Source of the DNA: Rhizophagus irregularis
Taxonomy: Eukaryota
DNA: 64,000 nucleotides
Assembly (NCBI RefSeq): GCF_026210795.1
Contig: NC_089430.1
Coordinates: forward strand, 3,410,001 to 3,474,000
Direction of reading: 5' to 3'
Positions 1 to 64,000 of the stretch are shown in pieces. The number at the start of each line of letters is the position of its first letter. Positions within the stretch are counted from its first letter, which is position 1. Made by a program: the position numbers and the translations under genes. The notes below the pieces were generated by a model. The model was not told the origin of the DNA, did not search any database, and saw nothing but the letters and a program-made list of their open reading frames with translations.

Positions 1-2384
1 ATTTTAACAATTGTTCAAATCGTGCAGTTGAACTTCCAAGGGTAAGAAGACGGGCGCCAGACATAATTGCATTACGGCTAGTTTTTTTAGCATGCTTAGG
101 ATCTTGTACACGAATAACAGGTCCTACGTTCGGAAAAATTGGGCAGCTGAAATCAACTCCAAGTTTATTATTTTTAAAAGTCAACCGTTCGTCTATTGAA
201 TATGACTGAATTGCAACTTGGGCTTTAAATTCAACAATAGCACCATCTAATCCGATTAATAAAATTGGAAGGTTAAGCTGTGGTGCTATCTGAGTTAATA
301 ATTCTTGATGAAAGCTGGTTATGATTGACATGTTATCAGATCCGTTATTGGCAATTAATGCAATAACTACTGGAGGAAAGTTCGGCAATGGTATCTAATA
401 ATTTAAATAGTAAGTATCGTTACTTACATTATATAATTATTTTGAATAAACAAATTACCTGCAATATATAAGCGCGCACATCTTTTGCAATCGCTTTTTT
501 TGTTTTAATATTATTAATAATTGGTTGAATGTCCTCATATTTATTGATTTTAGTTTGTTCAGTCGATAGTGTTGACCCAACAATACAACCTAAAACAGGA
601 TTATAGCGAAGGGCAGGTTTCAATTTGGTATTATCAGACATAGCAACAATAGGTCCCCGATAATTTAATGTATCAATTAGCCTTTTAAATTTGGCAACAT
701 TTTCAAATGAAAGGTTAGGATTTGTGAGGGTGTCTTCATTATTAGTCCGAAGTTTACTAATTTTTATAAAAATTGTTAATATTTTAGAAAGGTTAACAAA
801 TGAAGCAAGCAAACTGAACTGAAGGATACCGTATATTTTGAATTGTACGTCCTTCCAAATTTTGGCGAAAGAGATCAGCAAGCCGAGATGAAACTTTCTA
901 ATATAATAAGAAAGTTTGTAAAATCTTCATTATATTGAATATTTTGCTTGCCCTTATTATTATCTTTACGAATTGCAGCTTGGACCATAACTTCACAGAG
1001 TCCTGTAAATACAGGTTTTTCTTTAAATGCACCATTGGTTGCTTTATTTGCTAATATAATCCATATACTTGAATCATAATTGTCCTTAATAACAGACCAA
1101 ATTTCATGAAGATCCTGATTTTGCAAATGTTTTTTTAAAGAATTATTTTCAAAATAGAATTTTGGTGTAAATTTAAGATTTTCAGGTGCCGGTTTTGGTA
1201 TAGTAAGACGATGTGCCAATATAGGATTGTATTTTAGTAAATAACATTCATTACAAATCGTTTTTCCAGAATCGGAATATCCTGTGCATTCTTTAGCGCG
1301 TACAGCAATGCCTATTAACAATATTTGGAAAAGATTTTCATTAATTGATCAATTAGAATAAAAAAATAACGTAAATAAATATTTACAATCTTTATCAACA
1401 CGCCATTGAGATTCTGCATAAATTTTTCGATTTAATGCACGTTTCTGAAATGGCTTAAGTTTTTTTCTTGTAAACTTATGAGGAAATTTTCCAGGATATA
1501 TTTCCTTAGCAATTATTTCAACACGACGAGCTCCACCATAACATGCAGGTGTTCTATCAACATATTTTGCAATCAAATCTGAACGCAATCCTAAACATGG
1601 CTTTCTTTTTCTACCAGTTTGATTAGTTGCTGGATTAATAATCTCTATATTAGCATTTTCTTTTTCATTAATTCCATCCTCATTTTCATCTACTGTAATA
1701 ATATCGTCATCATCCATTGCATCTTCTACCTCACTTTCCCAATCATTCCAATCATCATCTGAATTTACATCATCGTCATCTTTTTTATCAGTTGTTGTAG
1801 GATTAAAAAAGCATAAAATACTTTTTTGTTCATTTCGTTTACATCCCGGACCATTTGCATGGCGGTTAATGTAATCTTCGTCATATTTCCTATTAAGTTT
1901 TATTACAACTCCACATATGCAGATTACCTTTTTAGCACGTACAACTTTAGCAACAAATGGATGTCTTTGTAAACGTTGTTTTGAGTATTTCCAGCCACCC
2001 ATAATGTGCATAAAAAATGTGTGTATATGAAAATAAAAGATAACAAATATGCAAAGATGATAACGATAATGTGTAAAGAATATGTATAGATAATGATAAT
2101 ATGCAAAGACAAAGATAATATGCATAAAAAAACGAAGAAACATTTTTTTATACTATTTTTATTATTTAATATATATAAAATATGATAATTGCCAGATTAG
2201 GTATTTGCTACGCAAACTCATAACCGAGTTTAGTTAAATTCATATTTTGTTACGCATCTAGAAATCTGACCAATTTAAAATTTAACTATTGGTTAAGCAA
2301 ATAAAAATCTCACATGGGGGTAAAATTTCTTATGACCGTTATGCAAATATAAATCTAACTTATTTATATATTGTTCGGGGTCCT
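1..2384 (-). mobile_element. Truncated DNA transposon with spliced P-element/THAP9-like DDE transposase gene; right terminus ...CGGGGTCCT
   Basis: Minus-strand ORFs 1349-2143, 875-1321 and 429-881 continue with introns toward base 1. They contain a Cys/His N-terminal motif (CICG...HANGPGC) and PIVAMSDNTKLK, resembling the first catalytic-D region of P-like transposases. The element ends in CGGGGTCCT at 2376-2384, the same terminus as the AGGACCC MITEs. Confidence 0.5.
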
Positions 2385-2667
2385 ACTCTGATTTTTAAGG
2401 TTGTACGATAATCTAATGTACACACTTTTATTTATTCCTTTTATAGTTTTTATAGTAATGTTTTTCCAAAAATAATATTTTATATAATATTAGAAAATTT
2501 CAAAGAATAAAATTAACAAAGTTGCGAATTTGCGAAATTTAAAATTTTCCAATACATTTAAATGGTGCTAACTTTATTTATATTTTAAAATTTTTTTTCA
2601 ATAGAAATGAATGGAACTACTTTATTAAAAAATGTGCAATAATACATTATTTGAAAACAATAAATTC

Positions 2668-5600
2668 CTATTCATCATGAACGACTGCCCCAAAATGTAC
2701 ACTTTGTAGCATAATTTCACGCACATTTTCAATTTGAATTCCTTTGTAATCTTCTTGAATCAATCTAACTGCCGCCTCAGGAATAAGAACTTCCTGCAAA
2801 TACTCCATTGGTGTTTGTGGTGATGCTAAAGACTTTGTTAAAATTTTTGTATCAATAAATAGCGTTCTTAAAGTTTCAGCGATTATAACAGCACCACGAA
2901 GTCCATAATAACCAGGCTAATTTGTTAATTGGTAATAGATTATTGTTAATTATAGAACATAAATGCATAAAATTAAATAAAAATATGAGTTACCTGAAAA
3001 TTCTCAATTCTATTCATGATACCCATAGGTGTATTGGCTTTATTCTTTCCAATTTCACGATATGCTCTCATAACATTTTCACGATAAACACTTTTGACCT
3101 TCTTTTTACAAATATCTAACAAATCAGATCGGAAAATTTCAACCCTTTTAGGAATAGCACTAAAATCTATTTCCATTAAATAACCTTTTTCAACACCATC
3201 TGGAATAATTTTTGTTTCTGCTATATGGATGCGACAAAATTTAAATTGTTCTACAACGTTTAGCTTTTTCCCCTGATATTTGACCAGTAGTTCTTTTAAT
3301 TTTGTAGATAAGAAAGAAGGTAATTTCTCCTCACAATAAGGACATACATCGGAAACCTTTAGTTATTTAGATTAGATTCAGTAAACTTCAATAACAAATA
3401 ACAAAAATGACTAAAATGTATAAAATTTTATTTACCGTTACATCCAGATCATCATTATCTTTATTGGAATTTTCTCTATTTGTCGTGTACTATATAAAAT
3501 TTATTGGAGTTATTGCATTTTATAATTAAATTAATTTAACGAAAATAAATCTTTTTACCATTATATTTGAAGGATTATTTTCTTTGTTTGAGATTTCCTC
3601 ATTTACAACGCGCTGTATATAAATAAATATGAAATTAATTATTTTGTAGCTATGTATACAATAAATAAATAATGAAAAATACTAATAAAATACCTTTTTT
3701 TTGGCTTTGTTTTTTGAGCACTAGATTCTATACTTGACTTTTTTCTTTTATTTGAGCGAACACCACCTTTTGCTTTTATATTCTGTGGATTTCTTATAAT
3801 ATTATCAGTTTCTCTAATCCAATTATTATTATATTCATTGTTAGCGGAAGTTATTTGTGCTTTTAATAAAATGGATAGTGATTCATTAAAAATTGGAGCA
3901 GTTTCGGGTTTTTGATTAACAAATCGCTGTAACCTCCAAATTGTACGATTAAGATTATATATATAATCTTATTCTAATTGTTCTAGTTGTATTACATTTT
4001 TAGAAGATGTAGCATAATGAGACTGTAGAGAATAGAAAGTTTTGTATTGATGCATAATTTCTACTTCTGTTGGATCTTTACACCATCGTAGCAAATACAT
4101 TTTTTTAGAAAATGAATCTAAATTGAGTTGTGTAGCAACGCATAATATATGACGACAAATTATTCCAGCAAAAGTCATGTATCTACATGTACAAGTAAAT
4201 AACTCATCTAGTAAATTATATTCTACAATTCTTTCACTACTTGAAGTTTCAAATCTTGTAACATGAAAAACCTTTAAATTTAACCCAGTATCTTGTAGAA
4301 TTAAACTTTAGTAAAAATAAATAAAATCAAATTAAATAATTATAACAATTGTATTTTAACAACTTAAAAAAAAAATTACCTTTCAGAGTCAACCAAAACT
4401 TCTTCACATTTATAACAAGAGGATTGTAATAATTGTTCTTGAAACTTCTTTAAAGCATAAATTGTTAATATTGAAGCTGCCTGTTTTTCAAATGGGCTAA
4501 TTGTCTTATATATTATATTTAATGTAGTTTCTTTATATTTGATAAATTCAACATCTTGTCTTCTACTATCTAATGCTGATTCAAAAGCATTGAGAAATCC
4601 TGACATAAAAGTGCTAGCATCCATATAGCCTTTCATTAAATTATTCATACTTTCCCCACGCTGAGTAGAGGACATTTCTCCCATAAAGACATCTTGGTTA
4701 TAGCAAATAACCCACTTTTCTTTACACTTTTCTAAAGTTTTTAAATAAGACGCAGCTTCTGGAAACATATTCTTTAAAGAATCCCATGCTAAACTAAAAT
4801 TTGTTTCATTAGTTTCATTTAAACAAGCGTAAAAATTATTTAAAAATGGCTTCCAATTAGAACTTAATTTTGAGATTAAATTTGTTGTAATGTTTTTTAC
4901 TAAATGCCATTGGCATAATCAGTGTTTTGTTCCAGCATTTTTAAATGTAATATTATATGCAGATGAAATTGCAGAATCATTGTCTGTAAGTAAAACTTTG
5001 GGAGCTTGATGATTAACCAATTGTAGAAATATATTAAATAGCCAAGTAAATGATTCTGTTGTTTCACTGTTCATCAATGCTCCGGCAAAACAAACACTCT
5101 GGCCATAATTATTTATACCTGTAAATATACCAAATGGTAGATCAAACCTATTTGTACGATAGGTATTATCAAAAATTATAACATCGCAAAATCTAGCATA
5201 GTTTATTCTTTGTTCTAAGAACATCCATATGGCAGATTCAAATTCATTTGTAATGGGATTAACTTTAACTACATATGCAAATTCATCATCTGCAGCTTTA
5301 TGCTGTTCTAATAATGTAACAAAATCTTGCGCATCAAAAATTTTTTGTTTTGTCGATCTATCTCCATAATTATATATAAAATTATAAATATCATCATAAA
5401 GACAAGTTATTTCTGGATGATCAAACTTTACTATGTTTCGAATGTCTGCTATTTTAGTTCCAGCTGCATGAAGATTGAAAATCTTTTCCTTAATATGTTC
5501 AGGTATTTCCCGATTATCTGGCATAAACTTTTTTACATGTAAAGGAATAAAACCATTGTTATGTGTTAAATTAATTTTAACTATAGTCCATAATCCATTA

Positions 5601-5935
5601 TCTTTAGATTTAATTCCTCTAACAATAAAAGGACAATTGCAGCATTGAGAAGCATGATTTCGAGAATTGTTACTGGTGTTGTTACTGGTAATATTTTCAT
5701 TTTTTTCATTTTTTTGCTTTATTGAACTTCCACTTCGTGAGCATACTATATCTCGCCATCTTATCTCTTTATTAAGTTCAAATTTTGCATGATCAAGTCG
5801 TACAGTAAATCCATGGTTTTGTGCATAGCTTTTTATATAAGTTTCAAAAGTAGTGTAATCTTTAAAAGTAACTCCTTCTTTAATATCTTGATTATTAAGA
5901 ACTTCAACATTTGTAGAGAAATCACTATTCGACAT
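2668..5935 (-). pseudogene. FAR1/MULE (Mutator-like) transposase with SWIM finger and C-terminal RTC4-like domain, multi-exon, premature stop
   Basis: Domains in order: FAR1 DNA-binding motif (YAQNHGFTVR...C...CNCPF...H); MULE domain (IIFDNTYRTNRFDLPF, LLTDND, LCQWH); STQRGESMN; SWIM (CTC...GIICRH); then CPYC...FCRIH, PGYYGLRG, EVLIPEAAVRLIQED. In-frame TGA at 4919-4921 where CGA (Arg) is expected. Stop TAG at 2668-2670. Confidence 0.8.
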
Positions 5936-5964
5936 TTTGTAAAAAAAATATATAATACTATATA

Positions 5965-7339
5965 CAGTCAACTCTCTTTATAGTCACACATTTGGGACAG
6001 TCCATATTTGGTGATTATAAAGAGATGTGACTATATAAAAAATTTCTTATATTAGTATATCATAATTCCGGCCAAAAATTAACATAATTTTGGCCAAAAT
6101 TATACTTAAAACTTTATTGTATTGTAACTCCTCCAATATTAATCGTAGAGAGATGATCTTACCGCCATTCGATTTGTCTTGATGAGACGGTTCTAATGGT
6201 ATAAAATACATCGAAATCCAATCACTAGATTAATTTCCGAAATTAAAAAAATATTAATGGTTTTTGTGTAATAACTCTGCTAATATTGATCCTAGAGAGA
6301 CGATCTTACTACCATTCGATTCGTCTTGATGCGACGAATCTAATGGTATAAAATACATCGAAATCCAATCACTAGATCAATTTCCGAAATTAAAAAATAT
6401 TAAATAGTTTTTAAGTAGTAACTCCGTCAATATTGATCATAGAGAGATGAGCTTACCACCATTCGATTCGTCTTGATGAGGCGATTCCAACGAGCTATTA
6501 ATCGTCTTTTTACAATCACTAGGTACCGAGATATTTAGCAAAATGTTAAATGGCGCAGTAAACGTAAATCAAGGAATATAATAATGCCGATGCTTAACAT
6601 TTTGTTGAATAACTCATCAGCCAGTGATCGTAAAAGGATAAAACTACTACCATTCGATTCGTCTCAGTGAGACGATTCTAACAAGCTATGGTACATCTTT
6701 GTACGATTATTAGATGCCAAGTTATTTAATATATTCTTTATATAACTGTGATTATAAACGGTTCTTTTTAATATAAGATTTTTGAGGATAGGTGTGATAG
6801 TGACTATAGATAGATTGTGACTATATAGGATAGATTTTAATAATACAGTCGGCTCTCGTTATAGCGAATTTTGATATAACGAATTATTTGGTATAACGAA
6901 TCTTTAGTGTTGTACCAATTTTAACATATAAAAAAAAATTTGCTATAACGAATATTACTAATTAAATGCTGTATACCGTTTAACGAAGTAAGTCTATAAA
7001 CTGTACATAATAAAATGACTCTTTTTATACCGAATTTCTTTTTATAACGAACTTTTTTTAATACAACGAAGATATTTTGTATAACATACGTTGTACATAA
7101 CATAAGAAATCATAATATACCACAATATACCAAAGTTTCATATGTTATACCAGATTTTCCCATTATATCGAAATTCGCTATATTTTATTAACGAATTTTC
7201 TTATAACGAAGGCCTGATTGGCCAAACCACCAACTTCGTTATATCGAGAGCCGACTGTAAAGTGTTTTGAACATTCAACTGGTGTGACTATATAGTAGAA
7301 TGTGACTATAACGGGAGTGACTATAGAGGGAGTTGACTG
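5965..7339. mobile_element. Tc1/mariner(pogo)-type non-autonomous MITE, copy 1
   Basis: TIRs CAGTCAACTCTCTTTATAGTCAC / GTGACTATAGAGGGAGTTGACTG with TA on both sides. A second copy spans 25939-43471. Confidence 0.85.
6846..7257. mobile_element. Nested Tc1/mariner-type MITE
   Basis: TIRs CAGTCGGCTCTCG / CGAGAGCCGACTG, TA duplication and internal TTATAACGAA repeats. Removing it restores the sequence seen in copy 2 of the host MITE. Confidence 0.85.
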
Positions 7340-7689
7340 TAATATATCACTAAATAAGAAATTTTAAATGAGAGAAATGAGAGAGAGAGATGATTATAAA
7401 TATAAACAATACTTTTATTATCCTATTGTATATGCACGTGATTTAAAAATTGTTTATTTCCTAATTTGTAACTATAGCACTTTAACTAGCACTTCATTTG
7501 ATTGTACCGGATTTACTAAATTTTACCAAAAATATGGTAATTTCAATTTTATTAATAAGGATGTACACTAAGATCGTACACATGATGCGTACGTTAAGAT
7601 TGTCCTACAGATTAGTTACGGCATTAAGACCTAATTACAGTATTACGATCTAATTATGGCATTACAACTTAATTACAGCATTACAACTT

Positions 7690-8405
7690 TTGCTTTTTAA
7701 TGTAGATAGGTTGCAACCTATTACATATGATACTGTGTCTTAATATTACAGTTACAGCTAACATCTTTACCCAGTATTGAATTAATCTTGCTCTATATGG
7801 TGCACAATCAATAAAAATCAACTGTATGGCTTCTTTGCTGGCTTTCATCTTTCCTTTTCCATTTTCACCTAGTCTTTTCAAATACTCATATATTGCACAT
7901 TTTTTGTTATATTCAGCAGCTGTTAAAATCTTCTGCTTTTCTTTAAGATCAGTCTTTAAATTTTCAATTCTTTCACCCACATCAAGTTGATTTTGTTTTT
8001 CCTCATCCATATCATCAAGAACGTCTTCAAAATCATCTGGTATTAGTTTATTATTCATAAAAGTTGATATTTTTATAGTTCCTTTTGCAGCTTTTGTAAA
8101 GAAGCCACTTGGTCTATATTTATCAAAATATGTTAATTTTTTTATTTTCCCAGTAAGATATAGTTCACGTTTTTTTTTTCCAAGTGGGTGTTATCTGACC
8201 AGGTTAACTCAAAAGGTTTATCTTCAAAAGCTTCTTTTTTATTTAATAAACTAAACTCTTCATCCCATTCACTGTCATTTTCATCACTCCATTCATCACT
8301 TAATTTATCACATCTATTAGATAGTCTTGGTCATTTTGTAAACTTTCTGTTATTATCTCGTAACTGTTCTTTTTCTCTAGTTTTTCTCTTAGATGGATGA
8401 GTCAT
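7690..8405 (-). pseudogene. Decayed N-terminal fragment of a probable transposase
   Basis: ORF 7681-8058 plus interrupted upstream frames. Lys-rich with acidic patch and ...KMKASKEA...ARLIQYW. Truncated, and no catalytic core is visible. Confidence 0.3.
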
Positions 8406-9957
8406 TGTTGTTGCGTGGGGAAATTAATAAAAAAAAAAAATGCTATTTTCATATGAAATTCATATAATATTTATCCTGATCACCAGTTTGAAATTTTCCA
8501 TTTTTCCATATAGATCATATGATTTATTCTCGAACTTTCAGACTTAATAAAATTAAATTTTTATATTAATTCTTAAAAAGTAAACTGATAGAAATGTTCA
8601 GCATATGCTATTCTATTAATTTATTGTTTTAAATTTGCATTTTACTGCTTAATTCTTAACGTATAAAATTTTAAAGTCACATGATATTTTTGTGGTTTAT
8701 AGGTGACGCACACCATATGATTATTGCAACAAAAAAATGGAATGGCAATCTGCATGAAACTGCAGGCAAAAAATTTATTGAGTGACTGGCAGCATTAATT
8801 TGATATATCGATCCACATTTAGATAAGTTTTGTGCTCGTTCACTTCATCTTCCAGTTTTATTTCAAGAACTCTCATTATACAAATAAAATACCATTTATA
8901 ACCAATTCTATCATCATGGTAAACACAAAAAAGAAAAATTGTCACATGCCAAACTGGAAGAACTTGTTCAATCATTATTAATTTCAGTAACACAACCTTG
9001 GACTTGCAGTAAAGTTTGGGAACCAATTATTCAAAAGGTATTAGAATTAATTCAAGTTATCAAAAAATATTCACATTATCTTAATATAGCAAATGAGCGG
9101 ATGCAAGAAATTCATCACAGTGATGTTCTAGCTCAAGATCTAACTGTTGATCTTAAGGTCTATACAATTAATAGTATCATGCATATGAAAAGAAGATATG
9201 GCGAATTATCAGAATTTTTAAAAAGTAAAGAAGATTATGAATATGTTAATTTAGAATCTTTTCTTTCAAATGATGTTTTCAAAAAACATATATATATTAA
9301 AGAATTGCAATTTGATGTAGCAGTAACAATTTATCAGTATCACCAAGGCAACTATCTTGGAACATTAAACTATATTTGAAAAGTTCCTTCTTGTTTTAAT
9401 GACCAAGATGAGACTAAATTAGCGCAAATAATGGCTAGCTTACAAAAGCTTTTACCTAAATTTTACACATGACAAATGTGAAAAAATGCTCTTCATAAGG
9501 TAATTTTTTTATAATTTTCATATTTTTACATTAATATTAAAAATACCAATTTTAATTAAAAAAATCAAATTATAATATTTCCTCATTAAACAAGTTACTC
9601 CAGCAGTTTTACGTACTCTTTATTATGATTTTACCGGTGATGCAGCAGTTACAAATGATGTAATTAGTAAAGACTAAAGAGATTAAAAACTGTTTGCGTA
9701 TTATGCTAGCCTTAGAGGATCTGACTATTATAGTTGATTTTTGCATTAATAATGGATTTAAAGGATCCACATTTGACGCATTTTAGAATGAAATGGCTGG
9801 TTTTTTCAATGAGGTAAGATAAATTTAATTTTATTTGTCTTATTTTTCATATTTACCAATTCTAATTCGCATTTTTTATTTAATTTACTAAAATTTTAAC
9901 TTAAAAAATACTTGCAGTTGATGATCGTCATCACCATGATATTATGTATATGCCTTT

Positions 9958-10236
9958 CACTGGTAAAAAAATGATTTATCCTACACATATCTTACACATA
10001 TTGGGTACTTAAAATGTAGAAAATCATACACAAATAATACACATATCATACACATATCGGGTACTAATATATATATCATACATATATCAGGTACCTGATA
10101 GGTATACTATATATATAAGTACCCGATATGTGTATGATATGTGTATTATTTGTGTATGATTTTCTACATTTTGAGTACCCGATATATGTAAGATATGTGT
10201 AGGATATGTGTAGGATAGACCATTTTTTTACCAGTG
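9958..10236. mobile_element. CACTA/CMC-like foldback MITE
   Basis: TIRs CACTGGTAAAAAAATG / CATTTTTTTACCAGTG with 3-bp TSD TTT. Excision restores the reading frame ATG CCT TTG GCT ATG. Internal ACACATATC repeats in inverted arrangement. Confidence 0.8.
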
Positions 10237-11519
10237 TTTGGCTATGTCAGTTCAGCATCTTCGTGATATTATAATCAAACGTTTGCAAAACAAATTTTCT
10301 ACTCCACTTCCTAATGAAATTCAAATTCCCTGTAGAAAATGGATTAGATTACAATTTTTTCCTACTAATCCCATTGGCCATTGCAGCTAGTGCAATCTAT
10401 TATACTGGTCGATTCAATGTCAAATTTCAAATTCAAACATGTCTTCTTCAGAAAAAACATTCTGATTTTCATTATTGTGCATGTTTGTTCTACTATTTGT
10501 GGGAATTTGCCATTCTTTTTCGGGACTATATTTGCTTAATTTGTGCAGATGACAAACACAAGGTTTCTATTGGTGAGGGAGTGGCTACTTCTACTGGAGT
10601 TCGTAACAAAAAATCCATGGTTCTAAAAAAAGCTAATTTGGTTGCATGTGATCACTATTTCACTAAATTATCATTGACACCTTCTGTTATTTTTATTTGC
10701 AAAGTTCCCTTAAGTATTGAAGAATCATTTTATGATAGACAAGTTTTTGTCTCTTATAAAGACACTATATTTCAATCCAGTACTGCTATCCGACATATAA
10801 CAGAATTTTTTAATACAATTTCTGCTTATTATTCACAAACAATTCCTCCCATTCTTTGCATTTATACTGATGGTAGTCTCGATCATTGAGTAACCTATGG
10901 ATTAGTCCAAATTTCTTTAATTTGTTTATTTCTTTGTGGGAATTTTGACATGTTAATTGCTTTCGTACAGTACCCCACCAAAGTTGAACAAATCCTGCTG
11001 AAAGAATTATGTCAATATTAAATTTGGCCTTACAGGGAGTAGCTTTAATATGAGAAACAATGTCAGAAGATATAGAAGTGTTGTTTGGAAAAGCTAATAC
11101 ACTAGAAGAAATCTGAAATCTTGCAACAAAATTACTTTAATTAGCAAGTGAATTGCAAAATTCAATTACTTTGATTCAAGAATTTCTTAAAGATCAAACA
11201 GAGAATCTTCGTTTACATAATGAACAATTTATTTGTTATGATCCAGCTCAAGAATTTGCCATTACAGAATTTTTCAATGTAAGTATTTATAGCGAAAATA
11301 TTTATGATTTTTAAATCAATACTTTATATTAATGTCTTTTTTTAATTAGACAATTTTAATAATTGATCAAACATTAAAAATATCAGAAACTACTGCTGAT
11401 ATTCTTTCTAAGAAAAATCTATTCCAAAATTTTATAAGAACTCATTGCAGGATATGCCATTATTATTTTCAGGTTCTATAAAAAATATTTTTGATTAATC
11501 TATAATACACTATTAAATA

Positions 11520-12182
11520 AGGACCCCGGACATCACATATATAACTTACATTTGAGTTTTAGCAAATTCAATCAAAATTAGGTTAAACTCATAATTTTAG
11601 AAAGAGTAAATTGATTGAAAATTAATTAATAGTCATAATTATGAGTTTTAGCAAATTGTATTGATTTTACAAAGTCATATTTTATATTTGAGCAAATTGG
11701 TACTTTTTTTTAAATTTAACTTATCCTTTGTTTTTAACTTTATAAATAATATTTTTAAAAATATTAGTTTCGGGGTCCGGGTCATATTATGGCCAAAATT
11801 AAGTATAATTCCGGCCAAAATTAAGTATAATTCCGGCCAAAATTAAGCATAATGTGGGCCAAAAACCCGTCCGTTTAGTTTCGCAACATTTTATTTTTTA
11901 ATAATTATTTATTTAATTTATTATTTTTATTAATTATTATTTTATCTATAATCTACATATTTTAATTATAAAAATTGGCAGTTTAATTTATATTAATCAT
12001 TTATTTTTTTATTGATAATAAAAAAAAGATTATTAACTCATATTTTGAGTTTTAGCAAATTAGTATAGATTTGAAATGTAATAATTTGATTTTTAGCAAA
12101 TTAGGTCTATTTTAGCAGGAGCAAAAAGTACTTAAATTCATGCAGATCAGTTATGAGTTATATATGTGATGTCCGGGGTCCT
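11520..12182. mobile_element. MITE, AGGACCCC-terminus family, 8-bp TSD
   Basis: TIRs AGGACCCCGGACATCACATATATAACT / AGTTATATATGTGATGTCCGGGGTCCT; TSD ATTAAATA. Confidence 0.85.
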
Positions 12183-13312
12183 ATTAAATACTGAATTTTA
12201 ATTTTATTTTATTACAGATAAAAAAATGCAATGATATATCTTGTACTCTATATAAGCCAATCCGTCTTCCTCATGATATTTTTGAAAAACTGGGAAATTT
12301 TTCTGATCCTATGCCATCAAAAGGTAATTGTCATATCAAATATAAACAATATGTAAAATGGCATTAATATTATTTTATAATATTAATATAGAAAATGATG
12401 ACCATTATGCTGCTTTCAATTCTGTTCACAATACTGAAACAAGTGAACCTCACAGACCATCTTTGGTGATAGCTTTGGAATCTGCTGACCATGTTCCTAA
12501 GGGTCTTCTCATCAATACAAAGGTCTAAACCTATATAGAATATTTTCAATGTGGAAAGTTACGATGCATTTATAGTGAACGAACATTAATATCTGATGAG
12601 AGACAAGAATTTGGATTAATTGAAAATGAAATGAATTATACTTGTGACTCTTTATTGGTTTCAGAAGACCATATTTTATACAACAAATTATTTGTTCGTG
12701 AGAAGATTACTTGTGAATTGCCTATTGAATTAGCCTATTATTCTTCAATATCTCACAGGCAAGGTTTAAAACAATTATGCTATTGGTGTGGAGTTGATGG
12801 TAGTTTTGCAGATCCTCAAGAAAATCTGGTAGCGAAATATAAATTTATTTTTCCATATTGTATTTGGTGCCTGAAGAATGGAAAAAATTATTTTTGTCAG
12901 GTTGAAATTAAAACTAATAAAAAGAAAGAGGTGGAAGTAACGATGTTCAATCTAACAATAGGAAGAAAAAAATGTAAAATACGTAGTTTAGTATTAATTT
13001 GTAAAAAATAAATAAATAAATACTAGCAGCACTAATGGTAATTTCAATAAATCACGTGATATTAAAGTTACTTATTGTTGTTAATAAGCCCTCCCTTCTA
13101 ATTTTTAAATCTTGTGATAATGTTAAACAGATTATCAATTTGGTCCAGCCTAAATTATAATTATAAAAATCACATGACTATGATATAACTTCAACCATTT
13201 CGACTTTAATTTCAACTTTTGACCTTTCCAAATCGAAATATTTCTACTTTTGGGCTTTAATTTTGACTTCATATATAACCTGAACTCTTTACAGCTTATA
13301 TTGAGTTAGGAC

Positions 13313-13917
13313 TAGAATTCCAAACAGGTTGACCAAATTCAGGTAACCTGACAGGTTGACCTGAATTTTTCAGGTCAGGTTTAGCAATTGCAATTCAGAA
13401 TCAGTTCAGGTTGTAACATTAATATAACCTGAATAACATGTTGATCTGAAACTACGATTTTATATAATAAGTGAGTTATAGTATTATAATTCACTTTTTA
13501 TATTGATTTTATATAATAAAAGTGAATTGCGATATTGGGATTCACTTTTTTATATTGATTTTATATAATAAAAGTGAATTGCGATATCAGAATTCACTTT
13601 TTTATATATAAAAAGTGAATTGTGATATTGGAATTCACTTTTTTATATTGATTTTATATTTAAAAGTTAGTTGCAGTATTGCGATTCACCTTTTTATACA
13701 ATTTTAATATAAAAAACTGAATCGCAATATTTCAAAAAAAATGTTTTGCATCATTTTTTTTTGATATTTTTAATATAAATCCTAAAAATTTTCAGGTTTC
13801 AGTTCAGGTCAGGTTAAATAGATAACCTGATATGATCTGACCTGACCTGACCTGAAAAAAAATTTCAGGTCAGATTTATCAATTTACCTGACCTGACCTG
13901 ACCCATTCGGAACTCTA
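13313..13917. mobile_element. hAT-type MITE
   Basis: Termini TAGAATTCC / GGAACTCTA with 8-bp TSD GTTAGGAC. Subterminal ACCTG/CAGGT pentamer arrays and internal AAAAGTGAATTGCGATAT repeats. Confidence 0.8.
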
Positions 13918-14297
13918 GTTAGGACCGTTATCATAAATCTTGAAGTTACTAACAATAATGTAAAATGGCAGTTCTATATGAATATTCTTCTGGGCTTTCT
14001 GAAAAGTTGAAAAGTAGTACGTTTTAGTTCTTACACCTTTAAAGTTTAACTGGCCAAGTAGTTCGCAGGCCAGACTGTTATTTCTTAGAAGAAGCTCATC
14101 AACCAACATATTTTTTACTAGTTGTTAATGGGGGAGTTAGTCTTCTAAAATAAGGAGACAGAGTTGAAATATATGTTTGGTATTTTTTACTCAGGTTTTT
14201 CTCATTGCACTGTGAGTTTTTCAGGGTTTTATGATTTTGTTTTTTTTGGTCATTTTTTTTGGTGTAATCTTATTTTCTTTGGGTGATAAATGAATAC

Positions 14298-15495
14298 TAA
14301 AGCTCCGAACGGGTCAGTTTGGTCCGGATTATAGACGGTTCGGATTAGAGCTGAAATCCGTAAGAACCGAACCGAAAAACTGGCGGTTCGGTTCAGTTTA
14401 ATCCAATTTTTTATAAAAATGCAAAAAATCAAATAGCCGGCCATCTAGTAATCGTACAAAGTCGAGCCATATATCATTGGATTCGTCTCGACGAGACGCG
14501 TCGAATGGTGGTAAGATCATGTCTCTAGCATCGATAGATCACACGTTAGCCCACGCTAAATGATTTATAAATAATGAAATTATCAAGCTATCTATCGGTG
14601 CTAGAGACATGATCTTAGCACCATTCGACGCGTCTCAGTGAGACGAATCTAATGAATATAAATTCGTCCGTATACGACCACTGGATAGCGAATAATATCA
14701 AGTTTCGCATTTTTTTAAAATTTTTGAGCGTTAAAAATTAAAAATTCCGATACATGAATTTATTCGTCGTCCAATGGTCGTACAAATATGAATTAGGACT
14801 CATTGGATTCGTCTCGATGAGACGAGTCGAATGGTGGTAAGATCACGTCTCTAGCATTGATAGATAGCTTGCTAATGCCAATTTTTTATAAATCATTTAG
14901 CGTGAATTAAAATACGATCTATTAATGCTAGAGACATGATCTCACCACCATTCGACTCGTCTCATCGAGACGAATCCAATGAGTCCTAATTCATATTTGT
15001 ACGACCATTGGACAACGAATAAATTCATGTATCGGAATTTTTAATTTTTAACGCTCAAAAATTTTAAAAAATGCGAAACTTGATATTATTCGCCATCCAG
15101 TGGTCGTATACGGACGAATTTATATTCATTGGATTCGTCTCACTGAGACGCGTCGAATGGTGCTATGATCATGTCTCTAGCACCGATAGATAGCTTGCTA
15201 ATTCCAATTATTTATAAATCATTTAGCGTGAGTTAACGTGTGATCTATCGATGCTAGAAACGTGATCTTACTACCATTCGACGCGTCTCGTCGAGACGAA
15301 TCCAATGATATATGGTTGGACTTTGTACGATCACTAGATGGACGGCTATTCGATTTTTCGCATTTTTATAAAAAATCAGATTAAACTGAACCGAACTGCT
15401 GGTTTTTTGGTTCTAATACCCGAACTGAACTGAACCGAATTTTGAGCCGGTTTCGGATCGGTTCCCCAGTTTAGCCTGAACCGTTCAGAGCTTTA
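14298..15495. mobile_element. hAT-type foldback MITE with long internal inverted repeats
   Basis: TIRs TAAAGCTCCGAACGG / CCGTTCAGAGCTTTA; 8-bp TSD ATGAATAC. The interior ~14370-15400 is a near-palindrome built of CATTCGA...GTCTC/GAGAC...AATG modules. Confidence 0.85.
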
Positions 15496-17208
15496 ATGAA
15501 TACTGGAAAATTTGATCGTTATGGTAGCTTAGTATTACTAATTTTCAAAATTAATGATCATTTGGGTGATAAGAGAGGTAACAGGTTGAGTACCACAGTT
15601 TTTGTAGTATGCCAATCAAGGTGGTCACATGTTGAACTATCATTGGATTGACTTATCTAGATAGATCTTAAGCTAATGGATTGTTCAAAATGAGGTGGAT
15701 GTCCTCTATTAAGGATTGTTCGAAATGAGGTGAATGTTCCTGTTAGGATTGCATAACACTAAAAAGTTCCTTTAGTAGCTGGACTGTACGACTAAAAAGT
15801 TCCTGAAGGTTTTTTTGAAGTAGGTTTGTTATCCATAATATGTAGTTAAATAGGGGAAATTGAATTTTGTGCATTTTTGATGGTGTTAATGGTATTTAGC
15901 TTTGGAATACTTGGATTTTTAAATGTAGCTAAGTGCTTTGCTAAGTACATATAGCATAATCGACTTTATCTTATTTGAGATATAACTCAGAAGAGTAGCT
16001 GTAGTTATTTATATAGAGAGGGCGGGTTAAATAATCTAGCTTTTTTCTTTATTATGTAATTTTTGGAAGATTATTTGTTCTTGTATTAGTTAGTTCTGCA
16101 CTTTGTTGTAGTTCTTTCTTGAATATCTGGTATTCTCTAAAGTAACTTTACAGCAAAAATTAATAAAATTCAAGGGCAAGCCTTTTATAAATAAAGTGTG
16201 ACTTATGATCTGTTTTAGAGATATCTGGGATCCTCTTTTTAATGTAATTTGGTAAAATGCTATATTTTCTAATGTAATGCTATATTATTGAATATTTTTC
16301 AAAAAAAAAATGTAATATTTTAATATTCTGATGAAAATAAAATATTTAACCAAAAAAACATAAAATTTACTGAAAATATGCAACATTTGATAAAAAATAT
16401 AGAATTTTCATAAAAAATACACTATTTATCAGAAAATCAGAATATTTGATAAAATTTAATTTTAATTAATAATATTACAACAATTTTATAAAATGTTATT
16501 ATATTGAAGGTCAAATGTGAAATTTTCATAAAAATGCAGACAAAAAAAAAGCAAAATTTGATTTTAATTGATAATATTATAACAGGACTTTGAATAATAC
16601 TAATATAACTCACAAGTAAACTTTAAGTACCGAAATAAAATTACATTTTATGACATAATTCTGTCAATATTATTGAAGCTAGGAATTCGATTTTACTATC
16701 ATTAGAATCCTCGCATCGAGACGAATCTAATGATATAAATTTTATTAAAATGAATTACTGGTTGTATTAAAAATAGGGGTATGTAGGATACTGAAATTTT
16801 ATACGCAACTTTTGAAAAATTTTAATATAAACGAACTCTACGCAAACTCTTCGGAATCCTATATATACTAAAAATAAAGCATTTCAAATGCTGATACTTG
16901 CTAAGTTAAATTAATTATCTAACAGTGTATACATGAGTATTTTGATATATAATAAGTGATTTATTGGTTAATTATGTTATAATTTTTTGTTGTAATTTTT
17001 TATTACATAATCTTATTTTAATAAACTAGCCAATGCAAAATGCGTGCACTGTAAAATTAAAAAAAAATAAAATAAAATAAAAATAAATTTGTATTAATCA
17101 TTAAAAAGTTATTATATTTTTAGTTTCTTTTGATTTAAAATGTATTATAAATAAGAAATTTTTCTGTTAGTTATTTTTTAAATGCATATTCTTTTTAAAT
17201 GTATCATG

Positions 17209-17503
17209 AGGACCCCGGATATCTCCAAAACAGGTCATAAGTCACACTTTCGGCAGATTGGCCCATTTTTCAGGGCTCAAAAAATCGTTTTTTGTAAATA
17301 TCTCGGCATCCAGTGGTCCAATTTTGATGAACTTTTTTTTAAATTGTAGAGCTAAATGAGGGCTACAAAATAAAAAAAAGTTCATTAAAATTGGACCACT
17401 GGATGCCGAGATATTTACAAAAAACGATTTTTTGAGCCCTGAAAAATGGGCCAATCTGCCGAAAGTGTGACTTATGACCTGTTTTGGAGATATCCGGGGT
17501 CCT
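17209..17503. mobile_element. Palindromic MITE, AGGACCCC-terminus family
   Basis: Nearly the whole element is an inverted repeat; 8-bp TSD GTATCATG. A decayed copy of the same end lies at ~16195-16234. Confidence 0.9.
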
Positions 17504-19030
17504 GTATCATGTATATTATAGCTGGACTCCAGATATACAGTATATACTTATAAAAATATTATTATATAGTTCTTTTTCTTTTTTCTTGTAATTTATTTAA
17601 TATTTTATTTATTTAAAACTAATAATAGTTGAAATAAATTTAGATAATTCTAATAAATATCAGATTAAACTGTTATTGCAATATTTGGTATTATTCATTA
17701 ATTTAATATTTAATTTGTCAATATTAAATTGAAGGTCACGTGGAGGTAAAAAGTTGTTTGTTTATAGTCATGTGATTTTATTTATACCGAGTTATCTAAC
17801 AGGAAATCAAACAAGAAAACAAGAATCAAGAACAATTCAACCTTTGTTCCATAGATAAAATTTGTGATACAAGTACGACATTATTTGATTATCTAGCACC
17901 AAAAAAAAAAGATTAAGCTCAAATAAAATATTTAGGTTATTATTGAATCTCGATTAGAAAATTATTTATACAATGATAAAACCAATTCGGTTGAAGTGGT
18001 AATAATAAAGCTGGTAAGAAATAGTTTGTCAAATTGCTGATTTCCATATATTAAATGTTCATTCGAATTGAAATCTAACTAAATGTTTACAAGGTGATTA
18101 TATGCAGTAGATCGAAAGAAAAAGAGTTTTTGCCCATGCTAAATAATTTGGAGATTGCGTTTTTTAATTTTTTTGGGTACAAACTAGCGCACATTATTAT
18201 AACAAATGTGACATAAAATTTAAGCTCTTTGTGTGTATGTGTGAAGAAGAGCGAGGTAAAATTAGGAATAAAGGAGAAAAGTTTGCACATCAACTTTGTA
18301 CTCGTTCGATCGGATTGAAATGAGCTGCGGAGATAATCAAGTTACAAATACTTAATATAATCGGGATTTCTTATCTTTACTGCGACAGAATTATGGTTTA
18401 GCTAAGAAAATAATGTAAAGCGGCATTTAGATAGAAAATCAATCTTCCTTTTAATTAGAGACTGCCAATCCCGTGTACTTACACAAGCAGAATAAATTTG
18501 GTTTAGCTTCTAGTGAAGAAGCGACGGTATCTTCCGAACATTTTATTTTGCTGCGTTTCTTTATTTTAACAAAATAAGCAAGAATGAATGTGGCTTTTAG
18601 TCTCAATAATCAAGCCACCGTCTCCTATATTTAAGATTCATTAGAAAATAGGATTTTATCCCTTTCTTTATTGATAATATATATATAAATTTATAAGTAA
18701 ACCAAAATAGCGAAAAAAGTTAATTTCAGATGTCACCTATGATATCATAGGGAACCTAAGTAAGCTAGAGTTTGATCAAAAAAGGTTGTACGTCGAAAGA
18801 AAATTTTGCTTTCCCCCTACATTTGTTTTTTTGTCTCTTGCGTCATATATATTATTATTAAATTTTTTTTTCTTCTCTCTGTCCACTATTTCAACCTCTC
18901 TCAGCATGTTCTGTTTGTTTTAAAAAAAAATTTTACACATATTCGAACCAAACTACTTTTAGTATTTTGAAGATATATAAATAAAAAAACCAATAAATCA
19001 AGAACGCCGACAGCTAGAGACAATATACAA

Positions 19031-20626
19031 ATGAACCCAGAACTGTACCAACAAGGAACTTCTTTCGTTCATCCCCAACAGCAACAACAAACAACGCCGC
19101 AACCCATTTCTCGTCTCGCAAATCCTACACCTTATCATTTGGCACAGACTCAGTTGAGAAATCAGAGGCAGACAAACAGCGATGGAGCACCGCCTACTCC
19201 TAATAATTCTTTTCAAGCAAATAATCCTCTCTCGAATAATAGTTTCTCTAGTGATACTATAGACCCTCAGATTTTGTCAATGCGACAGCTCCAATATAAT
19301 ATGAACCATATAAAACAGGAATCAACTCCTACAGAACTTAATGTTGACTTGGACTTTGATCATCAAAATACACTAGTGTCACCAATGACAAGCTCACCTC
19401 GTGGCACTCCACCAAATACTTTTGAAACTGAACGATTTAAACCAATCTCTCATTTAGGGAGTCCACCAGGTCATGGCTTTGATTCTGAACTTTTTGGAAC
19501 TTCTTGTAAACCAACCTCTCATTTAGACAGTCTTCAGTCTTTTGGGGGGTCACCTGGTAATAATTCACTTTATTCTCCCAGGAGTATTGAAAACGTAGAA
19601 TACCCGTATATGGAAGAATTTCCAATGAGCGCCCCTACTACTACTTCTGCAATAGGTCCTTTGGATGTCAAGGCAAACATAAATAATAATAATAATAGTA
19701 AGATATACAGACATCCACATAACAATGTGAACAATTTGAGCCAAATCAGTATGTCTCTACCGGTACTTCCTACTACTAATGGTGACCAATGGTGTTTAGA
19801 CAACAACTTTACTGGCGCTCATCCAAGTTCATTGCAATTCCCTTCTAACGAAATGATCTCTTCTGGTTTCATGGAATCTGACGATACCGATTCTCAAAAA
19901 CAGTACGTATTCATTAATCAGGAATTTAAAGCAGCTTATGTTGTTTTTTATTTTATTTTTATTTTATTTTTGTGGATCAATAAATTAACATCATAAGCAT
20001 GTATTTTCGCATGTATTATTTTGTGTTTTTTTCTCTGTCAGGTAGATTCGAATTTTTTTTTTTTTTATTCATCGGAATAATAAGAGATTTTAATGATAAT
20101 TATTTTATAGGGCTATGTTATTTGAGAAGAGACGTCGTCGACGTGAGTCACATAATGCTGGTAAGAGATATGATTGTCAAATTAGAATACTTGTCTACAT
20201 CTACTGTGCCAAAAAAAATAATTTTGTTTGGATTGTTATTGGTTCCATTCTCATATTTCAATGTCAAAATTTTTTAATTTTATTTATTTATTCTAATATT
20301 AAGTTGAACGTCGTCGCCGGGATAATATTAACGAAAAAATTCAAGAGCTCTCAACTTTATTGCCGGACTTATATGTTGATTCTGCCAATAAACCTAATAA
20401 AGGCGTGATTCTTCGTAAATCAGTGGATTATATTCGACGTCTTCAATCAATGGTAGAACAAGAAAGGAATCGCAACGTAAAATTGGAAACTCAAGTTCGA
20501 GAATTATCATCGCAGTCAGGAATACCTATTGATAATAATTCCGGTTCAGCTTCGAGCAGATCAGATTTAAATAATTCATCGAGTGGTGGACTTTTTGGTT
20601 CATCATCTTTGGGTAGTCTGCCATAG
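19031..20626 (+). CDS. bHLH-ZIP transcription factor, Rtg3/MiT-TFE-like; exons 19031-19902, 20111-20160, 20304-20626
   Basis: GT-AG splicing yields [39 protein letters not shown]...[19 protein letters not shown] followed by a leucine zipper. The N-terminus is Q/S/P/N-rich. Confidence 0.9.
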
Positions 20627-23037
20627 AAACAAAAAAAAAGGTGAAAACAGGAGTATATTATTTCTTTTGGTGTTTATATATATGCATACCTATATATATT
20701 CTTATATTTCCTTTTATCACTCCCAATTATACACTCTACTTGTATTTTATGGCTAATTTTTTATTACGCGTATTATATAAGGTATAGCAATATATTATGG
20801 AGAATGTTACGGAGAATTTGGGAACAAGGTTTATCGTGTAATATTTTTTTTTTTTTCCTTCTTTTCTTTTTGCTGAGGATTGCATCCAAAGGCCTAAAAA
20901 TATTTATGCGTGACCAAGAAATGCAAGCATTTCAATGGTTTAAAGAAATTTCTTGGTTGGTTGGTTGGTTGGTTGGATATAATACTGTGAAGCAATTTTT
21001 GATTTTATTAAAGTATTTTAATGGGTAAAGTTCACTTGATGTGAACGAATATAAATATGTATAGCTTTACTTTTTATCCCGAAATATACTTGAGTAAGTT
21101 CAAAGAATTCTTTTACGGTGCACAAGTTTTATTTTTCATTAAATAATATATATATATATACATATACATATTTTTCATTGTATACACCCTTCGTCTTTAT
21201 TGCTTAGAACAATCCAAGCAGACTTTTTTACATACAACCTTTATTATTTAAACTTCTTATATTATATATAAATATTTTCAAGAACATTTCTTTTTGTATT
21301 TACTTTATTTACTTTTCATTATTTATTTTATGGCATGCTTTCAAATTTAAGAACACGGTTCTCTTACGAAAGAAAACAAAATGAAGCGTATTCAGAATCT
21401 TTTCAAATATTTATTTTAAATTTCTTTTTATTTTTAGTTAAACCAATGGATGAGTTTTATTGTGGAGTAATTATTAAACTAAAGAAAAATCAAGTCATTC
21501 GGTAATTCATAGTGATTTTTGTGATTAATATAAAAAGTGGTTTATATGTTCTTTTATTGCGTTTAATAATGAAATAAATACTTATATAAAATGGAAAATT
21601 GTTTGCGACTAAAGCATGAAATTTCACTTCTACCTTTTGTGTGAAATTGAATATATTTTATAAAAATTTTTTCCCATGCGCAATAATTATGTACATTTTG
21701 GTTGTCACCCAAATGTATAAATTATAGAATACCGGTATCACGTGATTACAATTAGCAAGTAAATTTATCGCAAAACATTTATTTTTATTTATTAAGTTTA
21801 TAATTATTATGTTCATAAATGATATTAACAATAAAATACTGCCAAACGTCTAAAATTATAAACTCTACCCTTTAAAATTTAACTAAAATTTACACCCATT
21901 CATTCTTTATTTTACATTTCGTTAATCTCTAAATCTGCTAATATTAAACCAATCAAATGTTGTATAATACATAGTATGTAACATTTATTCCCATATAAAC
22001 AAATGTATATATTCCCAAATGAAAGAAGTATCTTTAGAATTCAGGTGTTTTTATCTAGCTACCATAATGAAGAAACATATTTACTGAACAGAAGCTTTAT
22101 TTTTTGTGTAGCTTCTGATATTATGATTTTTTCTAAAAATAACTACACATCTTAGAAAATGAAGTTATATTTTATTTACTGGTTATTTCCATTTGCAACT
22201 TAATATTTAGTTTTGTATTACTTTAATATTTCATTATAAATTATAAAAGAAATCCAATTAGCACTTTCTACTATAGTAATTTGAATACTAATCTTTGCAA
22301 CAGACATCATATTACTGAATTTAATTTTTTTATCAACCTTCTTCTTAATAGTTGATATATAAATATTGCCAGTTTGAATTTTTTTTTTGGCTGCAGCACA
22401 TTTGGAACTTTATTAGAATATATAAGAGCATAAATACATTGAAATTATATGATTTAAACAGATAAACTATATTATTAAGAACCAAACCACCTGTCCACCA
22501 CTTAGGGCAACCATGTGTGCACTGTCAGGTTGAAATTCCAGACTAGTGGAGTAAGTCCACTTTAGAAACATTCTTTCTTAGAAGGAGCCCCTTCTCCAGG
22601 TCTTTGTCCTGTGAGCGTCCAACAAGACTCACTGTAACTGCAACACAAAACCTAGGACCAAAAAACAAAAAAAAAGAAGTTTAACAAAAAAGCTAGGGTA
22701 AAAATATAAAGTAAAAAAAGCGGTTAGTAATAATTCAAGTAATGAGTATCCACTATAATATCCCATTCTTCCTGCCTATAGTTCTCTGAATAGTTCAGTC
22801 ATTCCGTCAGTAAACTATTCTGTTAAGTAAGAACTTGATTTCTGCTAACAAAGTCAGTTTAGCTATACTATCTAAATTCTTTTCCAATACTTTTGTAAGT
22901 TGTTTGGTTTACTATTTTCTAAAGAATCCTATCTTCTGTTTCTGTTTACTCAATCGTTCTGCATTACTGATAGATCCACTTCTTGGTTCTGCTTATGATG
23001 TAGTCCGTTTTTCTTTGTTGACCTATGTGGTCAATTC

Positions 23038-23599
23038 AGGACCCTGAAATATATATGTAGGGGTAAGGTGCATAATTGCGTCGCCAGCATAGAGAAATTT
23101 TACGGGGTTAGATATTAATTTGCGTACAACCTGAGGATTTTTTAGCTACAGTTAGACTATTAAAATGCGTATTTTTAACAGGTTTTTTGTTTAAGTAAGG
23201 GTTTATTTTGCGTATTTTAGTAATTTGACTGATCATATATTACAGTATATATATTTCATGAGATAAATAAAAATAAATATAAATATCTATTAGTGTAAAA
23301 AATATGTAGCACTTTATTTATTGCAAAAAAAATTTGTAATGCTTGTACATTTAATAAATACATTTATATAATTATGTGTTTTAAAAAATTATTCTTCGAT
23401 AAACGTTAAGTTTGATCAAGAAAACAATCAGTAAATCACATGATGATCGGTGGGTCAGGAAATTAGTTTGCGTATTTTTTCCAATTATTCAAAGTAAGGA
23501 GGTAATTTTGCGTACTGAACTTATAGAAAACCCTTGCGTACAGCTATTAGTAAAAAGTTTGAAAGCCACCTTACCTTTTTATATATATTTCAGGGTCCT
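23038..23599. mobile_element. MITE, AGGACCC-terminus family
   Basis: TIRs AGGACCCTGAAATATATAT / ATATATATTTCAGGGTCCT; 8-bp TSD GTCAATTC. Confidence 0.85.
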
Positions 23600-26500
23600 G
23601 TCAATTCAATGAGAATGTAAAATATATCATCTATACACTGTTAAATTCTTCAAAGTTGAATTTTATATTAGTGACTTTATTCAAGTCTACTCATGATTGA
23701 TAATATATCAGTAATCAACTTTATACACCCTTTATCTTAAATAATCTTGAATGCTTTACAACCAGTTAAAAAAAGCAATGATTGATCAGGGTTATCAGCA
23801 GGATATAAAAAACCAGTATTCATTGATTTGGAAATATCAATTAGAGCCATTTGGAATTTTTCTCGTTCTTTATATTGCTTTAGATCTCAAGCTGCTGGAT
23901 ACTATTGAACAAGCAAACCTCCAAAAAGAGTAGTTCAAACTCCTTCATTCTATTAATTTAGCACTATGTCATTTAAGTTGATAGATACAGTAAATGTTAC
24001 ATATTTCTTCTGCGTTATGAACTTCATAAAGACCGACTACTATTAAGATAAAAGGCACCTGCGACCAAGTAGGCTAAAAATAGAAATCACAATTTACCGG
24101 CCAGAAATCCAGAAAAAAATATTTTACCAGATCTTCTTTCGGATAACATAAAAATTTACCGGCCACATAAAATTATATATTTTTATTTACTTTGTTAATA
24201 TTTGTAAAAAACATCAAATTCTTCGTTTACATTCATTATTCCATATTTGTATAGCTCTAGTAAAATCAAATTCAAATAAATCCTTTTCCTCCAATCCAAC
24301 CATCATGAGAAAATGTAATGTTTCAATATTCAAAGAATTTCGTAAATTAGTTTTTATCAAATTTTGCTTTGAAAATCCACGTTCACAATCTACTGATGAA
24401 AATGGAATAAAATATACAATACCTAATAATTGGATAATATTTGGAAAAGTATCATAATAAAATTCAAATAATTTTGGAATTAATAATTCAATTTCTATAT
24501 TTTTATAATTCGCATATATTATTGCTTTATATCCAAACCATTCTTCACAAATATTGTTAACTTAAATGATTTGCTCTTTTTCATAAAATTCTGCTAAAAT
24601 ATTTAATTCTTTTTCACCATAACTTGTTAGTTCTTCCCTGTTATTTGGCCAATTAGTATGATCAAATATTTTCATAGAATTAAGTAAAGGTCTATCAGGA
24701 AATCTTTCTTGGATTTATGAAATAATAGCTGATGCAAATTAAAGATTGAATATCCACAATTAATTCCACTTCATAAATTTTATTCCATGTTAATTGATGT
24801 GCACCAATATTACAATTTTCTTCTGATGGCACATTTAATAAAAATCTATTTAAATTTTCCCCTAATAATAATCTTCCTTCATCACTATAATCCAAAAATT
24901 CCTGCTGAATTTTTTTAAGTGTGAATTCTATTACTGGATCTATATCAGATATTTGAATTTTTTTTCGTTGAAAAATCTTGCTTAAAGTTGAAAGATATCC
25001 CAAAATATCTCATAAGAAATAAAGAAAAGCAAGAAATTTCCAATCGCAAATCTCCATATATAAAGAAATAAAATTTTGTCTTTGAAGATTATTAGCTGTA
25101 GTTATTGTTTCTAATAATGTATCCATTAAAGGTTCAATAGATAAACATATATTTTTGACCACTTCATACCAAGAAAGCCATCGGATTTCATAAATTTGTT
25201 TAATTTTTAAAATTGGATGTTCCAATATTTCTTGGTATTTTCGTAAAGTATCTGTTCTTTTGCTAGAATTAGAAAAAAAACTATAAATTGATTATATGAT
25301 ATTTTCGGTATGCTTGCAAAATGTGATTTTTTTTTCTGTTGAATTACAAGCTAAAGCTAGCCTATGTGCAATGCAATGTGTTATAAATAAACACTTATTT
25401 CTTTCTTTAATTCTTGCTGCCACTCCTGTTAATTTTCCTAGCATAACACTTGCACCATCTAAAGCAAATGACATAAGTTTATCTGTTAATCCTAAAAAAA
25501 CAACTTTATATTAATTTATTATATAATTAATTAAATAAACAATAAAACAATATTCACCTTTTTCATCAAATAAACTAATAACTAATTCAAAAATAGGTTT
25601 TGAATCTTTACCATTTAGTTGAAGTAATTTTAAAAAACGGATTTTAATATTTCCATGCCAACAATACTTAACATATATTATAAGATGAGGTTCACATGAA
25701 ATATCAGTACTTTCATCAATCATTATACCAAATGCAGTAGCTTCGTCCAATTCTTTCCAAATAGCTTCTTCTATTGAATTTGAAATAGCTGATAACATTT
25801 GACGTCCAGAAATATTGTTTTCATATGTAATTGGATTAGAAATTGATAAAAATTTGGGACATTCAAGAGCTCTACAAAGTTGCATAATTTTAGGTAATTT
25901 ACTCAACGGAATATCATTTTCTGCTAGCCAAAAAACTACAGTCAACTCTCTTTATAGTCACACATTTGGGACAGTCTATATTTGGTGATTATAAAGAGAT
26001 GTGACTATATAAAAAATTTCTTATATTTGTATATCATAATTCCGGCCAAAAATTAACATAATTTTAGCCAGAATTATACTTAAAACTTTATTGTACCGTA
26101 ACTTCGCCAATATTAATCGTAGAGAGATGATCTTACCGCCATTCGATTCGTCTTGATGAGACGGTTCTAATGGTATAAAATACGTCGAAATCTAATCACT
26201 AGATTAATTTCCGAAATTAAAAAAATATTAATGGTTTTTGTGTAATAACTCTGTCAATATTGATCCTAGAAAGACGATTTTACTACCATTCGATTCGTCT
26301 TGATGAGACAAATCTAATGGTATAAGATACATCGAAATCCAATCACTAGATCAATTTCCGAAATTAAAAAATATTAAATGGTTTTTAAGTAATAACTCCG
26401 TCAATATTGATCACAGAGAGAGGAGCTTACCACCATTCGATTCGTCTCGATGAGGCGATTCCAACGAGCTATAAATCGTGTTTTTACAATCACTAGGTAC

Positions 26501-26620
26501 CGAGAAATCTAGCAAAATGTTAAATGGTGCAGTAAACGTAAATCAAGAAATATTATAATGCCGATGTTTAACATTTTGTTGAATAACTCGTCAGCCAGTG
26601 ATCGGAAAAGGATAAAACAA

Positions 26621-27618
26621 GGGTTGGTCACCCTATCTTGGTGGTTAGTCACTGAGACCCTCATTAAGCCTGAGTATGGTGAGGTCGCAGGTTCAATTCC
26701 CATGACCACGGAAATAAAAAGAATTTTACTGCGGACGCTACAACTAATAGCGTGAAGGTACAGGGGATTAGTGTAGTTGGACTGCATCATGGTGAATTAG
26801 TGTGTACGGTTAGGCCGCACATTTCAACTAAGGGTCATGGTGTCCTTCTAACGTTCCCTATGAGGCCATTGGCATGTGCGCAGTCTTGTCCTTGAGGTTA
26901 CTACTATACCTTGGGGGGGACTTCCTGTCCAGGTGGTCACTCTATGATACCGCTTGGGGTCAGTAATGGCTAGATGGTCGTCCTAGATGGTAAAGCTGAG
27001 GGTGCAATGTCTTAGTAGTAGTTAGACCTTATGTTAGGTCTTAGACCAACCAAGGTGTTCGTGCACAGAACAGGTAGCGTGGCTATGGGGTTCGATTCCC
27101 TACTCCGAGGGTCCCTGGTTGGTGATCCCTGGTGGTTGATACCCACCATAAGGGGTGATCCTGGACAGATGCCTGCTACTTCCTGTCTGAGTGGTCACTA
27201 TAAAGTATACCACTTGGGGTAAACAACTGTACTATCGGTACTAGGTAATCGCGGGCTGTAGTGGCGCTTTGAGTGAGGCTTAGTACCTAAAATGGTGGTA
27301 TGGAAGGGTATTAGATGGTTGATGTTACCTGTCGAAAGTCCTCCATGAAAGTAGATACTCTCTAAAGGTCGTTAAATAAATTGAGTATCAGTATCATGCA
27401 ATGGGTATAGGATGAGTAGGCGGCGTGTACCTGGCTCAGATCAGCCTAAAATGGCCCGATGGGAGATGTCTTCTATAGTGGTGCTGTTACCTGAGGAATT
27501 AAGTACTCGGTATAATGATTGCCCATTGAAGATGATAGGACACAGACCCGAGATTAGTCTCATAAGAGGCAATGGGTGGTCTGGCCGTAAACACTTGCAA
27601 AAGAAAAGGATAAAACTA
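26621..27618 (+). mobile_element. ~1-kb tRNA-headed SINE-like unit 1
   Basis: The 5' head has TGGTCA/TGACCA acceptor-like pairing, A-box-like GGTGGTTAG and B-box GGTTC(A/G)ATTCC. No credible ORF. It ends TTGCAAA plus the target repeat. Confidence 0.7.
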
Positions 27619-28619
27619 GGGTTGGTCACCCTATCTCGGTGGTTAGTCGTGAGGGGCCACCTCATTAAGCCTGAGTATGGTGAGGTCGCAGGTTCGATTC
27701 CCATGACCACGGAAATAAAAAGAATTTTACTGCGGACGCTACAACCAATAGCGTGAAGGTACAGGGATTAGTGTAGTTGGACTGCATCATGGTGAATCAG
27801 TGTGTACGGTTAGGCCGCACATTTCAACTAAGGCGCCGCGTTTCCTTCTAACGTTCCCATGCAGGCCATTGGTAGTGCGCAGTCCCTGTCCTTGAGGTCA
27901 CTACTATACCTTGGGGTACTTCCGTTCAGGTGGTCACTCCACGATACCACTTGGGGTCAGTAATGGCTAGATGGTTGTCCTAGATGGTAAAGCTGAGGGT
28001 GCAATGTCTTAGTGGTAGTTTGACCTTCTGTTAGGTGCTTAGACCAACCAAGGTGTTCGTGCACAGAACAGGTAGCATGGTTATGGGGTTCGATTCCAAA
28101 CTCACTTGGGTCCTGCTTATGATCGCCTGGTGGCCGATACCCACAATAAGGGGTGATCCTGGACAGAAGCCTGCTACTTCCTGTCCGAGTGGTCACTACA
28201 AAGTATACCACTTGGGGTAAACAACTGTACTATCGGTGCTAGGTAATCGCGGGCTGTAGTGGCCCTTTGAGTGAGGCTTAGTCACCTAAAATGGTGGTAT
28301 GGAAGGAAGTACTAGATGGTTGATGTTACCTGTCGAAAGTCCTCCATGAAAGTAGATGCTCTCTAAGTGCGTTAAATAAATTGAGTATCGGTATCATGCA
28401 ATGGGTATAGGATGAGTAGGCGGCGTGTACCTAGCTTCAGATCAGCCTATAATGGCCCGATGGGGGATGTCTTCTATAGTGGTGCTGTTACCTGAGGAAT
28501 TAAGTACTCGGTATAATGGTTGCCCATTGAAGATGATAGGACACAGACCCGAGATTAGTCTCATAAGAGGCAATGGGTGGTCTGGCCGTAAACATTAGCA
28601 AAGGAAAAGGATAAAACTA
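27619..28619 (+). mobile_element. ~1-kb tRNA-headed SINE-like unit 2
   Basis: Direct tandem copy of unit 1, ending GCAAAGGAAAAGGATAAAACTA. Confidence 0.7.
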
Positions 28620-28762
28620 AAAAACTAAACTAACTCTCTTCTGTTGCCTTCACGACAATATTGCGACAAAAAATAAAAAAGATTTTTTCGAAGTATTTTT
28701 ATTATTTACTTTGCGTTACTATTCACTATTACATATTTTAGTTCTCCCTTCTACTTTTAGCT

Positions 28763-30770
28763 ATGACTAACAAACGAAATAATAAAGCTTCTGGTACTTC
28801 TGCTCCAAAACGTTCTGCCCAAAGTCCTCCTTCTGGCAACGTTCAAGGTCAAGGTTCTTCTGCTTCTACTCCTGGTCCTACTTCACAACCTTCGACCGAC
28901 AACTTAGCAAAACGTACTCGGGTTTCTTCTGAACCCGTTATGGACCAAGACAATATTTTAACTCCTCCTGCTCCTCAGGATAATACTTTAACTTCCTCTT
29001 CCCCTCCCGTTGACAATAACGTGTCCCCTTCAGCCCTGACTCTGGTACCTCCCTTGATGACTCCCAACACTCCCCTTCTAACTCTGCCGATAAAGGAAAA
29101 TCAGTAGAAATTTTGCCTCCTGAACCTGAACGTGCCGTGTTTCCTGACGCGTCTACTGCTGCTATACAATCTTCCCCCCTTCGCTTTTATGCTGCGGCTG
29201 CGCCTTCTACTATCGAAGGATTTTGGACCTACTACAAAACTAATCGCGAAGCTTGTGACGTGACTGACCGAGAATTCTCCTCCTTTTCCTCTTATGGAAG
29301 TAAAGTTACCACTCAAGGATCAGGCGATAATAAACTTATTGTTGTCTACTTCTGCTCCAAACCCGATATGGAAAAAGCTATCGCTGCACCTATCACCTCC
29401 ATGCATGATCTACAGTTCCACGAACATGACCCATCTGCTAAAAAGGCAGATGAACAGCTTCGTACCCTGGTAGTTACCGACATCCCTCTCTTTGTTACAG
29501 ATGCACAATTAAGGGGCACTTTCTCCCGTTATGGTATTGTTACCCACTACCGCACGCGTCTTTCGAAACTTTATCGCACTGCGTATATAGTTTTTGATTC
29601 CACCGCCTCCATGGATCAATTTGAGAACACGTGGGCTGTTCTTTGTACTGGACACTGCTTACGCGTCTGTCCTGCTTCTCATTCACCTGATCAACGCGCT
29701 GTTAGACGCGCCCATGTAGCTCCTTCGCCGGCCTTCCTCGCGGTTCTGTTGCCGCTGACCTTTCCGAAATTGCTGAAGAAGTTTCCGCTAAAAGCGTCAA
29801 CGTCCCTTTCTCCTACAATTCCTACAACCCTAAACCTTACGCTTATGTACATTTTTCCTCTGCTGCTACTAAAGAATCGGCCATGGGGATTACATGTGCT
29901 CTCAAATCAATTGGTCTTACTTGGCATGAACCTACCGAAGTCTTCTCGCTTTGTCATCGTTGTGGTCGCCCTGGTTGTAATCCAGACAGATGTGCTTCGT
30001 CACGTGCTCCGCCGCGTCCTTCTCGCCCATGGTCTAGCAATGACAAATTGCGTGAATTATACAACAAACATTTACCTCCCTCTCATCCTGCTAAACGTCA
30101 TAATCGTTTTGCACGTCCTGCTAATTCTGAACAGAGATCTTATGCTGATGTCGCTGGTAGAAGAGTTCCTTCCCGTTCACAGTCTCGCCCTAGATCTTCA
30201 CGTTCGCGCTCTCGCCCTAACAATCGTCGTCGTCCTCATCGTCCTTCTCAATCTGAATTGGAGCACGACGTTGCTGCAATGGATGTTCCGCCTTTGATGG
30301 ATTGGCAATATATTACTGAACAAATTACTATTATACTTGAAGAGATTACTCACCTCACCACCGAATTTGCTCAACTTTAACATCGTGTCAAATGGTTGGA
30401 AGATCAACATTCTTCTTCTCCTCCTCCTCCTGTCTCCGATTCCCTACACCCTCAGGCTCCCCTTGTTCCTGTACCTGAGCCTATGAATCAAGGATGGGAT
30501 AATGCTGAAACCTCTGATCCTAGACGTCTTAGTGACAATCTCATGGATTTTAGTTCTCCAGCTTCGCCACCAAATGGCCCTAATTTCACTGCTCGATCGC
30601 ATCTTCCTCTTCCTCCCCGTATGAGTTTAATCCCTGGCCTTGCCACGTAACCACAAGATCGCCTTTCCTCCCTTACTGCTACAGTTACTGAACTCACCAA
30701 AACAGTTCAACAAGGCATGGCTCAACAACAACAATTCTTGGCTGCTCGCGATAACGTGAACTCCCAATAA
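28763..30770 (+). CDS. LINE ORF1 (gag-like RNA-binding protein; RRM-like and Cys knuckle), frameshifted
   Basis: ORFs 28763, 29113, 29883 and 30396 join by frameshifts or stops. RRM-like RTLVVTDIPLFVTDAQLRGTFSRYG...TAYIVF, knuckle CHRCGRPGCNPDRC and an RS-rich tract. Confidence 0.7.
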
Positions 30771-30824
30771 ATTTTACTACCGATTATTTCCCTTTACTAC
30801 TTACTCTTTTATCATAGTGTAGTA

Positions 30825-33800
30825 ATGATGGACAATACAAAACATAATTTTTCTCCTCACCCTTCTCCCCTCATTAAATTTGGTCAAATTAATGTTAATG
30901 GTTTATGTTCTCCGGTTCGACAACATCATTTGCTTAATTTTTTTCTTCACTCTTCTTTTGGTGCTTTGTCTTTAAATGATACTCGCCTTTCCCCTTCAAA
31001 TGCTAAATTTATTTTTAATAATGAACATTCCCAACATCACTTTAGGTCCTATTGGGCCTGTTCGACTTCTTCTCGTCCTCATGATGGTGTTGGCATTTTG
31101 CTTCGTAATCCCCTTCATAAACATGTTCAAACAATTGACTCTTGGCATGGTCGTCTTCTTAAATTAGATTTATTTTTTCACCAAACAAAAATTTCTATTA
31201 TCTCTTTATATTATCCTCCCTCTGGTTCCGTTCATCAATCTATTTGTAATGATCTTATTGCCAAACTTCTTTCTTGGCTTGATCACGCTCGTACTAATAA
31301 TTACTTTGTAGTTATCCTTGGCGACTTCAATGTTGATGAAATCGCTCATTCCAACTATTCATCCAATCATTTCAAACTTTTTCGTTTACTCTCTTCTCAG
31401 TTTTTTACCGATCATCAAGCTCATTCTTCTTCTGATGGTCCTGATCCTACCTTTTATCATGCCAATGGTTCTTCCAGACTAGATTATATCTGGTCTTCAC
31501 CTGGTTTTCCTGCTCCTGGCTTATTTTCACAAGTGGTTGCTTGTCCTTATCTTTTGGATCGTCCTTTTACAGATCACAAAGTTCTGATAACTCTTTTTGA
31601 CTTCAGTTCTTGTTTAGCTATTTTGGCTAAATCTCGACTTAAACAGAAAAAAGAGATGCGTACTGTTTTCTCTTACACTTCCACTTCAACTGACCAATGG
31701 GATAATTTTACTGCTGAAGTGGATGATTCTCTTGGAGTCTATTTAGATAGACAATATAATTCTCGTCTTGATTTCTCTTCTCTTTCTCTTGATTGTATGT
31801 GGCATGCTTTAAAAGCTGCCATACTTAGTGCTGCAATTGAAACATTACCCTTTCAAAAAGTCTTTAATACACACCGACATTCGTATTCTCCTGAATTAAC
31901 TAAACTTATTGCTATCAACAAGTTTTTAGATCGATTTTTATATCGCCTTACTACTCGTCGTTCCAACCGGCCTACACAAATTGCGCAAATGACTGCTGCT
32001 TTACCCTCCCATCTTGAGAATCTTGCATCCTTGCTTCCTGATTATCTAATTCCTACCTATTCCACAACTCCTGTGTCTGTATTTAAATCGTTTTTACGAT
32101 CACAGAAGAACTTAGTTTCTGCTTTTTTATCTTCTAAATTCGCTCAACACCTTACGGACTCTGTGGAATACTATACCGCATTACGTGATGAACATTTTTC
32201 GAACTCGCTTGGCACTTTTATAGACTCTGCCCTATCGGTTGATAAACGTTCAATTGTTCTTGACCGCGTCCTGATTGTCCTGGACTCTACTCCTACCCTT
32301 TTAACGGATCCTTCGGATATTAAACAAGCTGCTATTACTCACTTTCAAACAATTGTTTCTCCTCCGTTGGTCCGTCATTCTTCCATTGCTTCATTTCCTG
32401 CTCGGTGGCAACAAGCTTACACCCCCCTTTCTGGTGTATCCGCTTCTTTGTATGACCCCGTTTTGGCGCCTATCTCTTTACAAGAATGGTCTGCTGTGAT
32501 TTCCTCCATGCCTAATAACAAAGCTTCCGGCCCTTCAAAAATTTCTTATGAGATGATTAAACATTTGTCCGGTGAAGCTTTAGATTTTTCTCTTTTACTT
32601 GCCAATACCTGCCTTTCTCACGGCTTATATTCCTGTTGACGGGCGTGGAAGCCTACGCGGTTTATCCTATTCCTAAACCTCATGACTTTGATGCTCAACT
32701 CAAGAACACTCGACCTATTACTCTTCTGGAAACGGTTCGAAAATGTGTAGTTAAAGTCGTCACTAATCGTCTTTCTAATATCTTTGCGGACAATAATGTC
32801 CTTCAAGGAGGTAACTTTGCGGGTTTACCTGGTGGTTCTACTGATGTCCCTATTAAGATGCTTGATGCGATCATCCATCAGCATAAACATGACTCTTCTG
32901 ATGATCAGGAATTATGGATCGTTTCTCAAGATATCTCTAAAGCTTTTGATTCTATGGATTTGAATATGCTTAAATTAGCTTTAGTTAGACTACATATTCC
33001 TGCACTTTTAGTGCAATTTATTTTGAATCTCTTTACACGACGAAATAACAAAATTATCACTTGCCATGGCAATACAGCTGCTTATCGAGTACGTGTTAGT
33101 ATCGATCAAGGAGAGATTATTTCCCCTTTACTCTGGGTTATTTACTTGGATCCCCTACTTACTGTTTTGAATCAAGAAGCACGAGATCCCTTTGTCTTGA
33201 AATCTTCAGCTCTTTTAGAATATTCTCCACTTGATTTTGAACAACATTCCTTACCTATTTCGCATTTAACGTTTATGGATGATTCTACACTTGTAGCTTC
33301 TTCGAAAACTGGAATTGAAGATCGTTTTTCTATAACTGCTGAATTTTATACCTTGAATAATGTTCAAGCTAATTCCGCTAAATATGTTCTTCTTTCCTCT
33401 TCTTCCCCTTCTTCGAGGATTGTTTTTGATCTTTCACCTTCTTCCTTAGTTTCCAATTTGTCTCTTTCCCTTTCTTCTTTGCCTTTGAATACTTTATTCC
33501 GTTTTTTAGGAGTTTGGTTTTGTTTATCCGCCTCTTCCCAATTTGTGCTTAAACAAGCGCGTTCCATGGTTAAAGATATGGCTGCTCTTCTTGGTCCGAA
33601 GAAATTATTGGCGCAACATGTAGCCTATTTGTACAATGCTATCCTCCTCCCGCGATTGGAATTTCGTCTTCAAACTACTCTCTTCTCTGAAAACACTATT
33701 CAATCAATTGTTACACCTATATTTTCAGTTATAAGAAGGAAGGCTGGTCTCGCTGCTACTACTCCATTAGCTTTGCTCTTCTTGAAACTTCCTTTCTCTA

Positions 33801-36221
33801 TTCAAAATGCCTTTTACCGCTTTCTTTCTTCTCACGTAGCTTCTTGGCAAAAGATTTTCACTCATCCAGATTTTAGAGAGTTTGCCAATTATGCTATTTC
33901 ATATCTTCAAGGCTTTTTGGGCGCGGAGAGTTGCCCGGCTACCATCTGCTTAGAGCCGTGGTCACAAATTGTTTCTTTACGGACACATACTTTGTTTAAC
34001 ACTCTTTTGTTTTCTTCACGACTTAATATCACGTGGTCTCTTTCTTTTCGACCTCCGAGGCGTGATCTACAACCAGCTATGCCACTCCGATCCATTCTAC
34101 CACCTTCTATCTTTCAGACAAGTTGGAAACTTTGGAAAAATTTGAATTTGTTTGTGCTTGCTCAACTGGTTTCTCCTTGTGGACGTTACCTTATGAATTG
34201 GCCTGATCTTCGGTACCTTGGTGTCGTTGGTCGCAAAGGACGAATTCCTACTTGGTTTAATTTTATTATAAATAATTTTCTTTCTTTCTTCTTCTTCTTC
34301 TTCTTTACTTTTGCCTTTGTATTTTATTAAATTTTCTTTTACTTTAGCTTCTCCTTGTTTATTAGATCGTACTGTTAAAGATTATTATTTTTATCCTCAA
34401 TGGGCTATTAATCTTGATTCTGCTACCCAAACTTTATCTGTTGGCCGTGTGTGTATCACCTACAAGAAACAAAACTCAGCTATCATGTCTCATTGGCTTC
34501 CCGTATCTACCTCGGCTGATGAACGAACTTATAACCCTTGCCCTGGCTGTGATCTTAATATTCCAGCATTATCCAAGAAATCTGCCATTAAACAACGCTG
34601 TAATAGCGAGAAGTGCTTTTTTAATGTAATCTTATCGGAAACTGTGGGCTATCCTACCAGAAATGCCAAAGTATTTGCGGCTTATCTTCCCATAACTTTG
34701 TCTACTTCATGGAGTTACGCTACTTCTTTGGCCCTTGTTCATTTGACGAATTTACCCTCAGCTGGCTCTTCCACCCTTTCTCCTCCTTCTCAAAATAGGA
34801 TAGAAGAGGATGTCTTGCCACCTTCTGTGCAATCTTTGTATACGGATGGTTCTTTCCGTCCCGCTGAAGATCCTTTATCCTCTTCCATGGCTTCTGCTTG
34901 GATTGCTCTTGATGATGATGGATTTATCCTTGAATCTTCATCCATGCATCTCCCTTCTTGTTTCCCTTCAGCTTTACGTTCTGAAATTTATGCTGTTTTA
35001 TTAGGATTGAGCGCCCTTTCCCGTGACTCTTCAATCTCTATTTATACTGATTGTAGTCAGTTAATTTCACTTTGGACACGTTTCGTTGATTCTCCTTTTT
35101 CACCGAAGTTGCTTCGCGAACCTAATCATCTTCTCTGGCTTTCTATTCAACAACTTATCATGGATTGTAATCTTAAAGTCGTTTTGATTAAAGTCCCTGC
35201 TCATGGCGATGACATCCACAATATACAAGCGAATTTTTTGGCAAAAGACGCTCATTCATCTTTACAACCCACCGTTTCACCTTTGGCATTTTGTTATGCT
35301 CCATGTTTATTGACTTTTAACTCTTTGCCCATTGACCTGAATATTCGTCATTTTCTCCGCTCTATAGCAGACGCTTGTGCTCTATTATCTTTTTGTTCAC
35401 TGGCACGCTTTACTGCTCTTGGTTCTCCTTCACTTTTTGATTGGGCTGGTATATATTTTTGCCTCTCACAAATTAAAGGTTTTGCTTCGCATAAGAATGG
35501 TCGTCCTGAATTCTGGATCTTCCGCATCAAACTCCTTTTGGACATATTGCCTACCTTAACTACTCTTCAACAACGCAAACCTTATTTATATTCTCCTGAT
35601 TGGTTTTGTCCACAGTGCAACTCAGCTCCTGAAGATTTGAATCATCTTTGGACTTGTCCTTATATTCTACCAGATTTAAATCCGTGCTTAACACATCGTT
35701 CTGAAATAATCAAATTCAGAGATTCTTGTTTATCTTCGTTCTTAGTTTTAAAGCCTTTGGATATTACCTTCCAAACTGGATTCTCTGCTTTAGACTGTTG
35801 GAATTATGAATTTCCTTCGCCGACCTGTCTCTGGCTTACTAGAGGATTATTACCTGCGCATTTAACAGCATTTTTAAATCGGCATTTTCCCCTTTCTGTT
35901 ATATACAAAATTATTTCTCCTCTTCTAAACGACTTTCAAATCGCGCTTTATGGTGAAATTTGGTTGTGTCGGAATGTTCTTTTCCATGCTTGGGAAGAGT
36001 CACAGGGTATCTCGGCTGCTTCCAAATTACGTGGCCCGTCTACAAATTCTTCTTCTATTGCTACTTCTTTACATAAACACAACTCTTCTTTGGCGACAGT
36101 TTCTCAGGATTCCTGGATTTCTTGGATATCCTCTTCTATAATTCGGGGTGGATCATGGATTTCGCACTTGGATTTTCTGCGCCGCTTAACAGTTCAACCT
36201 CTTAGGATCTCTTTCTGGTAA
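30825..36221 (+). CDS. LINE ORF2: AP endonuclease, reverse transcriptase, RNase H, Zn finger (frameshifts near 32.63 and 34.3 kb)
   Basis: APE: QINVNG, GDFN, SRLDYIW, TDH. RT: KASGPS, RPITLLE, QDISKAFDS, QGEIISPLLW, FMDD. RNase H: LYTDGS, RSEIYAV, IYTDC, KVPAH. Zn finger CPQC...HLWTC. Confidence 0.9.
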
Positions 36222-36494
36222 CGGACTGGATTTTTGGATGTTGGATAGTTGACTCACACTGGCCTTCGGGTAAAGTTGGGGTATGCGATTCTGTAATAGT
36301 TTAGTTTTTCTTTTCTTGAATTTATTCTAGTTTAGATTTCTTTATTTGAATGAATCGTGAAGCTATTTTTTTTTTTATTTTTTATTAGTTTATTTTCTTA
36401 TTTTTGGAATATTGTTCGATCACATTCTCGAAGTTTAAATATAAATAAAAGATAAAGTCATAAGACTGTTTGCAAAGGAAAAGGATAAAACTAA

Positions 36495-37503
36495 GGGTTG
36501 GTCACCCTATCTTGGTGGTTAGTCACTGAGACCCTCATTAAGCCTGAGTATGGTGAGGTCGCAGGTTCAATTCCCATGACCACGGAAATAAAAAGAATTT
36601 TACTGCGGACGCTAAAACCAATAGCGTGAAGGTACAGGGGATTAGTGTAGTTGGACTGCATTATGGTGAATTGAGTATAATTAACGGTTAGGCTGCACAT
36701 TTCAACTAAGCGGTCATGGTATCCTTCTAACGTTCCCTATGAGGCCATTGGCATGCGCGCAGTCCTGTCCTCGAGGTCACTACTATACGCTTGGGGAAAA
36801 GCTTCCTGTCCGGTGGTCACCTACGATACCGCAGGGGTCCGAGTAATGGCTAGAAATCGTCCTAGAAGGTAAAGCCTGGGCAGGGTGCAATGTTTTAGCG
36901 GTGAGCGAGACCTTCTGTTAGGTCTTGAGACCAACCAAGGTGTTCGTGCACAGAACAGGTAGCATGGCCCTAACGGGGTTCGGATTCCCTACTCCTTGGG
37001 TGCCTGGTTGGTGATCTCCCCGGTGGTTGATACCCACCATAAGGGGCGATCCCTTGGACAGACGCCGCATACTTCCCGTCGAGTAGGTCACTATAAAGTA
37101 TACCACTCGGGTAAACAACTATACTATCGGTACTAGGTAATCGCGGGCTGTAGTGGCGGCCTTTTGAGTGAAGACAGTACCTAAAATGGGTGGTATGGAA
37201 GGGTACTAGATGGTTGATATTACCTGTCGAAAGTCCTATGAAGTAGATGCTGTTTAAAGGTCCGAAATAAATTGAGTATCAGTATCATGCAATGGGTATA
37301 GGATGAGTAGGCGGCGTGTACCTAGCTTCAGATCAGCCTAAAATGGCCCGATGGGGGATGTCTTCTATAGTGGTGCTGTTACCTAGGAATTAAGTACTCG
37401 GTATAATGGTTGCCCATGAAGATGATAGGACACAGACCCAAGATTACTCATAAGAGCAATGGGTGGTTTGGCCGTAAACGCTTGCAAAGAAAGGATAAAA
37501 CTA
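36495..37503 (+). mobile_element. ~1-kb tRNA-headed SINE-like unit 3
   Basis: Direct copy of unit 1 with many small indels. Confidence 0.7.
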
Positions 37504-38486
37504 GGGTTGGTCACCCTATCTCGGTGGTTAGTCGCTGAGACGTCAAGCCTGAGTATGGTGAGGTCGCAGGTTCGATTCCCACGACCAGCGGAAATAAAAA
37601 GAATTTTACTGCGACATAGCAATGCGTGAAGGTACAGGGATTAGTGTAGTTGGACTGCATCATGGTGAATTAGTGTATACGGTTAGGCGCACATTTCAAC
37701 TAAGGGTCGTAGGTGTCTTTCTAATGTTCCCTATGAGGCCGTTGGCATGTGCGCAGTCCCTGTTCTTGAGGTCACTACTATACCCTGAGGGGGGGACTTC
37801 CTGTCCGGGTGGTCACTCTACGATACCGCTTGGGGTCAGTAATGGCTAGATGGTCGTCCTAGATGGTAAAGCTGAGGGTGCGAATGTCTTAGTGGTAGTT
37901 TGACCTTCCTGTTAGTCTTAGACCAAGCCAAGGTGTTCGTCATCGAACAGGTAGTATGGCTATGGGGTTTGATTCCCTACTCCTTGGGTCCTGGTTGGTG
38001 ATCCCTGGTGGTTGATACCCACCATAAGGGGTGATCCTGGACAGATGCCTGCTACTTCCTGTCCGAGTGGTCACTACTAAGTATACTACTTGGGGTAAAC
38101 AACTGTACTATCGGTGCTATGTAATCGCGGGCTGTAGTGGCCTTTGAGTGAGACTTAGTACCTAAAATGGTGGTATAGAAGGGTACTAGATGGTTGATGT
38201 TACCTGTCGAAAGTCCTCATGAAAGTAGATCTTTCTCTAAAGGTCGTTAAATAAATTGAGTATCAGTATCGTACAATGGGTATAGGATGAGTAGGCGGCG
38301 TGTCTCAGCTTCGATCGGCTAAAATGGCCCGATGGGGGATGTCTTATAGTGGTGCTGTTACCTGAGAAATTAAGTGCTTTCGGTATAATGGTTGCGTTGA
38401 AGATGATAGGACGCGAGCCGAGATTAGTGCCATGAGGCAATAGGTGGTACGCCGTAAACGACTTGCAAAGGAAAAGGATAAAACTA
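37504..38486 (+). mobile_element. ~1-kb tRNA-headed SINE-like unit 4
   Basis: Direct copy ending TTGCAAAGGAAAAGGATAAAACTA, after which the host MITE resumes (CCACCATTCGATTCG). Confidence 0.7.
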
Positions 38487-38688
38487 CCACCATTCGATTC
38501 GTCTCGGTGAGACGATTACAGCAATATGATACATTTTTGTACGATTATTAGATGCCAAGTTATTTAATATATTCTTTATATAACTGTGATTATAAACGGT
38601 TCTTTTTAATATAAGATTTTTGAGGATAGGTGTGATAGTGACTATAGATAGATTGTGACTATATAGGATAGATTTTAATAATAAAGTG

Positions 38689-41600
38689 GCAAATATATCG
38701 TTTTTGATTAAGGAGGTGATGCTTTTTGATTATAGAAGTTAGTTGTACAAACTGTTGTATCGTTTTTGATTATTGAAAAAATAAATGTATCATTTTTGAT
38801 TATTGAAAAAAAAATTCTATCGTTTTTGATTATTGAAAAAAAATGTATCATTTTTGATTATTCGATAGTATCACGTTTTATTTATTTAATTTATACTTAA
38901 CAAGTTAATGTATCATTGTATAACATTTAACGCGTTCACATAATACTTTTCACACGACAAATGGTTCAATTCTTTTTCTTTTCCAAAAATTTTGATTTCT
39001 CTTTTGATATTTTTTTCTTTATTATATAATAGTTTTTATAATATATTTTGCGTTTTATAACCTTGTTTATATTTTTTACGTGATAATTATTTGTAATAAT
39101 TTTCTTTCTATAAATTTGTGTAACGTTACTATACTGTATATTATAATATGGAAACTTACGAAAATCAAATCAAATACAACGATGATGGCTCAGTAAATGT
39201 ACCATTTGGTCGTGCTGCAGAATGGTATATATCAAATGCAAATCTTTTAAAAAATTATCGCTTAAAAAATCAAAGTAGACAAGTTACTCCTAAACTTGTT
39301 AAAGCTGGAATCTTAACGGTAGAACGTGTACAAGGGGCAATAGATTACTTAGCATGGAAAACTAAAACTGGAACGGTAAAATCAACAAATCGTATTGATG
39401 ATGTTTTAGTTTTAACCAGTTTAGGAAGAGATCTGGTTTCTCAAATTGAATTAGGATTAGCCAAAAACCAACAATGTTGGTATTGGGTTATGTATTGTTC
39501 GGGTGATGGAGGCAACTGTCAAAGATTATGCGGTAGTGTTGGAAAATGTAATGAAAATTGCGAAAATTATAATTTACGAAATAATTTGAAAAATGGAAAT
39601 GATATGCACCATTGTAGTGTCAGAGTTATTTCTGAATGTCGGTTATCTTGGCTATCATTAGAAAATCCATTGCGAATTACCATTCAAGGAACTCATCGTA
39701 CATTTTACAATAATAATATTCCTAAAATTTCAAGAATAAATTTAACTTATTCTGTCAGAGATTCGATAGCATTAAGCAGAAGAGCAGACTACAGGACAGC
39801 CAAAGGGATAAAAGCGAAATTATTAACATCACTTAATGGTGCATCAGAAGAAGTAATTAACAATGCATTAGCAAGCCAACGTATAATATGTAATAATGAC
39901 AAACTCTGGCAATTTGTTGCCAGAGATGATAAGAAATTAAAGGATGATACTGGTCCTTGGACTCAGCTTGATAGTTTAGTAAATAATATATTAAAATCTC
40001 AAGGTTTTATATTATATTATCAAATAGCAGACATTAATCAACCAGCTGATTCATGACCGATATTATCAACTTACAATTTCTGATGAGTTTTGGTTAAAAA
40101 ATGCTCGTGATTACGGTAAAATCTGTATCGGAATAGATGGTAAATATGATTTAAATTTGGACCGTGCACCGGTATTATCAATTGTCACGAGAATAGTGCT
40201 GGTTGCGGATTGCCTGTTGCATTTGGTAAGTAAAATTTGACATATATTAAATTATTTAGTATATAATTTATTGTAATTTATTAAATTGTAAATAAAATAT
40301 ATATATTAGCGCTATTTAATAAGGAAAATCATCATACTATAAAATTGGCTATTGACGCTATTAAAAAAAATATCCCATATGATAACGAGTTCTGTGAACA
40401 CAAGTGGTACTATGAAAATCTTTTATCTGGAAACGGATTTCAACGAGTTCGTGAATGTCAAAACAATAATTGGAAGCCATATATCTTAATTGATAAGCAT
40501 AGACCATCTAAACTTGCTATCCAAAATGCTTCACATAAACCAATTTTATGTTGGTTTCATATTATGAAAACTTTTAGTGAAAATTTAAATAAATGGCAGA
40601 TACCTGCAAAATTCAGGTAAGTTATATATTATATTAATTTTTTTTTATTAAAATTGATAACTAATTAATTATTTTATTGTTTAGATATCCAATAGCATTA
40701 GCGTTTAAAATTGTAGGTCGTAGTCGAACTGAAGAAACTGCCATTGAAATGGCTAAGAAATATATCGAATTTATTAACACTCTTCCATTGGAAAAAACTA
40801 AAAAAGATAAATTAATAGATGATTTATCTAAAAATTGGATGTGCACGGAGTGGAAATTAAGTTTTATTGATGCTGGTCGTATTTCCAAAAACATTACAAA
40901 CAGATTTTCATGGACTACGAACAATTTTACAGAACGGATCAATAGGACAATTGAAGCAGTATATAGTGGTAAACAAACACCATTGACATTTGTTGAACGA
41001 ATGTATGGAATAAAATTTCAAAGTGAAACTATTGTAAGTCATGAAGATTTAAATAAGTTTGAATCTGGTTTAGTTACTTTATTCAATACTCAAACGATTG
41101 AACAGGTAAGAATTTTTTCGTTATCATTTTTAAATAATATTATTAAATTAATTTATTTTAAATTATTTATAGCAAACTAAAGATGATATGATATGTTGTG
41201 ATAAACTTCGAAGATTAAATCAAGGAAGATTAGATTTTCTTCTTAATATGGTTAAGATATCATCAGACCAAAATACTTTTCTTGTTAAAAAAAAATCTGA
41301 TGATTTATTCGTATCTTCTTATGATGATAAGCCTTTGCGTCTAGATGAGAAAATTGTACGAAAATTAAATGATATGATCAATTTTCTTATGAAATCTTTA
41401 TTATCCGAAAATGTAATATTAGAACAAGGATTTCATATATGTAATGTTATTACTGGTGAATGTACATGCTGGGAATACATATGGAATAGTTCATTACGTG
41501 ATAAATGTAGGCGCTGTCATGCAGCCACTTTGCTTATAGAAACACAACAAAAAGGACATCTAGAAGTTGTAAACGAAGCAAAGAAAAATCTTGTTCTCTA

Positions 41601-43387
41601 TTTTCGTAATAAGGAACGAGTAGTTCCCGCGTCTATAAAAAATAATGTAATATATCAAGGTGGACATGGAAGATTCTTATCAAGAAATTATTAGATTATA
41701 TAATATGCAAGGTAAGATGTTTGAAATAATTTTTTAAAAATTATTATTGTTATTTATTATATTAATCTTACTTTTGCTCATTAGGTAATAAAATATTTTA
41801 TCCACTTAAACGGTCATCTCAGGAGATTAAAGATCTATTTCGGCCAGCAGAATTAAGTGAAAGAACAAAATCAAATTTAGGCGCACCTCCTAAATTATCT
41901 GCTAAACCTCGATCGTCCCATAGAATAAATTTACCAAACCAATCACAATCTGGTAATACGTTTTCTATACAACAAAGGAAAACAAAACAAATTCGAAATC
42001 TTAAACGAAAACGAGAAGATAATTTATCTTCAATTAGTACTGGTAAAGATATATATTTAACGTAATAACATTAATATCTGTATTATTAATTTCTTTACCT
42101 ATATTTATTTAATAGATAGAAGAAGTACATCTTCATTTGCATCATCATCATCGTTTATAATGCCAAGCCCACCCCGCAATGTATTTCAATATCTTCCAGA
42201 ACTGCCATCTAATGATGATTTAAACTTGGATTTAGAATTTGATTTAGTACCTAATTCTCACAATTTATGCCCCTATTGTGATAATATCCTACCAGATATT
42301 TTACCAGAAAAGATAAAAGACCAGTTACAAAATCTACAAAACAAGTCAATCACAGAAGAAGAACGTTGGTCTTTTTGTATAATGCATCATGGTGAATTGA
42401 ATATTGTTCCACATGGATTATCAAAAGGATATCCCTGAATATATCGATTTTAATGTACTTCCATCACGCATAATCAAATTTGAAAAAGATCTCATTGAAA
42501 TTATTAACGGAAATATTTCAAGTTACTATTGGGATATTGCATCTTCAATATATAAAGAAGTCGGATATAATAAAGCCAAGGCGCCAATGATGCTCATGAA
42601 TCGATTTGAAGTTTTTCAGGTTGGTAATTATCTGTTTGAATATAAATTTTGTTTATATTTTATTAATTAGCTTTACTAATTTACAGCCAGGTTATTATGG
42701 GTTTAATGGGTTATATACTATTGTTAATACTTTAATAGAATTGTTTGTTAACTCTAATAATCTCACAAAAGACAAAACGTACCCATTAGACCCTATGGAT
42801 TTTATTTACGAAGTTCTAGTACCAGAAGTAACATTACGTCTGATTCAAGAGGACCGTAATAATAGTATAACACTTGAAGATGCGAAAGAAATTTTAAATG
42901 ATAGTATTGAATTTGGAGTTTATATGCATAGCAATGAAATAGATGATTGATTAATACTATTGTCTTTTAGTTGTAATAAAGACAAATTTTGAGAAAATAA
43001 GGATTAAATTTATGACATATGAATGTTGGCAATTCTTTGTTTTAAATGGCTTAATAAAAATATACAAGAAACAGTAAATAGTAAGGAAACAAAAATAACG
43101 ATTAATAAGTTTAGTAATTTGAAATTATTTAGTGAATAAAGTCTCCGATATGCAAACGCAAGATACAGTATGTCGAATCTATGCATGTGACCTGTGACCA
43201 TGTGATACTATCGAATAATCAAAAATGATACATTTTTTTTCAATAATCAAAAACGATAGAATTTTTTTTTCAATAATCAAAAATGATACATTTATTTTTT
43301 CAATAATCAAAAACGATACAACAGTTTGTACAACTAACTTCTATAATCAAAAAGCATCACCTCCTTAATCAAAAACGATATATTTGC
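38689..43387 (+). mobile_element. Mutator-like (MULE) transposon with ~186-bp TIRs and 9-bp TSD
   Basis: TIRs 38689-38874 and 43202-43387 are essentially perfect and built of TTTTTGATTATTGAAAAA repeats. TSD AATAAAGTG at 38680-88 and 43388-96. Confidence 0.9.
39148..42950 (+). CDS. Divergent MULE-type transposase with SWIM-like finger and C-terminal RTC4-like domain (spliced, several frameshifts)
   Basis: Motifs IGIDGKYDLN, ILIDKH, ILCWFH, TTNNFTERIN and CTC...KCRRCH, followed by CPYC...FCIMH, PGYYGFNG and EVLVPEVTLRLIQED...SIEFG. The gene lies between the MULE TIRs. Confidence 0.7.
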
Positions 43388-44527
43388 AATAAAGTGTTTT
43401 GAACATTCAACTGGTGTGACTATATAGTAGAATGTGACTATAACGGGAGTGACTATAGAGGGAGTTGACTGTACTTTCATTAAAGCACCAACGTGTTGTT
43501 GAGTCTTATCTATTGCATTATTTGTAACTTTGATTAGTTCCGCCTTTGCAATTTCACGATTTGTTGCATCAGTATGATCTTTTGTTGAAGCATGTTCTCC
43601 TAGAGCAGAAGATTTAAAATTCTTTGAACCTAATAAAGTAAAGATTTAATTAATACAGTATAATAATTTAAATAAATTATTTTATTATTTTTAAATAAAA
43701 ATCATTACCTCCTTTTCCAAATTTATTTTGCTTATTATGGGTTTTGCATAGCGAACAAAACATAAGGTTTTTTGATGTGTCATAAATTAACCACCTATAA
43801 ATTTCTAACCATTCTTTTTGAAAAGTTGCAGTTTTTTTCTTCAATAAAAGATGCGCTTTTTTCTTTTTAAAATTTAAATTTTTTTGTAATATATGTTTAT
43901 TATTTGGTAATTCTTCAAGTTCTGAATCAGTGTCACTAGATTCAGAATGAATAATATCTGTGTCTTCGCTAGGAACTTTTGTTTTGAAATATTGTTTAAT
44001 AGTAGACATTTTATGACGCGTAATATGAAAATTTTGATTATCAAATGATGATCTATAAAAATATAAAATATATGCCACCAATATACAAAAAATTTTGCCG
44101 GATAAAAATCTGTTGATCTTAAAAATATTCTGGAAAAAAATCCATTCTATAAAATTTTTATCGGATTTTCTTTAAAAATTCTGGTTTTTGCCAGAATTTA
44201 CAATACTATTTTTAGCTCTGACCTAAGGTAAGGTTTACATATAAAACTCTTTGAAAATCCTATTATAAAAGGAAATTTTATGTTATATTGTTATGATTTT
44301 TTTCCTTTTTAATCAATTAACCAATAGAATTTAAGCAAATTCTAAAGTAAGATTTCATATGAAAGTAAATTTTTACCAGTAACATATCTTAGTAGTAGGC
44401 AGGGTCCTACTTTATAGCTAAAACATTACCCCAAGTCTTGAGATAATTAAGTATTTTAAATTGAGACTATTTAGAAAAGATATCATATACGACTATTTTT
44501 TGAATATTATTCTTGAATGCAGACTTA

Positions 44528-45715
44528 CAGTGGACATCAAAAAAAACGCACCAAACTTTTTTAAAATTATTAATTGTTCTTATTAAATCAATTTAAATTC
44601 AATTAAAATAAAATTTAAAACTTAAATAATATATGGTTTGGCCTACTAAAAAACATAAAATTTAATATTAATTTACTAATTAGTTTTTTAATTACATAAC
44701 ATTAAATCAAAACAACTTGGTGCATTCTTTTTGCCACTTTAAAATTTTTAAAAAAATCAAAATTTTCACAAAATTATATTATGCTTTTATAATAAAAAAA
44801 TGTAAAATTAATTATTAAATAGCTTAAATTATTAATTAAAATTAAAAAAAGTCAATACTTTTTAGTAATAAATTGATTAATTTATTTAATGAATATAATT
44901 AAAAATTACTATAAAACATATAGATTTTACAGTTTTTATTATAACAGTTTTTCTTAAACTACATTAAATCAAAAAATTTTATAGTAAAATAATACCCAAA
45001 ATTAAATTCTCCTAATTAAGGGGAATTTGCGAAAAAAAAAATGGAGTGCAACGGACCTTTAGATAGTGAGATATTACTTGTTAAAGTATGGCAATGATCT
45101 TCATTTTACATATAGTGTAAATCATTTCTATATGTAAAATGAAGATCATTGCCATACTTTAACAAGTAATATCTCACTATCTAAAGGTCCGTTGCACTCC
45201 ATTTTTTTTTTCGCAAATTCCCCTTAATTAGGAGAATTTAATTTTGGGTATTATTTTACTATAAAATTTTTTGATTTAATGTAGTTTAAGAAAAACTGTT
45301 ATAATAAAAACTGTAAAATCTATATGTTTTATAGTAATTTTTAATTATATTCATTAAATAAATTAATCAATTTATTACTAAAAAGTATTGACTTTTTTTA
45401 ATTTTAATTAATAATTTAAGCTATTTAATAATTAATTTTACATTTTTTTATTATAAAAGCATAATATAATTTTGTGAAAATTTTGATTTTTTTAAAAATT
45501 TTAAAGTGGCAAAAAGAATGCACCAAGTTGTTTTGATTTAATGTTATGTAATTAAAAAACTAATTAGTAAATTAATATTAAATTTTATGTTTTTTAGTAG
45601 GCCAAACCATATATTATTTAAGTTTTAAATTTTATTTTAATTGAATTTAAATTGATTTAATAAGAACAATTAATAATTTTAAAAAAGTTTGGTGCGTTTT
45701 TTTTGATGTCCACTG
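44528..45715. mobile_element. Tc1/mariner-type foldback element: 588-bp inverted arms with 12-nt spacer
   Basis: CAGTGGACATC...GATGTCCACTG with TA TSD. Arms are 44528-45115 and 45128-45715. Confidence 0.85.
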
Positions 45716-46733
45716 TATATCCAATCATAATAGTCAAATCATCTTTTTAGAAACGTGTTGTTAAAATTTCTTTTTTTATTATCAGACTTTCTAGACTTCT
45801 TTTTTTTGCTTTTTGGATCTTTTTGAGCAGAAGTTTTATTTTATCGTTTACATCCAATTGGAGTAGTTGAAAATGGTCAACCATCATCATCAGGTTTTCA
45901 TTTCACAATATCAGCAAAAGTTACCATGCAGTTTTTTCATTTTGGAATAAATGGCACGACTTTAGTGTTCAGAGTTTTTATTTGTGTTTCAACATTCACG
46001 TCCTGTGATTGGTACGTGGTATCTTTAAAAATTTCTATATCTAAAGTTGGTGAACACAGATATATAACCTCCTGATTGGTAGATTTTGTTGACATGTTGA
46101 AGTCAGGTGATTTTTTTTTAAGATTCTGAGTTTCTCACTTAAAGTACATCTAAGTGTATTGTAAAACTCCAAGAAAGCCAGTATTAAATACATAAAACTT
46201 TTCACATTAAAGGCTTCAGTTTTCATGCATTTTCAAACTAAAGTTTTGTAGAGATTTTTTAATAAATAGTCTATTATTTCAGATTTAAAATGGTCTTATA
46301 AACTTTAGCTAATACCTGTAATACTAGTCTTAATAAAATGTTTAAAAACTACTTTAAATAAACTGATAAACTCTTTTTCTATAACATTGCAAAGTACTTT
46401 TTGTGTTTTTTTCAAGTATATTTAAGTGTTGTTGGTGTCGTTTTTAGCCATAATTTATAAAAATAAAAAATTTTTTTCTTCATAAAAAATGGTTTATATG
46501 ATTAGCAGTCAGAATTCTCTCATTATATGTCCAGTTTGAATTTAATTAATATAATATATTGATTTACTTAAGTAAATTTTATTTTCTTAAATAATTGTAA
46601 TATAATTTGATATTTCAGATGGTATAAAATCCATATAGAATAATACTTTATTAGATTGAAGTAGAATCAGAATCCCACTTACTTATAAAATAGGTTATCA
46701 GAAACCTAAAGTAAAATTTATAATTAAGAATTT

Positions 46734-47664
46734 CATATGGGTTGATTTGTCTACTCTGCATTAAAAAGAATTATTGAATTGATTTGCACAATTTTCGTTA
46801 CTCAAAATTGTTTTGTAATACCAAAAAATCATCTGATTGATGATCACTTGACTAAATAATAAGTTGAACAAAAATTTACATTTGCAAAACTTAAATTATT
46901 AAATGTAAAGAGGTGTGAAAAAACATATTTCACTAATAAAAAACCTATTTCTCATATATATGGAATTTTTAACATATATTATTAAAAAGTAAGTATATTT
47001 TAATAAAATATAAAGTAAAATAAAAATTTATATAGTCTTAGTAGCTATAAATGTTTATAAAAGTATAATAAAAATATCATATAAAAGATGGTATCATAAT
47101 AGATATTTTCAAACAATAAAAATAATTATTTTATATTAGAATTTGTATTACCATCTTTAGACGCAAATATATCAAGATTCACTGATCTGTTTTCTATAAT
47201 TTTAGGCTCGTTGGAAAGCCCTTGTACTGGACTTTATAGGCGAAAAAAGAGCTCGCCAATTGAATAATTAGATCCAGAGATATTTACGTTTAAAGTTGAG
47301 GTATAAACTTTTTAACATGCTTAAACACAAATATCTTGGGATTTACTGATCCGTTTTTTATAAATTTAGGCTCTTCGGAAAGCCTTGATCTGGTCTATAT
47401 GGGCGAAAAAAGAGCTTGCCGATTGGATCATTAGATCTGGAGATATTTACGTTTAAAGTTGAGATACAAATTTTTAATATATATAGTAAATGCTAAGAAT
47501 TATATTAATTTAAAAGAAATATTTACCAACTTATAGTATAATAACATTAAATAAAAGTTTTTTAATACTCACCCCCAATTTACTGTATATTATATAGTAT
47601 TTTGTATAATAAAAATGTAATAAAATCAATATTTTAATTAAAGGTAGACAAATCAGCCTATATG
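46734..47664. mobile_element. MITE with 21-bp imperfect TIRs
   Basis: CATATGGGTTGATTTGTCTAC / GTAGACAAATCAGCCTATATG, flanked by TTT on both sides. Contains a ~165-bp direct repeat at 47165-47470. Confidence 0.55.
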
Positions 47665-47788
47665 TTTAAAGATCTTACTATATATAGATAAATTATACCT
47701 AAAAAAGGAAATATTATATTAAGTTATTATTATAATTTTTTTTCCTTTTTAAATTAATTAACCAATAGAATTACTGGTAAAATTACTA

Positions 47789-48510
47789 CAGTGCGGTACT
47801 CATAATAGCCTCTTATATCTTGTGATCTAATTGGTCAGAATTTTATAAAATTTTAAAATTAGATAGCTTTTAAAAAGATAAATACATTAAGCAAATAAAA
47901 AAATTTTCTCAATTTTTTTGCTGACATAATACAAAATCACATGACTTAAAATAAATTTGATTGGTTAATGCAATACTTAATGTTAAATAGAATTATGCAT
48001 AATTTTTTATATATAATTTATAATTATTTAAAGTAATTTGATTAAGTATATTATCAGGATCTTTTCTATGGGATTTATATTTTTTTAGCAAGTTTTCCTG
48101 TAATTCCTTTTTGAGAAATAGGCATAATATAATTTGTAATAAATAAAAACTACCAAAATTTTTTTTGATTTTTTTTCAAAATTTTTTTAACAGAGTATGG
48201 GTAAGTTTATAAGCTAAAATGATTTGTTTGAATAAGCATTATCAAATGATTATTTTTTTTTTATGTTACACAAAAATCACTTATTCTCAAATTTTTCCCA
48301 TCATAATAAATTACCTGAACTTCAAACTTATGTAACACTAGCAAAATTTATTATTTTTTAATCTAACCTGATAAGTTTAAAAGCTCTTGATATGCTTTAT
48401 TAAAATTATCAGTTAGAATTTTAAAATATTATTTTTTGCTAATGTGACATTTTTTTGAAAATGTCACATTATAACTATAAAATTGGGTTGGTTATAGAAG
48501 TACCGCACTG
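47789..48510. mobile_element. Tc1/mariner-type MITE
   Basis: TIRs CAGTGCGGTACT / AGTACCGCACTG; TA TSD. Confidence 0.75.
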
Positions 48511-49149
48511 TAGTAAATTTGAAATTTTTTTCAAAGACTTCTATTAGAAGTAAGCAGATTTTTGTAGAATCTGATATTAATATCTTTTGGTTAATAATAT
48601 ATATGTAGACTTTCATTATTTTTATAAAAAAAATAATCAACTATCTGCAAAATTGCAAAATTTTACAAAAAAATAAAAAAAAATGGAAATCTGCTAATTT
48701 ACAGATCTACAAATTTACACTTTAAAAACTTTTCCAATAATAAATTTTTTAAAAATTTGGCTAAGTTAACAATAATGAATCAATAGTAATTACTATATAT
48801 TAAATTGATTTATTTACTTTTTATATATTTTTAGAATATATATTTTATATTTTTAAATATTAATAAATTTATTATATATAAAATATTTTATAATAATTGT
48901 AACACTATTTATACAAATTATATTACCTAATTTTGACATATGTAAAATTTATATAATCATGATTAGAAAGATTATTATTAAAAGTAATGAAAAAGAAAAA
49001 GTTTTTTTTTAATTATAAGAAAATGATATACTTATTCCAATTCTATAAAACTATTTCAAATTTGCAATCAGTTTTCTTATGATAGTTATAATAAGATAGC
49101 ATTACCTAATAATTTTTTTTTTTTTTAATACTTTTTAGGAGTACTATCT

Positions 49150-50210
49150 AAATGCTAAGGTGAACCAGATAATGAATCCCCTAACCACCTTATAGCAATC
49201 AACTAGGGGCACGTCAGGACACGATATAAAGCATTAAACTCTACTCTTATAAGCAAAGGTGGAGTAACCATTCCCCTATACTTCCATATTACCATACTAG
49301 GTTAGATGTATTTTAGTCATTTTAACTAGACATTTCAGTATAGTACATTAAGTATAGTAAGAGTCCAAACTCCATTTTTTATAGTTCAGAGACAATCAGC
49401 CTGCACAGGTAGATATAATGGAGCTAACATCTAGAAGGCTTTTCATAGTAGTTTTAACTGGTATAGTCTTATTTAAAGCCCACTATAGGTTGTGATTATC
49501 ATTCCAGTCAACCATAGTTTTTAATCCCCAATAGTATAGTAGTGACTATCAGAACAGTAAGCTCTAAGGGTATAGGATCCTCCCTATATTATAAATGACT
49601 TACCTCAGCCTAAGGTTGCCTGCCTAAACCTCTTCAAAATTCTACGATTAGTTTCTCTAAAATTTTACTATAGTTTTATTATAGTTTTGGCAAGATTTTG
49701 GCAGTTTCAGCATTTATAATAAGTTTCATCAGTTTCACTTTTCTCTAGAGTTTCGCCAACTTTTTAATAAAACTTTTATATAATTTCAGCAAAGTTTCAC
49801 CATTTCGACATTTTGCTAACTTGCCAAAACCCTCTAGTTTCTTCAGCAACCTTATCTCAGCCACCTAGGGTTTACTAGCCAATACATCAAATATGCTGAA
49901 GAATCGAACTTCACCTCAGAACCTTATATATCTGTAAACCAATAAACATCAAAAGTTTAAACCTATTAGAAGGTAAACTACCGCAAAGATATTGCACATA
50001 GGACTTTACCATCTATGAACCCTATCTAATATGCAAAATTCACAATAAAGTTTAACACATCCTTAGTAGTATTGTAAAGTAACTACCAAAACAAGAATCT
50101 ACCTAAATAATATGCAAGCAGTGACTATCTAGACAGGACAATTGACTTACTATTGCTTCATTTTTAGAACAGAGAACACCATAACTTTCTGTTAAAATGT
50201 GCAGTATACC
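49150..50210 (-). mobile_element. Decayed relative of the 1-kb SINE-like unit
   Basis: Three blocks match the reverse complement of unit motifs: GAACACCATAACTTTCTGTTAAAATGTGC (~50174), AGTGACTATCTAGACAGGAC (~50119) and CTTCCATATTACCAT (~49281). Confidence 0.5.
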
Positions 50211-50390
50211 CTATGAAAAGGTTTTATACTTAAAATATACTTAAAATTTTATTAAAATATACTTAAAATAAGTATCAATTTTAATTTGTGATATACTTAT
50301 AATATACCTAAAATATGTCTAAAATAGTCTTAAAATATACTTTTAATATACTTGTTTTTTGCCCAAGTACTTAAATTATACTTAAAGTAT

Positions 50391-50450
50391 AGTAGATAGA
50401 TCAAGTAGGCATCACTATAATTATAGTGATGCCTACTTGATCTATCTACT
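50391..50450. repeat. Perfect 60-bp palindrome at the left edge of the virus/plasmid-like element
   Basis: AGTAGATAGATCAAGTAGGCATCACTATAA|TTATAGTGATGCCTACTTGATCTATCTACT; the half-site TTATAGTGATGCCTACTT is repeated at 50455-50472. Confidence 0.95.
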
Positions 50451-51080
50451 TACATTATAGTGATGCCTACTTATAGATATTAATACCTACTTACTTATTT
50501 TTACGTGTCTATGCCCCTTCTGATGCTTTATTGCTACCCATCTGTTTTCACTGGTCTGTGACTGTTTGGTTGCTAAACAGGGCGGAGGTTTGTTTTTCCA
50601 TTTTGAAGCCTTTTAACAATTGTATAGGAGTAAAGTTGGGTTTTCCACTCTATGACCCTTTTGATTACCATATTTGAGGTCGAGGGTGTGGTCCATTCGC
50701 TGGCCTTTTAAGTTGCTGAAATGGTGTAAAAAAATCATCGGGTGGCGCAGTTAATTTGCGGATCAGATTTTGGCCGGCACTATGGCATAATTTCTGGCCG
50801 ATCTTTAGGGCGGAATATCTTGGCTTCCTGTGATTAGCTTCGTGCGGTTTTGTGGTCATTTGAAAGAGGACGTTGAGAGCTTTCCAATGATGCTAAGATC
50901 GCATGAATTGGATGCCTGGATGCCGAGTTATTACGTCTCAAAGTTTTTGAAAAAAATATGGATTATAGTGCTAAGCAAAATTAAGCGAATCTATACTGCG
51001 CCTTACTGTGCCAGTCACGTGATACTGTTCTGGTGCCGGAACACCCTCACATAGTTGCTTCCCTCTCAATTGCCATTTCT

Positions 51081-51350
51081 TGATTGCCGGATGAGGCACA
51101 AAATGCCGAATTTGCAATCCATCTATTTGCCGAAGATATTTTACAATCCATTCCCTCACTTTTTGATTCAGCGGATGAGCACGAAGTGCCGAATTGGTGA
51201 CCTAGATGTGCAATCCTGCCTTCCATAACCCTTTTGATTGCCAAGGATGAGGCACGAAGTGCCGAATTTGTGCCCATTCTTGCAATCCCGCCCTTTATAT
51301 GCCCTTTCTGATTGCTGTGTGAGGCTCATGCGAAGTGTCGAATTGGTTCA
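51081..51350 (+). repeat. Four ~75-bp direct repeats, each with a GGCAC-GAA-GTGCC-type hairpin
   Basis: Consensus GATTGC..GGATGAGGCACGAAGTGCCGAATT..TGCAATCC at ~51081, 51164, 51235 and (degenerate) 51309. Confidence 0.8.
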
Positions 51351-51735
51351 GGCTATATCGCTTTCATATCTTTTTTCGTGTATTCTCCTGAACCTTTCTG
51401 CCTTTCCAGTCTCTTTCCTGCCTATCGGTGGTAGGCCACTCAAGTGAAATTTCTCTTTTCTTTCCTATATATAATTCTGCTTGAGTGGGTTACCATAAAC
51501 TTGCTTGTTTTCGCCTTCTAGCTCTTGTTCCTGTATAGTTTCTACTCTGGGATACTTTGGAGTACTACTACATCGATTACTTTTAGGCATTATTATATTG
51601 ATTACTTTTGGTACTACTACTGATCCAGTATTTTGCCCGCGCTAGTAAGCATATTCGCTCAAAATTATATAGAATTTTTATTTTGAACTTTGCTAGTTTC
51701 TCTGTTATTTTATACTGCTTTCTTGCATATACACC

Positions 51736-54700
51736 ATGCTTCTTGCGCAAAAAAATGCTGGGCCTAACCCCGGAGTAATAAAGCTTTTCTCAGGCTTAAC
51801 TGACCTTAATTATAAGCCTGGTCATAATAATCATGTGTATTTCCAAAACTTGTCTATCAGTAAAGATGATGTCGCTCTTCTAGATACTTATAATCCTAAA
51901 GAGATTTTAAATAAATATATAGTTCGGGTTGCAGGAAAGGGCTTTACAGTGGTCGATCATCCATCCGAAGTTTATGGGTTTTCTGATGCTCACGAGTGCA
52001 TTGATGGGAATTTGCCTCTCTGTCTGGTTCTGGATATTGATGCGAGGCAAAAGCCCGATCCCATGAATCCTAAATTTCCTTCCTTAGATGAGAGTAAAAT
52101 TTCTCGTGAAGATTTATTATCCAAAATCTTAATTGCCTGTGTCGATATTATAAATACTGATTTAAAGCATTTTGCAATATTAGATGCTTTTACTTTAGCC
52201 AGCTCGTCTAATGCTAATAAATGCAGTTGGCATATTGTATATAAATATGCACGGTTTATTGACTACAGAGATCTTAAGGGTTTTGTGGAAAAAGTCGCTG
52301 ATAAGGTTGGAAAACCATACTCAAAGTTTATTGATATTGGACTTTATAAATATCGCTTTAGTCTCCGGCTCCTTGGATCAGCAAAGGAAGATAGAGTTAA
52401 AAGACCTGCGATTTCTTCAGTTAAGAAAGGATATCACAAGCTAGAAGATTATTTAGTTCAGCCTAAGTGGAACGCTTCTGAAATCTGGCCACGGACCTTT
52501 TCTTCTGAGAAAGAAGAGAAGAAATTTCAGCCCATCGAAGATGAAACCGCCTTAAGTAACGGAGCCAGCTTAGTTATAGCAAAATATGGATGGCTTGAGA
52601 TCGGAAAAATTGGGAATGGATTTGTCCACTTTCAAGCCCAATTATATGAAGTATATCCTATTTGTGAAATCAAACACGAGAAGGATCAGTTATATGGCTT
52701 TCTTCGAAGTAATGGCTGTTTTGTACTCAAATGCTATCGGCAGAAAAATTATAAACCAGATCATAAGGGATTAGCGTTTGGAAAAGTGATCGAAATTTCT
52801 GCAAAACCTAAGAGAGGAATAGTCGAAAGAATAGGTGATGCTATATCAAATCCACGCCCCCTTGTAGAATTATCAGAGACAATGATTAATGTAGAAAAAT
52901 TAAAGGATGCTCCAGAAGTATATCCCGATTTCTTGGGTATTGAGAAAACGACAACACTTATTCGTTCTCCTCCAGGAACATGGAAAACCACTACATTAAG
53001 AGAGATTATTATGGCATTGAAAAATAAGGTATATGATCTCTCTTCTTGCCATGTTATATCTGGGTTTCTTACCGAAAGTCTCTTAGTAATGAATCAAAAA
53101 CGAAACTTGATGAGCTAAAAGCATCTGGTTTTCGAATTTGCAATTATCAAAATATACAAGGAGACTTATCTATAAATGAGTGGGATATTATCATAGTACA
53201 GGTTGAGAGTCTTTTTCGTATCGAGTTTACAGCCCGTCCATTTGTAGCTATTCTTGATGAAGCTAATGCCATTATGCGTCAAATGTCTAGCGGTACAAAT
53301 GCACGAGAATCTGAGAATGCAATACGTGATGTACTAAGATCTGCGAGACATGTTTTGGCCATGGATGCTTTTGCAAATAAATCAACACTAACCTTCCTCC
53401 AGACTTATCGTGGTGAAAATATTTGCATAGTTGATAATAAGTATCAGCCTCGTATAGGCGAGACAGTTGAATTTATTTATGATCCGAATAGCGGAGCTGA
53501 AGCCATGCGAATAGGATATGATCTTTTGAGGCAGGGCAAACGTGTAGCATTCGTATCTACTGGAGTAGTGATGGCTAGAGCGCTAGTAGAAAAAGCATCT
53601 AAGTTGTTTAAACCCGACAATTCTCCTGTTAAAGCCCGTGCATATTATGGGAATATGGATGGGAAGCAGAGACAAAAAGACTTCTCTAATATTGATGTTG
53701 CTTGGGGTGAGCTTGACTGTGTAGCTTACACAAATACAGTGGAGGCGGGAATATCATTTGAGGTTACGGGCCATTTTGATATAGTTATAGCTATTACAAA
53801 CATCGCCACTCCAGTTCATGTTGAGGCTTTTGCACAAATGCTTTATCGAATTCGTGACTGTCCTCGTCGTATTGTTTCTGTGTTTTATCAAAAAAATTCT
53901 AATGAACTTTTTCGTCCACCAGGTCGTGAAAATATCCGAGCAGAACTTGAAAGTGCTCGACCTAATAATTTGCCTACATCAATAAAGGGTCACCGTGAAT
54001 GGGATAGCAACGCCGTTTTTTATAAAATCGATGAATCTCCTGCTGTAATAACATTTGTCGAAGTTGAGCATCAGAAACGGCTTTCTGCGAGATATTTTAT
54101 TGAGAAGCTTTGTAGTCTTATAGCCAGTACTGGTGCTTCTCTCCAACTAATAAAAATGGATGAGAGCCGAGGAGTTATAGGGAATCGTAAAAAAGTCTGC
54201 AATGAGGTTAGGGTTGAAGCATTAGTTATCAAGGAAACAGATTTTGATGCGGTTGCTACTTCCCGGAATCTTGATCTTGAAGAAGCTGAAAATCTTAAGT
54301 TTGACCAAGAACGCTCTATCCCAGATACTATGGCACTTAAACGTTTCTATATGCGAAATATTTATGGTAAAGATATGGATGATAAGATTTGGGATAATCT
54401 TTGCAATAAGAAGTTTGTAAAATATTTTAGTCCGCCTGAACCTCAGAAACATTTCTTGCGGTTATCTCACTTTCGAAAGCAAGGCTATGATGAGGAAAGT
54501 GCAATGAAAGGGTTAGAGGCCAAAGATATTGCGCAATGGGAAGATAGCCATTATAAAGCTAGATATAATTCTGAAAAATCAGTAGCGGAGGACTTGCACA
54601 AATCATATTCAGCTAATCATTGGAAAGTTATAAGAGAACTCTTTCAAATACTAGGCTTTACCGGCATAGATGATAAGCGTATTCTTTCCAGTAATATAAT

Positions 54701-55046
54701 ATCAGAAACATTCACACAATCCTGCGAGAGGTTTATAAAAGTCCTGGATCAATCCCTATTACTCTTCGGATTTAAGTCTCGTGCTAAGGTAACATCGGAT
54801 CTTAATTCAGCTATAAGGGCAATTAATGCAATTGCTGGAAATTGGTGTGACTATACTGTAAAGATAAATAGGAAAAAAATAGGGCCTAAAGAAAAACAGG
54901 TTTGGGAACGTTCATATCAAATTAATCGGCAACCATATGATGGTCTTGGTTTTGGAGATAAAGGTGCGCCAGAGCTTCCACCATATAGGCTGAAAACAGA
55001 TAATGATATTCAGGAACTCTTTGATTCTATAGGGCAGGACAAATAA
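51736..55046 (+). CDS. PrimPol/AEP primase + Zn finger + UL9-like (origin-binding protein) SF2 helicase fusion; one frameshift near 53045
   Basis: AEP motifs LVLDID, KCSWH and IDIGLY...SLRLLGSAK. Zn-finger-like PICEIKH...KCYR. Walker A-like IRSPPGTWKTT, WVSYRKSLS, QVESLFR, ILDEA, AMDA, YTNTVEAGISF and QMLYRIR. Intronless. Confidence 0.8.
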
Positions 55047-55071
55047 TATTTCAGCCCAGATAGTTATTCAG

Positions 55072-55308
55072 CTAAATCTTGACCATATTAGATTCTGTTT
55101 TAGTTTTTTTACTTTCGCGCCAGGCACGGTCATAAAATCTGCTATGCGTGCTACAGATTCCAGTATCAGAATAGGTTCCCTGCCCGCAGATAGGGCATAT
55201 TGTTCTAGGAAGGGCATTATAATGTCTGGCGCATCCTAATTTACTCATGCTTCCTTTTCCACAGTTCGAACCATCTCTCTTGATGTATTGGCAGATAAAA
55301 CGACCCAT
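55072..55308 (-). CDS. Small Cys/His Zn-finger protein
   Basis: C-x7-G-x2-C...C-x2-H followed by CPIC...C-x2-H; paralogous to 61136-61393. Confidence 0.6.
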   Translation of the reverse strand: MGRFICQYIKRDGSNCGKGSMSKLGCARHYNALPRTICPICGQGTYSDTGICSTHSRFYDRAWRESKKTKTESNMVKI

Positions 55309-55525
55309 ACGAGGTAATTTTAATATTAATAATCTTAAAACTTCACTTTCACTTTTATTATAGATATTTAAAAATGCGATGTCTCAGCGGGTCATATCTC
55401 CCAAGATATAATCAGAGAAATGCTCATGCAAATCACCTTCGGCCAGGTGGGATATAATTTTTCGAATTGAATTTTTTCTCACATAATATAAGTAGAAGAA
55501 ACAACTGAAGTCTACTTATATCGAC

Positions 55526-56846
55526 ATGTCTACTGCAGAACCCACTCAAAAGACCCAGAAAGTGAAAACTAATAAATTCGTTTTGATTCTAGAACAGTTC
55601 TTAGAAAGATATAACTTATCCGCAGAGTCCAGCCCAGAGCAATTAAGCGAACATGCCCCTGAACTTAATGCTTTACTTCCAGATTGGAAGGCCCGTAAGT
55701 GCGTTAAGGAAGCCCTTGCGAGAGCGGCTGAAAAGAGAAGTGCATTTAGCAAAGAGCAGAAAGAGGCTCTCGTGCCAGATCAGAGAAATATGATATATTC
55801 AGTCAGGGAAAAGGGCTCAAGAAGTCGCTAAAAGTGAAGATAAGTGGGATATTTTTATTAATACTTTAGATTTGGGACCAAAAGGAAGTAAGGATGGAGT
55901 AATTGATGATAAGGAAATGGTTGCTTCTAGCTCAAACCAATCACGATTTCGTAAGTATTTAGCAGAGTACGGGGCCGATCGTGAACTTATTGATCGCTAT
56001 GCCAAAGATTTGAAGACCACTACAGCTTCCAATAAAATCCAGCAAGAGCGGACTGAGAAGCGCTTGGCTAATCCAGGTAGAACTCCAGAACATTTCACCT
56101 TTGAGAAAGTGCATAGGAGACTCCAGAATATCGATACTTCTAAAATTCCCTCTATGCAGGATCTCGCGGATGTGATAGTGATGCTGAGCATGAGGCCTGC
56201 TGAAGTATCATCTCTCCAGATTATTAATTACAAACCAGATTCTGAAGATCCGCCAGCGTGGTATAAAGCTGGTTATTGCGGTCGGTATTGCACTGGATGT
56301 CGCAAACAGAGAGATAAACCGATGCCTATGCGCTTACTCTCTATGGAAAAGGATCTAGAACGTGCTAGGGAATTACTTACCTGGATTCAAGACGCTATTA
56401 AGGCTGGGAAGTTGCGTGATCCAGTTTATACTGAAACTGAAAAGCGTAATAATGTGCCATTTGCCAAATTCATAAAGAGTTTAAAAACTAATCAGGACGA
56501 AGATGAGATTACCCCCGAGCTTCTAAGAAAAATAGGAGCTAAACACGCCTCGATGGTTCATGCCAGTCCAAATAAAACCCCTCAACATCTCGACAATCTT
56601 TCAGAAATCGCATTAAGACATAAAATTAACCGTCTTGATGCAGGAAAAAATTACGCTTTGGGTGATCCAAAATCGAAGAAGGAGCCCAAATCTGAACCAG
56701 AGACAGGTGATGGTCCAAAACCCCAAACACAGGCTTCTTCACCTGCATCTCAGTCTAGAAATAACGATCCAAAAAAGTCTCAAACAATGGATATGGATTC
56801 AATGTTAGCAGAAATTGATGCAATGTTAGCTGAAATTTGGAAATAG
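55526..56846 (+). CDS. Tyrosine recombinase, protelomerase/telomere-resolvase-like; one frameshift near 55810
   Basis: Ordered motifs MLSMRPAEV (R), TGCRKQR (K), LLRKIGA (R), ALRH (H) and KNY (Y). The frame of ORF 55872 stays open upstream into ORF 55526, implying one gene of ~440 aa. Confidence 0.6.
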
Positions 56847-57030
56847 ACGAGCTATACACAGCGCCTTCGGCCAGATTGTGCGATAAATATTCAGTTTATT
56901 TTTTTCAGATATATAAAAATGTTAAGAAGTGATATAGATGAAATGCCAGGTTGATTAATCAGCCCTCCCTTATTTCTCATATTTGTTCAGAAAAAGAATA
57001 GATTAATTGAATCGGACAAACTATCTGGTA

Positions 57031-57246
57031 ATGGCTAAAAAATCAAGAAATAACAGGCGCAAGACAATGGGTAAGTTTACTACTAATCCCACACAATATT
57101 TCTCCCTATGCAATCCAGCCAAATATGAGCACACATATGATAGGGCAACCGGCTTTATCACTGTCAAGAATAAAAGACAGGATAGGATTGTAGGCGTGTT
57201 CGATTATCCCGAGCTGAGTGAATATCTGGGAGTTCGATCTAACTAG
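57031..57246 (+). CDS. Small basic hypothetical protein
   Basis: 71-aa ATG ORF in the gene-dense element, with natural composition. Confidence 0.4.
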   Translation: MAKKSRNNRRKTMGKFTTNPTQYFSLCNPAKYEHTYDRATGFITVKNKRQDRIVGVFDYPELSEYLGVRSN

Positions 57247-57431
57247 TCCGGAGCGGTGATCACTTCGCTCGAAAGAAGAATTTGCTGGGCCACTCCTGTG
57301 CGACAGAAAAATAAGTGGATCAGCAGTCAGCCTCATGTGCAACATAATTTTCGCATATACTGAAAAGAAGCTATGCACGCTACCAGTACTTTATTTTTTA
57401 TTAAGTATAATTGATCTACAATATTAGCAAA

Positions 57432-57815
57432 ATGTTTGATGAGGATATAGATGCTGAGAAGGAGAAAGCCTTCGATGAATTTACCAAAGAATATGGACAG
57501 AGAGAAGAGGATTGGACTATTTATGATGATTGGTATGACTGGGATGACCTTTTTTGTGAAATTAAGACCCATTGGAACACAAAAGCTGTCAAGTATTGGA
57601 GAGAGAAAATACTTAAGCGATTTGTATATAGTCTACCCAGTGTAAGTAATCCAACGTCATTATTCCATGTACTCTTACAATCCAATGTTATTTATCTCCC
57701 ACAAATAATAAGTCTAATAGAATTGCCATATTATCCACTTGAACTTCGATCAGAAATATGGGGTCCCTCCAGGACCTGCCCGGATGGTATATATTGGTCA
57801 GTCCGAGGTCAGTGA
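57432..57815 (+). CDS. Hypothetical protein (acidic, Trp-rich N-terminus)
   Basis: ATG ORF preceded by the repeated intergenic motif at 57265-57360. Confidence 0.45.
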   Translation: MFDEDIDAEKEKAFDEFTKEYGQREEDWTIYDDWYDWDDLFCEIKTHWNTKAVKYWREKILKRFVYSLPSVSNPTSLFHVLLQSNVIYLPQIISLIELPYYPLELRSEIWGPSRTCPDGIYWSVRGQ

Positions 57816-58416
57816 TCTGGTCCCTTTAGGACCTCTTCAGCTCGGAAGAATTTGCTGAGCCACAGATTGTGTGACAGAAAAAGGCCGATCACCAGGCAGG
57901 GTTTGTGCGACATATTAATTTTCACATATATATTCGAAAAACATATTAACCTTTATTCTTTATTTTTTTCCCGAACAAACATGAGGAAAAAATGGCCTGC
58001 TTCACAGGCGCTTCGCTTGAAAGGAGGTCTAGTTGGAGCACAGGACCAGCTCTAAAAGTAAATAGTGCCGACAAAAGCATATGTTATGAAAGGCTGAGGA
58101 CTTTGGAATTTCGAGATCGCCAGGCGTAAAACCAACTATGTCTTTCCGGTAGATCTACATGTGAAAAGGTATGAGAATTCTATTTGCATGTGCCTTCATA
58201 GAACTCTTGGCATCATACGACAATGCTAATCACTATTCTTATTTCCTTAACTTCGGCTTGGCGCTCTTTTTCCAGCAAGATATAAAGTATGTAGAGATAT
58301 GTGGAAGTTCAGCCAACTTTCCGCAAAAATAATTGAGGTATGTATATGCCAAAAGTCATGTTTACTGCAAGCGATAATTTCTCACAACGGGCCCTTGCAT
58401 TCCAGAAAACGAAAAT

Positions 58417-58731
58417 ATGGCCAATATTACTCTCAACTGCCTTATAATTCCCACCGGTCGCTTCACTGGAATTCCAAACAATGATGCTAATCTAACGGTT
58501 ACAATTCCCCTTGGAAATACAGTCAGAAATCTTCACGCTCAGATTCAACAACAGTTACCTCAGCAATTCAGAAATGTCCCATTTTATCTTCGCGCACTCC
58601 GCTCTGGGCTTGTAAATTACGTTGCTATGCGACAAGGGGGATTGATTTCTAATTATTTTGATGAAAATCTCACTGCGGACGTTTACCATGTTCTTATAGA
58701 GGATGATGTATATGGTTATTATGACTTGTAA
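58417..58731 (+). CDS. Stand-alone Crinkler (CRN) N-terminal ubiquitin-like domain protein
   Basis: ITLNCLI...LTVTIPLGNTVRNLHAQI...FYLRA...YHVLIE matches the CRN header pattern, including an HVLV-like end. Confidence 0.6.
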   Translation: MANITLNCLIIPTGRFTGIPNNDANLTVTIPLGNTVRNLHAQIQQQLPQQFRNVPFYLRALRSGLVNYVAMRQGGLISNYFDENLTADVYHVLIEDDVYGYYDL

Positions 58732-59005
58732 TGCGAAATATTCGTGCGAAGCGCCTTAACGGCCAATTTTTATGTATTGTAAGCCGGCTACCGGCAACTA
58801 TTTTACAGTATTTCATAAATAAAGTATTATTTTATCGAACGTATATGAGAAAGGGTCACGTGTAATGATGCAATGCCTGTGCTACATAAAAACCTATATT
58901 AATACCCAGTATTCCCTTTCCCGAACAGATATAAAATTTTATCTCACTCCGAACGTAACACTATTTTTTTGTCCGAGCCTATTATCACTATAAAAACGTA
59001 ACACT

Positions 59006-60274
59006 ATGTCTTCTGAAACCAGTACACCTTATACTCCAGCTTCCACCTCTACTACTGTTGCTGGAAATGAGACTGTCTCGTTGGCGGACGAAATTAAAAA
59101 ATATGATACGGCCAAGCTTATAGATTTCTTGCGTGGGGAAAAGGACTTACTTCTTAACGATGCTCATTTCGAAATTTTGCGCAAACGAGAAATAGTCGGT
59201 CGAGCTTTCCTCAACATGGACAAACAAGATTTCAGAGATAGTGGGTTTGAAATAGGAACAGCCATAGTACTTGCGGACTTCGCTAAGGAGTGTAAGGAGA
59301 AAAAGAAGCGTGCGTTTTCCTCATACCGCAGTTTGGAGGAAGTGTTAGAAAAATACGGCATTAAGAGTAGTAGTATAACGAGCATCCCCCAGTTCACACC
59401 AGGTAAGTTATGCACATGCCAACCTTTTTCGTTACGAATAGCAACTCACGTATTCTGAATTTATAGTCCCCCACACAATCGATGAAAAATCTCCAGAGTT
59501 TAAGCTCTGCATTGATGACATTCTTCGTAGGATAAAAAACATGGGGCCAGTCGTAGATAGTAATGAGGCTATGCGTTGTGAATACATTTCTACAATCCTT
59601 CATACTGCTGTCAGCATCCTCGGAGGATTGGTAATCTTACCTCAGATGAATGTATCTGGTGAAGAAAGTTCCGGCCGTGTAGATTATGCGATCAAGAAAA
59701 TACTGGATGATTTGCTCGAAGAAATAATATGCATAACCGAAGGAAAGCAAAACCAGCCAGGGAAAGGAGTGGCTCAGAACCTTATGCAATGTCGAAGTTC
59801 GTGCGAAGTAAGTAATACCTTTTTTATGTCTAGCCTCCATTCGATTATCCTTCTATCAGAAAATACTAACAAATCCTCATCTGTAAACATAGATGAACTT
59901 AGATACGCTCAAGAAAAAGCGTACGGCTGATGAAGCATTCGAGGAGTATGAATATGTCTATGGTATCGTCACAACAGGTGAGAAAATGACTCTAGTGAAG
60001 GTTTCTGTTTCGCTTTTGCATCACTAACTCTCACAATTTCTTAGCCACGGACTGGTATTTCATTCTACATAGCACCGAGGCTATCTATTGTACGAGCAAG
60101 ACTGAGTATCGCATCTCTCTGACTGAAGACGCACTCAAGGACTCAACCGACTTGCGCAAGAATGTGAAGAGGATTTTAGGGGTTATAGTGGGCTTGTTAA
60201 GAGATAGGGTATCAGCTAGTGAGGAACCCGCAAATAAGAAGCGCCGTGTAGAAGAAATAATCAAGAAAAAATAA
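59006..60274 (+). CDS. SAM-like + PD-(D/E)xK nuclease (Crinkler-associated family); exons 59006-59402, 59467-59807, 59893-59977, 60045-60274
   Basis: Three clean GT-AG introns give an intact frame. SAM-like LIDFLR...IVGRAFL...GF.IG. Nuclease motifs NEAMRCEYIS, GRVDYAI, ITEGKQ, GVAQNLMQ and YGIVTTATDWYF. Confidence 0.8.
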
Positions 60275-60456
60275 TCATGTATATTAGATAGACATCATGT
60301 ATCACGGGCTACGTCCCGAACATTTGTATTTATTTTTCGCATGTATTAATAAAAAAAAATTTGAATTTTGCAGATAAATATGATAAGCGAAAAAATATAT
60401 AGTCATGGAACTGCCATTCCAGGGCTATAAACAATTATTTATATCGTAATCACGCC

Positions 60457-61008
60457 TTAGCAAAATGCTCGCGCTAGAGCCAATATATGTTCTGGCCCTA
60501 AAACACTAGTCTTGGTAAATGCATCATATAATGCACCCGGTCTATGCTTCGAAGGAATTAAATTTGAATGATGGAGGAATTTCATAAGCACGTCGTTCCT
60601 CCAAGTTTTCATCTCTTCTTGCTCCCAAGTTATTCCTATTAACGTAGTCAAGTTATCAATGGAATAGTTCATTTGGATTAGATTCTGGAGCGAAGATCGT
60701 TTATTTTTTTCTAGAGTAAATAGACTCATTCCTCCCATAACAGCAGACTCCACACTAATAATAAATTTTTCACGAATATCTGCTCTAATTGCTAAGACAG
60801 ATAGAGGCGGAATTAGAGCTGGGTGGTAGAAGTCGGCTAAGGGATCCAGCTCAAATTCACCTACATATATGATTCCAATGTCTTCTAAATAATCTGAGAG
60901 TCTATCAACATATTTATAGCCTTCCCGAATCAACTTCTGGAATAGCTTTCTGTTTGGATCGATCCATCGGCCGGTTAGAATGTTGAGTACTGTTTTTTCC
61001 GCGTTCAT
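60457..61008 (-). CDS. Hypothetical protein with N-terminal N-x-x-TGR-x-I motif
   Basis: Intact intronless 183-aa ORF. VLNILTGRWI...LFQKL resembles the NPxTGRxI motif of large-DNA-virus proteins. Confidence 0.55.
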   Translation of the reverse strand: MNAEKTVLNILTGRWIDPNRKLFQKLIREGYKYVDRLSDYLEDIGIIYVGEFELDPLADFYHPALIPPLSVLAIRADIREKFIISVESAVMGGMSLFTLEKNKRSSLQNLIQMNYSIDNLTTLIGITWEQEEMKTWRNDVLMKFLHHSNLIPSKHRPGALYDAFTKTSVLGPEHILALARAFC

Positions 61009-61135
61009 AGATGATGATTTATGCTGTGGTATATGATTAATCGTTTACGATATACTTTTTCCACCACAGTTCAATTAGGATTTTCTCATTTTGAAATTCG
61101 AATTCTATAATGTGAAAGGTGCAAGAATATAATAA

Positions 61136-61393
61136 ATGGAACGTCTTACCTGTCCCCACATTAAAAAAGATGGAAGTGTTTGTGGCCGTGTTTGCACTCG
61201 CTTGGTGGGATGCTCGCTCCACTGGAAATCAGGTGCAAATAATATGCTAAAATCTCCATGTAGAATATGCGATAAACCTACATTATCTTATACGGGCTAT
61301 TGCTCCAAGCATGCCAAAAAAATTTATCGTCGCCTCGAAAGAGAGAGGGAGAGGCAACGAGATGTCTTATCGCATATTACTCATTCACTTTAG
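61136..61393 (+). CDS. Small Cys/His Zn-finger protein
   Basis: CPHIKKDGSVC...CSLH...CRIC...GYCSKH; paralog of 55072-55308. Confidence 0.6.
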   Translation: MERLTCPHIKKDGSVCGRVCTRLVGCSLHWKSGANNMLKSPCRICDKPTLSYTGYCSKHAKKIYRRLERERERQRDVLSHITHSL

Positions 61394-61546
61394 TGAACAA
61401 ACATTAGTCCCGGACTTTAATAAAAAATTTTCTTGGCAAAAGTGATCTGTGTGTCAAATTGTCACGCGACCATGATTTTTTTATCTATTACTATACTAAC
61501 TCGAACTTTTGAACTATCCCATCTCATATAAAAAGTATTATCAAAC

Positions 61547-63139
61547 ATGCAATCTGAGATTGATTCATTGAAAGAAATAAATTCGAAACTCTTGGCCGAG
61601 ATTAGTGAACTTAGAAAGGAGAATGCCGAAGTCAAGGCTGAGAATATCGAAGTTAAGGTTGAGAATGCGAAGTTAAAGCATGCTTTGGAAGAACATGAAG
61701 CCAGATTCACGAACCTAGAACAGAGAGATAAAGAAAAGACCAACCTTATTGCTAAATTAGATGATGATATCAGGGAAATCAAACAGGAACAAAATGTTAA
61801 TATTTTGGCACAAAGCAATACATTCATACCAAAGTCTCCAATTCATTCAATAAGTTCACAATCATCTATTTCGCCAAATATTGAGGGGATTTCAAAGCAA
61901 TCGGATTGCTCTGATCATTCTATTGAAAAGAATAATGCTGACCCTATATCTCAGGATTTCGATTCAATACCTTTAGATCAAACTAATATATCTTCCGTTG
62001 TAGACCAGTATGATACTACCGAATCTAAATCATTGGAGGATGATAGAGAGACGGATTCTTTCTTAGATGAGGTGCATAGGAAGAAGGTTAGTAATGAGAT
62101 AAGGGAGAGAAAGCGGAAAATAAAACTTCAGCATGAATTAACTACCCAAGACTCATCCTCAGTTACTTCTGTCTCATCCTGTCCACCCACTAGTTCGTGT
62201 TCAGGGAAAAATGTTGAGAAACTATGTTTGAAGGAGAGAGACAAACAGAACACTCCGTCACATCAAAAAATCCTCTATAGGGAAAAAGTGGAGCGAGGTT
62301 TAAGGCAGGAACTATCATCTTTTTGCAGTAAGGACAGCGATGGTAGGGTGTTTGACATTCAGATTCCCGAATTCTCCTTAGAAGCGATTCTAACAGGATC
62401 TAGTAAAATTACAGCACAAACCATAGTCGAACTATTTAATGTAGCAATGAAGGTCAGACATAAGGAGATACTATGCTGGTATTGTTACTATAAAGCGTAC
62501 GAGGATCGAATTAGGGATTTTAAATCTACGAATAAGATTGACGACCAATCGGCAAGGACATTGGTATACAGCGAAATCAAATCCCTTCTTCCAGACATTA
62601 CTGACGTGAACTTGCGTAAAATCACTTCTAGAGCTAAAAAGGTTTATGTATTATTCGAGGGGATAGGAATAGATAAAATTCAAGCAGTTACTTATAGCGC
62701 AAGTGCTATTTCAAGTTTGATAGAAATTCAGATCCAAGGCATTATAAGTTGTTTTCCCAAGACTTATAAGTCTTCTACGGATGATACAGATGAATGCCAA
62801 AAAATGATCAGCGTGACAAATCGTCACGCGCACGTGACTGAATCTTCTGAGGTAAGCGCATCAATGATTTCATCAGTCACACCTCAAGCAAGTAGGACTC
62901 ATGACCGCACCTATTTTCGCAACAAGATATTGGATCAATATCCTAATCTATATAGAGAATGTAGTAGTGAAAATTTCGATTATTATGGAATTACTGATGA
63001 GACATCATGCGGAGTCTCGAGAGAGACCATCTGCCCATTATGCAAATTAGGTCATAATGATGAAGAAATAGAAGGTAGGTATAAAGCCGGATCTTACTTT
63101 ATTAAGTGTGAACAGCATGAAATTGAGATAACTGCATAG
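61547..63139 (+). CDS. Coiled-coil hypothetical protein with conserved helical domain and C-terminal CPLC..H motif
   Basis: Intact intronless 530-aa ORF. N-terminal ENAEVK heptads; central WYCY...ARTLVYSEI...NLRKITSRAKKVY.LF..IG; C-terminal CPLCKLGH. Confidence 0.7.
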   Translation: MQSEIDSLKEINSKLLAEISELRKENAEVKAENIEVKVENAKLKHALEEHEARFTNLEQRDKEKTNLIAKLDDDIREIKQEQNVNILAQSNTFIPKSPIHSISSQSSISPNIEGISKQSDCSDHSIEKNNADPISQDFDSIPLDQTNISSVVDQYDTTESKSLEDDRETDSFLDEVHRKKVSNEIRERKRKIKLQHELTTQDSSSVTSVSSCPPTSSCSGKNVEKLCLKERDKQNTPSHQKILYREKVERGLRQELSSFCSKDSDGRVFDIQIPEFSLEAILTGSSKITAQTIVELFNVAMKVRHKEILCWYCYYKAYEDRIRDFKSTNKIDDQSARTLVYSEIKSLLPDITDVNLRKITSRAKKVYVLFEGIGIDKIQAVTYSASAISSLIEIQIQGIISCFPKTYKSSTDDTDECQKMISVTNRHAHVTESSEVSASMISSVTPQASRTHDRTYFRNKILDQYPNLYRECSSENFDYYGITDETSCGVSRETICPLCKLGHNDEEIEGRYKAGSYFIKCEQHEIEITA

Positions 63140-63314
63140 TCTTACCCCCTCAATCAAAGATTTCGGGGTGGGAGAAAAGTGATATATTTCTTACTTGCAG
63201 GCTCGCAGGCTCGCAGGCTCCGTATAACAGATAGGTTTTTTTTTCTCACCCTGCAGTTCGAAGAATAAAGGGGCGGGGATTTAAATTGATCTGTGATCAT
63301 AGAAAAAAGGAAAC

Positions 63315-63866
63315 ATGAGCGAATCCAATAAAATATTAACTCCCGAATACCTAGATTGGCATGCCAAATTAAGTGGGCTACCAAGCGTTTTGACAGATAA
63401 AATTCGCTTCAAATTTTACAAAAGATATAAAAAAGAAACTGGATGTGAGCCATGGCAATTATCAGAAGATCGCCTTCTCATAAATTCGAAACCAGAAAAC
63501 AAAGTATCCTATTTAACTTCTCCTGAGCAATGTGAAGAAAAAGGGCCCATCACTTTCGAAGCCAGACCCGATCCAAAATTAATTATTAAGTCCGTCTTAA
63601 AGCACTTCCCATACTTGAAATTCGGAAATAGTTTCAGAGGGATTGATAATTATGATTTTACATCACCTCAGCCGTGGAGCTCACCATGTCCTATTTGCGA
63701 TGGAAAACATGGGAATTATGGATTACATGGCTCATGGTACTGCGAAAATGGGAATCAGTTCCCTTATGATCCTGAATTAGCGAAGTTGTATTTCCAGGAT
63801 AAGTTGGAATATTGTCTTACCTGCAATACTTCAAGCAATAAACTAAAGTTCGCAATTGTACTGTAG
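63315..63866 (+). CDS. Hypothetical protein with CPIC..H motif
   Basis: Intact 183-aa ORF. Its C-terminal half (ILKHFPYL...DNYDF...CPICDGKH) parallels the end of ORF 61547-63139. Confidence 0.55.
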   Translation: MSESNKILTPEYLDWHAKLSGLPSVLTDKIRFKFYKRYKKETGCEPWQLSEDRLLINSKPENKVSYLTSPEQCEEKGPITFEARPDPKLIIKSVLKHFPYLKFGNSFRGIDNYDFTSPQPWSSPCPICDGKHGNYGLHGSWYCENGNQFPYDPELAKLYFQDKLEYCLTCNTSSNKLKFAIVL

Positions 63867-64000
63867 CATAGGACAAAAACAGATCATGTGAAATCAATCA
63901 CCCGAAAAAATGTACTCATTGCCATGATAAATGCACTGCTGAAATAATAGGACTGTGCAAATTCCAAGGTAAATGAAATTTTGGTCATATGAGAATTTTT

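Follow-up and report, generated by a model that had tools for sequence, protein, structure and literature searches.

A candidate protelomerase-based hairpin replicon family integrated in the nuclear genome of the arbuscular mycorrhizal fungus Rhizophagus irregularis

Protelomerase-based hairpin replicons are found in bacteria, bacterial phages and algal giant viruses. Their enzymes, such as TelN, TelK and TelA, cut head-to-head palindromic junctions and reseal the products as two hairpins. To our knowledge, a lifestyle combining a hairpin-ended plasmid with chromosomal insertion has so far been met only in bacterial phage-plasmids and algal giant viruses. In the telomere phage-plasmids N15, phiKO2, PY54 and VP882 the primase-helicase initiator gene adjoins the protelomerase gene, and the R. 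irregularis locus described here shares with them (i) this neighbourhood (in the VP882 layout), (ii) helicase similarity to VP882 RepA, (iii) the protelomerase fold and (iv) a palindrome of 60 bp (56 bp in N15). It differs in its fungal nuclear host, its many chromosomal copies, an AEP-type primase (weakly supported), the lack of visible partition, head or tail genes, and a protelomerase without sequence-level similarity to theirs. The preliminary description likened the palindrome to the telRL site; the protelomerase-type junction stands, but instead of an internal telRL we find a terminal, perfectly symmetric junction of the telL-L' type.

The Ectocarpus phaeovirus elements (EVEc, EsV-1, FsV-158) are, according to the accessible text of PMC13236599, likewise eukaryotic, integrated and equipped with a telomere resolvase, and reads reverse at their palindrome, as one contig folds back here; however, these giant viruses number 372 genes, encode a capsid and a DNA polymerase of their own, possess a separate integrase with attL/attR and carry telRL internally, as against a two-gene core, small cargo and a palindrome at the very edge in the present element. 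The cyanobacterial PAST transposons are also mobile, with their own protelomerase and telomere, but the available part of the preprint (bioRxiv 10.1101/2024.11.13.623437) describes them as bacterial, moved by transposase proteins and placed at replicon ends, whereas the present copy lies within a chromosome and has a replication initiator but no visible transposase. Cryptons, Glomhoppers (DUF3504; PMC13465315) and Starships (DUF3435) are, like this family, fungal DNA elements that occur in many copies and encode an enzyme with a tyrosine nucleophile; Glomhoppers are found in this host group and Starships also carry cargo. In contrast to all three, the enzyme here is resolvase-like and the first gene is a replication initiator; the Glomhopper paper (PMC13465315) does not mention telomeres, helicase, primase, hairpin or palindrome. 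Polinton-like viruses are small integrated elements that also pair a helicase-primase with a recombinase, but they are defined, in the accessible text of PMC7805220, by jelly-roll capsids and a packaging ATPase, usually with terminal inverted repeats, and no such features were seen in the 13.6 kb present here. Finally, the "replication-origin-binding" genes described in R. irregularis as potentially viral (PMC10234402) probably belong to the same helicase family (IPR003450); they are treated there as vertically inherited genes, and an element, a recombinase and a hairpin are absent from the main text.

The features of the locus, which occupies the right part of the analysed 64-kb stretch (the window), are listed in Table 1. 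A protein match of 100% agrees with R. irregularis as the host.

Table 1. Features of the element and its left flank (window coordinates)
Position	Strand	Feature	Basis or remark
50108..50391	.	AT-rich high-copy host repeat	Broken by the element, outside it
50391..50450	.	Perfect 60-bp palindrome	Left element boundary; putative replicated-telomere junction and protelomerase target
50403..50472	.	18-bp motif, three copies	50403-50420 minus, 50421-50438 plus, 50455-50472 plus
50451..51735	+	Conserved non-coding leader	At least 3 imperfect direct repeats of 35-110 bp at 51080-51347
51736..55046	+	Fusion of AEP-type primase, zinc finger and UL9/CyRepA1-like SF2 helicase	
55072..55308	-	Small Cys/His-rich zinc-finger-like ORF	39% identity (E 5e-12) to its paralogue at 61136-61393
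55526..56846	+	Protelomerase (telomere resolvase)-like protein	Atlas clusters, fold of relative P0019, residue order; motif codons start at 56190 (MRP), 56295 (GxxK), 56517 (ExxR), 56610 (ALRH), 56643 (GxxY)
57432..57815	+	Short ORF of a multi-copy family; probable cargo	Weak paralogue of 60457-61008
58417..58731	+	Small ORF resembling Crinkler N-termini; probable cargo	Pfam E 0.0046, below cut-off
59006..60274	+	Gene over three frames; probable captured host-type cargo	First part in helicase-fused model P0230
60457..61008	-	183-aa ORF tied to the element family	Fused models
61136..61393	+	Second zinc-finger-like ORF	Relatives fused to protelomerase in P0042, P0320
61547..63139	+	530-aa ORF, coiled-coil-like N-terminus	Weak coiled-coil-type matches only
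63315..63866	+	183-aa Cys-rich ORF	No family match (Pfam, PHROGs, NCBIfam)

The perfect palindrome that the preliminary description placed at the edge of the gene block was borne out: it has perfect 30-bp arms, no spacer and its centre at 50420/50421, it begins at the junction 50390/50391, and the GC content steps from 0.20-0.25 at 44-50 kb to 0.37-0.40 at 50-64 kb. No other palindrome without a spacer in the window reaches arms of 12 bp, and about 1.6e-12 palindromes like this one would be expected by chance per window. Since other long inverted repeats, with spacers, occur there (e.g. 44526-45717, with 590-bp arms), the palindrome by itself is not decisive. The host repeat on its left has a very high summed contig depth (such depths were not taken as copy numbers), and behind 50390/50391 other copies of this repeat carry on with different letters in the contigs of three of the four runs compared. 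The palindrome marks the point where the element was inserted into a host repeat. Contigs that match the palindrome from 50390/50391 with other preceding letters were found in runs X15 (two) and X5 (one); as the two X15 flanks are available in the form of one blended consensus (agreement 0.73), the contigs probably, though not certainly, mark different insertion sites. Matches to the 18-bp motif (up to 3 mismatches) number three in the whole window, against 0.08 expected, and none lies outside 50403-50472; the copies are candidate protein-binding boxes. A likeness between the host target and the TACTT-containing motif of the element was not counted, TACTTA being common in the window (35+34 occurrences).

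The same end was detected in an independent metagenome contig of a relative (L004), which shares 86% identity with the leftmost 1.2 kb of the element (over 1168 nt) and encodes the primase start. The link between palindrome and helicase gene proposed earlier is seen at this boundary and in one further contig, whose sequence turns back on itself at the identical centre: L004 passes the palindrome centre into a perfect mirror (60+60 bp) and then ends, and the one base that differs from the window differs symmetrically in both arms. Among simulated unitigs, those from an integrated copy with a 30-bp arm had a mirror of at most 30 bp at all 13 k values, and hairpin read-through gave a 60-bp mirror at k=121; a hairpin end or a head-to-head junction reproduces the L004 pattern, and the integrated 30-bp-arm copy fails to do so. 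The fold-back is seen in one contig, i.e. one of four metagenome pattern hits, whose assembly settings are not known, and it could also stem from fold-back priming during library preparation or from a longer-armed integrated copy. The other three hits (L001-L003) were unrelated to the element. No strand-changing joints were found in any contigs of the runs compared.

The leader between the palindrome and the first gene is a candidate replication origin. That gene, with a frame change near 53046-53055, had been read as an AEP/PrimPol-UL9-like fusion. The helicase half of this claim stands: the window ORF matched Pfam Herpes_ori_bp (E 4.7e-5, above the cut-off) and the family profile matched herpes UL9 chains (E 1.6e-14). 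Further matches were obtained with NCBIfam CyRepA1, known from cyanobacterial plasmids (E 2e-39, yet below the cut-off), and phrog_4913 (E 2.6e-21). Among 50,697 phage records, the sole helicase match was RepA of VP882 (two records, E 8e-5, weak), whose gene lies about 1 kb from the VP882 protelomerase gene. For the primase half the AEP motifs are readable (DxD at 52030, SxH at 52225, the third at 52330), and fold support is weak: the structure model of the domain was poor (pLDDT 49.7) and its best matches were PrimPol/AEP structures, none of them significant (best E 0.046, Z 7.4).

The second core gene, which has a frame change near 55809-55813, had been called a tyrosine recombinase; this assignment was upheld and could be narrowed to the protelomerase type by fold class, Atlas clusters and catalytic residues, its catalytic activity being predicted. 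The nearest Atlas clusters of the window ORF were PF16684 ResT/TelK (score 0.96, 17 of 30 matches), with phage integrase not appearing before rank 26. An AlphaFold model was built on the full-length relative P0019 (pLDDT 83). Foldseek placed TelA at ranks 1-6 and TelK at rank 8 (best E 9e-4), and in a comparison with 48,161 chains only four reached Z>=8, namely TelA (10.8 and 10.3), TelK (10.3) and ResT (8.7); the first chain below the telomere resolvases scored 6.8 and every integrase ranked under them. The top viral match was the telomere resolvase of EhV-86 (E 6.6e-3). In the 72-row family alignment the majority residues R218 (69/72), K254 (69/72), R326 (63/72), H357 (38/72) and Y367 (49/72) follow the order of the TelA catalytic residues R255, K286, R366, H394 and Y405, as given in the accessible text of PMC3558466. 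The catalytic H is replaced by Q in 16/72 rows, and the (K/Y/H)xxR position holds K in 41/72 rows and E in the subfamily of the window (2/72 rows; also P0499/P0500). PF16684 itself matched none of the 72 members in a Pfam scan at E 0.05, the family being too divergent for the profile, and DUF3504, DUF3435 and Phage_integrase matched none either. No link to protelomerases emerged from sequence-only searches (phmmer/hmmsearch against the PDB, Pfam, NCBIfam, tblastn against phages), and profile comparison with the VP882 protelomerase, entered as a single sequence, gave a probability of 0.3. A protelomerase tree of 26 chosen rows, with long branches and no outgroup, was not used for questions of origin. 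We had also considered the E in ExxR and a W in Walker A (24 of the 31 motifs read) as decay of this copy, but dropped this reading because relatives share both. Given the frame changes in both genes and these two subfamily residues, the activity of the subfamily is uncertain.

These data also bear on an unlikely alternative, i.e. that the element is a self-replicating tyrosine-recombinase transposon without a hairpin phase, whose enzyme has turned integrase and whose palindrome is a recombination site or a herpes-oriS-like origin to which the helicase binds. UL9 binds palindromic origins, and the helicase here is UL9-like; moreover, the element is multi-copy and integrated, no second integrase was seen in the block, and the other contigs that begin at 50390/50391 suggest programmed integration. 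According to the accessible text of PMC12270096, replicated telomeres can undergo recombination by wild-type ResT and by mutant forms of TelA. However, the fold is clearly nearer to telomere resolvases (Z 8.7-10.8) than to integrases (Z <=6.8), the perfect palindrome is similar in size to the 56-bp N15 site reported in PMC13236599 (available part), and the L004 mirror exceeds the 30-bp arm, which an integrated 30-bp-arm copy does not explain.

Inspection of locus tags revealed that the two core genes recur side by side in Rhizophagus, Glomus and Diversispora, which does not fit scattered single-copy host genes. Among the matches listed, a helicase lies within two tags of the protelomerase for 4 of the 8 protelomerase tags in one R. 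irregularis annotation (one of these pairs is identical to the window, hence not independent; the other four tags have no helicase neighbour among these matches) and for 2/4 in Glomus cerebriforme, and within three tags for 1/3 in Diversispora epigaea. Helicase and protelomerase are joined in five fused gene models, the pairs lie on several chromosomes, and several protelomerase clades occur within one species. In gene model P0410 the protelomerase is fused to a D5-like helicase, and some family members carry this type beside the protelomerase in place of the UL9-like one. All 68 species-named matches, among the 120 listed, were from Glomeromycota, and divergent homologues were found on metagenome contigs of 4-16 kb. 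Short-pattern scans gave no confirmed match in IMG/VR (helicase, helicase alignment, two protelomerase alignments, 18-bp motif) and no confirmed relative in prokaryote genomes (protelomerase alignment, one helicase). It is very improbable, and largely refuted, that the genes are old horizontal acquisitions inherited vertically, with the palindrome an unrelated host inverted repeat and the L004 mirror an artefact. Other perfect inverted repeats do exist in the window, and the origin-binding genes were read, in the accessible text of PMC10234402, as acquired once and then inherited vertically; this leaves unexplained why the palindrome lies exactly at the host-repeat junction, why it is followed in L004, too, by this leader and the beginning of the primase, why the gene pairs recur on several chromosomes, and why one species has members of several protelomerase clades.

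Several of the remaining ORFs are also found with the core genes elsewhere. In P0420, a fused model, the counterpart of the 55072-55308 ORF again stands between the two core genes, the 57432-57815 family comes after both in P0001, and relatives of the Crinkler-like ORF and of the 57432 ORF are two locus tags apart. The 60457-61008 ORF is fused with the protelomerase in P0271, P0272 and P0303 and with the helicase in P0225; the 61547-63139 ORF has a partial match in the helicase-fused models P0219 and P0232. The 59006-60274 gene, without a significant Pfam match, is probably broken up by introns, as judged from its reading frames. Its spread over three frames and the frame changes in both core genes were absent from the preliminary description. 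Within the window (to 64000) neither a right end nor a second telomere was seen, and Rfam matched nothing in 49-64 kb. In line with the proposed separation from Polintons, Helitrons and Starships, Pfam detected neither pPolB with a DDE integrase nor HUH-Pif1 in the 11 block ORFs scanned and, as noted above, no DUF3435 in the family. PHROGs matched no tailed-phage structural or partition genes in the block.

Doubtful, too, is a reading of the block as the left portion of a longer endogenous DNA virus, either Polinton-like or related to nucleocytoviruses, with viral hairpins as in phaeoviruses and with capsid and packaging genes past 64000 or lost. The right end does fall outside the window, telomere resolvases are encoded by phaeoviruses and EhV-86, AEP-UL9-like and D5-like helicases (the latter fused in P0410) are typical of eukaryotic DNA viruses, and the short metagenome contigs with divergent homologues would suit a virus. 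Nevertheless, no capsid, packaging ATPase or DNA polymerase was matched among the 50.4-64 kb ORFs in Pfam, PHROGs or NCBIfam (divergent capsids may escape these), no recognisable capsid was seen in the fused gene models examined (scored only for matches to the window), and five strains lack nucleocytovirus major capsid, A32 and D5 markers in the accessible text of PMC10640383. The available part of a 2026 preprint reports Rhizophagus A32-like ATPases, tied to Polintons.

Our preferred reading, with a probability of about two in three, is that the locus holds a frameshifted copy, inserted in a chromosome, of a multi-copy Glomeromycota family of hairpin-telomere linear replicons, whose free form rests on one contig. 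The perfect palindrome, together with a replication gene beside a predicted gene for a hairpin-sealing enzyme, makes replication as a linear hairpin-ended plasmid likely. The self-replicating, N15-analogous element proposed earlier is therefore supported, with the present copy frameshifted. From the palindrome, the junction position, the recurring gene pair, the enzyme fold class and the fold-back contig we infer an enzyme activity, a free linear form and modes of integration and release that may operate as follows. The primase-helicase would open an origin close to the left end, with host polymerases copying the DNA; replication round the hairpin would yield a head-to-head palindromic junction, which the protelomerase would cut at its centre (50420/50421) and reseal as two hairpins. 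On integration, some 30 bp of the mirror arm would be retained next to host DNA; the chromosomal copy would then open with the full 60-bp junction, which could allow the enzyme to remake a hairpin end.

No earlier description of the element was found in the literature, in a search that covered neither paper supplements nor the unclassified Glomeromycota consensus entries of Repbase/Dfam. We see an even chance that the family represents a new class of nuclear, capsid-less linear plasmids of arbuscular mycorrhizal fungi, with protelomerase-made hairpin telomeres, swappable UL9-like and D5-like primase-helicase modules, junction-keeping integration with one-enzyme release, and host-type cargo (Crinkler-like, F-box) ferried between loci and perhaps nuclei. 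The predicted protelomerase of the family and its 60-bp site offer a concrete enzyme-substrate pair. These fungi lack stable transformation, and a free form, if it exists, would be a candidate native vector for them. If the preferred reading is true, the classification of eukaryotic mobile elements would gain a new group, a small family with many copies in the nuclear genomes of fungi, and the Glomeromycota "replication-origin-binding" genes would become parts of a mobile replicon. The sources of genetic variation in these fungi are a long-standing question, and the family would then offer a route by which accessory genes move in them.

The gene block is bounded on its left by a perfect palindrome, the only spacer-free one in the window with arms of at least 12 bp (chance expectation ~1.6e-12). 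Since other long inverted repeats are present in the genome, its membership of the block was put to the test. A window scan with an 18-bp motif of the palindrome arm gave 3 matches (0.08 expected), including one further copy close by and none elsewhere. Alignment of contigs from four sequencing runs (X1, X5, X8 and X15) revealed a high-copy AT-rich repeat on the left side of 50391. Beyond 50390/50391, other copies of this repeat in X5, X8 and X15 run on with different sequence; the element thus interrupts the repeat at that point, and the 60-bp palindrome claimed at the block edge in the preliminary description proved to lie exactly at this junction. In two X15 contigs the match to the palindrome starts at 50390 and is preceded by different sequence (a blended consensus, agreement 0.73), and one X5 contig matches from 50391; this suggests, without proof, further insertions carrying the same 30-bp outer arm. 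X1, the best-matching run and possibly the window's own source, was left out of the independent evidence; one low-depth contig from it joins at 50404 instead. No strand-changing joint was found among the joints listed for the junction region in the contigs of the four runs.

Features of the window and their positions
Feature	Position	Strand	Description
147-bp-period repeat family	5963-6849, 14369-15413, 25937-26511, 38472-38687		internal dyad symmetry; direct and inverted clusters
LINE-like element	26604-38486		RRM ORF1, endonuclease, reverse transcriptase, RNase H
Terminal inverted repeats	38689-38874, 43202-43387		perfect, 186 bp, 4.3 kb apart
ORFs between these repeats	39124-42438		
Inverted repeat	44526-45717		perfect; 590-bp arms, 12-bp spacer; within AT-rich DNA
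High-copy insertion	49611-49854		~245 bp, very high copy; sharp ends, varied flanks in 4/4 runs
Inverted copy from the LINE-like region	49961-50018		degraded
Palindrome	50391-50450		perfect, 30+30 bp
Further arm motif	50455-50472		18 bp
Primase-helicase gene	51736-55046	+	
Walker A motif	52966-52990		GTWKT in place of GTGKT
Helicase frame change	near 53046-53055		
Recombinase gene	55526-56846	+	
Recombinase frame change	near 55809-55813		

GC content rises from 0.20-0.25 at 44-50 kb to 0.37-0.40 between 50 kb and the window end. The left 50 kb is repeat-rich and includes a MULE remnant and the LINE. On either side of the latter stands a tandem pair of ~1-kb repeat copies (85-92% alike); non-LTR elements do not usually have direct terminal repeats of such length. 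The unit between the terminal inverted repeats is probably a recent DNA transposon (the single ORF scanned had no Pfam match), and the high-copy insertion is probably a MITE. The long inverted repeat could be a fold-back element of recent origin or an artefact of assembly, and is a useful control for fold-back reads.

The recombinase ORF is identical to the R. irregularis protein P0003 over 248 aa (100%), which identifies the host as this arbuscular mycorrhizal species or one very near to it. Its family gave 135 matches at E≤0.001, and all 68 species-named proteins among the 120 listed belong to Glomeromycota (seven genera); a second search yielded 187 representatives, including divergent proteins on 4-16 kb contigs. 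Sequence profile searches put no name on the family. In the ESM Atlas, the window ORF lies beside PF16684 ResT/TelK clusters (0.96; 17 of 30 matches), with a phage integrase cluster first at rank 26, and a divergent member is placed likewise (0.98). A structure of the full-length relative P0019 was modelled from 72 chosen rows (pLDDT 83). In Foldseek (best E 9e-4), TelA took the first six ranks, followed by the Tn1549 integrase and, in eighth place, TelK. In an exhaustive comparison, only 4 of 48,161 chains reached Z≥8, namely TelA (Z 10.8, rmsd 11.3, 240 aligned; second chain Z 10.3), TelK (Z 10.3, rmsd 3.8, 158 aligned) and ResT (Z 8.7, rmsd 4.0, 137 aligned), the next chain having Z 6.8. 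The conserved residues R218 (69 of 72 rows), K254 (69), K323 (41), R326 (63), H357 (38) and Y367 (49) follow the same order as R255, K286, Y363, R366, H394 and Y405 in TelA (PMC3558466). The window protein keeps R, K, R, H and Y, with E at the third position, as in close relatives. The proposed tyrosine recombinase is therefore protelomerase-like as modelled, and we count its fold class as shown. An integrase-only transposon, against which the closer fit to resolvases speaks, is unlikely.

The helicase part of the companion gene matches Pfam Herpes_ori_bp, herpes UL9 structures (profile, E 1.6e-14), NCBIfam CyRepA1 (E 2e-39; 136 bits, under the 200-bit cut-off) and phrog_4913 'replication' (E 2.6e-21). 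Its only match among 50,697 phage records was RepA of VP882 (2 records, 22% identity, E 8e-5), which has a protelomerase ~1 kb away, just as the element pairs both genes. The N-terminal part contains a zinc finger and motifs that we take to be those of an AEP; a profile matched the vaccinia D5 AEP domain weakly (E 0.039), and PrimPol structures were nearest to a low-confidence primase-domain model, below significance. Of the AEP/PrimPol-UL9-like fusion described previously, the UL9-like helicase stands, and the AEP/PrimPol part, with its motifs, weak D5 match and non-significant model, remains putative. At the frame change, some relatives align through without loss and several gene models omit 16-23 residues. 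The tryptophan of the Walker A motif recurs in 24 of the 31 relatives' motifs read, and the ATPase site may be altered across the whole subfamily.

The pairing of helicase and recombinase genes, also claimed earlier, recurs in other loci and genera. Among the protelomerase tags listed, a helicase lies within 2 locus tags in 4 of 8 cases in one R. irregularis annotation (OCT59_012116/7, identical to the window and hence not independent, 011604/5, 024943/5 and 002569/7) and in 2 of 4 in Glomus cerebriforme (C1645_811904/811902, 829047/829049), and within 3 tags in 1 of 3 in Diversispora epigaea (Glove_406g23/g20); listed tags lacking such a neighbour are not thereby unlinked. Five gene models contain the two genes in fused form (P0001, P0223, P0239, P0420 and, weakly, P0097). 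Other fused models tie ORFs at 55.1, 57.4, 59.0, 60.5, 61.1 and 61.5 kb to one or other of the core genes; the greater part of the block would accordingly be cargo carried by the element. In the R. irregularis model P0410 the protelomerase is fused with a D5-like helicase (Pox_D5, DUF5906), suggesting a second element class with another replication module; the Gigaspora proteins P0022 and P0038, which point the same way, are named 'highly derived d5-like helicase-primase'. The best viral match of the P0019 model was the EhV-86 telomere resolvase (E 6.6e-3), and scans of IMG/VR and prokaryote genomes gave no confirmed relatives. That the block is part of a larger virus is slightly less likely than the integrase-only reading. 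Divergent protelomerase homologues with apparently intact motifs (P0322, P0327, P0336, P0345 and P0367, on 4-16 kb Logan/ENA contigs) and one divergent 1641-aa primase-helicase (P0002) may stem from kindred elements or viruses beyond Glomeromycota.

When metagenomes were scanned for the 18-bp motif, 4 loci emerged, 3 unrelated and one (contig L004) a relative, 86% identical to 50391-51546 over 1168 nt and encoding the primase start. The palindrome and the gene block form a real feature, and a merely coincidental association of the two is very improbable. L004 differs from the window by one base, symmetrical in both arms; it crosses the palindrome centre and then reads for 60 bp as a perfect mirror image of the element's interior, at which point the contig ends, without host flank. 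In unitig simulations with the window sequence, an integrated copy gave a mirror of ≤30 bp at 13 of 13 k values, and hairpin read-through or a head-to-head junction gave (k-1)/2 bp, i.e. 60 bp at k=121, which would fit L004 if it was assembled with such a setting. The mirror could also stem from fold-back priming while the library was made, or from an integrated copy whose arms are longer. The proposed free form with hairpin ends has this single contig as its only evidence.

The observations (the palindrome and its junction, the pairing of the two genes, the fold class of the enzyme and a single fold-back contig) support the N15-analogous replicon proposed in the preliminary description. We consider the element an integrated copy of a family of N15-type hairpin-ended linear replicons of Glomeromycota, with a probability of about two in three. 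By analogy with N15-type systems, replication of such a linear DNA would start at an internal origin, and the protelomerase would resolve its head-to-head junctions. In the chromosome, the copy has kept a 60-bp junction, near in size to the N15 palindromic site (56 bp; PMC13236599), and so could be a protelomerase substrate for regenerating the left hairpin. Joining to host DNA might proceed by a recombination side-activity of the enzyme, as reported for ResT and TelA mutants (PMC12270096), or might follow when an opened hairpin is repaired. With two frame changes, the window copy is probably non-autonomous.

The element is undescribed in the literature searched, which gave no paper on a protelomerase in Glomeromycota or Mucoromycota, nor on a telomere resolvase in a mycorrhizal context; Repbase/Dfam, supplements and subscription journals, outside this search, may hold an earlier record. 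Origin-binding genes of potential viral origin were noted and read as vertically inherited (PMC10234402), helicase-primase genes were removed as transposon-related, with 24% of the genome left as unclassified repeats (PMC8647823), and further papers concern a giant endogenous virus (PMC10640383), Polintons (PMC7805220; bioRxiv 10.64898/2026.06.19.733378) and another recombinase family (PMC13465315). The nearest systems are N15-type phage-plasmids, Ectocarpus phaeovirus elements (PMC13236599) and PAST transposons (bioRxiv 10.1101/2024.11.13.623437). The element resembles the N15-type hairpin replicon in its working, but falls outside that phage group. Whether arbuscular mycorrhizal fungi host nuclear, capsid-less, hairpin-telomere linear plasmids, with swappable replication modules, junction-keeping integration, re-release and cargo transport, is in our estimate evenly balanced; if true, the element would add a new group to the mobile elements of eukaryotes.

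Follow-up and report, generated by a model that had tools for sequence, protein, structure and literature searches.

A predicted hairpin telomere resolvase family on a multi-copy mobile element of the mycorrhizal fungus Rhizophagus irregularis

A tyrosine-recombinase gene in the Rhizophagus irregularis genome is, in the reading that we favour with somewhat better than even confidence, a frameshifted copy of a gene encoding a predicted hairpin telomere resolvase (protelomerase) on a multi-copy element, whose intact copies would replicate as hairpin-capped linear DNA. The gene lies in the 64,000-nucleotide stretch analysed here as a whole (hereafter the window). Judging from modelled structure, we regard the enzymes as a real and undescribed protelomerase-like family, carried on a fungal mobile element with the anatomy of a hairpin replicon. 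Hairpin telomere resolvases have so far come from bacteria, phages and algal giant viruses, and no description of a protelomerase or telomere resolvase in connection with Rhizophagus, mycorrhizal fungi or Glomeromycota was found in the open-access literature. The closest eukaryotic precedent is the resolvase of phaeoviruses, for which the accessible text of its report describes a site of telRL type, the integrase being a separate enzyme (PMC13236599). If our reading is right, the hairpin replication strategy would reach a eukaryotic chromosomal repeat, and repeat-rich mycorrhizal genomes would contain a new type of mobile element. The prediction is directly testable, because intact copies occur naturally and a candidate 60-bp substrate has been located, and an enzyme that acts on a new site within eukaryotic nuclei would be of interest to makers of closed-end linear DNA.

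The coordinates of the features are listed in Table 1. An earlier note on this DNA had described an unannotated tyrosine recombinase with the catalytic arrangement of protelomerases, interrupted by a frameshift near 55810. Two reading frames, 55526-55831 and a second one to 56846, indeed constitute a single split gene, and the break could be located at 55806-55808, where the window has GGG and the close metagenomic relatives (6/6) have GG. Intact close relatives of 437-438 aa are on record, among them P0004 (97% identity) and P0005 (93% identity), and therefore the frameshift is particular to the window copy or its assembly. The database protein P0003 (402 aa), whose C-terminal 345 residues are identical to the window gene, bypasses the break; it is named 'uncharacterized', and the gene is unannotated in the functional sense. 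All five motif residues pointed out in the note (R, K, R, H and Y) are in place at 56193, 56304, 56526, 56619 and 56652, with the Tyr 11 residues past the His. The slot of the HxxR His is occupied by Glu (56517-56519), and the second Arg is encoded by 56526-56528. At 56278-56281, there is a 3-nt insertion relative to other copies, which turns SW into CGR directly ahead of the catalytic Lys.

Table 1. Positions, within the window, of the resolvase-like gene, its motifs and the element that carries it.
Feature	Position	Strand	Remark
Protelomerase-like tyrosine-recombinase gene	55526..56846	+	about 438 codons when intact; frameshifted in the window copy
Frameshift in G run	55806..55808	+	one extra base compared with 6/6 close relatives
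First catalytic Arg (MRPAEV), predicted	56193..56195	+	aligned with TelK R275
Catalytic Lys of GxxK (GCRK), predicted	56304..56306	+	aligned with TelK K300
E-x-x-R (ELLRK): HxxR-His slot and predicted second catalytic Arg	56517..56528	+	Arg aligned with TelK R383
Conserved Arg-His (LRH, within ALRH)	56616..56621	+	aligned with TelK LGH motif; His at 56619-56621
Predicted nucleophilic Tyr	56652..56654	+	11 residues past His, as in TelA and ResT
Perfect palindrome, 60 bp, central hexamer TAATTA	50391..50450	.	left edge of element; candidate telomere-resolution site
Extra copies of 16-nt arm motif, one exact and one degenerate	50457..50492	+	within element; candidate binding sites (inferred)
Host AT-rich repeat interrupted by element	50209..50390	.	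other copies of the repeat differ past 50391
Likely extent of element inside window	50391..64000	+	GC 38.6% vs. 23% to the left; at least 13.6 kb
Primase-helicase gene	51736..55046	+	single ORF in locus L030; frameshifted near 53040 in window
Small Cys/His-rich protein	55072..55308	-	between helicase and resolvase in related loci
Two small genes	60457..61393	.	homologues adjoin resolvase in locus L036; within 1.08-kb segment skipped by other copies

By simple counting, dN/dS is 0.21-0.37 against seven distant loci and 0.39-0.84 against five close loci, some of which contain stops. This pattern fits a gene that is functional in its lineage, with individual copies decaying. The resolvase of the window copy is likely inactive, as its reading frame suggests, while the left site is retained. 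In each of five RNA runs, 5-7% of the sampled words were present.

Does the protein resemble the resolvases in its fold? An AlphaFold model was built on 123 sequences for 55809-56666, which leaves out the first 94 residues, and reached a pLDDT of 90.4 and a pTM of 0.82, with only 61-65 in the last 16 residues (the Tyr helix). In the Foldseek comparison with the PDB, TelA of Agrobacterium occupies the first six ranks (best E 9e-5), and all five matches at E<=0.001 are TelA. In the VIA-align comparison with 48,161 chains, TelA scores Z 13.8 (251 aligned residues, rmsd 5.2), TelK 11.9 (249, 5.3) and ResT 9.3 (141, 4.0), followed by the best integrase, lambda Int, at 7.6 and variola topoisomerase at 5.2, and the same order was found in a second comparison. 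The TelA match covers the entire model (residues 1-286 vs. TelA 132-409, including the TelA linker helix 198-217), with a high rmsd of about 5 A, which counts against the resolvase reading. An N and a Q conserved in the linker helix are candidate counterparts of Tyr201 and Arg205 of TelA. In a language-model search of the ESM Atlas, the top three clusters are ResT/TelK (0.96-0.97). In a library of viral structures, where no match reaches E 0.001, the ResT/TelK-domain protein of EhV-86 ranks second and the best matches are from algal giant viruses. The structure comparison that had been proposed in the note therefore places TelA, TelK and ResT above every integrase in two aligners and supports, for the modelled protein, a tyrosine-recombinase fold and, within it, the protelomerase branch. 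The fungal family is thus predicted to share the common fold of TelA (Agrobacterium), TelK/TelN (phiKO2, N15) and ResT (Borrelia), that is, a catalytic domain, a linker helix and a helical N-terminal part. A first model on 59 close homologues, with a pLDDT of 60.8 in the catalytic domain and no fold match, was superseded. A type IB topoisomerase was also considered, because of a KxLR motif, and was ruled out by its Z of about 5.2.

The note had left the role open as integrase, telomere resolvase or both, and on the predicted structure the resolvase role is the best supported. An unlikely alternative is that the enzyme descends from a protelomerase and now acts as integrase or excisionase only, in the manner of Cryptons or Starships, with a circle intermediate and with the palindrome described below as its binding or attachment site. 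The full-length match of the model to TelA and TelK, with a Z nearly twice that of any integrase, argues against it, as does the replication helicase that the element carries. A symmetric palindrome without spacer is, moreover, the site type of protelomerases and not the asymmetric-spacer type. The element nevertheless sits at many sites, a scan of 13 window ORFs revealed no further integrase, and the host junction coincides with the palindrome's outer edge to within 1-2 bases in the few contigs available, as in a site-specific reaction. The host target is also near-palindromic once the continuation of the loose ends is read on.

At the level of sequence, the relationship is far more distant. 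Searches of PDB sequences with the family gave no matches, and hhalign against eight protelomerases gave a probability of only 2% (E 0.025). In that low-probability register, TelK R275, E278, K300, K380, R383 and H416 fall on matching residues of the family. The GxxK motif had been likened to the GQAK of protelomerases; GQAK is the TelK/TelN motif and is aligned with GYxK of the family. The resolvase profile PF16684 matches neither the window protein nor, among the families listed (25 of 40), any of 123 family members, and the same listed families include no recombinase or resolvase at all. Since the profile test failed, the family is classed as working like the resolvases and not as a member of PF16684. 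In TelA, the active site is composed of R255, K286, Y363, R366, H394 and Y405, and the slot equivalent to residue 363 is usually occupied by Lys in topoisomerases and by His in recombinases, according to the accessible part of that study (PMC3558466). The spacing of 11 between His and Tyr is that of TelA (H394/Y405) and ResT. The model ends four residues past the Tyr and is aligned there to TelA 409, likewise four past Tyr405, which, given the pLDDT of 61-65 in this helix, is an indirect check of the nucleophile only. The likeness to TelA, TelK and ResT extends to the R-K-x-R-H-Y order, the non-His residue in the HxxR slot, the His-Tyr spacing (in TelA and ResT) and a perfect palindrome on the same replicon. 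However, the fungal family differs from them by the lack of a detectable sequence-profile match, by LRH or LRQ in place of LGH, by Lys, Ser, Arg or Glu at the HxxR slot, by a eukaryotic nuclear host and by a site 5 kb off the gene, and its function is a predicted one.

Homologue searches returned 109 proteins for the window protein and 356 (120 of them listed) when started from a distant relative, as well as 403 representatives after clustering at 50% (150 of them listed); by these searches the family comprises several hundred proteins, functionally unannotated. Every organism name among the matches listed belongs to Glomeromycota, with Rhizophagus irregularis as the source of the closest named proteins. 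R, K, R, H and Y are also retained in three divergent Ala/Arg-rich metagenome proteins (P0352, P0355 and P0348), and from their sequences the family may reach past Glomeromycota; when three divergent, GC-rich-looking members were used as seeds of a search, two of these seeds were all that came back. Several homologues from Gigaspora margarita (P0023, P0024, P0078, P0128, P0136 and P0187) are labelled 'D5-like helicase-primase' or 'integrase' by their source, the former of which looks like a mis-annotation.

The conservation of the five residues was scored on 229 aligned proteins, of which 132 have all seven scored columns filled and 97, being fragments or gapped, were excluded. R, K, R and Y are jointly present in 111 of the 132 scorable homologues, so the proposed conservation holds for these four. 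It holds less well for the His, which is retained in 91 of these 111 and is Gln in 17; within clade A, Gln takes its place in 17 of the 51 proteins that keep the other four. Counted over the proteins with the respective column filled, clades A and B have the first Arg in 100/102 and 99/117, the Lys in 79/81 and 101/103, the second Arg in 87/90 and 82/94, the His in 47/77 (with Q in 29) and 96/99, and the Tyr in 80/81 and 96/99, respectively. The Arg directly ahead of the His is invariant in clade A (78/78). Many other alignment columns are comparably conserved, and consequently the active site is not singled out by conservation alone.

It should be noted that the missing His of HxxR had been taken as a mark of protelomerases. 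Its absence is borne out across the family, since the slot is Lys in 70, Ser in 30, Arg in 18, Glu in 9 and Gly in 5 of the 132 scorable homologues and His in none. It is not diagnostic, however, because a family member at locus L047 and an annotated plasmid protelomerase of Anabaena both have a His there. Lys is the usual residue in the family, as it is in TelK, and Glu occurs in a minority (9/54 in clade A); the Glu of the window subgroup, at a slot otherwise held by Lys, His or Tyr, counts against replication as a hairpin-capped replicon.

Then, where is the candidate site of the enzyme? The 60-bp palindrome at 50391-50450 has 30-bp arms with zero spacer, whereas the longest perfect arm in 100 block shuffles was 14, and it is the only perfect palindrome in the window with arms longer than 11 bp, the next longest arm being 11. 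The region is covered in part, and as a repeat, by contigs of six public runs, and those of four runs were aligned to 50150-50900. In all four, contigs of the host repeat diverge at 50391 (4, 7, 7 and 8 contigs). A 611-nt contig of run X1 leads from 50422, the centre of the palindrome, into the element at a depth of 358, compared with 29 for unique-looking contigs leftward, contig depth being a sign of repetition only and not a copy number. Therefore, the palindrome is part of the element and marks its left boundary, and the element is multi-copy in the fungal chromosomes. The arm is kept to 50390 or 50451 with different flanks in three contigs of two runs (two contigs of X5 begin at 50390 and one of X1 exits past 50451); with 24 of 139 loose ends covered, the fixed arm length rests on these three, one of which could be the other end of the element. 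One X1 contig departs at 51770, and depth drops about threefold by 52005; position 51770 could mark the inward end of a 1.4-kb terminal repeat, present at both ends or in non-autonomous copies.

The palindrome would be the substrate of the enzyme. In all five phage protelomerase loci compared, a perfect palindrome with arms of 11-44 bp occurs near the gene, and in the stretches examined of two plasmid protelomerase loci (L130 and L131) there is none. The palindrome is 5 kb from the gene here, compared with about 165 bp upstream of it in N15 and phiKO2. This distance, together with several fold-back repeats in the window, could suggest that the palindrome is an unrelated small repeat or an assembly artefact and that the substrate lies elsewhere. 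Other long inverted repeats are present in the window, and palindromes are therefore not rare by themselves in the R. irregularis genome. Such an unrelated origin is nonetheless very improbable, since contigs of independent runs join the palindrome to the GC-richer interior of the element, the arm motif recurs within the element, and the step in GC from 23% to 38.6% begins at the palindrome, at about 50391. The fold-back repeats, with spacers of 12-13 nt, are located at 44526-45717, 17209-17503 and 9977-10206, the largest having 590-bp arms that are 100% complementary. The arm motif occurs in 0 of 57 short metagenomic loci, and two IMG/VR matches to a 17-nt arm motif, which are non-palindromic, were rejected as chance.

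The right end of the element is probably past 64000, and a continuation of the host repeat, which would indicate that end, is absent from the rest of the window. Inside the element, the helicase part of the primase-helicase matches the Pfam families Herpes_ori_bp (E 8e-15) and CyRepA1 (E 2e-35, with a score below the cut-off of the latter) as well as phrog_4913, the RepA family of N15 (E 1e-12). N15 RepA (gp37) is itself a full match to CyRepA1 and phrog_4913. Compared by hhalign, the window helicase matches N15 RepA with E 3.4e-5 over 326 columns, while herpes UL9 is closer (E 1e-18); direct BLASTP against N15 RepA was not significant. None of the primase PHROGs matched by N15 gp37 is matched by the N-terminal half of the window protein, which we take by motif to be AEP-like. 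The primase-helicase is present in six of the eight metagenomic loci with at least 1.1 kb ahead of the match, and the other two have the small gene that is found between helicase and resolvase in L036. The linkage was tallied by hand for 23 of 57 metagenomic loci, and L035 and L036 turned out to be the same element, so that not all the counts are independent. The linkage persists at 32% protein identity, in L036.

The element has, then, the same three parts as the N15-like plasmid-prophages with TelN, RepA and telRL, namely a resolvase-like gene, a helicase of RepA/CyRepA1 type and a palindromic site. From these three parts, and from the palindromes at the five phage protelomerase loci, we infer hairpin resolution by intact copies. 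Taken together, the predicted fold of TelA/TelK type, the replication helicase and the palindrome at the edge suggest that the element is likely copied as hairpin-capped linear DNA. In contrast to N15, however, the fungal element is integrated in chromosomes in many copies, its primase half is unrelated by the profiles tested, its helicase is nearer to herpes UL9, and no partition, capsid or lysis genes were seen among the window ORFs.

Could the region be a piece of some larger endogenous DNA virus (Polinton-like or related to giant viruses), with the resolvase acting on the viral ends and insertion left to a separate integrase, a division of labour that has been proposed for phaeoviruses? 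We give this only a low probability. The start of the element terminus, AGTAG, is presumably Polinton-like. At 8-10 kb downstream of the resolvase homologue in L047 (9054-10976), a frameshifted gene and an ORF with PHROG endonuclease matches are found, which by motif, and without Pfam support, we take to be a P-loop ATPase-like gene and an integrase-tail-like part, possibly Polinton-like. The best viral structure matches, to algal giant viruses, and the nearness of the helicase to herpes UL9 also favour a viral source. Asfarvirus-like genes are carried by R. irregularis, as stated in the accessible part of one study (PMC5294986), and phaeoviruses encode a distinct tyrosine integrase in addition to a telomere resolvase, as far as the accessible description goes (PMC13236599). 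However, the scan of window ORFs gave no capsid, polymerase, ATPase or integrase, for an element that continues past the window. IMG/VR, GTDB genomes and phage records yielded no relative of the enzyme; IMG/VR likewise yielded none for the L036 helicase, and phage and plasmid records none for the window helicase, all of these being searches that reach close relatives only. Furthermore, the accessible text on phaeoviruses describes a resolution site apart from the attachment site (PMC13236599), whereas here the palindrome abuts the host junction. The endogenous elements of Ectocarpus phaeoviruses are likewise integrated in a eukaryote with a telomere resolvase and a telRL-like palindrome. They belong to giant viruses that form virions, use CC attachment sites and have an integrase apart from the resolvase, as far as that source goes (PMC13236599), while the 13.6 kb of the fungal element seen here include neither virion genes nor a second recombinase and have the palindrome at the host junction.

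Returning to a hairpin-capped replicon, the reaction would proceed as follows. The intact enzyme would bind as a dimer to the two 30-bp arms, cut both strands 6 bp apart around TAATTA via 3'-phosphotyrosine, and reseal the cut strands into hairpins. Cleavage 6 bp apart followed by hairpin rejoining is described for protelomerases in the accessible part of (PMC3558466). At an integrated copy, resolution would release the end of the element from the chromosome. The primase-helicase of the element would then make replicated telomere junctions, from which the resolvase would regenerate hairpin-ended monomers, as TelN does for N15. Insertion might take place by capture of an opened hairpin end at a chromosome break or by a second reaction of the same enzyme, and the outer arm abutting host DNA fits either. 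We know of no established integration route for an element with a resolvase only, and yet this element is multi-copy. A bolder idea, which we put forward only tentatively, is that one protelomerase is responsible both for excision of the element, as hairpin-capped linear DNA, and for its insertion at new chromosomal sites, which would constitute a new class of eukaryotic self-replicating transposons, in Glomeromycota and probably in other eukaryotes. If the enzyme does integrate as well, it would be a natural case of telomere resolution and insertion by one enzyme.

Other small mobile DNAs share part of this anatomy. Cryptons, Glomhopper (DUF3504) and Starships (DUF3435) are likewise multi-copy fungal mobile DNA with tyrosine recombinases, and Glomhopper even has the same host group, as far as its accessible description goes (PMC13465315). 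In contrast, the element described here has a predicted fold of protelomerase type, its own primase-helicase and a terminal perfect palindrome. Neither DUF3504 nor DUF3435 matches the window protein in Pfam, and neither is among the families listed for the 123 members. In the accessible text, Glomhoppers are DUF3504 Cryptons, and telomere, helicase, primase and palindrome go unmentioned there (PMC13465315). Transpovirons, too, are small selfish DNAs that encode a helicase together with small proteins binding nucleic acids; according to the available part of their description, they are linked to giant viruses, consist of 7-kb linear DNA with terminal inverted repeats, have no recombinase mentioned and are not described as repeats of host chromosomes (PMC11788076).

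The remaining content of the element and of the window is as follows. A 1.08-kb segment of the element (60335-61415), which contains a small ORF along with a second Cys/His-rich gene, is skipped by contigs in several runs, and homologues of its genes sit between helicase and resolvase in L036, which suggests a movable module. At 58417-59930, three short ORFs with a weak Pfam match to the Crinkler N-terminal domain (E 0.0046, below the cut-off) look like Crinkler-type cargo, with pieces that we take by motif to be SAM-like and nuclease-like. Outside the element, a repeat family whose core is palindromic and in which a 147-bp spacing recurs occurs in both orientations at 6134-6702, 14443-15326 and 26108-26485. 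The region 18971-20626 is presumably a host gene with introns, bHLH transcription-factor-like by motif. At 26614-38303, a long retroelement-like reading region (28742-36221), which by motif we take to encode endonuclease, reverse transcriptase and RNase H, has two copies of a 1-kb repeat on each of its sides, and a tRNA-like stretch is located at 26666-26727 within that repeat.
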